From Massalongia carnosa (lineage: Eukaryota): a stretch of DNA of 64,000 nucleotides. The position numbers and the translations under genes are program-made. Below the pieces are notes generated by a model that worked only from the letters and a program-made list of their open reading frames with translations, searched no databases and was not told the origin of the DNA. Below, one piece after another: positions 1 to 64,000 of the stretch. Positions within the stretch are counted from its first letter, which is position 1. Every line of letters begins with the position of its first letter. The stretch lies in contig OZ287082.1 in assembly GCA_965645245.1 (NCBI GenBank), positions 930,001 through 994,000 of the forward strand. Direction: 5' to 3'.

Positions 1-984
1 TTAAGGGCTGAGAATTACGTCGATTGAATTGCAGCCAACTTTCAATAGTGGACCGCAAATTCTCGGAAACTATCTGTGATTTTTTGGTAACTGCTCGTGG
101 AGAAATACCGACTCGATTCCTGAAGTTATTAAACCACCCAACAGAGAATTTGAAGCCTAGATACTCATTTCTTTTCCCCGCTTTTCGAATAATTCGATGT
201 GGATACAAGTCGGCATATATATGTTTTCCCTGACGTATAATCCATCGTTTATCAACCTTCATTCCAGCTTCTCTTTTGTCTTTAAACAGCTCAATCAGCT
301 GTCTTTCCAACTCCGGTTCCTGACAGCCAGTATTGAGAGGTCTGTTTTTTCTGATTCCAGTACTCATGTTTTCGATTACGGAGCTTGTTTTTAACCATCT
401 ACGAAGCATAGCTAGACCAATTCCTAGATTTTTTGCAGCTTCGTATTTACTAATAAGCTTAAGAGTTCCGTCTTTTTGAGTCTTCCAAGTTGTTGTAGCA
501 TAGTTGATAGCAGCTAACTTATTCTCTCGTGTGTAGGATTTTCTTCGACGAGTGATTTCATCATCCGAATTTCTATTAGACACGTCATCAGCCGATTCAC
601 GTATCAAACGAAACTGTTCAGTTATCTGAGTATTGTCTCCGAAAGATGTCTGAGATGACTGTGAATAGCCTGATTTTTTGACACTTGACGCCTATAAGCT
701 TCTGGAAACAACTGATTTTGTACGAGGACCGGTACGAGTCTTTTTAGGAGATATATGTGGGGGGGCCATATTGAGATGTATAGGAAGGGCAATGATCAAA
801 AAAAGAGAAAATGTATTGGGGGGTGGCGGGAAAATTTTTTTTTTCACCCGTTGTTATAAGCCCCTATTTGACTATAAAAATGATTTGGCTATTAACCCCT
901 TTTGGCTATAAACCCCCGTTCAAAATCACCTCGGTTCAGTCATCTTAGCTATACGCCCCGAGGCTTATATGGGAAATTATACGG
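1..984 (-). mobile_element. pogo/Tc2-like DNA transposon, 5' part (runs off the window start); transposase ATG at 769 with an in-frame TAG at 692-694
   Basis: Manual minus-strand translation gives RRKSYTRENKLAAINYA...FKFSVGWFNNFRNRVGISPRAVTKKSQ (CENP-B/Tc5-type HTH). The end reads TA|CCGTATAATTTCCC on the minus strand (TA at 985-986), with repeated TATAAGCCCC-like subterminal motifs. Confidence 0.8.
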
Positions 985-1030
985 TACTTGCTTGCTGTGC
1001 TTTTTAATATATTTGTTGGAAAACGACTTT

Positions 1031-1391
1031 TGTTACGTTCTACTTAGAGGCTAGTCATAGAAACGTCATAAACGAAGACAATAACGATAAAGAGAAAAGA
1101 AGGACATCAAAGGTCGGACGCGCTTCTATAAAGCAACGCGTTCTCTAGTCCTCATGTAGTAAGATAGCAAAAAAGTTTTCCGCGTTATCTCGTGACTCCT
1201 GTCATCCGGTCAGCAGGTTCATCTGCGATTTCCGTAGATGCTCGATTAGGTTTAAGTTCTAAAGCAATTGTAGTATATTTATGTTTTATTTCGTTGAAAA
1301 TTTTTGATAATCGATCTGATAATCGATTTGATTAAATCGCAGAAACACGGAAAACAACAATATGTCGATCCGCCTTCGGCATACCGTAACA
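1031..1391. mobile_element. possible solo LTR
   Basis: Termini TGTTACG...CGTAACA (7-bp inverted); no TSD found. Confidence 0.35.
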
Positions 1392-2304
1392 AGAGCTCAG
1401 TTAGGCCTAGTGCCACCTGCTAGCCTAACACGCTATCGCGGGACGGGAGAATCTCATTGGATATTATGAACACATCAGCGTTGATTTAGAGGAATAGTGA
1501 TCAGACGTGATCAGATGTGATCAGTCTGCCTAAAGAGGAAATCTACCGCGGTAGATTTAGCGATAGTTACGGGACATCGCTGCGGTCGGCATAGTCTGAT
1601 CACCTCTGATCACCTGTACCCTGCACCTTGTTTTGGATAGGACTTGGACTCCTATATATACGCTCGTTATGTCTAGATAGGAACAGCAGTGTTCAACTAC
1701 TATAGCTTATCAATAGCTCGTACAGAGTCTTAGCAAAGATAATCGCTCTGAAGTCTGCTCTCCATCTTTGCCAAGCCTCCATTCCCCTGTGGCGGAAAGA
1801 CAGCCCCTTGGAATCTTACACTTTGAACACTCCTGACAGAGCAACACTTCACCACCGAAAACATGTCCAGCATGGCAGGCATTATCCAGGAACCCACCCC
1901 TCTACGAAGAAAGGGAAGTTACAGCCAAACTACCCAAACTACCCACACCGGACCTATTCAAGCGAGAACCAGGAAAGATCAAGGACTTCCTGATCCAGCT
2001 GAAATTATACATGCGATTCAACAGAGGATCATTCCCAGACGACCAAGAGAGGATACTATACGCCTCATCATTCATGCGAGACAAAGCTGCCAGATGGATG
2101 AACCCCTTAGTCAGAGATTACTTGGAGAATGACCGGGCCGAGTGGGAAGACGTCACAAGAAAAGTATTCCAGAACTATGAAAGATTCGAAAACGAGTTAC
2201 GATCTATGTTCGGAGACGTCGACGAAGAACGTACAGCAGAAAGAAGAATGCTGGAGTTGAGGACAGTTAGGGTCCGCGGCCAGCTATGCAGCAGAATTCC
2301 TTAA
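1392..2304 (+). mobile_element. Ty3/Gypsy remnant: 5'-truncated LTR (ends CTTACA at 1820) plus frameshifted, truncated gag
   Basis: TATA at ~1653. Gag motifs YASSFMRDKAARW and FENELRSMFGDVDEERTAERRMLEL. PBS TTGAACACT (1823-1831) is complementary to LTR AGTGTTCAA (1688-1696). Confidence 0.75.
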
Positions 2305-3206
2305 GGCAACTTACTTAGCCTCAACTTCTAGTCATGGAACATCTAAACTGCTAGTACGTGACTAAGAAATTGCGCATGAATACATTCCAGAATAAGCTAT
2401 TTACTAGTGGTTAAGGTAGAGCCTAATTGGAATGCGCATAATGACTATACGATTAGACATTGGCAGCGAGAAGAGGCTAAGAGAGAGCGGAAGAGAAAGC
2501 TTGAACTCGAAAGTGAGGCTGTTTGGGAAGGGAGTCGTTGGCTTTCTCGCATCGTTCCTTGCCTATTTCCTGACTGAATTTTGCCTACCCACATACTCTT
2601 TTTAAAACAATATGCCGGTAAACCCAAAAACAATCAAGGGCGAAACTCGCCACCAAATAACTCAAGATCCCGTGCTTCATTATATGGCATTCCTGCTTTT
2701 CTCCCAGCAAAGTAAACACAAACTTCCTCAGTCACACGGTTCGCTAAACATCTCTTCACCATTACAAGGAGCTAGGTTGAGGTTAGTAATGCCTAGCATG
2801 ACGCTCAGCACGAGTCAGAGAATAGATCTTGATCGAACATAGCTGCAAACATCTGGCTGAATGATGTGGCTAACATAGTGCATCACTATGAACCACTTTG
2901 ATACTCTACTATCTATTATCTCATCTTGTGAAGAGTAGCTCTAGAGCTAGAATTAACTTATTGACGCCCTCACGAACTCCGCTCCTTGTAAGCCATCTGA
3001 CCAAATCTAGAGCATGCGTAGAGGCCACCGAGCCTCGAACGGAACGTTCAACCTGAGCTGTTGGGCAGAAACAAGAGATATGGCGGACACCAATACGGGA
3101 ATGGATGGATATATAAAGCCTTGAGCTTTCTCCGCACTTGAATTGTCAGTGCTTATTCTATTTGCACAACAGATAACCTACATTGGGTGAAGCTGTATTT
3201 ACAAAT

Positions 3207-3555
3207 ATGCCTATCGCTATGCTGGAGACCCTTGTTCATGGGAACGGATTGTCGCCGCTCAAGGCAGGAGACGTGGCTTCATTCTTTGTTGCAGGCAAAC
3301 TTGAGAACCTCACTCATCGGAAATTAAGATTTCTGCCTCATAAGAAGCGTTCCTTTCTAGGTAATTTTTAGTATCTCTTATGAATTGTACAGATATTAAA
3401 GTCTAGACTACAGAGGAAGCATTGATTGGCATGTCTTTGGGTGAAAAGGCAATACTCTGCATGTAAAGACGATCCCTCTCGTCAAAGAGAAACTAGCTAA
3501 CTTACTTTGCAGCTCGCCCCTTGTCCCGATGAGAATGAAGCGCAATATCAATGGT
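3207..3555 (+). pseudogene. degenerate FKBP-type peptidyl-prolyl isomerase-like gene
   Basis: Exon 1 MPIAMLETLVHGNGLSPLKAGD..VAGKLEN. After putative introns (3361-3392; 3463-3512 with GCTAAC branch) it reads EEALIGMSLGEKAILCISP, resembling FKBP12 MSLGEKAILTISP. One in-frame TAG. Confidence 0.45.
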
Positions 3556-4191
3556 AGTATCTATTAAGTGACTTCTTTATAGCTTAGGCTTATTGAAAGC
3601 TCGCAGCGTTTTGGAAGTGTGGGGTTGCAACAAAAACGAAGTCCATGAGCGAGTGAAGAAAATGCGACTTCAACAAAGCAACGCCATTATAGCAAACTGT
3701 CAAAACATTACTATGGCTTCATGGGAACGGTATTTCAAAGAAGACTCAAGGTATAAAAGTAAAGGAGTACGGAAAAACCGTAAAAAGCTCAATCTCGTTG
3801 CGCCTGGAACTCGAACGGGCATATAAGATCATCGAACCTTCCCACAATCAGACTGTCGAATTTGAGGTATTGCGGACAGTATGGCTAAGGAGGTGAACGA
3901 GACAGACTTCATGGCAGAGGCCCATTATAGGGAAACGACAGAAAGACTCGAGGCGAGAATCGTGGCACTAAGGAAGAGTTGAAAATGGTCAGCGTTGTCA
4001 TGACTCGCACTTGAAAAGGAAGCATACAGCACATAAAGGGAGGTTGGAGATATCCTGCGCAAAGGCTGATCAAAACTCGCTTTTCGTCGTCTAAAAAAGT
4101 GCTATATAGATCATGCCTTGAAGCCTAGATTTCAAACAAGGAGATATTCAGATGAACTGTAATAATGTTTACTATCAATAAAAAAAAAGAA

Positions 4192-4305
4192 CGTTCTTCC
4201 GGGGAATCGAACCGCGGCGCGACGATACATTCGCACAGAACCACCCGAGAACCTCTCGAGGCGGGTTCAGAGCGGGAATGTTCCGCCACGGAGCCATCAA
4301 GATCG
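4192..4305 (-). ncRNA. tRNA-like Pol III unit (tRNA pseudogene or SINE head) with a long internal hairpin
   Basis: Minus strand: A-box-like TGGCTCCGTGG, B-box GGTTCGATTCC, terminal pairing CGATCTT/AAGAACG (6/7), and a T-run terminator immediately downstream (4180-4188). Confidence 0.5.
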
Positions 4306-4784
4306 AAAGAGAAGAACTTATAATAAGATTTACAGTCACTAGCCACCACATCGCAACAGCGGCCAGCTATTATATGCTCAGCCCTGTCATCGGCAAATGC
4401 GTATTCGCAAATTACTTCGATCAGGTGCTCTAAACGAGATGGGCGACGGGCGACTCCAATAGACGGCATTGCATCGACGGCTATGAATGAGGCCATGTCA
4501 AAACCCAGCATATAATGCAAGCCACTGAAGATACGCCCCAGAAGAGCTATTCAGGAACGAATAGCATATAGATTAGGGAACAGATCTGACTTCTCTGACT
4601 TTAGAACTAGTATTCCAGTGACAAACCTGCTCTGTTGAGCGTATTTTCCGCACCTCGTCCATCATTCTGGCCGTTATCCGCCGTGTAATTGTTACACCAA
4701 AAATATATGTGGAGTCAATAGTGAGGCTCTTACTCCGTGTATGAATCTTTGTACTCGTAAATATATACACATTTTTCTGCCTTT

Positions 4785-5996
4785 CTATGTTCCATTTGTG
4801 TGCCGTAGCGTAAATACAATTGTGCTCTTTCTCCCTTTCTCCCTACCTATGTGATAAGGTTTTCGCTCTGGAGCCCATCTCACTGGAGACATTGATATCC
4901 GTCCACTCCGTGTCTTGATAATTTCATGGGCAGGCTGCTGTCGCCGTGGGGCCGGCCGCCGCTTAGACCGTGCTCGGTCTAGAGATCGAGGCGGCCCCGT
5001 GCCGCGGCGTTGTCTATCTGACAGTGATTTCACGCTGGCATTTGAGAAGCGTTTTGCCTTAGACACCCTCTGCGGACGAGATTGATGGAGTGACGTCTCT
5101 TCCTCCTTGGTCAGCCGAGGCGTTGTCTCTTGACGCATCGGTGCCTGCGGGATGGCATCCAAATCCTGGATGGTAGGTGCGAATTCGGGCTGCCTGGGCT
5201 TCTGGATCAGCGTGTTCCGCTTCTTCGACTTGACCTTCATGACCTTGGCCTGACCGAGGACCGCAGAAACCTTTGCTCTTCGCTTCCGACCGCCACAAGC
5301 CGAGGTCCTCGGGCCGGCCTTGAAAAGAATAGCCTGATCGTTATTGTCTTCTTGGAGAGAGGATGTCGGATGTCCCGGATCCATCGTCTGTCGTTGTTGC
5401 TCGATCCAGTTCAGCAGAGCCTTGTGCCGTTCTAGGTCCCGTTCACCGCACTCCAGGATGTGCTCAAGGGCTTCTACGTTCCCTGCTGCGCGTTTAGAAC
5501 CTGAGGCGTTCGTGTCGCTAGCTAGCTTCCAAGTGTCATATAAGCTTTGTTTCGACTTGTCCAGTTCCGCTTCAAACCGCTCAAGTTGTATGAGATGGTA
5601 GTTTTGAAACTCAATCTAATTTTCCAGCTGACGCTGCTGCCTTAGGTCCAACAGGAGGCGGACATCACCACTCAGGCCATGTCTTCACCGACGCTCACGA
5701 ACCTCGTCCACAAACTCGTCAAAGCTATCGTTTCGAAAACGGCGCTGGCGCAGCTGATCCGCGCGCAATTTCCGCCAGTCCGATGCTTGGGCGCAAAGAA
5801 CAACATCGTCTTTCCGTAGTAACGATAGCCAATACCGCACGATTGCCTGGAACTTCTGGGGGATATTTCGCAGAGTGGTGTCGAGGTCCGACGGGTAGCA
5901 GGGAGGACAGCCAGCGTCTTCCAGTTCCTTCCGCGCCTTGGCCTCAAGTTGGCGAGAATATTCATTTTTCTCGTCCTCGTCCACCGGCGGTGTCAT
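4785..5996 (-). pseudogene. hypothetical fungal protein (GCPPCYP / IEFQNYHL / LLNWIEQQR motifs, basic low-complexity tail) with two in-frame stops
   Basis: ORFs 5685-5996 and 4785-5384 are in the same frame and read through TGA and TAG stops as protein-like sequence. Confidence 0.6.
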
Positions 5997-6819
5997 AGAC
6001 CTACGTTGTCACAGTATTAGTATAGGGACGAAACGTAGGGATGTTTGGACGAACTGTAGTCTCGACGCGAGAGCATTTGCCGCCTGCAGTTGTCTAAGAA
6101 GCAACGTTAGCTTGGCTCTTCAGGGCCATTTTAATATTTCTCAGCCTGTACTGTGCTTTATTGAGAACTACGGTCCGCTGCGATTCTGATAGTGTCGAGA
6201 CTTCCGGGATTGTGACCATCCTGTGCACCGAAGGCAAGCGTCAGTACTGCCGTCTGCGATTGTTGTTTGGTTGGTGAGCGATCACATATCTGAAATCATG
6301 GTAGTCTTTAATGATGGTACGGGCAGCTAAATCATCAATTAAAGACTTAGTCGAAGTGGAGGAAGAAGCCATGACGGAGAAAGAAATGCGTTATAGGGCA
6401 CGCAGGTGAAAGGTAAGTACGAAGTAATTAGGGATCGACGATCTGGAGGGCGGAACTGGAGAAACATGCACCCCGGCGGGCCCCATAACATCATGACCGT
6501 AGGGCTGGGCTGCACCCTGTCTGATTCGACTAATAGCATGTACTAAGTACACAGAGGTCTTGACGCAGGGGACAGCGTCCATCCATAACGGTTGGTGCAG
6601 CCAGTTAGAGACGCTATTCGGCTAGCGAAGGATGGACGACGAGACAGGCGCGGTGGGAAGGAATAAAAGCGTTGAGTCGGTACATGTACAGGTTTCCCGT
6701 CTACTTCACCTTCCAAGCTTCCATCTCTTCTCCTCATTTCATGGCAACTACAGTGGCTAGCCCACTCAAACTACCTCACAACACTTAGAATAAGAACAAC
6801 TCCAGATTATGTGATTAAA

Positions 6820-8471
6820 ATGTATGGCAACAACGTCTTCGCGGTACTGACCGCGTTCGACCAGCGAAACATGGCCAACAGTGCCTTCGGGCTAGCACAT
6901 AATTCGCAGTGGTTCAGCAAAGCAGAAGGCGGCGTCGCCAAAGAGCCCACCATTGACAGTCGAGAGACCACTCCCGCCGCCGGCGACGATGCGAAATCCG
7001 AGGAGTTGAACGAGAACAGGAATGAGAACAGCGGACCCGGCGCCGTTGACCGCCTCGTTGTCACTTTCGACGGGCTACTGGAGAAGCTCCATAACGGGAT
7101 ACAGCTGGGAACGAACCCGAACTTGTCCCACATCCTCCTAGGGCATCGAGGAACGAAAGGAATCAACGCGAGGCAGTGCAACATTACCGTGGACGATAAA
7201 CTCTGCGTCTGGTTACACGACTACCACTCGACGCACGGGACCGCAGTTGGGCATGATCATCAGAACGAAAGGGAGGTGCGAAGAAAGGAGACGTAGATTC
7301 TGTCATACGAGCCCGACGCTGTGAATCAATTCGGAGTGACAACGATCCATTCCGGTACCCTTGCCGACCCCCGGTGAGCGGCCCATCTACTACAAAGGAA
7401 AGAGTATTGGAATGGGTGAGTTTGGTGAAGTCCACTTGGTCTTCAGGGCGCGCGATGGGCTCGTCTTTGCCGCAAAGACGTTCAAGCCTCCGCCCAACAA
7501 GAGAAAGCGAAAGGAGGAGCTCCCCGCCTGGCTCACGCGGGTACGGAGGGAGTTTACCCTTATGAGGGACAACCCTCATGTAAGTTGCGCCACGGCTATG
7601 CTCGCTGTGACCATGAATGATGACGCTGACTGATCGTGTAACAGCCCAACGTGGCGCAGGTGTTTGAACTTTGGGAGACACCAGAGCCCACGGATCATCA
7701 TGGCCTATTATCCTCATGGGAACATGGTGGACGCCCGCGTCCTTGATGAGGCTCGACGCATGAGTGGTTTTGGACAGATTCTCGAGGCTCTCAGTCATCT
7801 TCATGCAAAGGCGTAGTGCATCGCGATCTCAAACCCGAGAATTTCCTGATCGAGTTCGAGCCGTACTTCAAGATCGTCATCACCGATTTTGGCTTGGCCA
7901 ATGTCGTAATAGACAATGCTTGGCTAAAGACTTTCTGTGGTTCACTCAAGTATGCGGCACCGGAGGTGTTCCCCGGTTTCAGCCAGGGTCATGGGCTCCT
8001 GGCCGACGTTTGGTCCATGGGCGTCATCGGCATTGAATAGATATATAACATTCCAGCACACCCAGATGTTCCCACGTCGGAAGAGCAGGGACGAGAGATT
8101 CCATCAGAAATATGGCAAATGGATTACGACTTGGGCGCGGGACTTGCTCCGCAAGCTGGACGACAAAGACGAAGACGGAGACCGGTTAATCAAAATCCTC
8201 GTTCATATGGTCGAGTTCAGGGTCAGCAGACGAATGGGCTGCGAAGAAATGTCTGATGCAGGGTTTGGACACTGGCTTATTTAATAGGAGGAAGGTGGAC
8301 GGTCTCATCATATGTGCAAAAAACCAGGAGGACCTAGAGGCCGGGACAAAGACGCCCACTCCGCCATCACCGTTGGTTAGGGCATCGCTGCCGCAGCCAG
8401 GCATCGACCCCGACGCCACCATTATACTGGAAAACATGTGGAGTGGCGGAGAATTGTCAAGTTCGCGTTGA
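6820..8471 (+). pseudogene. FHA-like domain plus Ser/Thr protein kinase pseudogene
   Basis: FHA-like motifs GTNP..SHILLG and DYHSTHGTAV. Kinase motifs GMGEFGEV, AAK, HRDLKPEN, DFG, YAAPE, DVWSMG. Intron 7580-7644; several stops and frameshifts. Confidence 0.85.
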
Positions 8472-8668
8472 AAGATCCTTCCCAGTACTTTAAATAGAAT
8501 AATCTAAGTCTGCTTCTCCATCATTTTTCCTGATCTCAGTAGATCTCAGTAGATCTAAATTGTTAGAGCGGAATCATCGATAACTCTAAAAGTTGGTATT
8601 TTTATGAATTGTTCGAAATCACAGAACAGTGTAAATCTAAAGTGGTTTTAAGGTTTGGATCGTGGACG

Positions 8669-9488
8669 TATCATACGAACATGATAGGGAATATCGCGCT
8701 AAGCCTCACAATTACCTACTTGACCTCGCACCGTGACACTACGTTCGACCAGCCTATTCACCTGGTGCATCATCATCATCATGTCTATCAATCTCGACCC
8801 CCCCACCTCCGTTTCCAGTCCCAGCGACCTGAGCAATGCTGTGCAGCAACAGCCACAGGCATGGCTCGAGTTCTTTCTTCGCATCACCAACTTCTCGTCC
8901 AATGCTCAGGAAATCATCACCACTCTCGAGAACGACAAAGCAATCGCAAAATCTTCTCTTGAACAGGCCAATGCCACTATGACCGAAAATGCAATCACCA
9001 TGGCCGCCGGTCAGGCTGTCATAGACGAACTTCGTACAAATCTTGCCGACGCATCCTCACAGTCTAATAAGTCGCACCGCTCTACCAAGCATCCGGACCC
9101 ATCCCCCTTTGGTGGCGATAAGGCAGAACTTCGGGGATGGATGACACAACTCCGAATCAAGCTGAACATTAATAAGGACCACTACCCCACCGAACAGAGC
9201 AAGCTCGCTTATGCACTAAGCCGCTTGAAGGAAAAAGCATTGGAACAACTGCAACCATATCTGGAAAGAGATGGAAACATTGCTCTTGCTGATATGGACG
9301 CGTTTTATATCAATTTGCAATTGGCCTTCGGTGATCCCGATAGAAAAGCTACAGCACAGAGGGAACTGCGACAGCTCAGACAAAAGAATAAAGACTTCTA
9401 CCTATACCTATCCGACTATCAGCGTCTCGTTCCGGACACAGGCTTCGATGATGAAGCCAAACGTTCTATTCTTCTGGACGAAGGATGA
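8669..9488 (+). mobile_element. Ty3/Gypsy remnant: LTR end (GTGACA at 8738), PBS and truncated gag (ATG 8781); related to the element at 54512-60113
   Basis: PBS CTACGTTCGACC is the same as in the full-length element. Gag shares KHPDP..GGD.AELR.W.TQLR.KL and LAFGDPDRKATAQRELR. Left boundary is approximate. Confidence 0.85.
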
Positions 9489-10071
9489 TGTGGGTCTCGA
9501 TTAGAGGAGTATTGCGCAGAGGGAACGTGAGGTACGATGCGAATATGAATGGCGTGGTTATCGTCTGCACAATATAAGTAAAGTCGCACGAATTGGAGGG
9601 AGGATCAAACAGTTCAGCTGATTCTCACCTTTGTCGGTGAGGTATTTAAGTTGCGTCGATGAAAAATCGTAAAGTGGGGTCGGGTTCTTTCAACGTAGGC
9701 GGCAATCTGCGCATTTAAGAGGCTGTTCAGAGAACAAGTCGGAGCATAGTAAAAGCGCACAGCGCAAGATGAGGTAAAAGTGAACGTTGATGCTCAACGG
9801 AAGGTGGGTTCCTTAGGAATTCACCACTGCACCCTGGCATTTCGTTGCCGAGGTTGCACTAGCACAGGGCGATCACTTTCACCCAGCCAGCTTTCTTCCC
9901 AAAACTGCATTGTTCTTTTCAAAGCTGTATAACGACCTGTCATAAAAGTATCTAGAAATTCATAAGAAGTTTTCTTCCAGTCCTGTTCCGATCCAGTCTC
10001 CAGCAGTACGACCCTCAATTCGCGACGAGACTTTGCCCGGCGTCTTCTGGCCCGGCGCCTTCTGTCTCGAG

Positions 10072-12504
10072 ATGGCCAACCTTTCACAAGACGATCGAAA
10101 TGTCATCGCAAAGCATCCTTTGGACAACTCTCTAGATCATTTACGGGACTCACTTCAGGCAGAGCAATCTTACGAACCTAGCTCGACTTCTTACGATGCT
10201 GCTGGTGACAATCGTGGTCAGGGACCCCTAAAGGCAGTCTCAAGACTTCTCAATACCTTGCAAGGCCACGATGTCGCCCTTACTCTTCGATCAAAGATCG
10301 CAGCCGGAGATCTAGCTTCTGAGTTATACAACCTCTTCAGACGTGTCCGAAATGGCGATTTCAACTATAAACACTACCTCGCGCTGTCACGCCTTGTCGT
10401 CAGAAAAGCCCCTGATGTCGACATCTGGAATGCCGTCTTCGACCTCATCACCACCGTCTCTCGAACGACCCCTCCTACAAGCATTCCTCTCTCGTGCGAC
10501 GGCACGCCCATCACGCACTCCTCCGCATCGCAGCAGGCTAGCGAACAAACTCGCCGTGAAGTGGAAAAAAGGGTTTTCGAGGAAATCATGGGCTGTACAT
10601 TCCGAAATGTGGAAGGATTCTTCCCGAAATACTTTGAAGGAAAAGATTGGACCGAGCGTACCAAGGAGATATATCGAGCCGTGCAACATCGACATGTCAA
10701 CGGCAGGTGGACCGATTTCCCTCATCCGCCGGTGCAGAACGCTCTTCTCGAATGGTGGTTCGCTTTCCAGAAGGAGTTTCTAGCCGACGCTCGAGGTGTC
10801 TACTATACAAGTGAGAGCAGCAAAGACCTCACAGGCGCTGAAGCTCGACGTCAACTTGATGTCTTTGTCAAGCCTAGCGGCAAAAACATTTCGAACACAG
10901 TACATGATTGGAAGGACGTTGAAGTGATTGGTGAACTTAGGGAGTCCGACAGAGAATGGAAAGTTAAATTGCTCCAACTTGGCAGGTATATGCGCGATGT
11001 CTTTGCCACTCAGCCAACTCGCCGATTTATTCACGGATTTACTCTCCTCGGATCTACCATGGAACTGTGGGTTTTCGACCGCTCCGGTCCTTACAGCTCA
11101 GGAGTCTTCGATATCCATAAGGAACCTGAGCAATTCATCAGAGCTATTGCAGGGTATACGATGATGAGCGACGAAGAGCTGGGCTTGGATACGTTCACGG
11201 ACCAGGACAAGGAATACCGATCTATCACTATTACCGAAGATGGGACTGACAAGGAGACAAGACTACAGCTTGAGCCGGATCTTATTGCATATCAGCGGGC
11301 AATTGTCTGTCGTGGCACTTCTTGCTTTCGTGCCGGTGTTTCAGGTTCTCAGGATTCGCGGTATGTTGTTAAATTCTCCTGGACATCTGATAAACGACAA
11401 TCAGAAGCAGATCTTCTCAGATTAGCACGCGAGAGAGGAGTAAAGGGAGTCGCCAAACTATTTGGTCACCGCTGCATCACCAATATCGCGGACATGCGCG
11501 AAGGATTGACTTTTACGAAGATGCATAACTTTCGAAACACCACGTTCAGTCCGTCCTTTTCGCAGTCTCAACCACAGAACCTCCTTTGTCAATCGTTCAG
11601 TCAGCTTCATGGTCTGAGCATCGCCGGTGGTTCCCCAAGAAAACGAAAGTCTGTAGATGCGGGAGGGAGGCCGTCCAAAAGATCAAGGTCCAACATCCAG
11701 AGATCCGATATGATCAAGCAGGAAAAGGAGGTAACAAAGACCGTGGAAGATACCCAGACAGCGAGTCTATATGGCCCCAATGAGAGTTCATTCGACAACC
11801 GCATCTTTCGCTGCTTAGTAATCTCCCCGGCCGGCCGGGGTATCCGTGATTTTCAGTCAACCAAAGAGCTTTTAGAGGCACTTCGCGATGCAATCAAGGC
11901 GCATAGATCCTTATACCTTGTAGGCAATATTCTTCATAGGGACATCTCAGAGAACAATATCATAATAACAGATCCAAAGAAAGCTGATGGCTTTACGGGC
12001 ATGCTGATCGACTTAGACCTTGCCAAGAAGATGAATAGCGGGCGAGGTGGCGCACGGCATCAGACAGGCACTATGGAGTTTATGGCGATTGAAGTGCTAC
12101 GCAGAGTCGCTCATACCTATCGGCATGACCTCGAGTCGTTCTTTTATGTGCTTCTATGGATCTGCGCTCGTCGTGCGTGGGAAAGGGAATTTGGGTGCAA
12201 GTTGGTGGATAGACCCAGGAAAAGCATTTTAACGAAGTGGTACACGGGCGATTATGATGATATCGCTCGAAGTAAACGAGGCGATATGGGTGTTGACGGG
12301 TTTGAGGAACTCTTGGAGGAACTTCCACAGATATTCGATTGTGTCAAACCCCTTTGTAGAGAGATAAGGGGTATACTATTCCCGTATAAGGATGGGCTGT
12401 TCACCGGAACCCCGCTGGATCCAGAGGAGCTATACGGGCCTATCCTTAAGGCATTCGATAAGGCTATAGCTGAGATAACCCGCGCGGAGGGGAGCTTGGG
12501 ATAA
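10072..12504 (+). CDS. FunK1-family fungal protein kinase (~810 aa, intact, no intron apparent)
   Basis: VIGEL, QPTRRFIHGFTL, WVFDRSG, RAIVCRGT, VVKFSW, LHRDISENNII, LIDLDLA, TGTMEFMAIEVL, HTYRHDLESFFYV. Confidence 0.92.
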   Translation: MANLSQDDRNVIAKHPLDNSLDHLRDSLQAEQSYEPSSTSYDAAGDNRGQGPLKAVSRLLNTLQGHDVALTLRSKIAAGDLASELYNLFRRVRNGDFNYKHYLALSRLVVRKAPDVDIWNAVFDLITTVSRTTPPTSIPLSCDGTPITHSSASQQASEQTRREVEKRVFEEIMGCTFRNVEGFFPKYFEGKDWTERTKEIYRAVQHRHVNGRWTDFPHPPVQNALLEWWFAFQKEFLADARGVYYTSESSKDLTGAEARRQLDVFVKPSGKNISNTVHDWKDVEVIGELRESDREWKVKLLQLGRYMRDVFATQPTRRFIHGFTLLGSTMELWVFDRSGPYSSGVFDIHKEPEQFIRAIAGYTMMSDEELGLDTFTDQDKEYRSITITEDGTDKETRLQLEPDLIAYQRAIVCRGTSCFRAGVSGSQDSRYVVKFSWTSDKRQSEADLLRLARERGVKGVAKLFGHRCITNIADMREGLTFTKMHNFRNTTFSPSFSQSQPQNLLCQSFSQLHGLSIAGGSPRKRKSVDAGGRPSKRSRSNIQRSDMIKQEKEVTKTVEDTQTASLYGPNESSFDNRIFRCLVISPAGRGIRDFQSTKELLEALRDAIKAHRSLYLVGNILHRDISENNIIITDPKKADGFTGMLIDLDLAKKMNSGRGGARHQTGTMEFMAIEVLRRVAHTYRHDLESFFYVLLWICARRAWEREFGCKLVDRPRKSILTKWYTGDYDDIARSKRGDMGVDGFEELLEELPQIFDCVKPLCREIRGILFPYKDGLFTGTPLDPEELYGPILKAFDKAIAEITRAEGSLG

Positions 12505-13082
12505 TTGGGCTCTATATCTTACAATAATTATCACACATCGAAAATTGTGCCCAGCTCACTACCAGTACCGAGTTAGCTTGCCTTGCTATGATAAGCTTTC
12601 TGCCACGTCCTTTCCTTTTGCTGAACAGGTCAAGCCATAACATTTGGTCCTCATAAGCAGAACCACTAAAACTCCAAAAACGAATTTTCGTTTCAATGTG
12701 TCCCAGCTTCGATTATACTCGGATTAATTCCGTCAAATCTTATTGATTGTCTCCAACTCCACCTCCCTTACGCTCGAATAACCCTAATCATATTTTGTGA
12801 GTTCATGATGACCCAATGCCGGTGGCCTTGCTATACAACCCCCAATTAAGAGCACTTCTACGCAAGGATATATACAATCCAGCTATCCAGCCCTACTGAG
12901 GAGATGATCGTCTCCCTCACTATCCACTATCTGATGCGAAATTTGTCTTTCCATGGCGTGGCTCGATATTGTTATGCTGATTTGTGATCATGGAAAATAA
13001 TGAGGTTACTGAAGAACGAGTGAGCGAAAGGTATTGAATAGTTGGAACGAAGTAAAGGACAGCAGGGTACTTGGCACTTTGC

Positions 13083-13186
13083 CACGCGGATGAAAAAATA
13101 ACTGTCACTATAACTTGGTGGGCGACCTTTACCTCGGGCACCAAATTATAGTGGCACAATGTGACAGTTATTTTTTCACCCGCGTG
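13083..13186. repeat. imperfect ~104-bp hairpin (transposon-end remnant?)
   Basis: Outer arms CACGCGGATGAAAAAATAACTGTCAC / GTGACAGTTATTTTTTCACCCGCGTG; inner arms ACTATAACTTGGTG / CACCAAATTATAGT. Confidence 0.7.
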
Positions 13187-13815
13187 TTTGCCCAGCGGAA
13201 TCAGAATTTTGGCTCCGATGGGCAATACTTTCGGTTGAACCTTTATCCGGTGAATAATTGGCTAATCTAGCCTTTTTATAGGCATCTGTTTTTGAGAACC
13301 CCTATTTCTATTCTGGGAAAATTCCAAACCCCCGTCAATTTTACCTCGCTTCCGCCTTAGGCCACTTTAGTTCTCCTAGAGTAGGTGGCTGGATTATAAT
13401 TGTTGAGAGTTATTATGGGGTAATAGCGATTGAAGGCATAAGATAGTTATCTGTTAGATGGGACATTTTATATGACGGCGTCAATAGCGCCGTAACTATT
13501 CCTGCTCAATGGTGGCAACAATTAGATAAGTAAATTCATGAAATGAGACCTGAATCATTGGGTCTGGATAGGGAGCACCGCGAAGGACCTCCTTAGAAAG
13601 GATGGTGTCCAAAGAGGCTTAGCGCTGTACAGGTCAACCCAATCGTGACTCCATCTCTACATCGTCAAGCTTCTTGGTATATGTTACATCGGATGAAACG
13701 AGGTTGTGGCCCATGAGAACGTCTATAGACGTAGGCATTGGAGGTTGACTATCATGGGTATTCAGCTTCAATGGGCCATGGCTCAGCGGGAGGGTATGAT
13801 TCTTTTGCCGCGCCT

Positions 13816-14358
13816 GGCGTCAGTAAACCGGCTTGTTTCTTGTGTTATCGCTATTTTCAAGCTCACCCTCTACAAGTTCAAATTTCGGGATGCAGTAACT
13901 TGTATATTCAATGGCAGCCTCCCTACATTCTAGAAGACTCGCCAGCGTTGATTAAAGAACAAGAAGATATTCTAAATACGATGACTAAAGGAATCTGGCT
14001 TTTTGTGCTGGACAAGATCGTGCCAGACTATCGAGGGGTAAGATCTCACCCTAATTCGACGACGGGATTGGGGACGTCGGTATATGCGGATGACATAGGA
14101 GCATCAACAGACGCACACAGTGGTAAACTGAGTATAACCAGTTGTCTTCAAAGTCTAACTTATAGTTCCACAGATTTGCATCCCGCTACGTCAGCTTTGC
14201 CTTATCACAAGGAAAGATCATACCGATTAGAACTAACATCTACCTCTAACGAAGCTATGAAGGATTGGGGTCACGACTCCGTGGACTGGGAGACCGCAGG
14301 AGTTGCCGATAAATCCGACCAAGACTCTAATGATGATGGGGGAGTGTCTCTGTTATAA
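13816..14358 (+). pseudogene. C-terminal fragment of an OTT_1508-like nucleic-acid deaminase
   Basis: GVSKPACFLCYRYFQAH...NLYIQWQPP matches the SKxxCxxC..H..Y..W..P signature. The upstream HAE motif is absent. Confidence 0.6.
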
Positions 14359-15541
14359 GGATGCTAAAGGCGAAAATGGATATTATCGTTGCTGGCGATC
14401 AATAAAGCCGACCTCACTGTCTGAACTGCGAGGAAAGTATGTCTGGCTTGCTTTGGAAAAATATGGTTAGCTATAATTAATTTAGAAGAATGCAGTACTG
14501 CTGGAGAAATACTTAACATTGCTGAACCAGCGCCTGGAAAAGAGAGATTGATTGAACAGCCAAGTGACAAACGAAAGCAACGTTTGATACTAACCTCAAG
14601 AGTGATCTTTAAGCCTTCATCAACAACTCGTAGCCAGCCAAGGATCATAAAAACAAATATAAGGATTAAAATCAAGAAGATGCACGTCAAGTTCCATAAA
14701 GAGTGTTTCTTGCAATCGCGCCAAAGTAGAATATGCCCGATTAACAGCGTGAGATATTCCTCAAGACATGTGAGCAGAAGCATCTTGAAGACAGTCCTTT
14801 CATTAACAAGCGCGCCGAGGAGACTGCAGCTTTGTCGGTATTTTTTTCTTCAGCCTCCGAGATCGACTGCCACCTCAAAGCCAGCGATATCTTTAGAATA
14901 AAAAGAACGCTCATTATTGACAGACTGACGTGACAAAACATAGAAAGAGCTTGGCGGCATAACTGCCAAAGGATATTAAACTGTGGCCAATATTAGCATC
15001 TCTAAGTTACAGCATGAACTCAATAAGATACCTCGTAGAGGGGCGGTAAGGCTAGGGACAGGCACATCAAGAGGCGGATTGTAGGCCCAATGCTTCTTTT
15101 ATCTGACACGAGTTAGTATCTTGCCATGCCTTGGCTGAAGCCCCACCCTCACCATCTGTCCAATGCAACAATAGTGCGCTCAAGGTGACAAGAACAGTCT
15201 CAAGAAGAAAGAAGATGCCGCAAACGCATAAGTGTAATGACTGTTGCGACTCCTCCATGAAAGCGCCCCAGAACATCAAACCTGAAGATAGAAGGCTCAC
15301 CAATGAAAGGCTTAATTGAAAGATTTCTGAGCAGACCATATCGTTGTGGACGCTGCGGACTAGTGGTAAGGCAAAACGAGGCAGCACAGCCAAGTGTGAG
15401 AAGGCATCATATTCTCCTCGTAGGATGACAATCTCTAAGCGAGGATCGGGGTTGAGACTGAGTTTTTTTTTCGCGCAATGTTGCCTTTTACTTTAAGTTA
15501 GCTTGCATAATCAAGAATTTAGGCCGCGTTTGGATACGCCG

Positions 15542-15637
15542 TAATCGTCGGCCTCGCTTAGCTGCCTCCATACGAGGTGTATGTACCTTGTATTGCACAC
15601 CTCTCGTATGGAGGCAGCTAAGCGAGGCCGACGATTA
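15542..15637. repeat. 96-bp hairpin with perfect 35-bp arms
   Basis: TAATCGTCGGCCTCGCTTAGCTGCCTCCATACGAG (15542-15576) and its exact reverse complement (15603-15637). Confidence 0.95.
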
Positions 15638-15918
15638 GATGGCTGATAGGAATTTGTCGCCGCATACCATTCTCAGCCTTGCATATATCTTCAATCTTGA
15701 CAGCCTTGCAAAATTTTTCAGCTCTGCATAAATCTTCAGCCTTGCAATTCTTTTCCTCTTTAAAAGCTTCCTTGTTGATAACAATCAAATACTTATCGTT
15801 TCCTCTTTCTTAGCTCACTTTCTTCATAATTCTTCCGCTGTCTCGATCTCGTATTCCTGAGACAACCGTCATCAAAAATTCTACGTGTCAAGGATTTTCA
15901 CTTTTTCCCGTCTTAAAC

Positions 15919-16483
15919 ATGCCCGAGTTAATACATTCGTCGGTGAATCCCCTCAAAGACGCGATCGCCAAAGTCACCTGCAATGGCCGTGACTACTGGA
16001 CCATGACTGGTTGGACGAATCCCGGCACAGCTGACATTCCGACTATGTTTATGGACAGCATCGCCCTTCGCAACCAAGTTGTAAGTGCTCTTTCTTCTCT
16101 TTTTCCTTGTCCCCTTCACCTTACCCCCGTCAACTTCTCTACACTCCTTCTATTCTTCTCCTTTCTGACCTGACATTATTCAGAACGCCACCTCCGGCCT
16201 TCGCGGCACCGTCACCCATCCCAACGGTCAAACTCGCAGTTTTACCATCCGTCATGACTACGACTTCGTGCACGGTATGCCGCCCGCTGGCAAAGGTTAT
16301 CATGTCAATGTTGAGTTGCCACACGAGAAACACGCATACATCACAAATTATGGGCAGCAGTATTTTGAGGATTGCGTACAGATGTTAAGTCAAAGACGTT
16401 ATCATGATGGAGATGTGATGTCGAGTCAATGGTTTATGAATGCATGTATGCCGACGGAGACTCCCAACTGGTTAGCGAATTAG
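15919..16483 (+). CDS. 153-aa hypothetical protein, two exons (15919-16080, 16184-16483)
   Basis: GTAAGT donor, CTGAC branch and CAG acceptor; the phase-0 splice gives an open frame containing IRHDYDFVHGMPPAGKGYHVNVE. Confidence 0.75.
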
Positions 16484-18520
16484 GTAATGAAAATCTCACG
16501 TTAGTCTTTCTCCTGTCATCTTGTCAATTCCTCGAAAGGGATTCCTACACAATTGAATTAAAAACTATTCACTTTTGAATCAAACATAAGAGATATATTT
16601 TTTTGAAAAATAATCAAAAACTATAATAGTAGAAAAAATCTGCAATAAATTCCCGAGTATTCAAATATTGCGGATATAAAATACAAATATAAAACAGTCA
16701 ATACAAATCAAATTAATTCAAAAATCGAATCGAATTTATTGTTAACAAACGTGTTGAAATAAATATATGATTATAATTATATGATTATATAATAAATAAC
16801 AATATGTATGATGATGATGATGATGATTCTTATTCCGATGTGGTACCGGCCGAAGGCCGGCCCATGCGGGCGAGTCTATCTAGTTTTATAGTACATGGAA
16901 AACCTTTTGAGGAAGAAAAACCATGCAATCCTGTGTCCGGCCGAGGACTCTCCGGGTCCCAGCCGTGTGCTCCATGAAAAAACCTTTGACCTAAGACAAG
17001 TATGAAAAATGAAACAAAGCATGCCTACTGTTAGCAGTATAGATGCTGTGCTGTCAGCGAAAATTGTGACAACAAACCTGTCTTCATTAGCCACTTTGTG
17101 ACTAATTTCATTGCTTTAGATGACTCAGTGATTAATCGGTAGTTGTTTGTGCCTATCGTATTTAGCAGAGTTTTTCTGTTGTCGTTGAGTTTGCAAAACA
17201 TGATCACATGTTTTGCAGTCTGTTTGTGCCAGCCACATGAGCAGTTTGGGGACGAGACGTCTGGGACTCGGTGTCTATGTAGGAAGGCGGCTAGGCCTAT
17301 CTTTTCTGAGCGTATCTGAATGGCTAGCGCGCTCTCCGCTTTGGCTAGAGTTTCGTGCAATTTGATGCGTTTTTTGGAGAGTGAACCTGATTGTGCCGGG
17401 GTGGGAACGGGTGTGCGTTCCTGATATGATCTCCACGAGGCCTGCCATGCAACTGTGTGTCGTTTTTTTATTTGAGCAGTTATTTTGTTATGAGCGGCGC
17501 GTGCCTCCTCTATTTCTCGGGTGAGATTCGGGGGGGATTCGGCCCATGGTGGATTTGGTATCGGTGTTGGAGGGTTATGTGCCTCCGATGTGATTCTCTT
17601 AGCCCAGGCGTATTTCAGCGTTCCTGAAGTGATGACTGGGGCCCTCTTGCGTCCTGCCCGACCTCGAAGTTTATTGGCTATTTTGTTGCATGCATTTGTG
17701 ATGAAACTCTTTTGACCATTTCGACACAGGCGTTGTCTGGTCTGGGCCTGTAGTTGATCTAAATGTATATCAATTGAGGCTATAAATGTCTCCGCTTCTA
17801 GTACAGCTATGGGCGTTGCTTTGAAGGCTCCGGCTATGTTTCTTAGACATTTGTTTTGTATGACAGCCAGTTTTTTTGAGATGACGTTTGATTTTTGAAT
17901 TTCTTTTGGCATGTGCCAAATGGTGGAGCCGTACGTCATGGCCGGCCTGACTACGGCGGTGTAAACCTGGCGTGCCTTTAGAAGAGTGGCGCCCCATGTG
18001 GAGGTGGATATTTTTGTCAATGCCCTGGATTATTTTGTCATTTTTTCCTAGATTTTCCTTGTGTGAGCACCCTATTTCAATTGTGAATCGATTTGAAGTC
18101 CTAGAATTCTGATGTCTGTCTTTGGTTTTATGATGTTATTTCCTATTTGAATAACAGTGAACATGTTGAATTTCTTCGGATTTCTTGACAGATGTATCAA
18201 TTCGTATTTCTTCGGAGCGAAGACTGAACCATGTCGACTTGCCCATTTTTCACATTTTTTGTGAATTACCTCTAGCGTCTTGCAATTTTCTTCGGTGCTT
18301 TTTCCATATGCTAGCACATTGATGTCATCTACGAAGCCTAGAGCACTCGTGTTGCTGCCTGGTCTTTCACATATGTCTAGTAGGTGTGTATTGTAGAACA
18401 GATAAAGAATAGGAGAAATGGGGGAGCCTTGTGGGATTCCGGTTTTTACATCGAATATGCCCGTGACTCGGCTGTGAATCGCCAGGGTAGTGCTTCTTTC
18501 ATTCAGAAAACTGTTCACCC

Positions 18521-18789
18521 TGTCACGGATTACAACGCTCTAACCTCAGGCAGCACATGACGTAGTGCTATTCACCTTATCTAACCGAAAACGGATTTAG
18601 CACTGCTTGTAGCGACATTATTAACACGCGTGGTATGAGCAGTTCAACGACGGTGATGAAAACCTGCATTAGGCTTAGCACGGGTATGAGTGTTTATTAA
18701 CCGGCGATATGTACATAGCTTTCTTTCTTCATCTTACTAGTTTTCGTACATAGTCCCTATTAGATTTCTATCTAGGTCGACGTGCTACA
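18521..18789. mobile_element. solo LTR (269 bp) inserted in the LINE RT
   Basis: TG...CA termini; TSD CACCC at 18516-18520 and 18790-18794. Confidence 0.9.
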
Positions 18790-18923
18790 CACCCAGTCAG
18801 TGATCCATTTTGGGATTTTCATTTTGCGAAGATTGTGAATCAGTCTTCGATGTGTCACTGTGTCATAGGCTCCTGCTACGTCCATGCTCAATAATGTGGC
18901 TACTTTGTCTGTGCCTTGGCCCC

Positions 18924-19986
18924 TGTAATGGGGTACGAGACCAGTAAGCTAATCACGAGCGACACTGATCTCGAAAGGGGAAATGCTCAGCGTGAGAGGT
19001 GGAAGATAGCTACTACGTGCTGGTCTCCGAGAGTATACGTGATCCAAAGAACTAATGGATGTGAAAGTGCTTAGACCAAGAGATCTCGTCCGAGACCCAA
19101 ACGTAGGTTGTTCATAGAATAAAGACTAATTGCTAACGAATACAACAGGATTCGTTCTGGTATTTATCCTACTCACCCCAAGCCTATAGCCTTGGGAGCC
19201 TTGGAACCTTAGGAGCCTTGCAACCCACATCTGACCTTATCGCCTTACATCTAACCATCCCTCAGGATCCATCTACGAACTCGGCGTTCGCTGGATCATC
19301 TAGTCAGCCTCGAGCAGCCTTCTAGATCTTCCCTTACAAGGTAGAACACTTCTACCTCCGGCTAGATCCCTCGCCACATTGCTAGCCCGCCTCTAAACAT
19401 AAAGTCTAGACGCCGAGGCTACGTAGCTTCATTTCGCCGTCACCACTACCAACGTAGCGGTGGAAGGTTACCTCCGACTGAATCTCTGTCTACACTGCGG
19501 ACCTGCCTCTAGACACAAGGTCTAGACCACAAGGTCATGTAGGTTCATTCAGCCGACATCACTACCAACGTAGCAATAAAGGTGGAAGCTGAAGTTTACA
19601 CCGGGGAGGCCGAGCTCAAGCTGCGTCCAGCTAGCCGTGCCTCCTGCTACAACTCTTGATCCATCAAGAGATCGAGTAGCTCCGAGTAGGCCAGTAGATT
19701 CCATATAGAGTTCACGGCTAGTCTCCACAGGAGTTCGCCTTACACTCCATGGCAATCTACCACCACGGCCTCGGCAGGTGGTTGATCTGTAAGCAGTCTA
19801 GAACGTAGTAACAACTAATCCAAAGTTGTGTGGCAAGGTGGCGTTGTGGCAAGATAGCGATGTGTCAAGGTGGCGATGTGGCAACCTCGACGGCTATGCG
19901 ACTTCGTACTACGGCTTGGCTCATGCTAGTTAATCCCGCAACCGCCCTAGGCGATCACGTATCCCTCTAGCGCCATCCGTATTACA
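18924..19986. mobile_element. long solo LTR (1063 bp) inserted in the LINE RT
   Basis: TGTAAT...ATTACA termini; TSD GCCCC at 18919-18923 and 19987-19991; internal short tandem repeats. Confidence 0.88.
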
Positions 19987-22900
19987 GCCCCACACTGTAT
20001 GAATTTGTTCAGTCAACAATTCTAGTGTAGATTCGGTTGATCTTCCTCGTCTGGCGCCCATCTGGGTGTCGGGCAGGAGTCGGTGGGTTTCCGCTAGATG
20101 GGTTATTTTTTGTGACATGATGGATTCCATTATTTTTCCAAGCGTGTTTAGGAGTGCTATGGGTCGATAGGCGTTCGGGGCCGAATAGTGATCCTTGCCT
20201 GTTTTCTTGAGCGTGATTGTGTTGGCGGTTTTGAATGCACGAGGATGATATGCTTGTTCTACACATGCTTGAAACAGTAGGGTGAGTAATTCGACTAGCT
20301 TTTCCGAGCATGTCTTTACAATTCTGTTGGCTATTCCGTTCGGACCCGGGGCCGTATCGGGCTTGAGTCGGCGTATGGCTTCCATCACCTCTAGTTTGAT
20401 TATGATCATTGGACATTGTGGCGGGCTGGGGTAAAATGAACCCTCTATGTCGCTGAGGTCGGCCGGAGGGGCGGGTGGAAAGAATTTCTGTTTTAGCATG
20501 TCCGATTTCTCCTCGAACGTCTCTGCTACTTGGTCGTCTCGAACGAGATTGGGCATTTTGGGAATTTCTCTTGTCTGGTCACTTTTGTCTTTCGCCCATT
20601 TGGCTAGTCGCCAGAGACCAGTCGGCGATTCGGTGGCTTTTTCAATTTCCTTGCGGAACGACAATCTTTTAGCCTTTTGAATGATTTTTTGTTTTCTGTG
20701 ATTGGATTTTGTGTATGTTATCCAATCAGAAATGTCTCTGGAATTAGACCAGACACGTCTGAGCCTACGAGTTTCTTTCGTGATCACACTGCATTCATCA
20801 TTCCAAAAGGGTTTGGCGTACTTACTGGGTCTAGCCCAAGGTACAGAGGTTTCTATCACTTCTTGAAGAAATTTTTGAATTGACACGGTGTAAGCATCGA
20901 TTTCGGCGGGAAATCGGGGTGTCTTCGGGGGGGGCGCGCTTCTCTCAGTTTTCTCATGTTCGTCAGTTTCCAGGCCCTGCGTTCTCTGATTGTTTGAACC
21001 TCACTGTTCAGCGCAATTCGGGTGGAGATCGGAATTTGATCGGACGATTGATTGAGTTCCGGTCTTGACATGCAATGTTCTAGTCTATCCGTTAATTCTT
21101 CTGACATGAATACAAGATCGATTGTGCTAGACGATTGTCTAGCCTCCCATGTAATGGTGCCTTTTGGAAGTGTTAGTGATAGATTTGCCTCTTCAATTAT
21201 GTTCAGTAATTTTTCCGACTCCGCATGTTGAGTAGGCCTCGACGAATGATTCCACAATGGATGATGTAGGTTGAAGTCGCCCAGTAAAATGTGTTTTGTC
21301 TCTGCAATTAATTGGCGTTTTACTGTTGCTAGCGTGGACGGACTGTCTATAGAAGAATAGGAAATGGGAGAGGGATTATACACATTGTGGATGTGGATCA
21401 CGTCTGATGTGTTTCCAATTTTCATTCGAATTTTTAGGGTGCACATATCGGCCGACGGATACTCTACTTCCCAGCTATCAGGGTCAATAGTATCATTTAT
21501 GTAGAAACACACTCTGGTGTCTCAATTTGGGCGATATAATAAATGAAACCCACTTTGATGAGAGCTTAACGTAGTAGGAATAGATGGATTGCGCCAGGGT
21601 TCCTGAATTGCGATAATGTCATAGTCTTGAGTGTTCGGATCGGCTAAGAGAGGTAACATTGTACTCACTCTGTCATTTCTGACATTGTACTGCAATATAG
21701 AGAGAGATTTCGTGTCCCTCATAGGACGTCCATTAATTCAGCCTGGGAGGTCGAGGGGTCGTTGGTGGTGTTGTTTGCTCTGATTATCGCCGGGGCAGTA
21801 GATACAGCTCGGGGTCTGAGTGGGGGTCTACCTACAACTGGTTTTGCAAGGGCCTTTGTCATGTTTTCTGGATTCATGATGCCCGTGTCAGCCCAGGATG
21901 TTCCCGTTCGTGGGGGATTCGGGGGGGTATCGGAGGAGGGCGCGGTTTTCCTCTTTTTGCTGTTTGTGCTGCCAAGGACCGGGTTGATGTTTTCGCTCTG
22001 GAACCTGAACGGGGCCGGTACGGGGGCGACTACTGGGTAGAATGGGACCCGTTTTTGCATGGCCCTCTCTGCTTTGCGTTTTTCGACTTTCCTGATTTCG
22101 CAGGATGTTGACCAGGCTTCGTGTCCCTTTTTACTGCGTGCCGCACATTTTCGATATCTACCTGTTGTTTCCATGTTGCATTCGGTGCTAGGATGAGCCC
22201 CAGCACAGTGACCGCAGGCGGTGGGGTTGGGACATGATCGACCTATATGACCATATTTGTGACAATTAAAACATTGCGTCATGGTGCATCCCTTTGTGAA
22301 TCTTTCACAGTCTTTGATTTCATAGTCGATTATGAGACCCTCGGCTATGACCCGATTGGCCGTTTCGGCGGTGGCGACTTCCATATGTAGCGTGGAGAAC
22401 GCCTTCTTTTCCCTTATAGCCGTGGTGGACCAGGCTATTTTCTTTATCTGCAGGTCTGGGTGCAGGCGTGCGTTAGCGGTCTGCAGGTACCCTATGGCCT
22501 GCGATTAATTGGCGGTTTTGATGTGTTCCATCTTGACACCATTTACTCTGACCGAGTATGTCCGTGTCTTAATCACCGCTGAGTCGGCTATTTTTCGGGT
22601 CCATTCCGACTTTTCTTGTAGAGTCTTTTTGACTTCTAGTGATTCAGTGTGAATTTTGAGATCTCCGCTAATGAGTCGCGATACTCCCCGAATCCCCTCC
22701 GTTTCTGCTTGTAGTATCTCCACGAGATCTTTTGTGGGCATGTTCTTTATTTTTTCCTTGTCGCTTGCGCTGGAAATGACTACGGTCATTGCTCTGGCCT
22801 GACGAACTTCTTGTGGTGAGGGTTCGGTTTGTTTTGAAGAAGTGATTGGTTTGGTGCGGCGGGGAATCGGGGGGGCTCGGAGGCTTGACCTCTGGTGGCG

Positions 22901-23474
22901 GCTGCGGAATAGCTGTTTGTGGTTGTTGTGGCTGTCTTAGCACTTTCGATACGGGCTAGACTTCTTTGTATTTCAGTCAGGGTGTCGTGAATGGGCTTCG
23001 GTATGTTTTCGTTGTCGTTGTCGATGCTTCTCTGATTATCGAGAAAATTTTTCACCTCCTCTAGAATCCTGTTCCCTCCGGTTCCCCTCCGTCTCCTATG
23101 CCTATCAGATAGTCATCTATCTTGTACAGCAGTTGATCTCTCTGCTCCGCGTGCGCGATCACGAACGTGTTTTCGAGTTGAATGTTCATCGCGTCCTCCG
23201 TATCTGGTGATGTTTTTCGCGATAGTTTCTATATAAATGTGATCATATGTCAATTCAACAAATCACTAGTTGATCTATGTCTGACTGGATGAAATCTCTT
23301 CACGTCAAGGTCATTCTTCAGCCTTGGCGAACTGCTATTTGACAGCTTTTTGTCACGGACTAGGTCCAGATAGGGAGATATGCAAGAGTTACTATTAGAA
23401 AGCTAGGTCTCATAACAATATGTATAATCTTGATATACAAAACAATAATAATTTATTGGAGTTTATATGACGAA

Positions 23475-23643
23475 TGTAACGAAGAGAGATAGTGAATAGA
23501 TTTCTACCATTGCGCCGCCTGTCCTACTGACTAAAAGGCCAATACTTAGTCCGCAGACCAAGCTCTATTCTACTATAACTGGGACTCCTGCTATGTTCGC
23601 TATAGGTGCTGCCGTCCGCACCACGCATGGTCAAACCGTCACA
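23475..23643. mobile_element. solo LTR (169 bp), copy 1
   Basis: TGTAAC...GTCACA; TSD ACGAA; similar to 25137-25307. Confidence 0.9.
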
Positions 23644-23716
23644 ACGAAAATAAAAGTAATATAATAAAATCGATGTAATTACGATATTAATACGAAGAAT
23701 TAATAACAATAATAGT

Positions 23717-25086
23717 ATGATGATGATTTATTCATACTCCGATATGTTACCGGCCGTAGGCCGGCCCATGCGGGCAATGCTATCTAAGTTATGTTATATG
23801 GAAAACCTTTTCCAGGTGTAAAAACCATATCCCTTAATACCTGTCCGATGTGACACCGGGTCGACGTCGGACAGGAGACGCAGAGCGAAAATCATATGAG
23901 AACTGTGACGCCTTGTGAGATAAGAAGGAAAAGAGAAGTAAAACTACTGTTAATTGTACAATAATGTAGATGCTAGTGAGAATTGGGTCAGTAGACCTGT
24001 TTTCATTAGCCAAGTAGTTAATATCTTTAGAGTTTTATACGTTTCGGTCAGCTGTTGATAGTTGTTCGTGCCAGCGGCGCAAAACATCTGTTCTCTATTG
24101 TCAATAAGTCTACAGAACATAACTACGTGTTCTGGAGATTGTCTGTGCCAGCCACATGGGCAGGCCGGTGAGGTGACGGCGGGGACCCGTCGCTGGTAGA
24201 GGAAGTCAGCTAGACCGATCTTACCGGTGCGGATCTGTGTTGTCAGGGCGCTTTCTGCCTTTTTTAGCAGCGTGTGTATTTTCAGTCGTTTTTTGCTCAG
24301 TGGGACTGATTGCGCTATGGAGGGTTCGGTGACGCGATTTTGATATGCACTCCTCGAGTCGTTCCAGACTTTCAGCTGTCGTGCTTTAATTGTCTGCATT
24401 TGTTTTTGACGAGCCAACGCTGCTACGGAGACTTCGCGGAGATGCGCTGGGGAGGGGTCGGACCATGGTGGGTGTGCTTTGGGTGGTTGAACGATTTTTG
24501 CGTCGATCAGTAGGTTTTTGGCCCAGGTGTGCTTCAGCTCTCCCGGAGTGGATTTTTGAAGGCGTTTGCGACCTGCCTTGCCTCGGAGTTTGTTAACTGT
24601 TTTGCTGCATGCGGAAGAAATGACCTTCGATTGACCTCCGGCTCGGAGTCGATATCTGGCCTGCGCCTGTAGCGTGTCGAGGTGTACATCTACGGGGGCT
24701 ATGTATGTCTCTGCATCAAGAACTGGAATGGGAGTGGCTTTAAAGGCACCGGTTATGGTGCGAAGGCAGTTGTTTTGCATAACTGAGAGCTTGCTCGTTG
24801 ACGTTTTTGACTTTTTGACTTCTTTGGGCATGTGCTATACGGTTGACCCGTATGTCATGACCGGACGCACTACAGCGCTGTAAACTTGCCTTGCTTTGGT
24901 GAAGGTGGCACCCCAAGTCGATGTGGAGATTTTTGTCAATGCCATGGATTGTTTAACCATTTTCTTTTGCGTTTTGCGAACGTGCGGTCCCCATTTCAAT
25001 TTGGTGTCAATTTGCAAGCCTAAGACTCTAATGTCCGTTTTTGGTTCAATTTCGGTGCTTGCAATGTTGATAGATGCAGCCATATT
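23717..25086 (-). mobile_element. 5'-truncated Tad1-like LINE (family B), ORF2 C-terminus and 3' UTR
   Basis: Highly similar to 52870-54188 plus 62635-62689; (CAT)n tail; in-frame TAG at 24835-24837. Confidence 0.92.
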
Positions 25087-25136
25087 ATTGAAATAGGTAT
25101 ATGGTTATAACTATATGGCTATGTAATAAATGACAA

Positions 25137-25307
25137 TGTGACGAAGCGAGATAGTGAATAGATTTCTACTATTGCGCCACCTGTCCTTCCCGACCAAAAG
25201 GCACAATACTTAGTCCGCAGACCAAGCTCTATTCTACTATAACTGGGACTCCTGCTATGTTCGCTGTAGGTCCTGCCGTCCGCACCACGCTTGGTCGAAC
25301 CGTTACA
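25137..25307. mobile_element. solo LTR (171 bp), copy 2
   Basis: TGTGAC...GTTACA; TSD GACAA at 25132-25136 and 25308-25312. Confidence 0.9.
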
Positions 25308-25315
25308 GACAATAT

Positions 25316-28300
25316 CTTTGGAAGGGGACTGATATCAAAGGATAGGGGTATTTGGCTTAGGAAGATAAGTGAAAAGACTGAATTCTAGATGATAGTTTAC
25401 TAGTCTGATATTCAAATCTGATAAAGAGCATCTATCTACATAGGAATTCTAGGCCCTATTTATAATGATATCTGACCCCAGAATCTCATTATTGATGCCT
25501 AGATTCCTTGATGTTGATAGATGCTCTTTATCAGATTTGAATATCAGACTAGTAAACTATCATCTAGAATTCAGTCTTTTCACTTATCTTCCTAAGCCAA
25601 ACACCCCTATCCTTTGATATCAGTCCCCTTCCAAAGGGTTATGAGCCCGGGTTAGTGCACACTGCCCGGTATTTTTCCTAAAAAAACCTCATAGATTCAT
25701 CAAACAATCATGTCGGCCAAAATGGGACAACTTACCTACGAAGTCAAGCCCTTATCAGGCCCCCAGAACTATAAGGAATGGAAAACGGCCATGGAACATA
25801 TTTTATCGGTGGACGGAATCCTGAAAGTGGTCAACGGCAAAGAGACGAAACCAATCGCTTCACCGAAAGAACCCGATCAAGGATCCTCACTAGAGGATAT
25901 CAAGTGGTATCGTAAACAACTTGATTCCTTCGACAAAAAGGTAACTAAATGGGAAGACAAGAATGAGAAGGCCTGTGGCCGGATCAAAATAACCTGCTCC
26001 AAAGAAGCCCTAGTGGAAGTAGAAAAACTCGACTCAGCAAACGACATATGGAAGAAACTAATGGAGTTCGACCATCCTGAGTCCACCGTCCTCAGAACTG
26101 CCCAGAGACAGTTGATCAGAGCATCCCAGTCCAATCATAAATCCGTTCAGGAATATGGTGCCTACATCAAAAAGGCTGGACAGGACTGTGACAACACCGG
26201 GAAGAAATTTGATGATTGGATGCTAAAAAACTTCTTCACTCATGGTCTCAATTCAGATCTAGAAACCTACATAATTCCTCAAGAACAACAAGCCGAGAAA
26301 GTCGGTAAACCCCTTTCGCTAGACGACATGATCAAAGTACTAGTGGAATACGAGGAAAGAATCAAGGATCAGGAACAAGAAGCAAAGGTTCTAACTCAAA
26401 AGAAACCAAAAAGAGAAGGAAATAAGTCAAAGAAACCTTGCGGTGGATGCGGAAACCCTGGACACGGCAAGGATAAATGCTATTACCTCAATCCTCATCT
26501 CAGGCCAAAGAGTTGGAAGCCTGCAAAAGGCAAAGAAGGTCTGGTAAAGGAAGACGAATCCGGCGACAACAAATCTTCAGAGTTTAAACCTACCATGATA
26601 GCCACACTCAAAATGGCAATTACCACCAAGAGTCTGAAGACTGCAGCTAAGGACGTCAATTGGTGGATGGATTCAGGAAGTGATGTGCATATCTCTTATG
26701 ATAAGAACCTCTTTTCAACGCTCAAATCCGTCAAGAAATCGGTGATGGGAATTCAGAATTCACCCCTGGAGATCCGAGGAACTGGAACGGTTATCTTACA
26801 ATGTAATGTTGAAGGTATTCAGAAACAACTCATTATGCAGAACGTTCATTACTGCCCCGATGCGGAATACAATCTTTTTAGCATAGGAACTGCAGAACAG
26901 AAAGGGTTCGAATTTACTATAAAAAATGGTAAAGTCGAGTGCTCAAAGTCAGGACAGGTGACCCTCACCGGCACCAGACATCAACAAGGTGCAACCTACA
27001 CTATTGACCTCTATGAACCGAAAACTCTGAAGATGTCTGATAGTAGTGTTTCGTGGACCAATTGGCATAAACGACTAGCCCATCTAAGCATCGACGACGT
27101 CAAAAGATTACCGGACATGGCCACCGGAATCGACGTATCAAATGCAACCAAATTGGAATCCACCGAATCCCATCCAGCGATATGTGAATCGTGTGCGATA
27201 GGGAAACAAACCCGAAATCTGGTGAGAATCCCAAGGGATAGGGCCACCAAGATAGGGGAAATCATCCACACCGATATAGCGGGCGGGGGGAAGTTGCCTC
27301 AAACCCTCGGCGGTGCCCGCTATGTCATGTCTCTGATAGACGATTATTCCAACTTCATGACTATTTATCTTTTAAAGAAGAAGTCCGAGGCCGAAAAGGC
27401 CCTAAAAGAGTTTATAAACTTCATGGAAAATCGACAAACGCCTGTACAAATTCTTCGAAGTGACAATGGAGGGTAATATTCCTCTAATCACACCCAAGAA
27501 TTATTAAAGAACATAGGCATTGAATGGAATCCTACCGCCCCACATAATCCCAATCAAAATGGTGTAGCCGAACGAAACTTTAGAACACTGTTCGAAAGAG
27601 TAAGGGCTATCCTTCACCATGGAAAAATGACTCGAGGATTCTGGGGGGAGGCAATCGGGTATGTGTGTTATCTCAAAAACCGAAGCCCCACCAAGCGACT
27701 AAAGGATAAGACTCCGTACGAGGTCTGGACGGGTAAAAAACCCGATGTCAGCAATGTGAGAATATTCGGATGCACAGCCTATCATTACAATGTAGACCCA
27801 TCAAAGAAGAAATTGGACGACCGCTCTATCAAGTGCAGATTTTTAGGAATCAGCGGCCAGAACCAATTTCGCCTATGGGACCCTTCAGCAAAGAAGGTAA
27901 TAATATCTGCAAATATTCTATGGGACGAGACCGATGCAGGTTGGTCGAAAGAAAATCTAAAAGATGAGGAATCAGAATTAGGAATCTTTTTATATTCTAA
28001 TACGGATGACGAATCTGCGGACACTAGTACCGCAATAGTTAGCGCTCCCGGGGAGAAAACTCCTGAACCAATCACAGCTGCCGAAGTGATCGAGGAAGCG
28101 AGCAACCTAACTGAATCAGGACTAGAAGAGGGAACCAAAGATAACGACATGGCATCTACTCAACTAATCACTGAAAATATCAGGGCAAATTTACCAATTG
28201 CACCCTGCATCTGAGTCGACATTAAGAAGAACTTCTAGACGCACTGAACGTCAGGACTATGCCAAAATCAGCGACCCCTACAAGAGAGGATTTGCACTCC

Positions 28301-30240
28301 GCGCTCTCAAAGCGACGGCGACAGACCACCGAGAACCGCAATCCTACGAAGAAGCCTTGAAGTCTGAATATTCCGATGAATATCAGAAAGCTATGGACGA
28401 GGAGATAGAGTCTCACAAGGAAAATAATACCTGGACTCTCAAGAAACCTCCGAAAAATGCTCACATACTACCAGGTAGATGGGTTTTCAAAATCAAACTC
28501 GGACCTTATGGGGAGATCACCAGATTTAAAGCCAGATGGGTGGTCAAAGGATTCCGTCAATTGGAAGGAATTGAATATGACGAGACCTTTTCCAGTGTCA
28601 TAAAAGCTATGATCTGGAAAGCCCTATTGGCTATAGCTGCTAAATATGATTTAGAAGCCGATCAAGTCGATATCATCACCGCATTCCTAGAAGCAACCCT
28701 CACCGAAGAAATATGGGTAGAGCAACCACACGGGTATGAAGTCCCACATCAAGCTTGCAAATTAAATCGAGCACTCTATGGACTCAAACAATCCCCGAGA
28801 GAGTGGTACGAATGCTTAACCATGTATCTGAGACAGAGAGGTTACAAACGGGTAAATGAGGATTACTCATTATTCGTCAAAGAAAGGATGATAGTTGCGA
28901 TATATGTTGACGACTTACTATTAATCGGACCCAGCAAAGACGACATCGCGAACCTAAAGAAGGAACTATCCGATCGATTTAGAATAAAAGACCTGGGACC
29001 AGTCAACTGGTATTTAGGCATGCATATCATAAGGGATCGACCTAATAGGACTATCTACATCAACCAAAAGGCATATGTGGAAAGACTCTTAGAGGCAATG
29101 GGTATGGCCAATTGCCACTCATGCACGACACCCATGAATGCAGATCTTCGAAAGGAAGATCATCAAGCCTCAAAAATAGAGGTTAAGGCCTATCAGCAAA
29201 TACTCGGATCATTGCTCTGGTTGGCAATTATGACCAGACCAGACATAGCATACTCCGTCAATAAGTGCAGCAGATACGCCAGCAACCCTGCACCGAATCA
29301 TGACGACGCCGCCAAAAGGATCGTCAGATATTTAGCAGGGACTCGAGATCTGGGCATAAAATTTGCTCCGAACCTCGAACAATCAGGGGAGTTAATCGGA
29401 TATACCGACTCCTCATATGGGGACTGCCTAGATACTAGGAGATCCACCTCAGGCTATATATTCATGCTCCATAACGGACCTATCAGCTGGGCAACCAAAA
29501 GACAAAGCATAGTCGCCACCTCCACTACCGAAGCGGAGTATATCGGCCAATGCAACGCTGGAAAGGAAGCAGTATATTTAGCTAAAACCCTGAAAAGCAT
29601 CGGGTATGGTGTCAACGGACCGATAAATATCAAAGCAGATAATCAATCGGCCATGAAACTAGCGGCAAATCCGATATATCACCCCAAGTCAAAACACATC
29701 GATATCCAATACCATAAGGTAAGGGAATTAGTGGATCATGGGGAGATTGAGTTGGATTATATATTTACTGAGGATATGGTGGCCGACGGCCTCACTAAAC
29801 CTCTGAAGAAGGCCAAACATCAGAAGTTCATCGAACAACTGGGCCTAAATAAGCCTAAATAGGTAATCAGTACGGCTTCATATGTCTCCAGAAGGGGAGC
29901 TTTGGATTCTGTCCAACATTCGCCACCTATGTTGTTGCCTACACTAATGCCTATGCTAGTGATATCTATCCTGATGCTTACACTGATGACGTTTATCCTG
30001 ATGCCTAAATGAAGGTAGCAATGTTGCTGGCTAAATAGGCAACATCAAGGAATCTAGGCATCAATAATGAGATTCTGGGGTCAGATATCATTATAAATAG
30101 GGCCTAGAATTCCTATGTAGATAGATGCTCTTTATCAGATTTGAATATCAGACTAGTAAACTATCATCTAGAATTCAGTCTTTTCACTTATCTTCCTAAG
30201 CCAAATACCCCTATCCTTTGATATCAGTCCCCTTCCAAAG
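25316..30240 (+). mobile_element. Ty1/Copia LTR retrotransposon with CT...AG termini and a rearranged (inverted) 5' LTR
   Basis: TSD AATAT (25311-25315, 30241-30245). PBS GGTTATGAGCCCGG at 25637. PPT AGAAGGGGAG at 29890-29899. 3' LTR at 29900-30240. Confidence 0.93.
25710..29862 (+). pseudogene. Copia gag-pol (gag CCHC, protease, integrase, RT, RNase H) with a stop at 27474-27476 and a frameshift near 28200
   Basis: CGGCGNPGHGKDKC; WMDSGS; WHKRLAH..CESC; HTD/SDNGG/VAER; KARWVVKG; LYGLKQSPREW; YVDD; YTDS; ADNQSA; KHIDI; MVADGLTK. Confidence 0.95.
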
Positions 30241-30254
30241 AATATAATATGTAT

Positions 30255-33200
30255 CGGCAAATTACTGAGATGACCCCCAAATAACCCCCCCATCTTGCCT
30301 GGGGGTTATTTGGGGGTCAATTACCGTAATATACACGTAATTTTGCTTCTGGCGCTGTCACGATGACCCCCAAGAACTGTAATTAATTGAAGGGGTCATT
30401 TGGGGGTCATTTGGAATATTGCGACCGCACAGTTAAATGGCACGCACGAGGAGAAGTCCATTGAGCATCGGCTACCCGATAAAAGCCTTGCTACTCCAAG
30501 AAAGAAGACATGATTACGGCGATAAAAACGAGCGACTAGATATCTGTAGCCCGATGATCGTGCGATATCGGGGGGTCAATCATAGGTGAAGTGACTGAAC
30601 CTACCAATTACAGCTCTATAACTTTCTGCTTTAAGTGTTATAGGCCAATGAAACTCCATAGAATGCTTAAACAAGGCATTTGGACTACGTGGCACTCGGG
30701 CTATCTAGCATTAACTCGGGACTTATTTGTGCATACCTTCGTCCATCATTTCTGCATACTTATGTCTCGTTCAATCTCACTATGGCCGAATCATCAACAA
30801 TGTCGCTTTATGTCGGTCAAGAGTGGGACGATAAATATGAGACAAGACAGGCGATCACTAACTGGCTTGCAAGCAAGGGTGAGTCATGGCGTGTTGAGAA
30901 GGCCGAGAAGAATAGATATCTAGTTAAGTGCGATCATTGTGACTTTCGAATCAGAGCAAGCTTGTCCAACAAAACTGGGAGATGTAATACTTAAATGTAT
31001 AAGAGCTAAGACAAAGTAATACTGACATTAGATCAGGGAAACTCACTAAAATGATCCCTCATACCTGTGCCATATCGAGCCACTCCGGCCATTCAGGTAG
31101 CAATGCTGTTCAGTATTTAGCCACCAACAAGACAAATCAAGCGCTTGTGCAATCTGATCATCGGGTTAAATCAAGGCATTTAATGACCGTCGAGACTTCC
31201 AGTCGAGGAAACAACACAAACTATATGGCGATGTGGCGCACAAAAGAGTTTCTCAAGATTAAGCGGTTTGGCAATATTAAGCAAAGCTTTCAATATATAC
31301 CTACATTCTTGTCAGCATGCGAAGAACAAAACAATACACGAACAGCATGGACAAATCTGGAGCTAGATGAGAACGGTTGTTTCAAACGATGTTGGGTACT
31401 GCCAAAGGCGACTGAGCGTGCTTTTCGTCATTGTCGTTCGGTGCTTCAGTGTGATGGTACCGCTTGCAAGACATCGGACGGGCTTGTGATCTTGTCTCTT
31501 GTTACTCAAGACGGTAACAACCAGGTATTGGAACTGGCGTGGGCATTGGTCCCAATCGAGAACAAAGATAACTGGATCTATTTTTTACGGGCAATGGCAT
31601 TATATATTCGATTTCGCTCGGGACGACAAGCGGTGATTATTAGTGATCGCAACAAAGGTATCAAACATGCAGTATCTGATCATTTTCCTGTCGCTTTAAG
31701 TGCTCATTGTTGCAAACATCTCGGAGACAATGTCGATAAAAAATGGAAGAAGACATATCGGAATCTTTTCTGGGATGCGGCCAAAGCTAAAACACAAGCA
31801 AAATTCAACACTATACTCAACAGAATTAGAGCGACGAGACCTAATTGCGCAGGCTATATTGAAGACATACCTCCAGAGCAGTGGGCTGTATATGCTTTTC
31901 CTCGTCCTCGATATGGTCAATTATGTTCTAATGCTCAAGAGTCGCAAAATAATATTTGGCTGGAGGCACGTCACATGCCCGCATTGCTTTGTCTCCATCA
32001 GATTTGGAACCAATGCATGGACAAACTTTATGAACGGCACAAGCTTGAACACAAGACAGATAGAGTCACTGATTATGCCTGGAGATGGATTCAAGATGGA
32101 CGGAAACAATCGGCCGAGTATACTGTTCAAAATTCTCGTCCTTTCTGCGGTATCGTCACTGATTATGCCTGGAGATGGATTCAAGATGGACGGAAACAAT
32201 CGGCCGAGTATACTGTTCAAAATTCTCGTCCTTTCTGCGGTATCGTCACTACTGGTACTGGAAGTCATCACATCGTGGATCTGGAAGCCAAGACGTGTAC
32301 TTGTCATGATTTTCAGGATTATGAAATGCCATGTGATCATGCCGTTGCGTTGTGTATGAAGCAAGAAAGAGAACCAGAGGATTTTGTCAGTCCCATCTTT
32401 ACAATCGCTCAGTACAAGGCAACATACCAGTCATTTTTACATCCTATTGATCTCAATGTTCTCGCAGCGGCCGATGTGAAACCACCAGAATTTGTAGTCC
32501 AGGCTGGTCGCCCAAAAATCAGACGTGAAAGAAGAAAACGATTTGATTTATCAAAGCAGAGGATGAGATGCTCAATCTGCAAGAGTTTCAAGCATAACAG
32601 GCGTACATGTGATCACTCGGGACCTTCCGCGAGTGACGTTTCTGCTAGTACTGCAAGTAGTAGATCCAAAAACTGCTTCTGTCTCTCAATCTAGTCACAA
32701 CGAAGATGAAGTTGATAAAGAGAATGACAATGACTCTAATGACAATAATAGCGACAGCAATCATGACGGCGAGAGCGACAATATGAGTGTTCATACTGAC
32801 ATAAGTGACTGGAATGGATTCAGTGATCGTTCTTTTGTTTTTAGGTCTCGCAGATTCTCGGCTCAAAACGATGAAGATATTGCGACCGAGAGCGACAAGA
32901 GTTTTACATCTCATCGCGACAAAAATATTACCCTCGAGAGTGAAATGAATTCCTCATCTCGATCTCAATCGTCGTCAATTGTAACAGACTCATCGGAAGA
33001 GACTAAGGAAGAGCAGAAGAACTATGCTCGTTGGGCTATTGGATGGCTAGATATGGACGAGGCACAGTTACAACAATTTCAAAGGTTTGATATGAATCAG
33101 ACGTTTGCTGGAACACTACAGGGACATAGAAATTACAAACGTCGCTTTCCAGAGGCGGCCGAAGAAGAAGCTCGCAAAAAACGAATACTTTATGCTAAAC

Positions 33201-34278
33201 AGGTACGTACTCACCTTAAGATTAATTCATGGCTAATCACTGAGAGCAGGGTCGAAGATATCTGACAGAGCGACAGTATCAAATTATCGTTCCTCATTTC
33301 GAGCATATAGCTCCAGCTCCATCGTCGCATACTTCAGTTCTTAGAAAGTTGTTCACCCGCCCATTATGGACGTATCCTCAAAGACGATGTCCTCTTCCTC
33401 TACGCATTCCATTAGGAGAGCCAACACCACTTTCGGAAGGGGAGAGAACACCAGTGGGCTATGATTCTGATGACTTTCCGTACGAGAAAGAAGATGCATT
33501 ATCGGAAGAGAGAGAGGAAGTCGAGAATACATTAGCGGAAGAGCGACAAGAAGTCGAGAATACATCAGCGGATGATGAGCGACAGGAAGCTGATAATATA
33601 CTAGCGGAGGAGCAAATTTGGAGCATGCTAGAGAAAGGTAAAGAACGTGACCGGGCACTGATCTCACCTCGTAAATCTAGATCTGGACGGATATTGAAAC
33701 CTACTGTTAGAGCGCAAGAAGCTTTAAGTTACACACAAAGCATGCCAACTTAGCGAAGGCCGCTTTAGAAAGCTCTAGAGAAGTGTCATTGACTGACTTA
33801 ATAAACAAGTCACCTCCTCGAAAACGACAAAGGCGAGGGACAAAGCCGAGTCAATAGATGGGTCTAGAGATTATCCTTATAGAGAGAAAGGATAAGCAAT
33901 CGTGTTTTCTGTCATGAAGTGACAGAGCATCTGCCGGTGTTTCATGTGCCACTTCTTCGGAGGCGATTTTTTTGGTGAAGGAATGACATCGAAACATGAT
34001 AGTCTGGGGATGGAAAATTAGATCATGATATTGTATTGTGATGTTTTCTGTATATTTTTGTATAGGTATCTAGTCGCTTTTCCTCGTGCTTGTCATTTAA
34101 TCGTGCGGTCGCAATATTCCAAATGACCCCCAAATGACCCCTTCAATTAATTACAGTTCTTGGGGGTCATCGTGACAGCGCCAGAAGCAAAATTACGTGT
34201 ATATTACGGTAATTGACCCTCAAATAACCCCCAGGCAAGATGGGGGGGTTATTTGGGGGTCATCTCAGTAATTTGCCG
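30255..34278 (+). mobile_element. Mutator (MULE) element with ~200-bp fold-back TIRs; no TSD found
   Basis: CGGCAAATTACTGAGATGACCCCC... at 30255 and its reverse complement ending at 34278. Confidence 0.9.
30782..32694 (+). CDS. MuDR-type transposase (DBD, MULE DDE, SWIM, Zn knuckle), probably disrupted; acidic C-terminal extension continues to ~33850
   Basis: QCDGT, TQDGNNQV..LAWA.V..ENKDNW..F, ISDRNKGI, HCCKHL, ESQNN, CTC..FQ...PCDH, CSIC...HN.RTC. The first intron is not resolved. Confidence 0.85.
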
Positions 34279-34518
34279 TTTGCCGAATGATTGTTCCTCC
34301 ATCCGAAATGAAATCCAAACGACCTAGTCCTCAAAGCTTCAAGTCCAGAGCATTTATGGTTCGAATCTAATGACATCCAGCACGCATACAGAAGACATGT
34401 AACAGCGCCACCGGCGGGCAGACATGTATTCTAAAACAAAACCTCCGTATGGCCGATCTGGGGAGTTTCAGCCATGATCCACGGGTTCTAAAATCACGGA
34501 AGATTACCTGGAAGTCAT

Positions 34519-36201
34519 TTAAGACCGGCGGGAGACCTTGACGGCCACTGGTTTCGTGGTTTCAAGCAGTGTGCCGAGTTTCATCTCGTGGTCATGGTCC
34601 TTGACGTCCACTTGGTACGTCTGAAGTAGCGTTATAAGATACAGTTTGGCTGCAAGAGTGGCAAATTTGTATCCAACCTGATGATATTAGCTTCTTTTCT
34701 TTCGTCGGGAGGACCAGGAAGACTTACACAGTTGCGTGGTCCGTATCCGAATGACATGAAAGGCTGGTCCTTATTGTATCCACCAAGGAACCTTTCCGGA
34801 ACGAATAGCCCTGCATCGGGGCCCCAGAATTTCGGCGAAGTGTGTAAATGCAAATAAGAAAGGTAAATCAACATGCCAGGCTTCAGAACAACAGGCTTCT
34901 TGCTGGAGGCGAGCGTGATTTCGCGATTGATGACTCTGAGGGTGGCGTGGACCGTTGGATGCAATCTATTGATTTCCATAATCACCGCATCGAGATACGG
35001 CATCTTTGAATTGACGTTCGTAAAATCAGTGGTGTCGACAGAGTTGATTTCGGCCATAAGCTTCACCAGGCACTCGGGATGCTTGTCGAGCTCGATAAAT
35101 GACCAAGTAACATTCAACCCGATGCTGTGATGACCACCTGAGGCCCGTTAGATTGAGTTCCTTTAAGAGTAAAAGAAACAAACTGAAAAGGTTGAGGTTG
35201 GTAAATTCGAAGGCGAATTTGGACAGAGGGCCGGTTCTCCCACCGCCGGTGTTGACGGAGAGGTTCCGGATGGTCTTTAGGGGAGCATCTGGGTTGTTGT
35301 GCTCGTATTCTTCGAGTTTTCCGATGTTTTTTTTGACAACCTCAGCCACTTTTGCCCGGAGCTTGGCTTCTGAGCGGGTCGGATCACCTGGATTTACAAG
35401 CTTTAAAAACAGTAGGAAGGAATACCAAATAGATGGCCAAGGGTTGCCGGCTAAGTTGATGATCGTTTCAGACAGGCTCAACACACGTCCGCCGACGTGG
35501 TGGTTGGGGTTTCCGTAAAGAGTCTCACCCCAGAGTGCAATGGCGAAGTTGTCCGCGGAGTATCTGATATTATCAACCTCAGCTGTCGAACTCTCACCGG
35601 TCAAGGCGTTGGCATGCACTGTGGCAATCTTTGCGATGGTATTGAACTTTTCGGAATTCGACTTCGTGCTATTGAATTCACGAATAAACACGTTGCGATG
35701 GTGGCTTGTATTAGGGCCGACGTCATTGAAGAGAGAGTGGCCAATCAGTCTCCGAAGAGTCCAGAAAGGAGACCAACTCATACGTCCGGGATCACCCTCT
35801 CTAAACACAATTAGCGCAAGCTGTAAACCCTCCAGATATGAATCAGCGAAGAAAATTCCTTACCTGGATGCGATTTCTTCGGGATATGCCAGGACTTCTC
35901 GAACCATGGCGGGATCGTGAACCGAAACTAGGACATTGTTGACGACATTGGCGTATGAGATGCCATTGTTGCCAATGGCAATGAGTTTGCCGAGAAGCTG
36001 AGGCATTCCATGCTTGAGGTATATAGGCATGGGTCCCAAAATGGGAACGCCTTTGAGTTCAGGGACCCCAGGAAGGACACTGTCAAAAGATACCGACTTG
36101 AACGTAAGAAAACCCAAGAGCATGAGCAGCCCGACGGCGGCGGTCACAACGATCGATGGGCTCATGTCCGCCATGAATTCATGGAGGGCGTCAGGAGTCA
36201 T
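34519..36201 (-). CDS. cytochrome P450, 507 aa, 4 exons (36201-35864, 35800-35184, 35137-34728, 34677-34519)
   Basis: N-terminal TM anchor plus Pro-rich hinge; EINR (ExxR), PERF, FGYGPRNCVG. All GT-AG splices keep the frame (1524 nt). Confidence 0.92.
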
Positions 36202-36731
36202 GGTGGGTGTTCTAACCAACGTCAGTACGGTGGCCAAGTTCGGCAAGGCTCAACTTACGAATATGAGCAAGATGATTGTGTGAAGATGGAAAGTTAACTG
36301 GAAGATATGGAGCTCAACGCGGTTACTAGGCAACTATTTGTGCTTTTCAAGAAGTCGTCCAGGAGTGCCGGGTCGTGTTGGAGAGGCGGTCACGATTGGT
36401 GAGCGAAAGGGGCCGTGATGGTGGCACAGCCAAAAGCCATCATGCCGTGAATAAACATTAGGAAACGCAAAAGAGACTCATATCCGAGCTATTGGCGCTG
36501 ACCAACATTCTGATATGTAGTAATCAAGGAGTCTTTAAGGTTGAGCTCTTGAAGAAGGATTACACCCCCTGAACAGATTAAATGTTAGCGTGCTAAGCTA
36601 CCAGGTGAGAAACTATGTCTTTCATTTGTAATACGGCTTAGCTTCTCTACATTTTAACTGTCTACTATTTTAATAGCTATTATGCAACCCGTTCGCAACA
36701 ATCACTGCTTAGTAACGTTCCTTCACAGAAT

Positions 36732-37787
36732 TCAACAATTAATGGCTCCCCCCTGAGCCTTAATTACCATATGACAACGTTTAGGCATACTCGCTATGCA
36801 CTTCCGAAAGTCCTCGCAGTCAACCTGTCCCATTCGTTCATCAATGCCTCCGTCATGGCCTCAACTGAATGAATTTGATGACGACGGGCACTGACTCGTA
36901 TTTTGATGATACGCCACAGATTCTCAATGGGGTCGAGATCTGGTGATTGAGCCGGCCATTTCATGCGTAAAAGCCCTACCTCTCGTCCAAAATCAAGCAC
37001 CTTCTTTGAAGTATGATAACCGGCCCCATCATCCATCCAAATCATCAGACCTCTCTTTGCCACGCATCTTTCATAAAAGGGCACTCCCAGCGGCTTTAGC
37101 ACCTCAATGTAGATTTCAGAGTTCATTCGTCTTTCTCTCGTCAAAACGAGCATCGGTCCCTTGATACTCAAAGTTAGAGCTGCCCAAATGCCTATAGTGC
37201 TTCTTCCACTTTTGAATGTAGGCTTTAAGTATCGAGCCTCAAATGCATTTCCTTTTCAGCGTGTAACATAGCAACTTCGAGATTCTAAACCCGTTTCAAA
37301 CGTAGCTTCATCTGTCCATATAACACGTAGCCAATCATTCAATGTCCATTCCTTGTGCTCTCGAGCCCAGGCCAGCCTAGCCTTCTTGTGACGTTCATTT
37401 AGAAAGGGCTTCCTTCGAGCCTTAAAGCGTAAATAACCGGCCGCCTTCAGATACCTTCGTACGGTGGAGCGAGAGGTCTTCTGTCCCGTTTTGGAAGGGG
37501 TGGCCAAAGACAGAAGATTGTCGTTAGGAAACCTCTCCACATGACGAATTAATTGACGTCTGGCACGGGCATCAAGCTTGGGGGGACGACCGAATCGTTT
37601 TTTTCTCAAGGGGATTTTTTCTGTAAGACCTGGTATGACGATGTATAATGGTGGTAACGGTCGATTTAGCTAATTTCAAATGGTCAGCTATTTGACCATG
37701 GGATTTTTTTAGCTGATGTAGGGCAATGATGGTGGAAATGGTCTCGGCTGAATGTTCACGTCTTTTGGTCTTCGGTTTTGAAGGCAT
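36732..37787 (-). mobile_element. Tc1-family (DD34E-type) transposase, frameshifted and with a stop
   Basis: GRPPKL, WTDE, MDDGAGYH, WPAQSPDLDPIEN, SMPKRC. TIRs not located. Confidence 0.88.
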
Positions 37788-38342
37788 GAGGTAAATTGAA
37801 AGAAAAATGGTGGAGAAATGGGAGATGGAAAATGAGGGGGTTTTTTTCGATGGGGTAAAATGACGTCATCGATCGGTGACTTCTGGTACCCGATTTGTAC
37901 CGTCTTACATCAGAGAAAGCTCGGGATGTAAACGAATCGAGCCGTGAGTTATTGATACGATACGCTGTGTATAACTCTCTTTGTTTATGTTTTCTCGATC
38001 TTTCTCCTAGAATGAACACGATCCTTTTGACGTTCCTGAAAAACAACCCCAAAACATTCACTCGATTCTACATCGTCAAATTGAGAATTAGCTGAGAGTT
38101 AGCTCGAGGCTCAAACTGCGCTCGAAACAAGTTTGGTGCGCTGGTAGAGCTGTTTGAGCTGTCTGAGCTTCCTGAGTAGTGAAAATTCTGATGTTCGTAC
38201 GTGTGTGCGCACACGAACATTCAATTAACGTTATGTAGATTATAGTTTATTTTCGCGGAAATCAGAACATATAACATGCAATAATCATACGACATAAGCG
38301 CAATATGCATACAACGTGCATGCAATCTACAAATTGTGCATA

Positions 38343-39655
38343 ACGTCTTAGCCACCCATTCGGGCCAGCCACCCAATCGGGCCACCCCTCGAAATCTAGT
38401 AGCTGAATATTAATCTTTTCCTTCCAATCCACCACCATCACTCCTTTATCGATAAACTATATATAAAATGCCTAAAAACATACCCGTACATGACTCTGCT
38501 ACTAGATTACAGTTGGCTATTGACGAAATACGCAAAAACCCGGGCATTTCGCAGCGGGAGATAGCGCGCATTTACGGAGTTCCCCGATCAACCTTACAAG
38601 CCCGTCTTCGAGGCAGACGGGACGCAAAACCTCCCATGAGGCCACTCAAAGACTATCAGTAGAAGAAGAACAGGGCTTGATCACGTGGATAGATCGGATG
38701 ACTGCATGGGGTTGGCCACCTAGTATTCAACACCTTGAGGGCATGACCAAAAGTCTGCTGGAAGCAAAAGGAGACTCAAAACCCCTAGGACATCATTGGT
38801 ATAAAAATTTCATGAATAGACATCCCCAATACAGAACTAAATTTAAAAGAAACTTGGATCAATCCAGAAAAGACGCAAGTCATCCCAAAATCCCGAAGGA
38901 ATGGTTTGAACTGTACATGACCACCCGAGCAAAGTATGGAGTCGCAGATGAAGATATTTACAATATGGATGAAAAGGGTTTTGCCATGGGCATTGCGGAT
39001 AGTTCTAAAGTGATAGTCAAGAGGGAAACAACCCCATTCAATGTGCATCCAGGGAATAGGGACTGGGTTTCTTTAATCGAATGCATATCCTCTCGCGGAA
39101 CAGTTCTCCCTGCCTATATCATTTTCCAGGGTAGTCAGGTTCAAAAAGATTGGTTAGAGGCCATTGCTGATCCTTTGACCACTCTGCAAGTCAGCCCTAA
39201 TGGTTGGACGGATGCAGAGATAGGGTTTCATTGGCTAGAACATGTCTTCCATCCGCAGACAAAACGCACACAGGGGATTTATAGAATGTTGATTGTGGAT
39301 GGTCATGAAAGTCATATATCCATGAACTTTATTAAGTTCTGCGACTAGGAGAAAATCATAGCCCTTTGTTTGCCACCTCATTCTACTCATCTATTGCAGC
39401 CATTAGATGTGGGTGTTTTTGGCCCGCATTAGCCAGAGAAAAGGAGCGATATCATGCTTTAAATGGTAAAGTGAAGTTCGCAAAGGCCGTCTGGAAAGAA
39501 ATGCGTATGGATAGTGATATTTTTAGTTAATTTTGGGGATGGTAGAAGCATCGTGGTGATGTTGTTTTCCTTTTGGTGGAGGGGGATAGTTGGCCAGGAT
39601 ATTTTTGATGGGGTGGCCCGAGTGGGTGGCTGGCCCGAATGGGTGGCTAATACGT
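38343..39655 (+). mobile_element. Fot1/pogo DNA transposon, internally deleted
   Basis: 46-bp TIRs (ACGTCTTAGCCACCC... / ...GGGTGGCTAATACGT) and TA TSD. Transposase ~38468-39430 with HTH, YNMDEKG, NGWTD, DGHESH, LPPHSTHLLQPLDVG; frameshift and stop. Confidence 0.93.
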
Positions 39656-40461
39656 TACATGCATGCAGACATAAGTTTAAGTAGTCCGGTCGGAGCTTTT
39701 CTGGAAGCTCGACGCACTTCAGAAGTGCTAAAATAGCTCATGAACGGCCTCAAGCCCGCTGAGTCAGTGGGGGCTGACATTTCCGAAGTGCTAGTGTACA
39801 ACATAGTAGAAGCCCTCACCGGTCAGCAACGTGGCCAAGCCCAGCGCCATCCCTGTGCTATCTGCAAGTTGGGAAATGGCTCATGCTTTTTAATGTTGAC
39901 TCCTGACACCTTGAGCATTAGAACGTGGCAACGATACAGCTTAAGTAATTACCAGCCGCTCCCTAATAACCGCCTCTAAAATGTACCATAACTAGTATTC
40001 TTACGCTAAGTTTTTAACTAGGTTGCACTCGGAGCGCCATGTGCTGCTGGCTAGTCGCCATGTGCCGGTGGCTAGCTCTTGTAGTGGCGCTTTTGCTTAT
40101 CATTGGCCCCCAAAAATGATCCAACGTCGATGTCGGCTCACATCAGATCACCGATGCCAATACTGAGGTAACGAATTGATCACTTGGTGCATAATATAAA
40201 TAATGAAAGGGATGGGTCTTCTGTTTACTATCTGCAGAGATTTTATCTAAACTCCTAAGAATGCAAGCTAGCCTGATCTGGTAATCGCAGTCACCAACTG
40301 CCTGACCACAGACTAATATCAACAGGGAACTAGCAGATCTGCAGTCTAACCCAAAGATGTGGTAGTTGGACGGGAACCGTTGGAGATGCTTGTCTACGCC
40401 TGGAATGCACATGTAAGCATTAGGAAGCTTAAAGGTATCTTTACCCGACGAGATAAAAGAA

Positions 40462-43125
40462 GAGTACGGATACGTGGACACCCCTTAGGTTACCTGGACA
40501 CCCCCTGAGGTTACCTGGACGCCCCCCAGTGAGACACGGACACCCCCTTCCTAGAATAGATAAGAATCAAGGGTTCAGCCCTCTCACTTACCCATTTCGG
40601 GGTAAGCTCCCGAGTGTGCACCTCGGGAATTTTTTTTTCAACCGTAAACACCAACATTTTGGCACTTCGTAAACATCAACATCACCAACATTTTGACACT
40701 TCATCATGTCTGCACCACCTCCTGAAGGACTTGCACCCCTCGAAGATGAACCAGCTACTCCAACCAGACCACCTGGCCCTCTACCCCCTGGCGGACTTGC
40801 ACCCCCTGAGGATGGACAAAGTTTTGAAAGTCTGGAAGACCTGGTTCTACGAGTCAATGAGCATGCTGGTCGTCAAGGATACGCAGTCGTTTTGGGTCGA
40901 ACCAAGAAGTCGAAACTTAAGGTAACGAGAAAGACACGGCTGATATGTGATCGAGGAAGAAAAACCGACGGACCAAGAGGTCAGGATCGGCGACATACGG
41001 GTAGCCGAGAATTGAATGCCCTTTCTCTTGTGTGGCCACACGAGAAAACGACAGTGGTATCTGGTTTTTGGAGGTGGTCAAATCGACTCATAATCATGCT
41101 TCTACCTTCGCTGGTGCTCATCCAGCGTTGAGGAAATTGGCGATGGCGAAAGAGGTTAAAAGCGAGATTTCCCGAGCTCTGATCGTGCAAACAGCCCCTT
41201 TCAAGATTTTATCTAGTCTTCGTGTTGCTGATCCGACGACGGGAATCAATTTTGACGATCCAGAAAATCCCTACATCATCAATCCCTTATTCAAACCTCG
41301 GGATATCTACAACGTCAAAGCACAGCTTCGTCGCGAGACACTCGGCCCATTGACTCCGGTTCAGGCATTAATCCGAGAGCTGGATCAAGGAGATTGGACG
41401 TATCAGATGCAAAATGATGATCTAGATAGAATAACTCATTTATTCTTTATTAAGGGCTGTTCTCAACGACTATTGAAGACGAATTACGAGGTGTTGGTGA
41501 TGGACGCCACTTACAAAACCAACAGATATAAGATGCCCTTATTGATCATCAATGGTCAAACCGCCCTACATACCAACTTCTGTGTGGCATTTTGCTTCAT
41601 GGCCAAGGAAGCCACGTCTGATTATACCTGGATGTTGCAGCAATTGCGAGGTGTGTATGATGGGATGATGCTTCCTAACCCGATCGTCATAGTCACGGAC
41701 ATGGGAAAGAGTCTGATAGCTAGAATTGAGGATGTTTTCCCCGCAACCAATCATCTGCTTTGCTTATGGCACATCAATAATAACGTCCTGACCAATTGCA
41801 AGAAGAGCTTCGATACTAAAGAGGCGTAGGACTCCTTCTTCGCTGACTGGAAAACGGTCGTTTATGCCTCGTCAGAACCAGAGTTTTTGGAGTCATGGGA
41901 GCGATTCAGGATTCAGTATCAGGGTCAGGATCAATGTGTGGAATATCTGAACGACATCTACATACCCTTCCGACATCGTTTTGTCAAGTGCTATACCAGT
42001 ATGATTGCTCATCTCGAAACCACCACTACCTCTCGAGGTGAAGGCGGGCATGCAGTACTTAAGCGACAGCTAGGGTCATCATCTGGAGATCTTAAGACGG
42101 TGGTGGACGGAATCAATCTTCTATTGATCAATGAACTTCACAATCATCTGATTCGTCTTGATGAAGCGAAGGTAGGACTACCTATGGATATTCGCAAACC
42201 TATCTTTCAGGAAATCAGTCCATACGTCACTCCCTACGCTTTGAGAAAGATAATGCCTCAATACGAACGTTTGGTTGGTCAACCAACAGCTATTCCGGCT
42301 TGTACTGGAACGTTCAGCTTAACCATGGGTCTTCCGTGCAGTCATAAGATTCAGGAACGATTGTATGGGGATTGGGGGGGAAAGTTGCTATTGGAAGATA
42401 TTCATCCTCATTGGAGGTTTGATAGGACAGCCCGTGTGGCTATTGATAATCCTTATCTTCGGGTTCAGGCACCCGAAGTTGCTAGACCAAGAGGCCGACC
42501 TCCAGGTGCGGAGAATTTGAATAGAAGACAGCAAGCATTCGAGGCATCTACTAATCGTGATCCTTCCCTTTTCAAGCGGGTGGACCCGGATGCAGATCAA
42601 TCAGCCGTTCATCGAGCGGACCCGGCACCTGGTCGTGGACGAGGCAGACGGGGACGGGGACGGGGATCGGGACGGGGACGGGGACGGGGATCGGGACGGG
42701 GACGTGGACGGGGAGGTAGGGCTAGAGGAGGGGTTATAACGAGGGGATTGGCAGATAGGCTGACTGCAAATGACTCGGATGCGGGGACGGCGACAGGGGG
42801 GGGGGGGGGACAGCGACAGCAAGCGGAGATGAGGAGGTTATCATCATTACTTAGACCAAATGAGGCTTAGTTTCTAGAATCAGAGTCTGATTTGCAAAGA
42901 CAGTGCCAATCGACTTCGTTTCAGAAATTCCCGACCACTTTCAAAAGGTGAAGGAAAAAATTTCCCCGATATGCGCCCGGGAGCTTACCCTGAAGTGGGT
43001 AAGTGAGGCTGAACCCTTGATTCTTACCTATTCTAGGAATGGGGTGTCCGTGTATCACTGGGGGGTGTCCAGGTAACCTCAGGGGGTGTCCAGGTAACCA
43101 AAGGGGTGTCCACGTATCCGTACTC
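40462..43125 (+). mobile_element. Mutator (Hop-like) element; transposase 40706-42870 with a frameshift (~41010) and a TAG (41827)
   Basis: ~180-bp TIRs GAGTACGGATACGTGGACACCCC...; 8-bp TSD TAAAAGAA; motifs MDATYKTNRY, VTD, LCLWH, TTSRGEGGH, MGLPCSH; RG-repeat tail. Confidence 0.93.
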
Positions 43126-43608
43126 TAAAAGAAAGCACCAAAAAGCCTTTAACGGAACCCTAAACAAGCTGGAAGTAAGTTACTGTACTCCGTACTCTTT
43201 TAATCTAAGCCCACGTTTTCGTCTCACTTGCGGTTGTGTCAGAAGCCATGCCTGTCCTGTCAGATATTGTTCTGCTTTGTGAGCACAAGGCAGGGCAGCA
43301 AGGAAAGTTCCGTCCGGATGGTCGGGGGATTCGAAACGTCTTGGAACAGAGTAGCCGTTTTGACGGGCTGAAACGAGACAGGGCTCTCGTCCAACCGACC
43401 TGCCGGCTAGGTGTTCCCCTAATGCGGTGTTTAACGGGTTAGAAAGTAACCTTTTCCCCTTATGGATTAGCGCGCTATTCACCACAAAATGCTAAGACCT
43501 GCCTTAAATCTTGCCATTCATCGATTTTCCACTTTACTGTTCTTCTATGTGCTCGACAAGACTTGCATACCTTCTTATAACAAGCAATATCGGGCCTGTA
43601 GTAGCGAC

Positions 43609-44133
43609 ATGGGACTGCCACGGAGAAAGGCGACAGAGCTTGAAAAGGCAACGCCAACCTCAAGTTCTAGTACAAATTTCGAAGGTCAAAATAGACAGGA
43701 ATCAACGGTTACGGCCACTGCCGCGACTAAACCGAATGCGGAAAATGAGGCGCAAACTACAACCCAGGCAGAGGAGCAACCAGAAAAGGCTGAAGCTCTC
43801 GAGCGATCAGTGTCAACAGCCACGGCATCATCTGCAGGCGAACTAGGCGAGGACAATGAATCAGAATACATGAAAGGATCTAAGTTGTATCTGCTTACAT
43901 TTGGTCTGTTCCTCGCCACTTTCGTCGTCGCCCTCGACAATACAATCATTTCTACGGTTATTCCTCGCATCACGACAGTCTTCAATTCGCTGGATGATGT
44001 GGGCTGGTATGGATCATCTTACTTGCTCACGACCACATCATTGCAGCCATCTTTCGGCAAGATATATACCTTCTTCAATGTCTGGTGGACTTACATCGCG
44101 GCTCTGCTCATCTTCGAACTGGGCTCCGTCCTT
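43609..44133 (+). pseudogene. 5' fragment of a 14-TM drug:H+ antiporter (MFS, DHA2-type), truncated after the first TM segments
   Basis: [30 protein letters not shown]...QP.FGKIY..F...IFELGSVL, then an abrupt switch to unrelated sequence. Confidence 0.88.
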
Positions 44134-46232
44134 TTCTCTTTGGAGCTCTAGTTCATTTCCAGTGCTGGTATTTGATAGGGTCTGCTGTTTCAGCAGGAGA
44201 TTGACTTGATCTTTCTGTTGCTTTAGTTTTTCCTGCAGCCGATCGTGTTCTCCCTCGAGCTCTGACTTTTTTGTGCAGGCAGTCGATGGAGTCTTCTGCC
44301 TTAGCAGGAGATTGGCTTGTTTTCTCTCTTCCGTTAGTTGTTCCTGCAGCCGGTTCACTTCCTGTTGCAGCATGGCATTTTTTGGTATTCTTGGTTTCTT
44401 GAAGCCAGCGGTGTATTGAGACGAATGAGTGCTTGTCGTTGTCTCTTGTGAGTCAGCTAACTCTGATTAGTTCTCACTGTTGGCTATGGACATGAATGAC
44501 TCAAACCCAGACTCAAGTGAGTGCGGAATAGCGTCTCGAATTGTCTTCAAGATGATTGGAGGTCGAAACTTCGAAACACGGGGATCATAACGTTCTTCTC
44601 GGTCGGTGATGGATAATCTATTTAGCCGTATTAGAGATCCTTCCTAATCATCTACATATCGCTTTGCTTGGTCATCACTATCTAGAAATACATTTTTTTC
44701 TATAGATTGAGCTAAACTCGTTACTATTTGGCGATTTATGTTAGCTATATCAACTGCCCCGATGGCCTCGAGTGTATTGCAGATCACTATTTCATTTTCC
44801 TTCTCATCAATCCCGTTCTAGGTCTATTTCTCTATGACTCGCTTTAACTATTATGAGAAGGTCCCAGTGGTCTCTAATACCCAACCCGAACAGGGGTTTC
44901 TGTGCATTTCTGACTAGTAACCGCCAAATTCCCTCGTCTTTGCTCACACCAGATCTTTTGGCTTAGTCTACGTTTCTATCCTCCAAGGCTATCAAGAAGC
45001 TAGGTGCATTTTTTCGTAGTTTGACCCTTCATATTGCGGGAGGCGAAAGAAATTCAAAGGAAACAGACCATCTTTGGCATTTCTCTTCTCGAAGCCATTT
45101 CGTTAATCTGGTTACGATCTACTGACTATGGGTCAAGCCATTCCCTAGATCCCATGGGTATCAACCTTATTCAACATGATATCATCAAGGATCCTGCTTA
45201 ATTCAAGGCTACGATTCTTCTACGGTCTTGAGCTGTATGAGCATGCTCCAAGAGCCAAAAAAGCTTTTTATCTGTGAATCTACGCCTGAATACTCTTAAG
45301 CCGCTTTGATAGAGCCCAGTAAGAGAAGGGAGAAGATGCTTTTGTTAATAAGAAAGATCCTAGGGTAGCTGAAATCGATATATGCTTTTTCAACAACTTT
45401 GCAAGGCCTGATCATCAACTCCACGCACAAGGCCCGGAATGAAAATTGGTTTGAGTTCCGGACCCCACGCACGGGGAATGCTAACCCGAATATCGATACT
45501 GTAAACTTGCTCCTGCAGCGGAACACGCCACGTCCGCTTGGCATGGCTAGCGGCCTCCTATGGAAATCTGGAAAACCCCCCTCGAGATCAGCAGTTATTT
45601 GAAGATAATCAGTGGGAATCTAGCCTTTGGGTTACATGATGGACACTGGTATACTTAGATTAGAACCTGTGTGGAGGGGGGGCCGGCTCTTTCGGGTCAT
45701 ATCCCAGTGACGTATCCCGAGCCGTCGTCTGCCATTGCATCGATAGCCGTCATAACATCAGTTTAAGAACACTTAACGGCGCTACAAACCATCACATCGT
45801 CATATTTTGCTCTCATTGCTTGAAGATTGAAACGAGAACCAGCATCTGATCAAGAAACCAGATATAACGATCAAGACACAGGAGTAGAATGCCAAGTTTT
45901 TCCATAACGCGGGAGTTACATTCCTCATTTTTAGTGCCGATTTTGACAAAGTGTATCATGCGCTCTGCATTCTCGCCAAGGAAGTCTGGCGATCCAGTAT
46001 GGCCGCGAAACTTAAAAGGGAGGTGGATGATGTGGCGAAAAGGCCAAGAGTCGAGTTTTTGCAAGTATAAAGTTGGGCTGTTCCCTAAATTTCTCCTTGC
46101 CATCCATTGGAACTCCTTCTTTAGCATTCTTAAAGACGATCTCCAAATAATCCGAGCCGAAGTCACATACATCTTAACGCGCAGCCATCTAGATAATCTG
46201 CCTCGAAAGATCATCACTTCATTTCATCCATC

Positions 46233-47209
46233 ATGAAGTTTACGCTTTTTGCCCCAGGTCTAGCAATGCTAGCTTTTGCAGCCGGTGGGTGCCTATCAGC
46301 AACAGAGTTGGCTGAAACCGAACAATCCCTAAAATTTCCCAAATCCCAGTATCCACCGCCTGCATTGACTACTGGGACGGGACCGCCCCGTTCTGCCATG
46401 GCGGATCTTGCAAACCGGGCTTCCACCAAACGCGCGAAGACAAACACGGCGACGGCAAAAAGTGTCTGAGCGGGCACAAAATATTTTGCGAATGCAACCC
46501 GCCGCAACCGACGAGCACGTGGCAGGACTACTGGGCGGGCACCGCGCCCTTCTGCAAAGGTCAATGCTTGGACGGCTACCGCGAAATCGCCACCTCCAAC
46601 TCCGGCAACGGCGGGCTCTGCTGGACGGGCCACAAGGCGTTGTGCCAGCGCATCAAGCCGGGCCCACATGCGTGCGAACCGCAGGTTCCGATCAAGCAGA
46701 CATGCGTGGGCTTCTTCCTCGTGTGCAACAACGGCTGCAACACGTTCGGGTGCGGGCTCTGCTTCAGCTCCGGGAAACGCAGCGTAAGCATTAGCCGGAG
46801 GGCCGTTGCACCGGGTAGTTTTGTCGATAGTCCAACTGAGGGCCCACCTCCCGCAGGTCAGCAATTTCGCTCCTTTCTCGCATCACAATAATCCACCCCC
46901 TTACCCCCCCCCCCAAATACCCTTTGTATAGCACATAATCACTAACACATCCCCCCCGCCCACCATTTCTCTGTAGACGACAACCTCTACAAGTCGCTCG
47001 CAGGCGACTACAACGACCAGCTGCGCAAGACCCTCCCAGGGCTCGGCATCGACGTTCCAGAAGACTTGTCCCCCGAGGCTATCGCCGGCTACGGGATGCA
47101 CGTACTGGAATCCACCCTCGCGGACTTGAGGGCCGTCGACCCGACGGAGAGCTACAAAGGCTGGGGGGACACCGATGTATGGGTCACTGCGCCGGAGACG
47201 TCGGAGTAG
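46233..47209 (+). CDS. secreted Cys-rich protein, 263 aa, 3 exons (46233-46284, 46350-46856, 46977-47209), with two WxGTAPFC repeats
   Basis: Signal-peptide-like MKFTLFAPGLAMLAFAAVSTA. Repeats DYWDGTAPFCHGGSC..C..GHK..C and DYWAGTAPFCKGQC..C..GHK..C. The splices keep the frame. Confidence 0.85.
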
Positions 47210-49751
47210 GGGATGGTTGGGTGGGAAAGGGGGATAGCGATGGCTGGGCGGGTTGGAAGCGAGGGAGTGCGGTGTGAATGCTGCTTTTTAGGGGAGCTGG
47301 CTTTGTCGGATTAGGTTAAGTTCGGGAGGGGGGTGAGGGGGGTGAGGGGGGTTGAGAATACGTTCGTTTAGACATTCTCGAAGGCGATTCTTGGCTTGAC
47401 GAGACCGTTCCGCTCGGAAAACGACCTACTTGGAGAATTGACAGAGGTGAAGCTATATAGTAGCATGTGCTGCTAGATCTCACACCACTACCAAAGCCAG
47501 AAAGCATAACCAAACCTCACCACTCATCCATCTGTTTCTCACCCCTCTTGAATCCCAGCTAGCGGCAGCGACAACGACAACGACGACAGCCAAGTCACTG
47601 ACGCCTGTGCAAAACCTGTCACGATCCAACAAGGCGGGTTTTTTCCTTCTTCTGTCTGTTTCTTTTCTATTTTCTGGTTTCTTTTCATATTATTTTTAAT
47701 TTTTTGGAGGAAAAAGTGAAAATGATTGATTAATCCACGATGACAGACCTATCCTCATCTCATTCTGACGAGACCCAGGAGGTTGAGAGATCCGCATAGA
47801 AAGAGGGGTTCGATTTGATGCTTGGGAACAGAATGAAAGCGCACCTCGAATTCATGTGAGTATTCGATCGCAGAGACCGTAAGTGACAACTCACAACAGG
47901 CTAAGGAGCGCGCTTCAAACATTACTTTGGCTGTCTGTACTCTCTCGTTCTTTTCTCCTGTTTTAGTATCTACTTTCTCCGCCTCACTCTCAATCTTCGG
48001 CGACGTTGACATTTTTCTTCTGATTCTGTTCTTGTTCTAGCGCTTCGTGCATGGAAAGGTGGGGAACTGATTATTTCTTTACTTCCTTGTCCCATCTTTT
48101 GTTGCTAATGGAAGGAGGAAGTAGAGTATGGCAAATCTGCTTCTGCAACTAAATGTTCGGTCACATGCGACAATAACTCGCGGCAAACGCGGCTATGAAA
48201 GATCTTCATGGGCAAGATACCACTACCATGAAACTCTATTGGATACCACCTCCTTCCTCTTTTATCTTTGTGCTGAATCATCCAGATTTAGCTGAGATGC
48301 TCCCTCGTTTAGATCGGGTATCCTTGTACTCATATTCTGAGCAAAATGATTCTAATGGCTGAGTAAGCGGATATTCAATTGGGGGCTCTGTTTGCTGCTG
48401 TCGTCGTAAGAACTCTCCTTCGACCTCTCTTCGAGCTTTCTCTCTGCCTCTTTCTAAAAAGGTAAGAAAGGAGAGCTAATCGGTACCCAAGTGAGATCCG
48501 AGGAGTTAACTCGATAAATCACTGTTGCCCGGAACTCGTTGCCTGATGAGAAGCATAGATGACAGGTGGTTCGCTATGTCATAAAGTAGTTGACTGTCTA
48601 TGGAGCATAACTATGTCTATGTAGTTAGCTATAGTAGGGGAGGTCCCGTGCTTAGAGCAAGGGCAAGGGCAAGTGCTGGTAGGACTATACCCACTCCAAC
48701 AACCCGGTCAAATCCTCGCAATTTGAGATATAGAGAAGATCGCGGCTTCGATACCAGGTAGGTTCCAGCGAATGTGGCGTGCCACGCATGCACTCATGCC
48801 CAACCATATAAATGTTATGATATTCTCTCTTATGGGCCTCTACAACCTTCCGTACACTCCGCCCCGGACCATACTTCCTATGTAATATAATCCATGCCTT
48901 TAGTATTCATGGCATCAGCTTCGAATGACATTGGCCTCGCTCGTGTTAGACAACAAGCTTGAAATGCGCATTCAAGATCACATGCGAGGCGAAGTCCCAA
49001 TATTCTCCATGCTATTCAAAATAGTTTCGAGAACTTCAACGACAAAATATTTGGAATCATTGAAGACCTCTTCGTGTCTCTTCGTAAAGGTTTGGAAAAG
49101 TCTCTGACACTATATAGACGAGGGTATTATACATTTTTCTATTGACTTTGTTCCTATCTCCGCAGGAGAGTTTCAGAGTTTTGATTATCATTCCTCGTCC
49201 CCTCTTGAATACCGGCTTTTAGGATCCCTATTAATGAAAATGATCAAACCTGTCGCTGCAGCCCAAGCCTAGCAACAAAAAAAAAACCTCGCACTATCTC
49301 ATTGACAAACCAGTTCACTTCAGGTCCTATAAAATCTCATTCACCTTCCCGCGTCTTGGCCGCAACAATCCTTCGAAACTATTTTCTTCCTTATTGTCTA
49401 GGGTAATCCAGGATGGAGGCTAGGTGCATCCCGAAACTTGTTAAGCTCAATCTACATCCTGGCAAACCGTCTCGGAATTGGTCTCCTATTTGTAAACTCT
49501 CAAGAGCATCCAAAGACACCAAAAGAGACTTGGTGCCCACCTTAACACGATTGACTATCTGCAGTTCGTAAATAGAGAGCCTCTTCAAGAGAGAGTTAAA
49601 ACGATCATGATGGAGACCAACGTTGAACTCGCCAGGGTCAATAAAGCTATCATACTCAGAATTTCCACCCTGGAGCGGTGAAAGCGCCTGGGGATCTTAA
49701 ATTACTCAACAACCTCGTCATTAACAATAATAGACCTTAACTCATCGATAT

Positions 49752-50178
49752 ACACGGCTTCTTCTGATGTACACAATATTCACACTTGGAGGAGGTATTG
49801 TGGCTTCCATTCACACTGTTGCCCATGGGTAATCACGCGTTTAATACAATGTATGCAGACAAACGGATCAGGTGTGGGTTGTACCCACAGAGGCGGAGGG
49901 GCCGGCTAATGCACAGCAGAAGCGGAAGGCTCGTGAGAAGCCGGAGAGCGCCCAGCGAGAGGGGTAGCCCCGCGAGGAGGCGCAGTGCGCACACCAGAAA
50001 CAGAAGGTCCGGGAGGGGCCGGCGAATCCAAAACAGAACTCTCAGTGCCAAAAAACCCCGAAGAACGACCACTTGTTGTAGGCGACTCCTGTGAGTCACC
50101 CACGAGGGTCTTCAGCAAGGGCCTCGCCGTGTCTACCCGCTTCGTGTTCATGAGATGATTCGTATCCATTCCGGTCAA
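49752..50178 (-). pseudogene. degenerate gene with a Zn(II)2Cys6-like cysteine cluster
   Basis: CIHCIKRVITHGQQC then, after a frameshift, KCEYCVHQKKPC, preceded by a Pro/Ser-rich region with a stop. Confidence 0.35.
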
Positions 50179-52115
50179 TATTTGGAATTGTATCCAATGT
50201 CATGTAGATCCAAAACATGTGGTATCGAATAAAGAGGATGAAAAGAAGTAGTATGGTATGCAAGTAACCTGCAAAAGTAATATTCGCAAACAGGGGCAAA
50301 ACGCTACTGAAAGAGTACTAGCACGATACCTGCTTGCATCATCGCGCCCGCAGCCTGTGAAAACGCCGTTCACGATATATAAGTCAGCCAAAAATCTTCT
50401 CAAACTCAACTCCACACGATGAAAGAAGATATATTTTGTGTTATGGAAAAATCCGGTTCAACATATTTTATTCCAAATCTATCTTTAGAGCATCGCTAGG
50501 ACAAAGCTTGTATGTAGAATATATCTTCTCGTCCGCTTAGAATGCTGTCAAAGGATCTGATATCTTCGCTCAGATTCCTGCACTTTTCTTGTGGCGCAAA
50601 AAAACATCACGCTCAGCATTATCTTCCTGGGATACTGTGAGGTTGTATTTCTCTGGGTGGCACCTGAGGTTTTGGCCTCCGCGGCAAAGATTGAAGATGA
50701 AGCTTCTGTCGGTAATTTGTTTCTCTAAGCAGTTTGATTCTCTCCTTTCCCTTGACATTGGACGAAAACTCAAGGAGCGAATCCATTAAGCAAACGACCG
50801 ATGAACTTATTAGGACGCATGGGCTGATATATAGTAAGAATTCAAGTGAAGTACCCCCGAGGCTCCAACGTGTTCTCTACTCTGTAACTGGCTCCTCTTG
50901 GTTTGACGACTCCGAGCCCGCATTAATCTGCGATTTCAGCTATGTCGAGTTTTCATGTCTGACGAGACTGTCAAAGTTGTTCATCCTGGCCTATTTTCAG
51001 GACGCCGGAAACTTGATTGTAGCTTCAAATTCGGAGAGAATCGCTTTCAAAGTCTTGATGCTAGTAAGCTTAAATAATCGGCCAGTCCTGAATTCAAGAA
51101 TCTGGCTCATCTATGATCGATCTATTAGATATAGAAACTTGCGTAGTTGAGACGTGTAGAGTCAACGTGTTTGTTTTTCAAAAAATTGAAATCTATGTTA
51201 ATCGACCAATTGTGATCGATTTATATCTTTAATACGCTTGCTTAAGACGATCACTTCAATTTATGTTGTCAGAAACAACAATACCAATGTATCCATACTT
51301 CACCAAGCCTAACACTTTTGGTTTTTTTTGGAGGCGCTCTGAAAACTTCGGCTTCAGTAATTTTTTAAAAAAAAAACTCTCTTAGACATGCACCATGCAA
51401 TCCTTCTAAAATATTCGTCTCTTTCAAAGGTCTATTTTTCATTTCTTACTATTCTTTGTCATTGCTCTCCGTTAGGTGGACTTTCTTGTCTTGTCTTGGA
51501 ATTATTATATACTGAAGCGCTATCTAAAGCTCGCAGGGCTCTTTCTCCTAGAGCGCTGTGGAGGGGTGGGGTGGACCTCCACCAGATGGCCAGATGACAG
51601 GTGTGATGACTGTACGCGAGGGTCAGTGCTACCGAGCACCACTGTCGGCAGCCACATGATCGCCCCCTGAGCCGGCAGTTATAGTCCCGCTCGCCCACTT
51701 CTTCTGTTCAGTTTATCTCTTCATCTCTTCATCTAGTCAGCTAGTCAGTGCGCACGTAGCAACTTGACGACGACGATGACCTGATCATTCATTTCTTTTT
51801 CATATGATGGCCCAGAGACAGTACGATTGATTCATAGACGCACACCACCCAGTTTATCCTCCTTCAGCGCTTTCTTTATGCTTTCTCAAATCGGTTAGAC
51901 GCCCAGAGATAGAAGTGATCCAAGGTCTCGCCCTGGGCTGTATAAGTACTCCACTTCTTGGGTAAAGAATATGGGAACTCGTTGAATTTGTTTGACGCAA
52001 AACCACATTGGAAAATTTTCAAAATTGCATTTGCATGATTGAATGGTTTCAAGCGGATTTTTTCAAATATCAACAATGAATTTGATTCAGAATATTGTAT
52101 GATAATTTCATCATA

Positions 52116-52510
52116 ACGCACCAGCTTGCTGGGAACTAATGAAGTTGTCACCGCGACGGACGGGCACCCGGTGTGTGAGCGGTATAGGACCGGACGCTAG
52201 TAGGAGGTGAAAACTCTTCACCTCTTCCACTTCTCTCTCTTCTTTCTTTCTCCTCATTAACACTCATCATAAATCGTGTTTCGCTGTTTCTCTTATCTAT
52301 TTTTGCCTATATAGTCTGTCACTTAGCTAGATGGAGTATGTCTTGACCTCAGGGTTCGCATCTATAGCGTCCCTGGACCACGTAGCCTACTCGAGTAGGC
52401 CCCGTATCCTGCGCGGACGGCATACGAACGGTGTCATATCACATCCTAGGACTAGAACTTTACCCAAACACTAGAATAGCAATATACACAAGGTGGCTGC
52501 GTTTCAGTAG
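52116..52510 (+). mobile_element. 395-bp non-coding repeat, copy 1 (Helitron-like junctions)
   Basis: A|ACGCACC...TTTCAGTAG|T; homologous to the split copy at 54189-62634. Confidence 0.75.
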
Positions 52511-54722
52511 TCCGAAAATCTTAAGATTCGATATTTTGAATTATAAGATTTTTTCAAATCAGTTTGAAATCGTTGTATGTTTTTAAATGTCATAAACTTC
52601 AATGAACGAAATTTTCTTGCTGCTTATTGTCAATTGACAAAAAATGTCGACATAAAAATAACTTTTTGTTAAGATTGTTTGGACATTTGTTCGCTTTATC
52701 ATTTTTATTTGCGATTGAGTATTTTAATTCAAACATGCCGCAAGATGTGGGCATTCTTAATGTTAAGTTCTTCGTTCTTTCTGATATATTTGTATGGAGC
52801 GTTATAGACGTTATAGGAAAACAAAATTTTATCGAGAATAATAAATCCCAATGCGTTCAGTCTTGATTAGATGATGATGATGATATATTCATACTCCGAT
52901 ATGTCACCGGCCGTAGGCCGGCCCATGCGGGCAAAGCTATCTAAGTTATGTTACATGGAAAACCTTTTTCAGGTGTAAAAACCATATCCCTTGATACCTG
53001 TCCGATGTGACACCAGGTCGACGTCCGACAGGAGACGCAGAGCGAAAATCATGTGAGAACTGTGACGCCTTGTGAGATAAGAAGGAAAAGAGAAGTGAAA
53101 CTACTGTTAACTGTACAATAGTGTAGATGCCAGTGAGAATTGGGTCAGTAGACCTGTTTTCATTAGCCAAGCAGTTAATATCTTTAGAGTTTTTGATGTT
53201 TCGGTCAGCTGTTGATAGTTGTTCGTGCCAGCGGCGCAAAACATCTGTTCTCTATTGTCAATAAGTCTACAGAACATAATTACATGTTCTGGAGTTTGTC
53301 TGTGCCAGCCACATGGGCAGGCCGGTGAGGTGACGGCGGGGACCCGTCGCTGGTAGAGGAAGTCAGCTAGACCGATCTTACCGGTGCGGATCTGTGTTGT
53401 CAGGGCGCTTTCTGCCTTTTTTAGCAGCGTGTGTATTTTCAGTCGTTTTTTGCTCAGTGGGACTGATTGCGCTATGGAGGGTTCGGTGACGCGATTTTGA
53501 TATGCGCTCCACGAGTCGTTCCAGACTTTCAGCTGTCGTGCTTTAATTGTCTGCATTTGTTTTTGACGAGCCAACGCTGCTACGGAGACTTCGCGGAGAT
53601 GCGCTGGGGAGGGGTCGGACCATGGTGGGTGTGCTTTGGGTGGTTGAACGATTTTTGCGTCGATCAGTAGGTTTTTGGCCCAGGTGTGCTTCAGCTCTCC
53701 CGGAGTGGGTTTTTGAAGGCGTTTGCGACCTGCCTTGCCTTGAAGTTTGTTAACTATTTTGCTGCATGCGGAAGAAATGACCTTCGATTGACCTCCGGCT
53801 CGGAGTCGATGTCTGGCCTGCGCCTGTAGCGTGTCGAGGTGTACATCTATGGGTGCTATGTATGTCTCTGCTTCAAGAACTGGAATGGGGGTGGCTTTAA
53901 AGGCACCGGCTATGGTGCGAAGGCAGTTGTTTTGCATAACGGAGAGCTTGCTCGTTGACGTTTTTGACTTTTTGACTTCTTTGGGCATGTGCCATACGGT
54001 TGACCCGTATGTCATGACCGGACGCACTACGGCGCTGTAAACTTGCCTTGCTTTGGTGAAGGTGGCACCCCAAGTCGATGTGGAGATTTTTGTCAATGCC
54101 ATGGATTGTTTAACCATTTTCTTTTGCGTTTTGCGAACGTGCGGTCCCCATTTCAATTTGGTGTCAATTTGCAAGCCTAAGACTCTAAACGCACCAGCTT
54201 GCTGGGGGCTAGTGAAGTTGTCACCGTGACGGACGGTACCAGGCGTGTAAGCGGGATAGGGCCGGACGCTAGCAGGGAGGTGAAAAACTCTTCACCTCCT
54301 CCATCCCCCCATCTCTTCTCTCTTTCCTCATCAACACTCATCAAAAATCGTGTTTCGCTGTTTCTCCCACCCGCCCTCTCCTACACAGTCTGTCGCTTAG
54401 ATAGATGGAGTATGTCTTGACCCCAGGGTTCGCATCTACAGCGTCCATGGACCCCGTAGCCTACCCGTTGCGGCTCCGTACCCGGCGCGGACGGCGCACG
54501 AACGGTGTCATTGTGACGAGACGAACTCGGTGAGATAAGATCAGGTGGTACGAAGTCTTTGCTATAGGTAGGCTATCGGATATTTACAAGACGTTCGACA
54601 AGGAAGAAAGAAAATCTCAACAGCGAAAGCAGAGATATAATCTTTCCGTTGATCGCGCTAACCATGCTGAGCCTAGCCCTCGCGTATCATTCAAGCCTTA
54701 GCTCCGTTACTTGATTCGGGTG

Positions 54723-57700
54723 CTAGCGAGGCAGTACCGTGACATCAGGTCTCCTCTTTAGGTTCGAGGCTCCGCGAGAACCTCGAGGTTTGGTAGGCCT
54801 CAATTGGTGATATTCTCGTAATAAATCTTCGCAGTGAGTGATGTCCTTTTCTTCGTTCCAACTAGGTGCGTCATGGCCGGCCCACTTAACAAGATATTGC
54901 AGTCGTCTTCGGAAAAATCTCGAATCAAGAATACTCTCCACCTCCCACTCTTCTTCACCTTCAACTTCAACCGGCGGGGCAGGTGGAGGAATTTGGCCAT
55001 CGTGTGGGTTCTGAGCAACCGGCTCTAGCAGAGAAACGTGGAATACAGGGTGTATTTTCATAGAGGTGGGGAGATCAAGTTCGTAAGCATACTTACTTAC
55101 TACTCGCTTGATGGTAAATCTTCCTAACTTCTTCCAATCCAGCTTTTTAGAAGGTCGCTTGGTTTTGATGTTCTTAGCATTCAACCAGACTTCGTCTCCT
55201 ACGCGAAACGACGGGGCGGGGGTTCTATGATAATTAGCAGTGGATTCATACCGAGCTTGAGCCAATCGCATTTCATCTTGAAGGTGGGCATTAATCTCTT
55301 CCATCTTGGTAGCAAATTCATCAGCATTGGTGAGCTCTGGGGAGGTGTTGGTGCGAGAGAGAGGCTCGAAACCTAGACGGGGGTGGAAGCCATAATTCGC
55401 TAGAAAGGGACTTGTCGTAGTGGTCTCGGAATCAACATTGTTGCTAGTGAACTCTGCCATTGGTAGCCATTCTTCCCAGTCATCTTGCATGTAATTTACG
55501 TAGCCTCTTAAATATGATTCCATGACTGCATTGAATCGTTCCGTTTGGCCATCTGTCTCCGGGTGAAAGGATGTGGATAGGGCCGACTTAATTCCTAGTC
55601 TTTCACATAGAGCCTTCCAGAATTCTGAGATGAACTGCCCTCCGCGATCCGAGACTATTGATTCGGGCAGGCCGTGTAATTTCCATACATTCTGCAGATA
55701 CAACTTGGCTAAATCGTGAGCGTTGGTAGTCTCTTTGCACGGTATGTAATGCTTCATCTTGGTGAGTCGATCAACTACAACTAGGATTGCGTCTTTCTTG
55801 TCACTACCGGATTCGGGTATGCCGCTTACAAAGTCCATAGAAATATCTCTCCAGCGTTGCTGAGGAATGGGCAGAGGTCTCAACACACCGTACTTTGGAT
55901 GACGGGAAGCTTTGCTACGAGAACATACGTGACAGTTCTGTACGTATCGTGCTACGAAATGATGGTACTGGGGCCAATAATAAGTTCGAGATAGCAAACC
56001 GAAAGTTTTGGCTCTACCGGGATGACCGGCGACAGGGCTATCGTGGTGTTCCTTGCATAGTCTGAGTCTCAAATCATGGAAATCGGGTACGTATAGGCGT
56101 TCGCGGTAATATAGTCTCCCATCTCGGTCTTCGCATTCGGCCAGAGTTATATCCTTGCTATGGCTAGTACCGTTTCGAAGAAGAGTCAAAATGCTATTGG
56201 GGAATGGGTCCAGCTCGTATCCTTGATTCATCAATTCCTCGATAGATTTCTCGGAGTCTTCGTGTTCGGTTTCCAGATCATTATCTGTATCAGCGTCATC
56301 GTTGGTAATATCGGTCAGGCGAGGCAGATTATTAGCCAGAAGTTCGAAATTATGGGGTTTTAGTACCACCTGATTCTGATGTTCCAGTCTCAGGTCCCCC
56401 TCTTTAGGAAGATCTCCTGATCTTCTAGTCAAAGAATCTGGTTTTTCTCCTTGTTTCCCTGGTCTGTAACCTATCTTAAAGTCGAATCGTGATAAAAATT
56501 CGGCCCATCTTGCCTGGCGCCTGCTGAGTTGCTTGGTGGTAGTGAAATACTCGAGATTCTTATGGTCCGTTATTACCTTTACTGGATGTGCTGCTCCCTG
56601 CAATTCGGGTCTCCATTCTTCAAAAGCTCTGATAATGGCCAGAAGTTCTTTATCATAGATTTCATAATTACACTCCGCTGGCGATAGTCTTTTGGAAAAG
56701 AAGGCTACTGGTTTAAGTACACCCTCTACCTCATACTGCGATAGTACTCCTGCGCTTACATAGTCGGAAGAATCTGTTTCCACTATGCTTTCCTTATCGG
56801 GGTCGAAATGAATTAGTATGGTGTCACTGGAGAACACATCCTTTAAGATTTTAAAGGCCTTTGCACACTCTTCGGTCCACACGAATGGCGTAATCTTTTT
56901 GGACATAGCGGTGAGGGGGGCAGCGATCTTCGAAAAGGATTTCACAAACCGTCTGTAGAAATTCGCAAATCCTATAAACGCCTGCACATCCTTGAGGTTC
57001 TCCGGGGTATTCCAGTTCTTTATGGTCTCTATTTTCTTAGGGTCCATTTTTATGCCTTTATCCGAAATAATAAATCCAAGATATATTGTCTCCGTTACAT
57101 GGAATTCGCATTTCGAAATATCCAGTTGTAACCCTGCTTTTTGCAGAGCCTTCAAAACTTTGGTGATATGACCCTTATGTTCTTTCATGGAACTACTGTA
57201 GATTAATATATCGTCGATATAAGCGGTACAGAATATATCGAGATATTCTCGTAAAACATCATTGATATAATGCTGAAACGAACTGGGTGCATTGGCGAGA
57301 CCGAAGGGCATAACGAGATATTCAAACAAACCGTATCTTGTCCGAAAGGCGGTTTTCCACTCCTCTCCATAGGCCATACGAAGGCGATTGAATGCGGCGA
57401 CTATATCTAGCTTAGTAAAAATGCATGCTTTACTCAGGCGGTCTAGAGTTTCTCTGATCAGGGGCAGGGGATATCTGTTTTTGATAGTCATAGCGTTCAA
57501 TGCTCTATAATCAACGCAAAAGCGCAGGCCTCCGCCCGGCTTTTTGACAAACAGTACTGGGGACGCGGCAGGGGAAGAACTTGAACGAATAAATCCTTTC
57601 TCCAAATTCTCGGTAAGATACTTCTGCAGTACCAGCAATTCATCTCGGCTCATGCCATACAAGGGTCCATACGTGGGTTCTTTCCCTTCCATCAGCGGAA

Positions 57701-58687
57701 TAGTGTGGTCATAGCTACGGCGTTCGGGCAGTTTATCAGCTTCATTCTTGGAAAATACATCAAGAAATTCGTGATACTCCGGCGGCAATATTGTAGCGGG
57801 ATCAACTTCCGGTTTCGGGGTCAGGGCTCGTTCAATATCTCTAAGGTTCACGGTAAATAGTTCGCAGTCCTTTTTCCGCGCAAGACGGACAAAAGGGGCG
57901 GCTCCTATCATGCAGATATTCAGGGGTTTCTTGATCTCGGGTTTCTCGGTCTCAGGTTTCTCGGTCTCGGGCAGGGTCTTGGGTCTTGGGTCTGGGTCTG
58001 ATTGGTCGAAGGAGGGAGCGCTAGACCTCTTCAATTTAGCGCCCTTTCTTCAGACCGGCCGGGCTGGTCTGAAGCGGATGTTTGTTGTTCCGGACCAGTG
58101 ACTTTCGTGACTGCGGGGTGCTCCTTCTCTGCACGAAGTTCTGGAACGTTGCTTATTCCGACGACAGTGTTGGGCTCATGATTCTCGAGGCAGTGCTGAA
58201 GACAGTATGGTGACGTGAACGAGAGAGTGTTTCCAGCCCATCGTATGCTGGTGTCGTGTATCTGTAGCCACTTGATCCCTAGAACGATGGGGTAGTGGCC
58301 CAAATTGGTGACGAGAAGGTTGGCGGGCTCGGAATGCGTGGCGATTTGAAGACGTAACTTGGCTAGGTGAGTGATTTCACCAGAGGAGATGGGTTGTCCA
58401 TCGGCTAATTCGAGGATACGAGATTGCTTCAAGGGAGACAGGGGCAGGGAATGACGGCGCGCGAACGAAGAGTCAATAAAAGCAAAACCAGATGCTCCAC
58501 AGTCAACTAGTGCATAGGTCTTTATTTGACGATTACCTTTGGATACAACCATTGATATCACCAAATGTTTGCCATCTAATTCTTCCTCTGGCAAAGGTTT
58601 GGTGGACAAGGAAAATGCTGATATTGAAATACACTTGTTCCGTGTTGGTCTCCGAACACGACTTAGTTCGGAGACTGTACTTTTCCC
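54723..58687 (-). CDS. Gypsy pol (protease, RT, RNase H, integrase, chromodomain), with a frame change between protease and RT near 58040
   Basis: ALVDCGA; RFCVDYR; MPFGLANAP; YIDD; ETDSS; HHCC; SDRG; TDGQTER; HPVFHVSLL; EWEVESIL..QYLVKW. Confidence 0.93.
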
Positions 58688-59841
58688 CCCAAATCAACAG
58701 TCTTCTGTTCCATTTCAGAGACTTGGAATCGCGGGCGTGTTTTGGACGAGGATAGCGGGCAGGATTGCGCAAAATGTCCAGATCCCCCGCAATATATGCA
58801 TAATCCTTCGTTCATTCTTCGTGATTTCTCGGCGGGGGTAAGAGGACCTCGATGACGAGATACTGATAGATCCATGGCGTCAGAGGAGGGGGGTGCGGAG
58901 ATTTTGGTGGTGGTGGTGACGGTGGGAGCGGGAGCGGGTGTGGGTTTGCTGACAGCGGCGATAGTGGGTGCAGAGCTAGATCGTGATATGTTGCTAAAGA
59001 CAGTCCCAGCTTTGCGGATGGAGGCCTGGGTGGCGCGGTAGCGGTTGTCGATCTTCTGGAGAATCTGAATGACCTCGTCCAGGTCGGTCGGAAGATCAAG
59101 CGTCAGGATGGCGCTTTTTAGCTCATTACTGATGCCTTCTAGCAGGATCGACCGTTTCGCCTCTTCGTTGTATCCAGTATCGGGGATCAACCGCTGATAC
59201 TCGGCCAGATATACATGGAATTCTCGGTTTGCTTGCTGGAGGCGACGAAGTTCTCGCTGTGCGGTGGCCTTTCTGTCCGGATCACCGAAGGCCAGCTCCA
59301 GCTTGGTAATCAGCTCGCTAACATCGCGCAGATCGATAGTGTCGTCATCCTTGATATAAGGACGTATCTGATACAAGGCCGTATCCTTGAGACGACTTAT
59401 CGCGTACGCTAATTTTCCTGGCATGGTGGGGTATCGATCTGCGTTCATCAAGAGTTTCAGACGCAGCTGAGTCGTCCATGTGCGTAATTCGGCTCTGTCT
59501 CCGCCGTACATAGGCGGATCAGGATGTTTCTCTGAACGCGGAGATAAATGTGCGGCTGCGGTGGGGGCGGATCGTATTTGTTCACGAAGCTCGGCAGCTA
59601 TCGCGTTACTGCCAGCCAGTCTGTTGTTTAAATCTAGGATCGCGTGATTCGCCTCTGCTAAATCGCGATCATTGGTATCCAGATGCGTACTGGCATCGTG
59701 GGCGAATAGATCCAGGCGCTGCATATACTCATACCAGGTTATGGGATTAGATTGAACTGCGGACAACAGATTTTCCGCAGAACCCACGGAAACGGGAGGA
59801 GTTGGAACGATATATGGGGACGGGGGCGATGCTTCGGCCAT
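58663..59841 (-). CDS. Gypsy gag (392 aa)
   Basis: Retrotransposon gag motifs, DAMDL, CIYCGGSGHFAQSC. Confidence 0.93.
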   Translation of the reverse strand: MAEASPPSPYIVPTPPVSVGSAENLLSAVQSNPITWYEYMQRLDLFAHDASTHLDTNDRDLAEANHAILDLNNRLAGSNAIAAELREQIRSAPTAAAHLSPRSEKHPDPPMYGGDRAELRTWTTQLRLKLLMNADRYPTMPGKLAYAISRLKDTALYQIRPYIKDDDTIDLRDVSELITKLELAFGDPDRKATAQRELRRLQQANREFHVYLAEYQRLIPDTGYNEEAKRSILLEGISNELKSAILTLDLPTDLDEVIQILQKIDNRYRATQASIRKAGTVFSNISRSSSAPTIAAVSKPTPAPAPTVTTTTKISAPPSSDAMDLSVSRHRGPLTPAEKSRRMNEGLCIYCGGSGHFAQSCPLSSSKTRPRFQVSEMEQKTVDLGGKVQSPN

Positions 59842-60158
59842 GGCAAAGGCGTACCAGCTGATAGGGTAGGTCGAACGTAGTGTGACGAGACGAACTCGGT
59901 GAGATAAGATCAGGTGGTACGAAGTCTTTGCTATAGGTAGGCTATCGGATATTTACAAGACGTTCGACAAGGAAGAAAGAAAATCTCAACAGCGAAAGCA
60001 GAGATATAATCTTTCCGTTGATCGCGCTAACCATGCTGAGCCTAGCCCTCGCGTATCATTCAAGCCTTAGCTCCGTTACTTGATTCGGGTGCTAGCGAGG
60101 CAGTACCGTGACAGTCATGCCACACCCTAGGGTCAGGACTTCGCCCAAACACTAGAAT

Positions 60159-62593
60159 TAGGGCTAGGAAAAATACGTCAGTTGGGCCAACTGACACGTA
60201 TTATACGTCACGTGCAGACTTGGACCATGTCTTTTTGGTATAATATTACTTAAGCATGTCAAATTTATCTTTCTCATAGATCAATACCTGAAATTACTAG
60301 ACATTTCTACCTAATTTGAGGTACCTTCCTATTATCTCTATACATACATTGATCATGTCTCGACAATCTGGACATTCTGGCGGTCGACCGAAAAATGCAT
60401 TGGTAGATGAGAATTTCGTTGATGTCATCATTGAAGGCATGAAATACCCTCAGCATCGTTGTACGCATTGCGGATATCAGTCTGCCAAAGTTGCTACCAG
60501 GGGCCAGCAGCATTTGCAGACGTGCAATGCCTTTCAAGAAGTGCAAGAAAGAAGACAGCAAGAGACGTCTTCTAGGAGCAGCAAATCTTTGATTCAATTG
60601 CCCATCACCCCTTTGATTCGTCCCTTAAATCAAGCCCAAGTTGCGCATGCTCATCGCGCTGCTGCAATGTCCGTCTTTATGACCAATCTTCCGTTTAACC
60701 ACTTCGAAAATCCCTATGTGATTGCTCATCATCAAGCACTGCATCCTGGATATAAACCTCCACATCATAAGCTCGTTGGCGGGAAATTATTGGACGACGC
60801 CTATGAGACGGTTAAACTGAAAGTAAATCAGCAGTTAGATGCCTGCAGTTATCTCAACTTCTTTACCGACGAAACGGCCAACATTAAGAAGGAACGGGTT
60901 ATTAATCTCTGTTGTCATGTCCCTTCATCAGCTACCTCTCGAGGGGGGGGCTTTCATTTAAAAGCAATGGCCGGCATCGCTGAGACGATGACTGCAGCTG
61001 TTCAAGCTGAGTGGATGATAAAAGGCTGTAGAGAAGCGACCAATAATCAGCTCTGGAGAGTCAATTGTATAGGAACAGATACTTGCTCTACTATGAAGGC
61101 CATGTGGTCTGAAATTCGAAAGTTTCCTGAGATGAGACACGTCTTTTTCGTTCCTTGCGACAGTCACGGTTTACAGCTTCTTTTGGGAGACATTTTGAAG
61201 CTTCCTTTTTTTGCAGACATCATGCAAAAAGCTCAGTCGATAGTGATAGCTTTTCGTGGATCGAATAAAGAATTGGCCATTCTATGGAATTTTCAGATGA
61301 AGGTAAGTAGGAATGAAATTTCAATGCGGCATCAAAACGTCATTGCTAATTTATAACTTTCAAAGGCATACAATCAACGTCAATCACTGATTCTCAACGT
61401 TTTGACCAGATGGGGTACGACTGTAGGCCTTTTGAACTCGGTGCTAAAAAGCAAGCAGGCAATTTTGGATTATTTTCAGCAAAATGCTCCGGGCATTGAT
61501 CAGGGCAGAAGTCATCCTTTAGGAACATTCGTCAACGACTTCTCGTTTTGGAAAAAGCTGGCCATCGTACAGAAAATTCTTGATCCCATACATAAAGCAC
61601 AATACATGTCCGAGGCCGAGGGGCATAAACTATACGCGGTGACTGCCAATTGGAACAGGCTTCGATCTCACCTATATACAATGGCCAAAGAGGATGAAGA
61701 TTCTGAGATGGATTTGCATCACATTGCAGAGATAGTTTGGGAAGATCGATATCTCAGTCAAATAATTGAACTTCATGTGGTAGCAGCTCTGTTGGTTCCT
61801 CAGAATCATAACATTCAGGTGATTGGAGTATCCACGTCGCAGGCATTTTTCTTTATCATGCATAGATTCTTTGCTGAATATCTGAACGTTGAAGAAGCAA
61901 AGTCGGCAATGAAGCAATGGCTTTCTTTTCGAAATCAAGAAGACGGTTTTTATCCTGCCTCCGAATGCTGGACATATCAAACGGATTCGGAGCTGTTTTG
62001 GAACTTTTCCAGAAGCTTTGCTTTTGATCTCAGCAACATAGCTAGAAAGGTAATAATGCTGCCTGCTAATTCGGTGCTGGCAGAAAGAAATTGGTCGGTC
62101 ATGAATTTGATCATGACCAAAAGTCGGAACTCTCTACATTCCATCAATGTTGATAAACTCATGTTTATTTACATGAATGAGCGTACTCTTAATCGGCCAA
62201 CAGATTTCAAAAGCAAGCTTCAGTTTGCTGGCATCGACATCAATGAGACGGATCTTTGTGAGATGGAGGATAGACTACTGCAAGAAGAGATCTCTTTATC
62301 TGATACGTCCATGTCATCATCGAAAAGACCGGCGAGTCAAACGATATTTGGTGATGCGACGAGAGCTTGGATAAACACCTAGCTAGTAGAGTAGGAGATA
62401 CATAAAATTGTACGCAAATTGCTAACAAAATAAAGTATCTTTTCCCCACTTTCTATCTTCCCGCTTCTTCCGCCCCCCCCCCCTCCCCCCCTGTAGCTAA
62501 TCCCTGTGTCTGTCAGTTGGGCCAACTGACACGTATTAAACACTTCCCGATCGGGTTAGTCAATAAACATGTTTAATACATATCCTAGCCCTA
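60159..62593 (+). mobile_element. intact hAT DNA transposon
   Basis: 11-bp TIRs TAGGGCTAGGA/TCCTAGCCCTA; 8-bp TSD ACTAGAAT; subterminal palindrome GTCAGTTGGGCCAACTGAC at both ends. Confidence 0.96.
60355..62382 (+). CDS. hAT transposase, 654 aa, intron 61303-61365
   Basis: BED finger CTHC..HLQTC; FTDE, GTD, CDSH, TRW, SVLAERNWS, RNSL. The phase-0 intron joins the ORFs without stops. Confidence 0.92.
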
Positions 62594-64000
62594 ACTAGAA
62601 TAGCAATAAACACAAGGTGGCTGCGTTTCACTAGTGTCCGTTTTTGGTTCAATTTCGGTGCTTGCAATGTTGATAGATGCAGCCATATTGAATCTTTTGG
62701 GATTTCTAGACAAGTGAATGAGTTCGTACTTCGTCGGAGCGAATAGAGATCCGTGTCGGGAAGCCCACTTTTCGCATTGTCTGTGTATTGACTCCAGAGT
62801 CTTGCAATTCTCTTCGGTGCTTTTTCCGTATGCCAAAATGTTGGCATCGTCTACAAATCCTATGGCACTTGTGTTTGTGCCTGGTCGCTCACATATTTCC
62901 AATAGGTCTGCATTATAGAATAGATAAAGGATGGATGAGAGAGGGGAGCCCTGTGGTATACCAGTTCTCACCGCGAATCGTCCGGTCGCTTTTCGATTTA
63001 TAGCTAGAGTTGTGCTACGATCATTTAAAAAGCTGTTTAACCAATCAGTAATCCATTTCGGGATTTTTCTTTTACGTAGATTGTGCGTTAGTCTTTGATG
63101 GGAAACTGTATCAAACGCGCCGGCGACGTCCATGCTTAAAAGTGTGGCTACTTTATCTTTTCCTTGTCCCCAAATCGTGTGAACCTGTTCGGTTAACAAC
63201 TCTAGAGCTGATTCTGTAGATCTGCCCTTTCTCGCTCCCATCTGTGTGTCGGGTAGGAGCCGATGTGTTTCCGCTAAATAGGTTATTTTTGATCCTATGA
63301 TAGATTCCATTACTTTGCTGAGAGTGTTGAGTAATGCAATTGGTCGGTAAGCCTTTGGAGTGGTGTTATTCCCTTTGTCTATTTTTCTTAATGCTATTGT
63401 GTTTGCCGTTTTGAAGGCTCGGGGATGGTACGAAAGTGTAACGCACGCCTGAAACAGAGGTGTTAATAGTTCAACAAGTTTTTCCGCGCATGCCTTGAGT
63501 ACTATATTAGATATGCCGTCAGGACCCGGTGCTTTATCGGGCTTGAGCCGATGCAGGGCCTTCGACACTTCTGACCTGGTGATGATCATTGGACAGTGCG
63601 GCGATGCTGGATAGAAGGATCCTTCTATATCGCTTAAGTCGGCCGGTGGTGGTGCGGGAAAGAAAATGCTTTTCAGCATTTCGGCTTTCTCATCAAACGT
63701 GTCTGCTATTTGATCATTGAACTTTAAAGTCGGCATTTTGGGTACTTCTCTAGCTGAGTGACTTTTGTCTTTGGCCCATTTCGCTAGCCGCCACAGACCC
63801 TGAGGCGTTTCGGTAGCCTTACTGATCTCTTGACGAAAATTTGTCCTCTTTGCTTTTTGGATAATTTTCTGTTTCTTGTCATTAGATTTCATGTAGTTGG
63901 ACCAGTCCGCTGGATCTCGTGTGTCAGACCATATGCGGCGTAATTTTCGTGTGGCTTTGGTGGCAATATTGCATTCTTCTGTCCAGAAAGGCTTAGCATA

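Follow-up and report, generated by a model that had tools for sequence, protein, structure and literature searches.

A Ty1/Copia retrotransposon copy with a palindromic 5' end in Massalongia carnosa, probably the integrated product of minus-strand self-priming

How can an LTR retrotransposon be flanked by a perfect target-site duplication (TSD) and begin with a long palindrome in place of a 5' LTR? This question is raised by a locus of Massalongia carnosa (assembly GCA_965645245.1, contig OZ287082.1, positions 930,001-994,000 of the forward strand). The window, which is the whole stretch of 64,000 nt that was analysed, is a dense transposon island in which nested insertions are present. Positions 25316-30240 of the window are occupied by a fungal Ty1/Copia retrotransposon, a unit of 4,925 bp. 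It has a primer-binding site (PBS) for the anticodon arm of the initiator tRNA, ends in a 341-bp 3' LTR preceded by a polypurine tract (PPT), and is flanked by a perfect TSD of 5 bp, AATAT. Its features are the following, in window coordinates:

25311..25315, no strand: left copy of the TSD, AATAT, identical to 30241-30245
25316..25435, minus strand: inverted arm, formed by LTR positions 222-341 (R-U5-like) as reverse complement, within the 201/201 inverted match
25436..25516, minus strand: the 81-nt U3 quasi-palindrome in inverted orientation, matching 30040-30120 at 100% as reverse complement
25517..25636, plus strand: direct partial LTR (positions 222-341), 119/120 against 30121-30240
25636..25649, plus strand: PBS for priming of the half-tRNA type, pairing at 14/14 nt with the anticodon arm of initiator tRNA-Met
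25710..27476, plus strand: gag, beta-barrel domain, pre-integrase domain and start of the integrase core (Pfam Retrotran_gag_2, Pol_BBD, gag_pre-integrs, rve)
27477..28214, plus strand: rest of the integrase and SH3-like domain (Pfam rve_3, SH3_retrovirus)
28168..29862, plus strand: reverse transcriptase and RNase H region (Pfam RVT_2, E 9.5e-65)
29890..29899, plus strand: PPT AGAAGGGGAG, read in the sequence and abutting the LTR start at 29900
29900..30240, plus strand: intact 341-bp 3' LTR with the 7-nt terminal inverted repeat CTTTGGA/TCCAAAG
30040..30120, plus strand: native 81-nt U3 quasi-palindrome enclosing the TATA box
30241..30245, no strand: right copy of the TSD, AATAT

The order of the Pfam domains is that of Copia elements, namely Retrotran_gag_2, Pol_BBD, gag_pre-integrs, rve, SH3_retrovirus and RVT_2. 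The length of 341 bp given for the LTR is set by the abutting PPT and by the 7-nt terminal inverted repeat, this copy having no normal 5' LTR. The 14-nt complementarity of the PBS covers positions 29-42 of the metY initiator tRNA of E. coli, a reference which is not that of the host; a scan of the window for tRNAs returned no genes. An anticodon-arm initiator-tRNA primer of the same kind is described for Ty5 and copia in passages of a published study (PMC5371799), and TSDs of 4-6 bp are given for retroviral integrases in part of another (PMC11054761). Flanking 5-mers match at the spacing of the element at 65 of the 59,065 window positions, a background of 0.11%. A 24-nt stretch spanning U5 and the PBS has no exact match in bacterial and archaeal contigs, as expected.

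The copy itself is defective, a dead fossil with no evident function. Indeed, (i) a premature stop codon (27474-27476) ends the first ORF at a position where P0126, an uninterrupted relative of 1,379 aa, has a residue, and (ii) the ORF 27477..28214, which shares its frame with the preceding one, ends at a frameshift that falls within 28198-28208 by comparison with P0126, the reverse transcriptase ORF being in another frame. The family is recently active, since the reverse transcriptase region (28168..29862) shares 99.5% identity with residues 826-1379 of the intact P0126 and the LTR copies of the element differ at a single one of 321 compared bases.

At its 5' end, the element is a structurally aberrant member of the Ty1/Copia family: instead of two direct LTRs, it has at this end only LTR 222-341 in direct orientation, with 141-341 inverted and 1-140 absent. 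The initial annotation had described this arrangement, and its description of the sequence holds throughout. Positions 25316-25516 are the exact reverse complement of 30040-30240 (201/201, no mismatch); the repeat search extends this to 202 nt, as T25315 and A30241 on the flanks pair too. They are followed by a direct copy of the last 120 bp of the LTR (25517-25636 against 30121-30240), which is identical at 119 of the 120 positions. The sole mismatch is C at 25602 against T at 30206, and at the base matching 25602 the inverted copy sides with the 3' LTR and not with the adjacent direct copy, as had been pointed out. No counterpart of LTR 1-140 (29900-30039) was found elsewhere in the window by blastn, in agreement with the reported loss of the normal U3. 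The outer end of the inverted arm (25316..25435) is the U5 terminus, CTTTGGA, and the inverted TATA box reads TATTTATA (25457-25464). Read without a break, the top strand of 25316-25650 passes from LTR 341..141 in reverse complement to LTR 222..341 and on to the PBS, and its 5' end is the exact U5/PBS boundary, the point at which minus-strand DNA starts. The inversion of the spacer is clear, since a direct alignment (25442-25636 against 30048-30240) reaches 88% overall, although its R-U5 part is identical at 119 of 120 positions, against 100% as reverse complement. The capacity of this end to fold was also borne out: the 321-nt left end folds as one nearly perfect hairpin of -244.5 kcal/mol under RNA parameters, and none of 100 shuffles folds as well.

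What determines the two breakpoints? Both coincide with the feet of an 81-nt quasi-palindrome (30040-30120) around the TATA box of the native U3, a coincidence that is new relative to the initial annotation. This segment is identical to its own reverse complement at 62 of its 81 positions and is predicted to form 30 pairs. It is the top 81-nt window of the LTR (28, against 22 for the next one and a maximum of 11 in the internal region, over 837 windows), and it is among the five joint-best of 7,650 windows with free ends. As an RNA hairpin it has a predicted energy of -27.2 kcal/mol (z -4.7); as minus-strand DNA, the value is -14.9 kcal/mol (z -6.25), and no shuffle out of 200 is as good. Hairpin closings in the LTR were ranked by an explicit scan of closing pairs. 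Of the 4,187 hairpins with a paired 3' end that are available when synthesis arrives at 30040, the observed junction takes third place, the first being the same hairpin shortened by 2 nt. The quasi-palindrome also accounts for two details noted earlier. The likeness of the junction ATGTTG/ATAG to the native ATGTAG/ATAG, which is indeed present in the sequence, follows from it and is no separate coincidence. Likewise, the direct copy does start 29 nt past the native TATA box (TATAAATA, 30092-30099, against 30121), as stated, but this start need not be that of transcription because the foot of the hairpin explains it equally well.

Two origins had been proposed for this end, an error of reverse transcription and a microhomology switch after insertion. 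The hairpin feet and the orientation of the spacer favour the first, and the second is less favoured. The anatomy further points to a mechanism more specific than the "aberrant strand transfer" initially suggested, namely snap-back self-priming. In our assessment, the minus strand probably primed its own copying, and the self-primed product took the place of plus-strand strong-stop DNA and was integrated. The favoured reading is that of a single Ty1/Copia insertion whose cDNA was abnormal already when integrase inserted it. The steps are inferred from the anatomy, of which the sequence arrangement, the TSD, the type of PBS, the hairpin and the coincidence of the breakpoints are observed. In brief, minus-strand DNA would start at an initiator-tRNA fragment on the PBS and copy U5, R and then 81 nt of U3, the latter after the first strand transfer or on read-through RNA. 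At LTR position 141, the nascent strand would just have completed the quasi-palindrome surrounding the TATA box; its 3' end could then fold back on the U3 hairpin and be extended by reverse transcriptase with the minus strand itself as template, so that R-U5 and the attached primer, the latter corresponding to the PBS, would be copied in plus sense. The resulting strand, U5-R-U3(81) inverted followed by R-U5-PBS direct, would have a 3' end like that of plus-strand strong-stop DNA and could move, in the second strand transfer, to a minus strand of full length made from the co-packaged RNA. Once completed, the linear cDNA would terminate in U5 on either side and would be inserted with a normal 5-bp duplication. 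As the native U3 and U5 termini are both CTTTGGA, integrase could use two U5 ends. In practice, intasomes are assembled from two U5 oligonucleotides.

In support of self-priming, no quasi-palindrome of the LTR is stronger than the one whose feet are the two breakpoints. Furthermore, the inverted orientation of the spacer is what self-copying of the minus strand would predict, the continuous strand being the one that starts at the U5/PBS boundary, which is minus-strand DNA. A perfect 5-bp TSD abutting two U5 ends would likewise be expected if integrase acted on the whole 4,925-bp unit.

Several observations speak against it. The copy is a single one, and no second copy or solo LTR of the element was found in the window by blastn. 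In its 201-nt context the hairpin is not the fold of lowest energy: the whole minus strand of 201 nt reaches at best -21.9 kcal/mol with the hairpin included, against a minimum of -23.7 kcal/mol, and the pairs of the hairpin have a mean probability of 0.40. When every one of the 8,500 possible closings in the LTR is considered, the observed closing comes 154th, since better scores go to larger structures built around the same core. The end of the hairpin consists of a terminal G:C pair with one T.T mismatch beside it, then a long imperfect stem, and the 3' end would have to be extended beside this mismatch. Two minus strands would be required in one particle, and the difference between the arms at 25602 would require a later mutation or a polymerase error. 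In addition, passages of a review describe self-primed products as dead ends with respect to the first strand transfer and state that they were undetected in endogenous reactions (PMC6088434).

An identical sequence would result if a normal element had been rearranged after its insertion, by two template switches at a stalled fork or a broken end, a history that we regard as rather unlikely. In the first switch, a top-sense 3' end made of the flank and CTTTGGA (LTR 1-7) would anneal to TCCAAAG (LTR 335-341) of the same or of the 3' LTR, and copying would then run backwards to position 141; in the second, the strand would re-anneal via the homeologous arm of the palindrome and synthesis would resume at position 222. 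Homology would thus be available at both junctions (the 7-nt terminal inverted repeat and a 19-nt arm that pairs imperfectly), the TSD would be kept, and the difference at 25602 would be natural if the inverted copy had been templated on the 3' LTR after divergence of the LTRs. Fold-back is reported to give short templated inverted duplications at yeast breaks, but according to the part of that work considered here these are mostly of 5-34 bp (PMC11724301), compared with 201 bp in the present case. Moreover, the switches would both have to be precise and LTR 8-221, neither more nor less, would have to be lost, and there would be no reason for the outer end to be the start of the minus strand. 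Simple one-step versions of fold-back predict a direct spacer, whereas the observed one is inverted. The orientation of the spacer led to the rejection of three models: a chromosomal nascent strand folding back at the 5' LTR, a resected double-strand-break end folding back, and a minus strand snapping back during the copying of plus-strand strong-stop DNA. Each of them predicts an inverted arm, then 141-221 direct, then 222-341, an order that is not seen. An inversion by recombination between the palindromes of two LTRs was rejected as well, as it would keep U3 1-140 at the left end.

It is very improbable that another error of reverse transcription, not involving the hairpin, produced the structure, for example a minus strand at position 222 jumping end-to-end onto a second, 201-nt minus strand. 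Such a jump would suit a direct copy that begins 29 nt past the TATA box, a plausible transcription start, and the TSD and U5 ends would also fit. However, the 3' end of the donor (...GAGCATCTAT) has no homology to the sequence beside position 141, and the stop of the second strand at the exact foot of the quasi-palindrome would be left unexplained.

Palindromes are a known product of chimeras in libraries and reads, and the one-base frameshift in a C run near 28203 could be a consensus error. Nevertheless, an assembly artefact, whether a fold-back chimeric read or a mis-join within an LTR, is highly improbable: the inverted piece is just 201 nt long, lies inside the window and has a unique left flank with the matching 5-bp duplication; it ends on the right at the foot of the hairpin; and its arms differ at one base. 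The same assembly also resolves a Gypsy element with two 100% identical 233-nt LTRs. Barely credible is a composite of two elements, in which an inverted solo LTR or truncated copy would stand head-to-head with a 5'-truncated element after a deletion; such a window with its nested insertions would be a suitable setting, but the outer AATAT match (0.11% background) and the position of both breakpoints on palindrome feet would be coincidences, and the three LTR pieces are virtually identical.

No precedent for an integrated self-primed product or a palindromic 5' LTR was found in the literature covered, outside of which lies most of the retrovirology of the 1980s and 1990s in subscription journals. 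Among known systems, the closest to minus-strand self-priming is the cTAR hairpin of HIV-1, where the 3' end of nascent minus-strand strong-stop DNA self-extends and gives an inverted R-U5 duplication, as described in passages of the above review (PMC6088434). Common to both would be a hairpin at the 3' end of the minus strand and its extension by reverse transcriptase on itself. The HIV-1 product is one formed in vitro, before strand transfer, and is called a dead end in those passages, whereas in the Copia copy the fold would occur 81 nt beyond R, on a hairpin of U3, and the product is PBS-ended and integrated with a TSD. The complex LTR retrotransposons of Sabot and Schulman (2007) resemble the present proposal in that abnormal particle cDNA was inserted as a unit; in the part of that study used here, they are fusions of two parents sharing an LTR in direct orientation (PMC1950507), unlike the inverted self-copy of one LTR end in the Copia copy. 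A fungal Copia clade, GalEa, is described in part of a further study as having no PBS, a 9-bp palindrome at the end of the LTR, QTDD in the reverse transcriptase and a conserved hairpin site after the 5' LTR (PMC5445492). Membership of this clade is ruled out by the presence of a PBS and of YVDD in the reverse transcriptase (ORF 28393-29862).

Other comparisons concern more distant reactions. Twin priming of LINE-1 produces 5' inversions with an intact TSD during cDNA synthesis. These elements are non-LTR and target-primed, and the inverted piece belongs to the body and is not duplicated, whereas the Copia copy has an integrase, LTRs and an inverted duplication. In DIRS-like elements, which use a tyrosine recombinase and produce no TSD, inverted terminal repeats are the normal state of the family; the Copia copy resembles them in having inverted rather than direct terminal repeats, but its DDE integrase (rve), normal 3' LTR and 5-bp duplication rule out membership. 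Finally, in classical cDNA cloning the 3' end of the first strand loops back and primes its own complement; this hairpin-primed second-strand synthesis is a laboratory reaction with the same chemistry as the proposed snap-back, outside any transposition cycle.

As regards the consequences for the element, the upstream 140 nt of U3 are lost and the full core promoter would point out of the element. Indeed, the inverted core promoter is predicted to face left and a TATA-like mimic to face right, so that transcripts from either would carry R-U5 of the same sense. The 5' end is a putative source of dsRNA and siRNA, as had been suggested, and a hairpin RNA would need read-through across both arms. 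The palindrome cannot be handed down by the copy. In the established scheme of LTR replication, the U3 of the progeny is copied from the 3' LTR. Since this LTR is intact here, RNA does not transmit the palindrome, and the idea that the structure might be a mode of replication has to be given up.

If self-priming is the correct explanation, this locus preserves, in nature and in integrated form, the trace of a side reaction that has been seen chiefly in retroviral work in vitro. It would mean that a hairpin within U3 can redirect minus-strand synthesis, that a self-primed product can replace plus-strand strong-stop DNA, and that a cDNA ending in U5 on both sides is acceptable to integrase. It is improbable that the hairpin of the U3 TATA box is a recurrent turn-round point, with self-primed strands regularly replacing plus-strand strong-stop DNA and integrating. 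Were it so, self-priming would be a productive side path of LTR-retroelement replication and not a dead end, genomes would be seeded with long perfect palindromes at the ends of elements, these loci would also be fragile sites, and read-through transcription would yield hairpin RNA against the family's own R-U5 leader. For annotation, the signature consists of an inverted U5-R-partial-U3, a direct R-U5-PBS, an intact TSD and breakpoints at a hairpin, and copies of this kind would be missed or mis-called by standard LTR finders.

The Ty1/Copia element is 4,925 bp long (25316-30240) and presents the following features:

Coding region: Pfam domains in the order gag, beta-barrel domain, pre-integrase domain, integrase, SH3-like domain and Copia-type reverse transcriptase
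25636-25649: primer binding site (PBS), immediately 3' of the left LTR sequence
29890-29899: polypurine tract AGAAGGGGAG, adjoining the start of the 3' LTR
29900-30240: 3' LTR of 341 bp, starting with CTTTGGA and ending with TCCAAAG
Both flanks of the element: 5-bp target-site duplication AATAT

The PBS comprises 14 consecutive bases complementary to the anticodon arm of initiator tRNA-Met, taking as reference E. coli metY rather than the host tRNA. Primer sites of this half-tRNA type are reported for Ty5 and copia (PMC5371799). The background for a flank match of the AATAT-duplication kind is 65 of 59,065 window positions. The closest named relatives of the reverse transcriptase are ascomycete, with ~47-50% identity.

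The left LTR is rearranged as described in the initial annotation, whose sequence statements were correct throughout. Indeed (i) 25316-25516 and 30040-30240 are reverse complements of each other over all 201 bases, without a mismatch, (ii) 25517-25636 is a direct copy of 30121-30240 with a single mismatch in 120 (25602 C, 30206 T), at which the inverted copy sides with the 3' LTR, (iii) the normal U3 is missing, LTR positions 1-140 being without any second occurrence within the window, and (iv) the 321-nt left end folds into a single nearly perfect hairpin. Read contiguously, the top strand of 25316-25650 consists of LTR positions 341 to 141 in minus sense, then 222 to 341 and the PBS in plus sense. 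Between the 120-nt arms, the spacer matches the LTR at 100% when taken as reverse complement, whereas a direct alignment (25442-25636 with 30048-30240) gives 88% overall, despite 119/120 in its R-U5 part; its orientation is thus opposite to that of gag-pol.

A further property of the LTR, missed in the initial annotation, is that bases 30040-30120 (81 nt enclosing the TATA box at 30092-30099) form a quasi-palindrome, with 62 of the 81 bases identical to their own reverse complement and 30 predicted pairs. Its predicted folding energy is -14.9 kcal/mol as minus-strand DNA, a value equalled by none of 200 shuffles, and -27.2 kcal/mol as template RNA. It is the most self-complementary 81-nt window of the LTR (score 28 versus 22 for the runner-up), the maximum in the internal region being 11 (837 windows of 81 nt), and with the ends left free it is among the five joint-best of 7,650 windows. 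The breakpoints 30040 and 30120/30121 coincide exactly with both feet of this quasi-palindrome, and the junction ATGTTG/ATAG resembles the native ATGTAG/ATAG because both are arms of one imperfect palindrome.

Starting precisely at the U5/PBS boundary and extending into U3 is what characterises the minus-strand DNA of a retroelement. In the snap-back model, the 3' end of this strand would fold on the just-completed hairpin and its terminal G would pair with the C opposite position 221, making 222 the first base copied, in agreement with the observed junction. Extension to the end of the template would copy R, U5 and the primer, and would thereby recreate the PBS. As its 3' end would be plus-sense PBS, the snap-back product could substitute for plus-strand strong-stop DNA in the second strand transfer; this step would require a full-length minus strand from a co-packaged RNA, and the completed cDNA would carry U5 at both ends. 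The native LTR ends share CTTTGGA. From the 5-bp duplication it follows that the unit as a whole was integrated or, at the minimum, that an integration event produced its outer ends.

The LTR minus strand was scanned, with DNA parameters, for every hairpin of 12-130 nt closing on a Watson-Crick pair (n=8,500). The observed closing ranked 154, all those ranked higher being larger structures around the same core. With synthesis proceeding from 30240 downward, it ranked 3 among the 4,187 closings existing once 30040 is reached, and rank 1 was the same hairpin, two bases shorter. Counting against the model, the hairpin in the complete 201-nt strand has -21.9 kcal/mol versus -23.7 kcal/mol for the minimum-energy fold, its base pairs average a probability of 0.40, and a T.T mismatch lies beside the last pair of the primer terminus.

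A two-step template switch after insertion, annealing via the 7-nt terminal repeat, copying LTR 341 to 141 and re-annealing via the homeologous arm, would give the identical sequence, retain the target-site duplication and account for the single mismatch without later mutation; since both switches would have to be precise and the sequence lost would have to be positions 8-221, no more and no less, we consider it rather improbable. Misassembly of the left end is unlikely, given the small size of the inverted segment, its border on unique flank plus the duplication, the one-base difference between the arms, and the fact that the same assembly resolved the identical LTRs of a Gypsy element. If a deletion had joined two separate elements, the duplication and the coincidence with the hairpin would both have arisen by chance. 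A simple chromosomal fold-back, of a fork nascent strand or a resected break end, predicts a direct spacer and was rejected, the observed spacer being inverted.

The literature searched, which took in few of the older subscription-journal papers, yielded no precedent for a 5' LTR integrated in self-primed or palindromic form. LINE-1 twin priming and DIRS inverted repeats are among the nearest described cases. Self-priming in vitro (PMC6088434) and complex elements arising via in-particle template switching (PMC1950507) are others. What would set the snap-back product apart from the dead end of textbook accounts is the plus-sense PBS at its 3' end. The left-end structure is probably an aberrant reverse-transcription product, itself a known class.

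The altered left end lacks U3 positions 1-140. Within the inverted copy, the core promoter is complete but would be directed outward, into the left flank, and only a TATA-like mimic, TATTTATAAT (25457-25466), would face gag. Transcripts of both promoters would carry same-sense R-U5 and therefore would not pair with each other; hairpin RNA would require read-through across both arms. Since progeny U3 is templated by the 3' LTR, the palindrome would not be heritable through retrotransposition, and each additional case would have to arise independently.

The Copia reading frame is broken twice, by a premature stop at 27474-27476, inside the integrase core, and by a frameshift of one base in a short C run (within 28198-28208); the frameshift could be a true mutation or an assembly consensus error. 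P0127, a member of the same protein cluster on another contig, has no interruption at the frameshift point. The cluster, built at 90% identity, has 8 members, including an uninterrupted 1,379-aa polyprotein (4,319-nt contig) that is 99.5% identical to the window copy, all differences being three substitutions, the stop and the frameshift; further members, on 2.08-Mb and 4.7-kb contigs, are fragments with 96-99% identity. On this evidence the family is young and probably active. No second copy of the element and no solo LTR is present in the 64-kb window.

The window belongs to a fungal genome and is rich in transposons. Besides the protein kinase and the chromodomain Gypsy element described below, Pfam detects two Mutator-like transposases, fragments of pogo/Tc5 and hAT elements, and pieces of LINE-like reverse transcriptase. 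The Copia insertion point lies 8 nt past the second of two direct repeats (23464-23643 and 25127-25307; 182 nt, 91% identical) placed around a 1.3-kb stretch (23717-25031), which shares 97% identity with 52874-54188 and 66% with 16791-18127 and includes, on its minus strand, the tail of a LINE-like RT. A Mutator-like DNA transposon (30255-34278) begins 14 bp right of the Copia element, with 202-nt terminal inverted repeats that are 97% complementary (30255-30456, 34077-34278) and a MULE transposase ORF (31003-32694), whose reading frame includes a perfect 90-bp tandem duplication (32065-32244; 2 copies, 100% identical); no matching 9-bp target-site duplication was seen beside the repeats as delimited. 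A second Mutator-like element (40461-43126) carries terminal inverted repeats of 120 nt with 96% complementarity, and its MULE domain ORF (41005-41829) is broken before 41830. The chromodomain Gypsy element (54512-60113, minus strand) encodes gag (429 aa), protease (220 aa) and RT-RNase H-integrase-chromo (1,108 aa), and its two 100% identical 233-nt LTRs and long ORFs make it look like a very recent insertion. An ORF at 13735-14358 matches an OTT_1508-like deaminase domain (E 1.6e-9), and an 852-aa ORF (9946-12504) with a fungal-type protein kinase domain (Pkinase_fungal, E 6e-141) is among the few scanned ORFs whose match is to a host-type family and not to a domain of transposons.

Follow-up and report, generated by a model that had tools for sequence, protein, structure and literature searches.

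Which ends does a retroviral-type integrase join when the long terminal repeat (LTR) of its element does not run from TG to CA? The question is raised by an insertion in a window of 64 kb (64,000 nt of contig OZ287082.1 from Massalongia carnosa), for which the original prediction described a copia element with LTR ends CT...AG. The stretch 25316–30240 of this window is a Ty1/copia retrotransposon on the + strand (Table 1). Its copia identity is borne out by the order of the Pfam domains in the reading frames, namely Retrotran_gag_2, Pol_BBD, gag_pre-integrs, rve, SH3_retrovirus and RVT_2, and by collinearity with P0126, an intact gag-pol of 1379 aa on a 4319-nt contig of one public run. In a tblastn comparison, P0126 aligned collinearly to the window copy in two frames with 99.5% identity. 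The window gag-pol is broken twice, by a stop codon at 27474–27476, which directly follows the integrase's second catalytic Asp motif, and by a one-base length difference in the CCC run at 28203–28205. This length difference exists relative to P0126, and also relative to all four of the public runs compared. Besides the stop codon and the CCC run, six further residue differences separate the window copy from P0126.

Table 1. Features of the copia insertion, in window coordinates; the borders of R and the transcription start of the LTR are guesses based on the TATA box alone
Feature	Position	Strand	Evidence
Left target site duplication, AATAT	25311–25315	none	Motif check and boundary scan
Inverted copy of LTR 141–341 (part of U3, R, U5)	25316–25516	−	201/201 reverse complement of 30040–30240
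Direct copy of LTR 222–341 (R-U5-like), ends TCCAAAG	25517–25636	+	Alignment to 3' LTR
Primer binding site (PBS)	25635–25648	+	12-mer GGTTATGAGCCC at 25637–25648 adjoins LTR
gag-pol (gag, protease, integrase, RT, RNase H), broken	25710–29862	+	Pfam, tblastn
Polypurine tract (PPT), AGAAGGGGAG	29890–29899	+	Adjoins 3' LTR
Sole complete LTR, 341 nt, CTTTGGA...TCCAAAG	29900–30240	+	PPT, terminal repeat, contig start in run X1
Dyad-symmetric LTR segment around TATA box	30040–30120	+	Arms LTR 141–160 / 203–221, hairpin fold
TATA box, TATAAATA	30093–30100	+	Inside LTR dyad
Right target site duplication, AATAT	30241–30245	none	Second tandem AATAT directly after

The landmarks from which CT...AG had been read are all found in the window. 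The PPT runs into CTTTGGA at 29900 with no spacer, the LTR closes with TCCAAAG at 30234–30240 and passes directly into AATAT, and on the 5' side TCCAAAG at 25630–25636 abuts the 12-mer of the PBS. The left AATAT is followed by CTTTGGA at 25316, and the duplication lies outside CTT and AAG on both sides. The inverted repeat at the termini of the 3' LTR is perfect and exactly 7 nt long. It had been argued that three separate landmarks place the ends at CT/AG; each of the three is sound, but two of them describe one LTR end, that of U5, twice. The LTR termini are CT...AG and not the TG...CA by which Ty1/copia elements are recognized, and the target site duplication has the 5 bp of that group. The dinucleotides TG and CA are present as TGGA...TCCA, positioned symmetrically 3 nt inside each LTR end. 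Two controls in the same window, a gypsy element and a solo LTR, have canonical TG...CA ends, indicating that TG...CA is the rule in this region of the genome.

Under the local base composition, the chance of a 5-nt match between the flanks is ~0.001. The duplication was also sought without presuming the ends, by combining every left boundary with every right boundary (each within 10 nt) and with lengths of 4–6, which gave 1323 combinations. Identical flanks occurred in 6 of the 1323, every one a version of AATAT. In the 5-nt matches the left boundary was always CTTTGG; the right boundary was CCAAAG, or lay displaced from it by the tandem AATAT. No duplication that fits TG...CA at +3/−3 was found among the 1323 boundary combinations. 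The scan supports CT...AG, with a 5-bp duplication, as the integrated ends of the window copy.

The 5' copy had been taken for a normal LTR, and this part of the prediction fails. The segment 25316–25516 is the U5 side of the LTR inverted, and only the last 126 nt of the 5' side are direct, forming with the 3' LTR a direct repeat of 98% identity. Within it, 25517–25636 copies 30121–30240 with a single mismatch, C at 25602 versus T at 30206; at this position the inverted arm agrees with the distant 3' LTR and not with the adjacent direct arm. The element has one complete LTR, its 5' side being made of the last 120–126 nt in direct orientation plus the 201-nt inverted copy, and a second copy of LTR 1–140 (29900–30039) is absent from the 64-kb window. 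The outer end of the inverted copy is the U5 terminus, and the arm stops exactly there, beside the duplication. Because 25316–25516 reverse-complements 30040–30240, the CTTTGGA at the left is an inverted U5 end rather than a U3 end, and both integrated termini are therefore U5 termini. The U3 start of the LTR at 29900 adjoins the PPT, not host DNA, in this copy.

It is noted that the insertion carries perfect terminal inverted repeats of 201 nt at its two ends, and that the inverted match, as extended by BLAST, reaches 218 nt (97.7%) through flanks that are partly complementary. The flanks 25300–25315 and 30241–30257 are reverse-complementary at 12 of 16 positions, with one gap. Since they are 75% identical while the arms are 100% identical, the flanks lie outside the inverted duplication; their complementarity could be due to chance or to a preference for palindromic targets.

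The internal junction of the fold-back lies within a symmetry of the LTR itself. LTR 141–160 is an imperfect reverse complement of LTR 203–221, and the junction 25516/25517 falls at the end of this imperfect homology of ~20 nt, the LTR's own dyad. The junction carries the dyad version of the inverted arm, as is expected if the 3' end of the inverted arm served as primer. The 87-nt minus-strand DNA of 30040–30126 folds at −14.9 kcal/mol (z = −5.5), and 0 of 200 shuffled sequences were as stable. In our reading of the fold, the 3' end of the hairpin is paired save for its last two bases, where a T faces T and the terminal G faces C. The next template bases of the hairpin would give exactly ATAGAT, as is found after the junction. 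When the whole 201-nt strand was folded, the priming hairpin was absent from the lowest-energy structure.

The structure of the copy, its duplication, its capacity to form a hairpin and its PBS match are shown by the window sequence; from them we infer an order of reverse transcription events. We propose, with a probability of roughly 0.55, that the insertion is a young defective copy of an ascomycete Ty1/copia family with LTR CTTTGGA...TCCAAAG, in which a self-primed minus strand gave rise to a U5/U5 cDNA that became integrated. The nascent minus strand would have made its first jump and copied 81 nt past what later became the direct-copy stretch, which would bring its length to 201 nt and its 3' end to LTR 141. 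It could then anneal through the internal dyad of the LTR, by snapping back on itself or by pairing with a sister minus strand, after which synthesis would run back across R-U5 and enter the tRNA primer. The extended product would end R-U5-PBS and could substitute for plus-strand strong-stop DNA. After the second jump, the finished cDNA would have a U5 terminus at both ends, the left end being the 5' end of the minus strand, and integrase would insert this U5/U5 molecule and make the AATAT duplication. One template switch followed by run-off at a natural DNA end would bring the inverted arm to a stop exactly at the terminus, as observed. A counterpoint is the arm difference at 25602, which a pure snap-back does not predict; to explain this single mismatch one has to invoke a mutation after the event, an error in copying or a sister strand as template. 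A contig of the public run X14 breaks at 30205, which suggests that both alleles of 30206 occur in X14.

Three other routes to such a structure do not fit. Had a second insertion left an inverted solo LTR, the duplications would be unmatched and the inverted copy would not be truncated at LTR 141. From an inversion between inverted LTRs, unmatched duplications and an inverted copy not cut at LTR 141 are expected. A minus strand that read to the 5' end of the RNA and then jumped should leave the dyad at the junction in its direct version, and the inverted version is found.

Public runs that contain the element carry the labels of lichen metagenomes, biocrust metagenomes and three coded organisms. 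The contigs of four public runs were compared with window positions 24900–30700; the listing covers 32 of the 5492 pieces and 24 of the 216 loose ends. The fold-back junction is not among the 32 of 5492 pieces listed, from which its absence from the runs does not follow. In the run X1 the contig 29900–30131 is unbranched through 30040, and in X14 a contig over 30047–30205 is unbranched through 30120. The fold-back could be confined to this genome, or the assembly could be wrong at this point.

The fold-back could instead have arisen after integration. A normal two-LTR insertion could have had its 5' LTR remodelled later by template switching in replication or repair, with a switch at the LTR quasi-palindrome, copying of the opposite strand and a return at the 7-bp terminal repeat. 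Both junctions indeed lie at short homologies, the 7-nt CTTTGGA and the imperfect dyad; LTR contigs among the run pieces listed look normal and lack the fold-back junction; and the duplication fits equally, the left end beginning CTTTGGA in both models. We nevertheless regard later remodelling as unlikely. It needs two switches, compared with one plus run-off for the cDNA route, the replaced stretch ends precisely at the LTR terminus, and the inverted arm matches the 3' LTR at 30206 instead of the direct arm next to it.

The fold-back could also be an error of the assembly, chimeric or mis-polished, the true locus having a normal 5' LTR with CT/AG unaffected. The missing junction among the pieces listed agrees with such an error, and the one-base difference in the CCC run at 28203, by which the window departs from all four runs, is of a kind typical of long-read assemblies. 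Mis-joins, however, need long shared words, and the joins here rest on 7 nt and on an imperfect homology of 20 nt; nor would a random chimera be expected to hit the exact LTR terminus beside a matching duplication. An assembly error is thus improbable in our estimate. It should be mentioned that the CT/AG reading of the 3' LTR, the PPT and the PBS is unchanged whether the fold-back is private, arose by later switching or is an assembly error.

The same runs bear on whether CT/AG belongs to the family rather than to this copy. Among the pieces listed, internal contigs end at 29927 (X1) and at 29929 (X14 and X16). The 232-nt X1 contig 29900–30131 begins exactly at 29900, another X1 contig begins exactly at 25316, the inverted U5 end, and an X16 contig begins with the inverted U5 end CTTTGGAAGGGA. 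The contigs presumably come from a de Bruijn-graph assembler with words of ~31 letters. With such words, and with the sequence to the left of 29900 differing between copies, contigs would break where they are observed to break; if the repeat started at the TG at 29903, the breaks would fall 3 nt further right. The boundary of the repeat in three runs is accordingly placed at 29900 and not at 29903, which rests on the assumed word length of ~31 and on the 32 of 5492 pieces listed. Contig depths, which are rough means taken from those pieces, are 1557 for the LTR versus 532 for the internal region in X1, 4471 versus ~1500 in X14, and 149 versus ~40 in X16. LTR contigs are thus ~3 times deeper, implying more U3-bearing LTRs than internal regions, beyond what a copy such as this one would supply. 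From one insertion with a readable duplication together with the contig break points, CT/AG looks like a family trait.

Searches for further copies gave the following. No contig joining both flanks across the element is among the pieces listed, and an empty site is not implied by this. A 28-nt mid-LTR pattern had 0 matches in the metagenome contig collection, and a 23-nt LTR-end pattern had 0 matches in the genome contig collection. For relatives of the RT protein, 0 were confirmed of 113 pattern matches in metagenome contigs, 30 in viral contigs and 24 in genome contigs.

The PBS had been read as the half-tRNA type that pairs with initiator tRNA-Met, and this holds: the final 14 letters of a probe against yeast initiator tRNA-Met recur exactly at 25635–25648. 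The probe, oPA1732, recognizes yeast initiator Met-tRNA specifically, as stated in PMC11230868. These 14 nt are complementary to the anticodon arm of yeast initiator tRNA-Met and not to the tRNA 3' end; the comparison is with the yeast tRNA, from which the host's own may differ. A tRNA scan and an Rfam search of the 64-kb window each gave 0 matches. The PBS suggests that the family is primed via the anticodon arm of initiator tRNA-Met, like copia and Ty5. Beyond the 12-nt match, the next two bases of the yeast tRNA can pair with the terminal AG of the LTR (25635–25636), and the unusual terminal dinucleotide might therefore have originated by a shift of the LTR/PBS border.

With no spacer between the LTR and either the PPT or the PBS, blunt cDNA is to be expected, and integrase would join an AG-3' end. 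From this arrangement we infer that the integrase of the element may have a changed specificity, with a preference for AG-3' ends. The substitution proposed for the origin of the CT/AG ends, in which TGTTGG became CTTTGG, is no better supported than an alternative in which TG/CA was kept 3 nt inside and CTT/AAG was retained. A bolder reading is that of a lineage of fungal copia elements whose integrase joins blunt, unprocessed AG-3' cDNA ends and needs neither the first T nor the CA-3' retained by nearly all LTR elements, the TG/CA 3 nt inside being relics; the insertion would then also show that concerted integration in vivo needs no more than two U5 ends and that a minus strand primed on itself can do the work of plus-strand strong-stop DNA. 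We hold this bolder reading tentatively, at a little under even odds.

The inner dinucleotides invite the opposite reading, that integrase recognizes the TG...CA 3 nt inside and that CTT/AAG are extra bases, as at retroviral cDNA ends, kept in an aberrant copy only. Such a scheme would account for the symmetric placement of TGGA...TCCA 3 nt inside both ends, and, since the terminal AG can pair with two further bases of yeast initiator tRNA-Met, these letters could be primer-derived. We find it very improbable, since the inner TG...CA is flanked by no duplication, the shared repeat starts at 29900 in three runs, so that other copies carry CTT as well, and the X16 contig begins CTTTGG. That the fold-back is the normal architecture of the family, with inverted terminal repeats like those of DIRS elements, is hardly credible despite the 201-nt perfect inverted repeats at the insertion ends, given that the element encodes a DDE integrase (rve core) and no tyrosine recombinase, that it has a 5-bp target site duplication where DIRS-like elements have none, that a full LTR follows the PPT, that the U3 part is ~3 times deeper than the internal region in the runs, and that LTR contigs are unbranched there at the junction positions.

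We have compared the window element with known systems. Drosophila copia and yeast Ty5 belong to the genus Hemivirus of the Pseudoviridae. Hemivirus is listed for copia in PMC3601003, and according to PMC10886601 both Ty5 and copia are primed at the anticodon loop. The window element resembles these two in its order gag-PR-IN-RT-RH, its 5-bp duplication and its PBS for the anticodon arm of initiator tRNA-Met. In contrast to them, it ends CT...AG instead of TG...CA, and its host is a lichen or biocrust ascomycete.

Ends other than TG...CA have been described in plants. According to the accessible text of the LTR_retriever preprint (10.1101/137141), they include those of Tos17 (TG..GA), AtRE1 (TA..TA) and TARE1 (TA..CA) as well as seven LTR_retriever motifs, and the first T alone is invariable. 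Rosaceae families with TG..TT and AA..CA ends appear in the accessible text of PMC5659011. As far as these two texts go, non-TGCA elements are mostly plant copia elements with short LTRs and 5-bp duplications. The plant motifs named there keep a TG or CA dinucleotide or the first T, whereas the window element changes all four bases, and CT..AG is not among them; the host here, moreover, is fungal. A second precedent comes from Drosophila, where LTRs of the Zam/gypsy group of errantiviruses lack TG..CA and have the motifs AGTTAYRK...TAAYT, as given in the part of PMC3601003 that was available. The Zam-group LTRs indicate that integrases joining non-CA ends exist. These elements differ from the window element in belonging to the Metaviridae, in having the integrase after RT, in their motif and in their animal host.

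For the fold-back, the nearest parallel is the self-priming of HIV-1 minus-strand strong-stop DNA, in which the 3' end folds on a hairpin and RT extends it back (PMC6088434). In HIV-1 this is a dead-end product in vitro, suppressed by nucleocapsid protein (PMC6088434). In the window element, by contrast, such a product seems to have reached completion and undergone integration in vivo, and its hairpin is located in U3/R, around the TATA box. Our literature search, with Repbase and LTR_retriever Table S2 outside its scope, returned no paper on CT..AG ends or on an integrated fold-back LTR, which does not imply that none is in print.

LTR annotation pipelines prioritize TG...CA or a short list of exceptions, as described in the available portion of 10.1101/137141. 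A CT...AG family would be missed or mis-bounded by them, and the genomes of lichen fungi are poorly curated. If the reading is true, a copia integrase that joins AG-3' would widen the known substrate range of retroviral-type integrases. The fold-back copy would be a rare fossil of an integrated reverse transcription error and bears on the need for a U3 end. Both CT/AG and the fold-back are of interest chiefly to specialists in mobile elements.

The family host is an ascomycete present in lichen and biocrust samples. The nearest named relatives of the RT are from Fusarium, Pyrenophora and Claviceps, at 44–50% identity, and the same window holds a Pkinase_fungal gene at 9946–12504. In X16, which is coded organism C, 106 of the 137 base changes relative to the window over 25626–30199 are C>T (52) or G>A (54), an excess that is the signature expected of fungal repeat-induced point mutation. 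The flanks of the window insertion are absent from X16.

The surrounding region is a nest of mobile elements. A solo LTR of 171 nt (25137–25307, TGTGACG...CGTTACA, duplication GACAA) lies 8 nt to the left of the copia insertion, with a second copy at 23533–23643. In the runs its summed contig depth exceeds the depth of the copia element by a factor of 100 to 1000, and many different loose ends occur at 25137 and 25307, which marks it as a very high-copy repeat. To the right, a Mutator-like (MULE) transposon at 30255–34278 with 202-nt inverted repeats (97%) starts 14 nt from the copia insertion. No target duplication is evident at the ends of this MULE, and its transposase frame contains a perfect 90-nt tandem duplication at 32065–32244. 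A second MULE, with 120-nt inverted repeats (96%), occupies 40461–43126. A Ty3/gypsy chromovirus on the minus strand at 54512–60113 contains RVT_1, RNase H, Integrase_H2C2, rve, SH3_Tf2-1 and Chromo domains in a reading frame split into three pieces; its LTRs of 233 nt are 100% identical, run from TGTGAC to GTGACA and are flanked by the duplication GTCAT. Beyond it, a hAT-like pair of frames at 60301–62382 has DUF659 and a hAT dimerisation domain.
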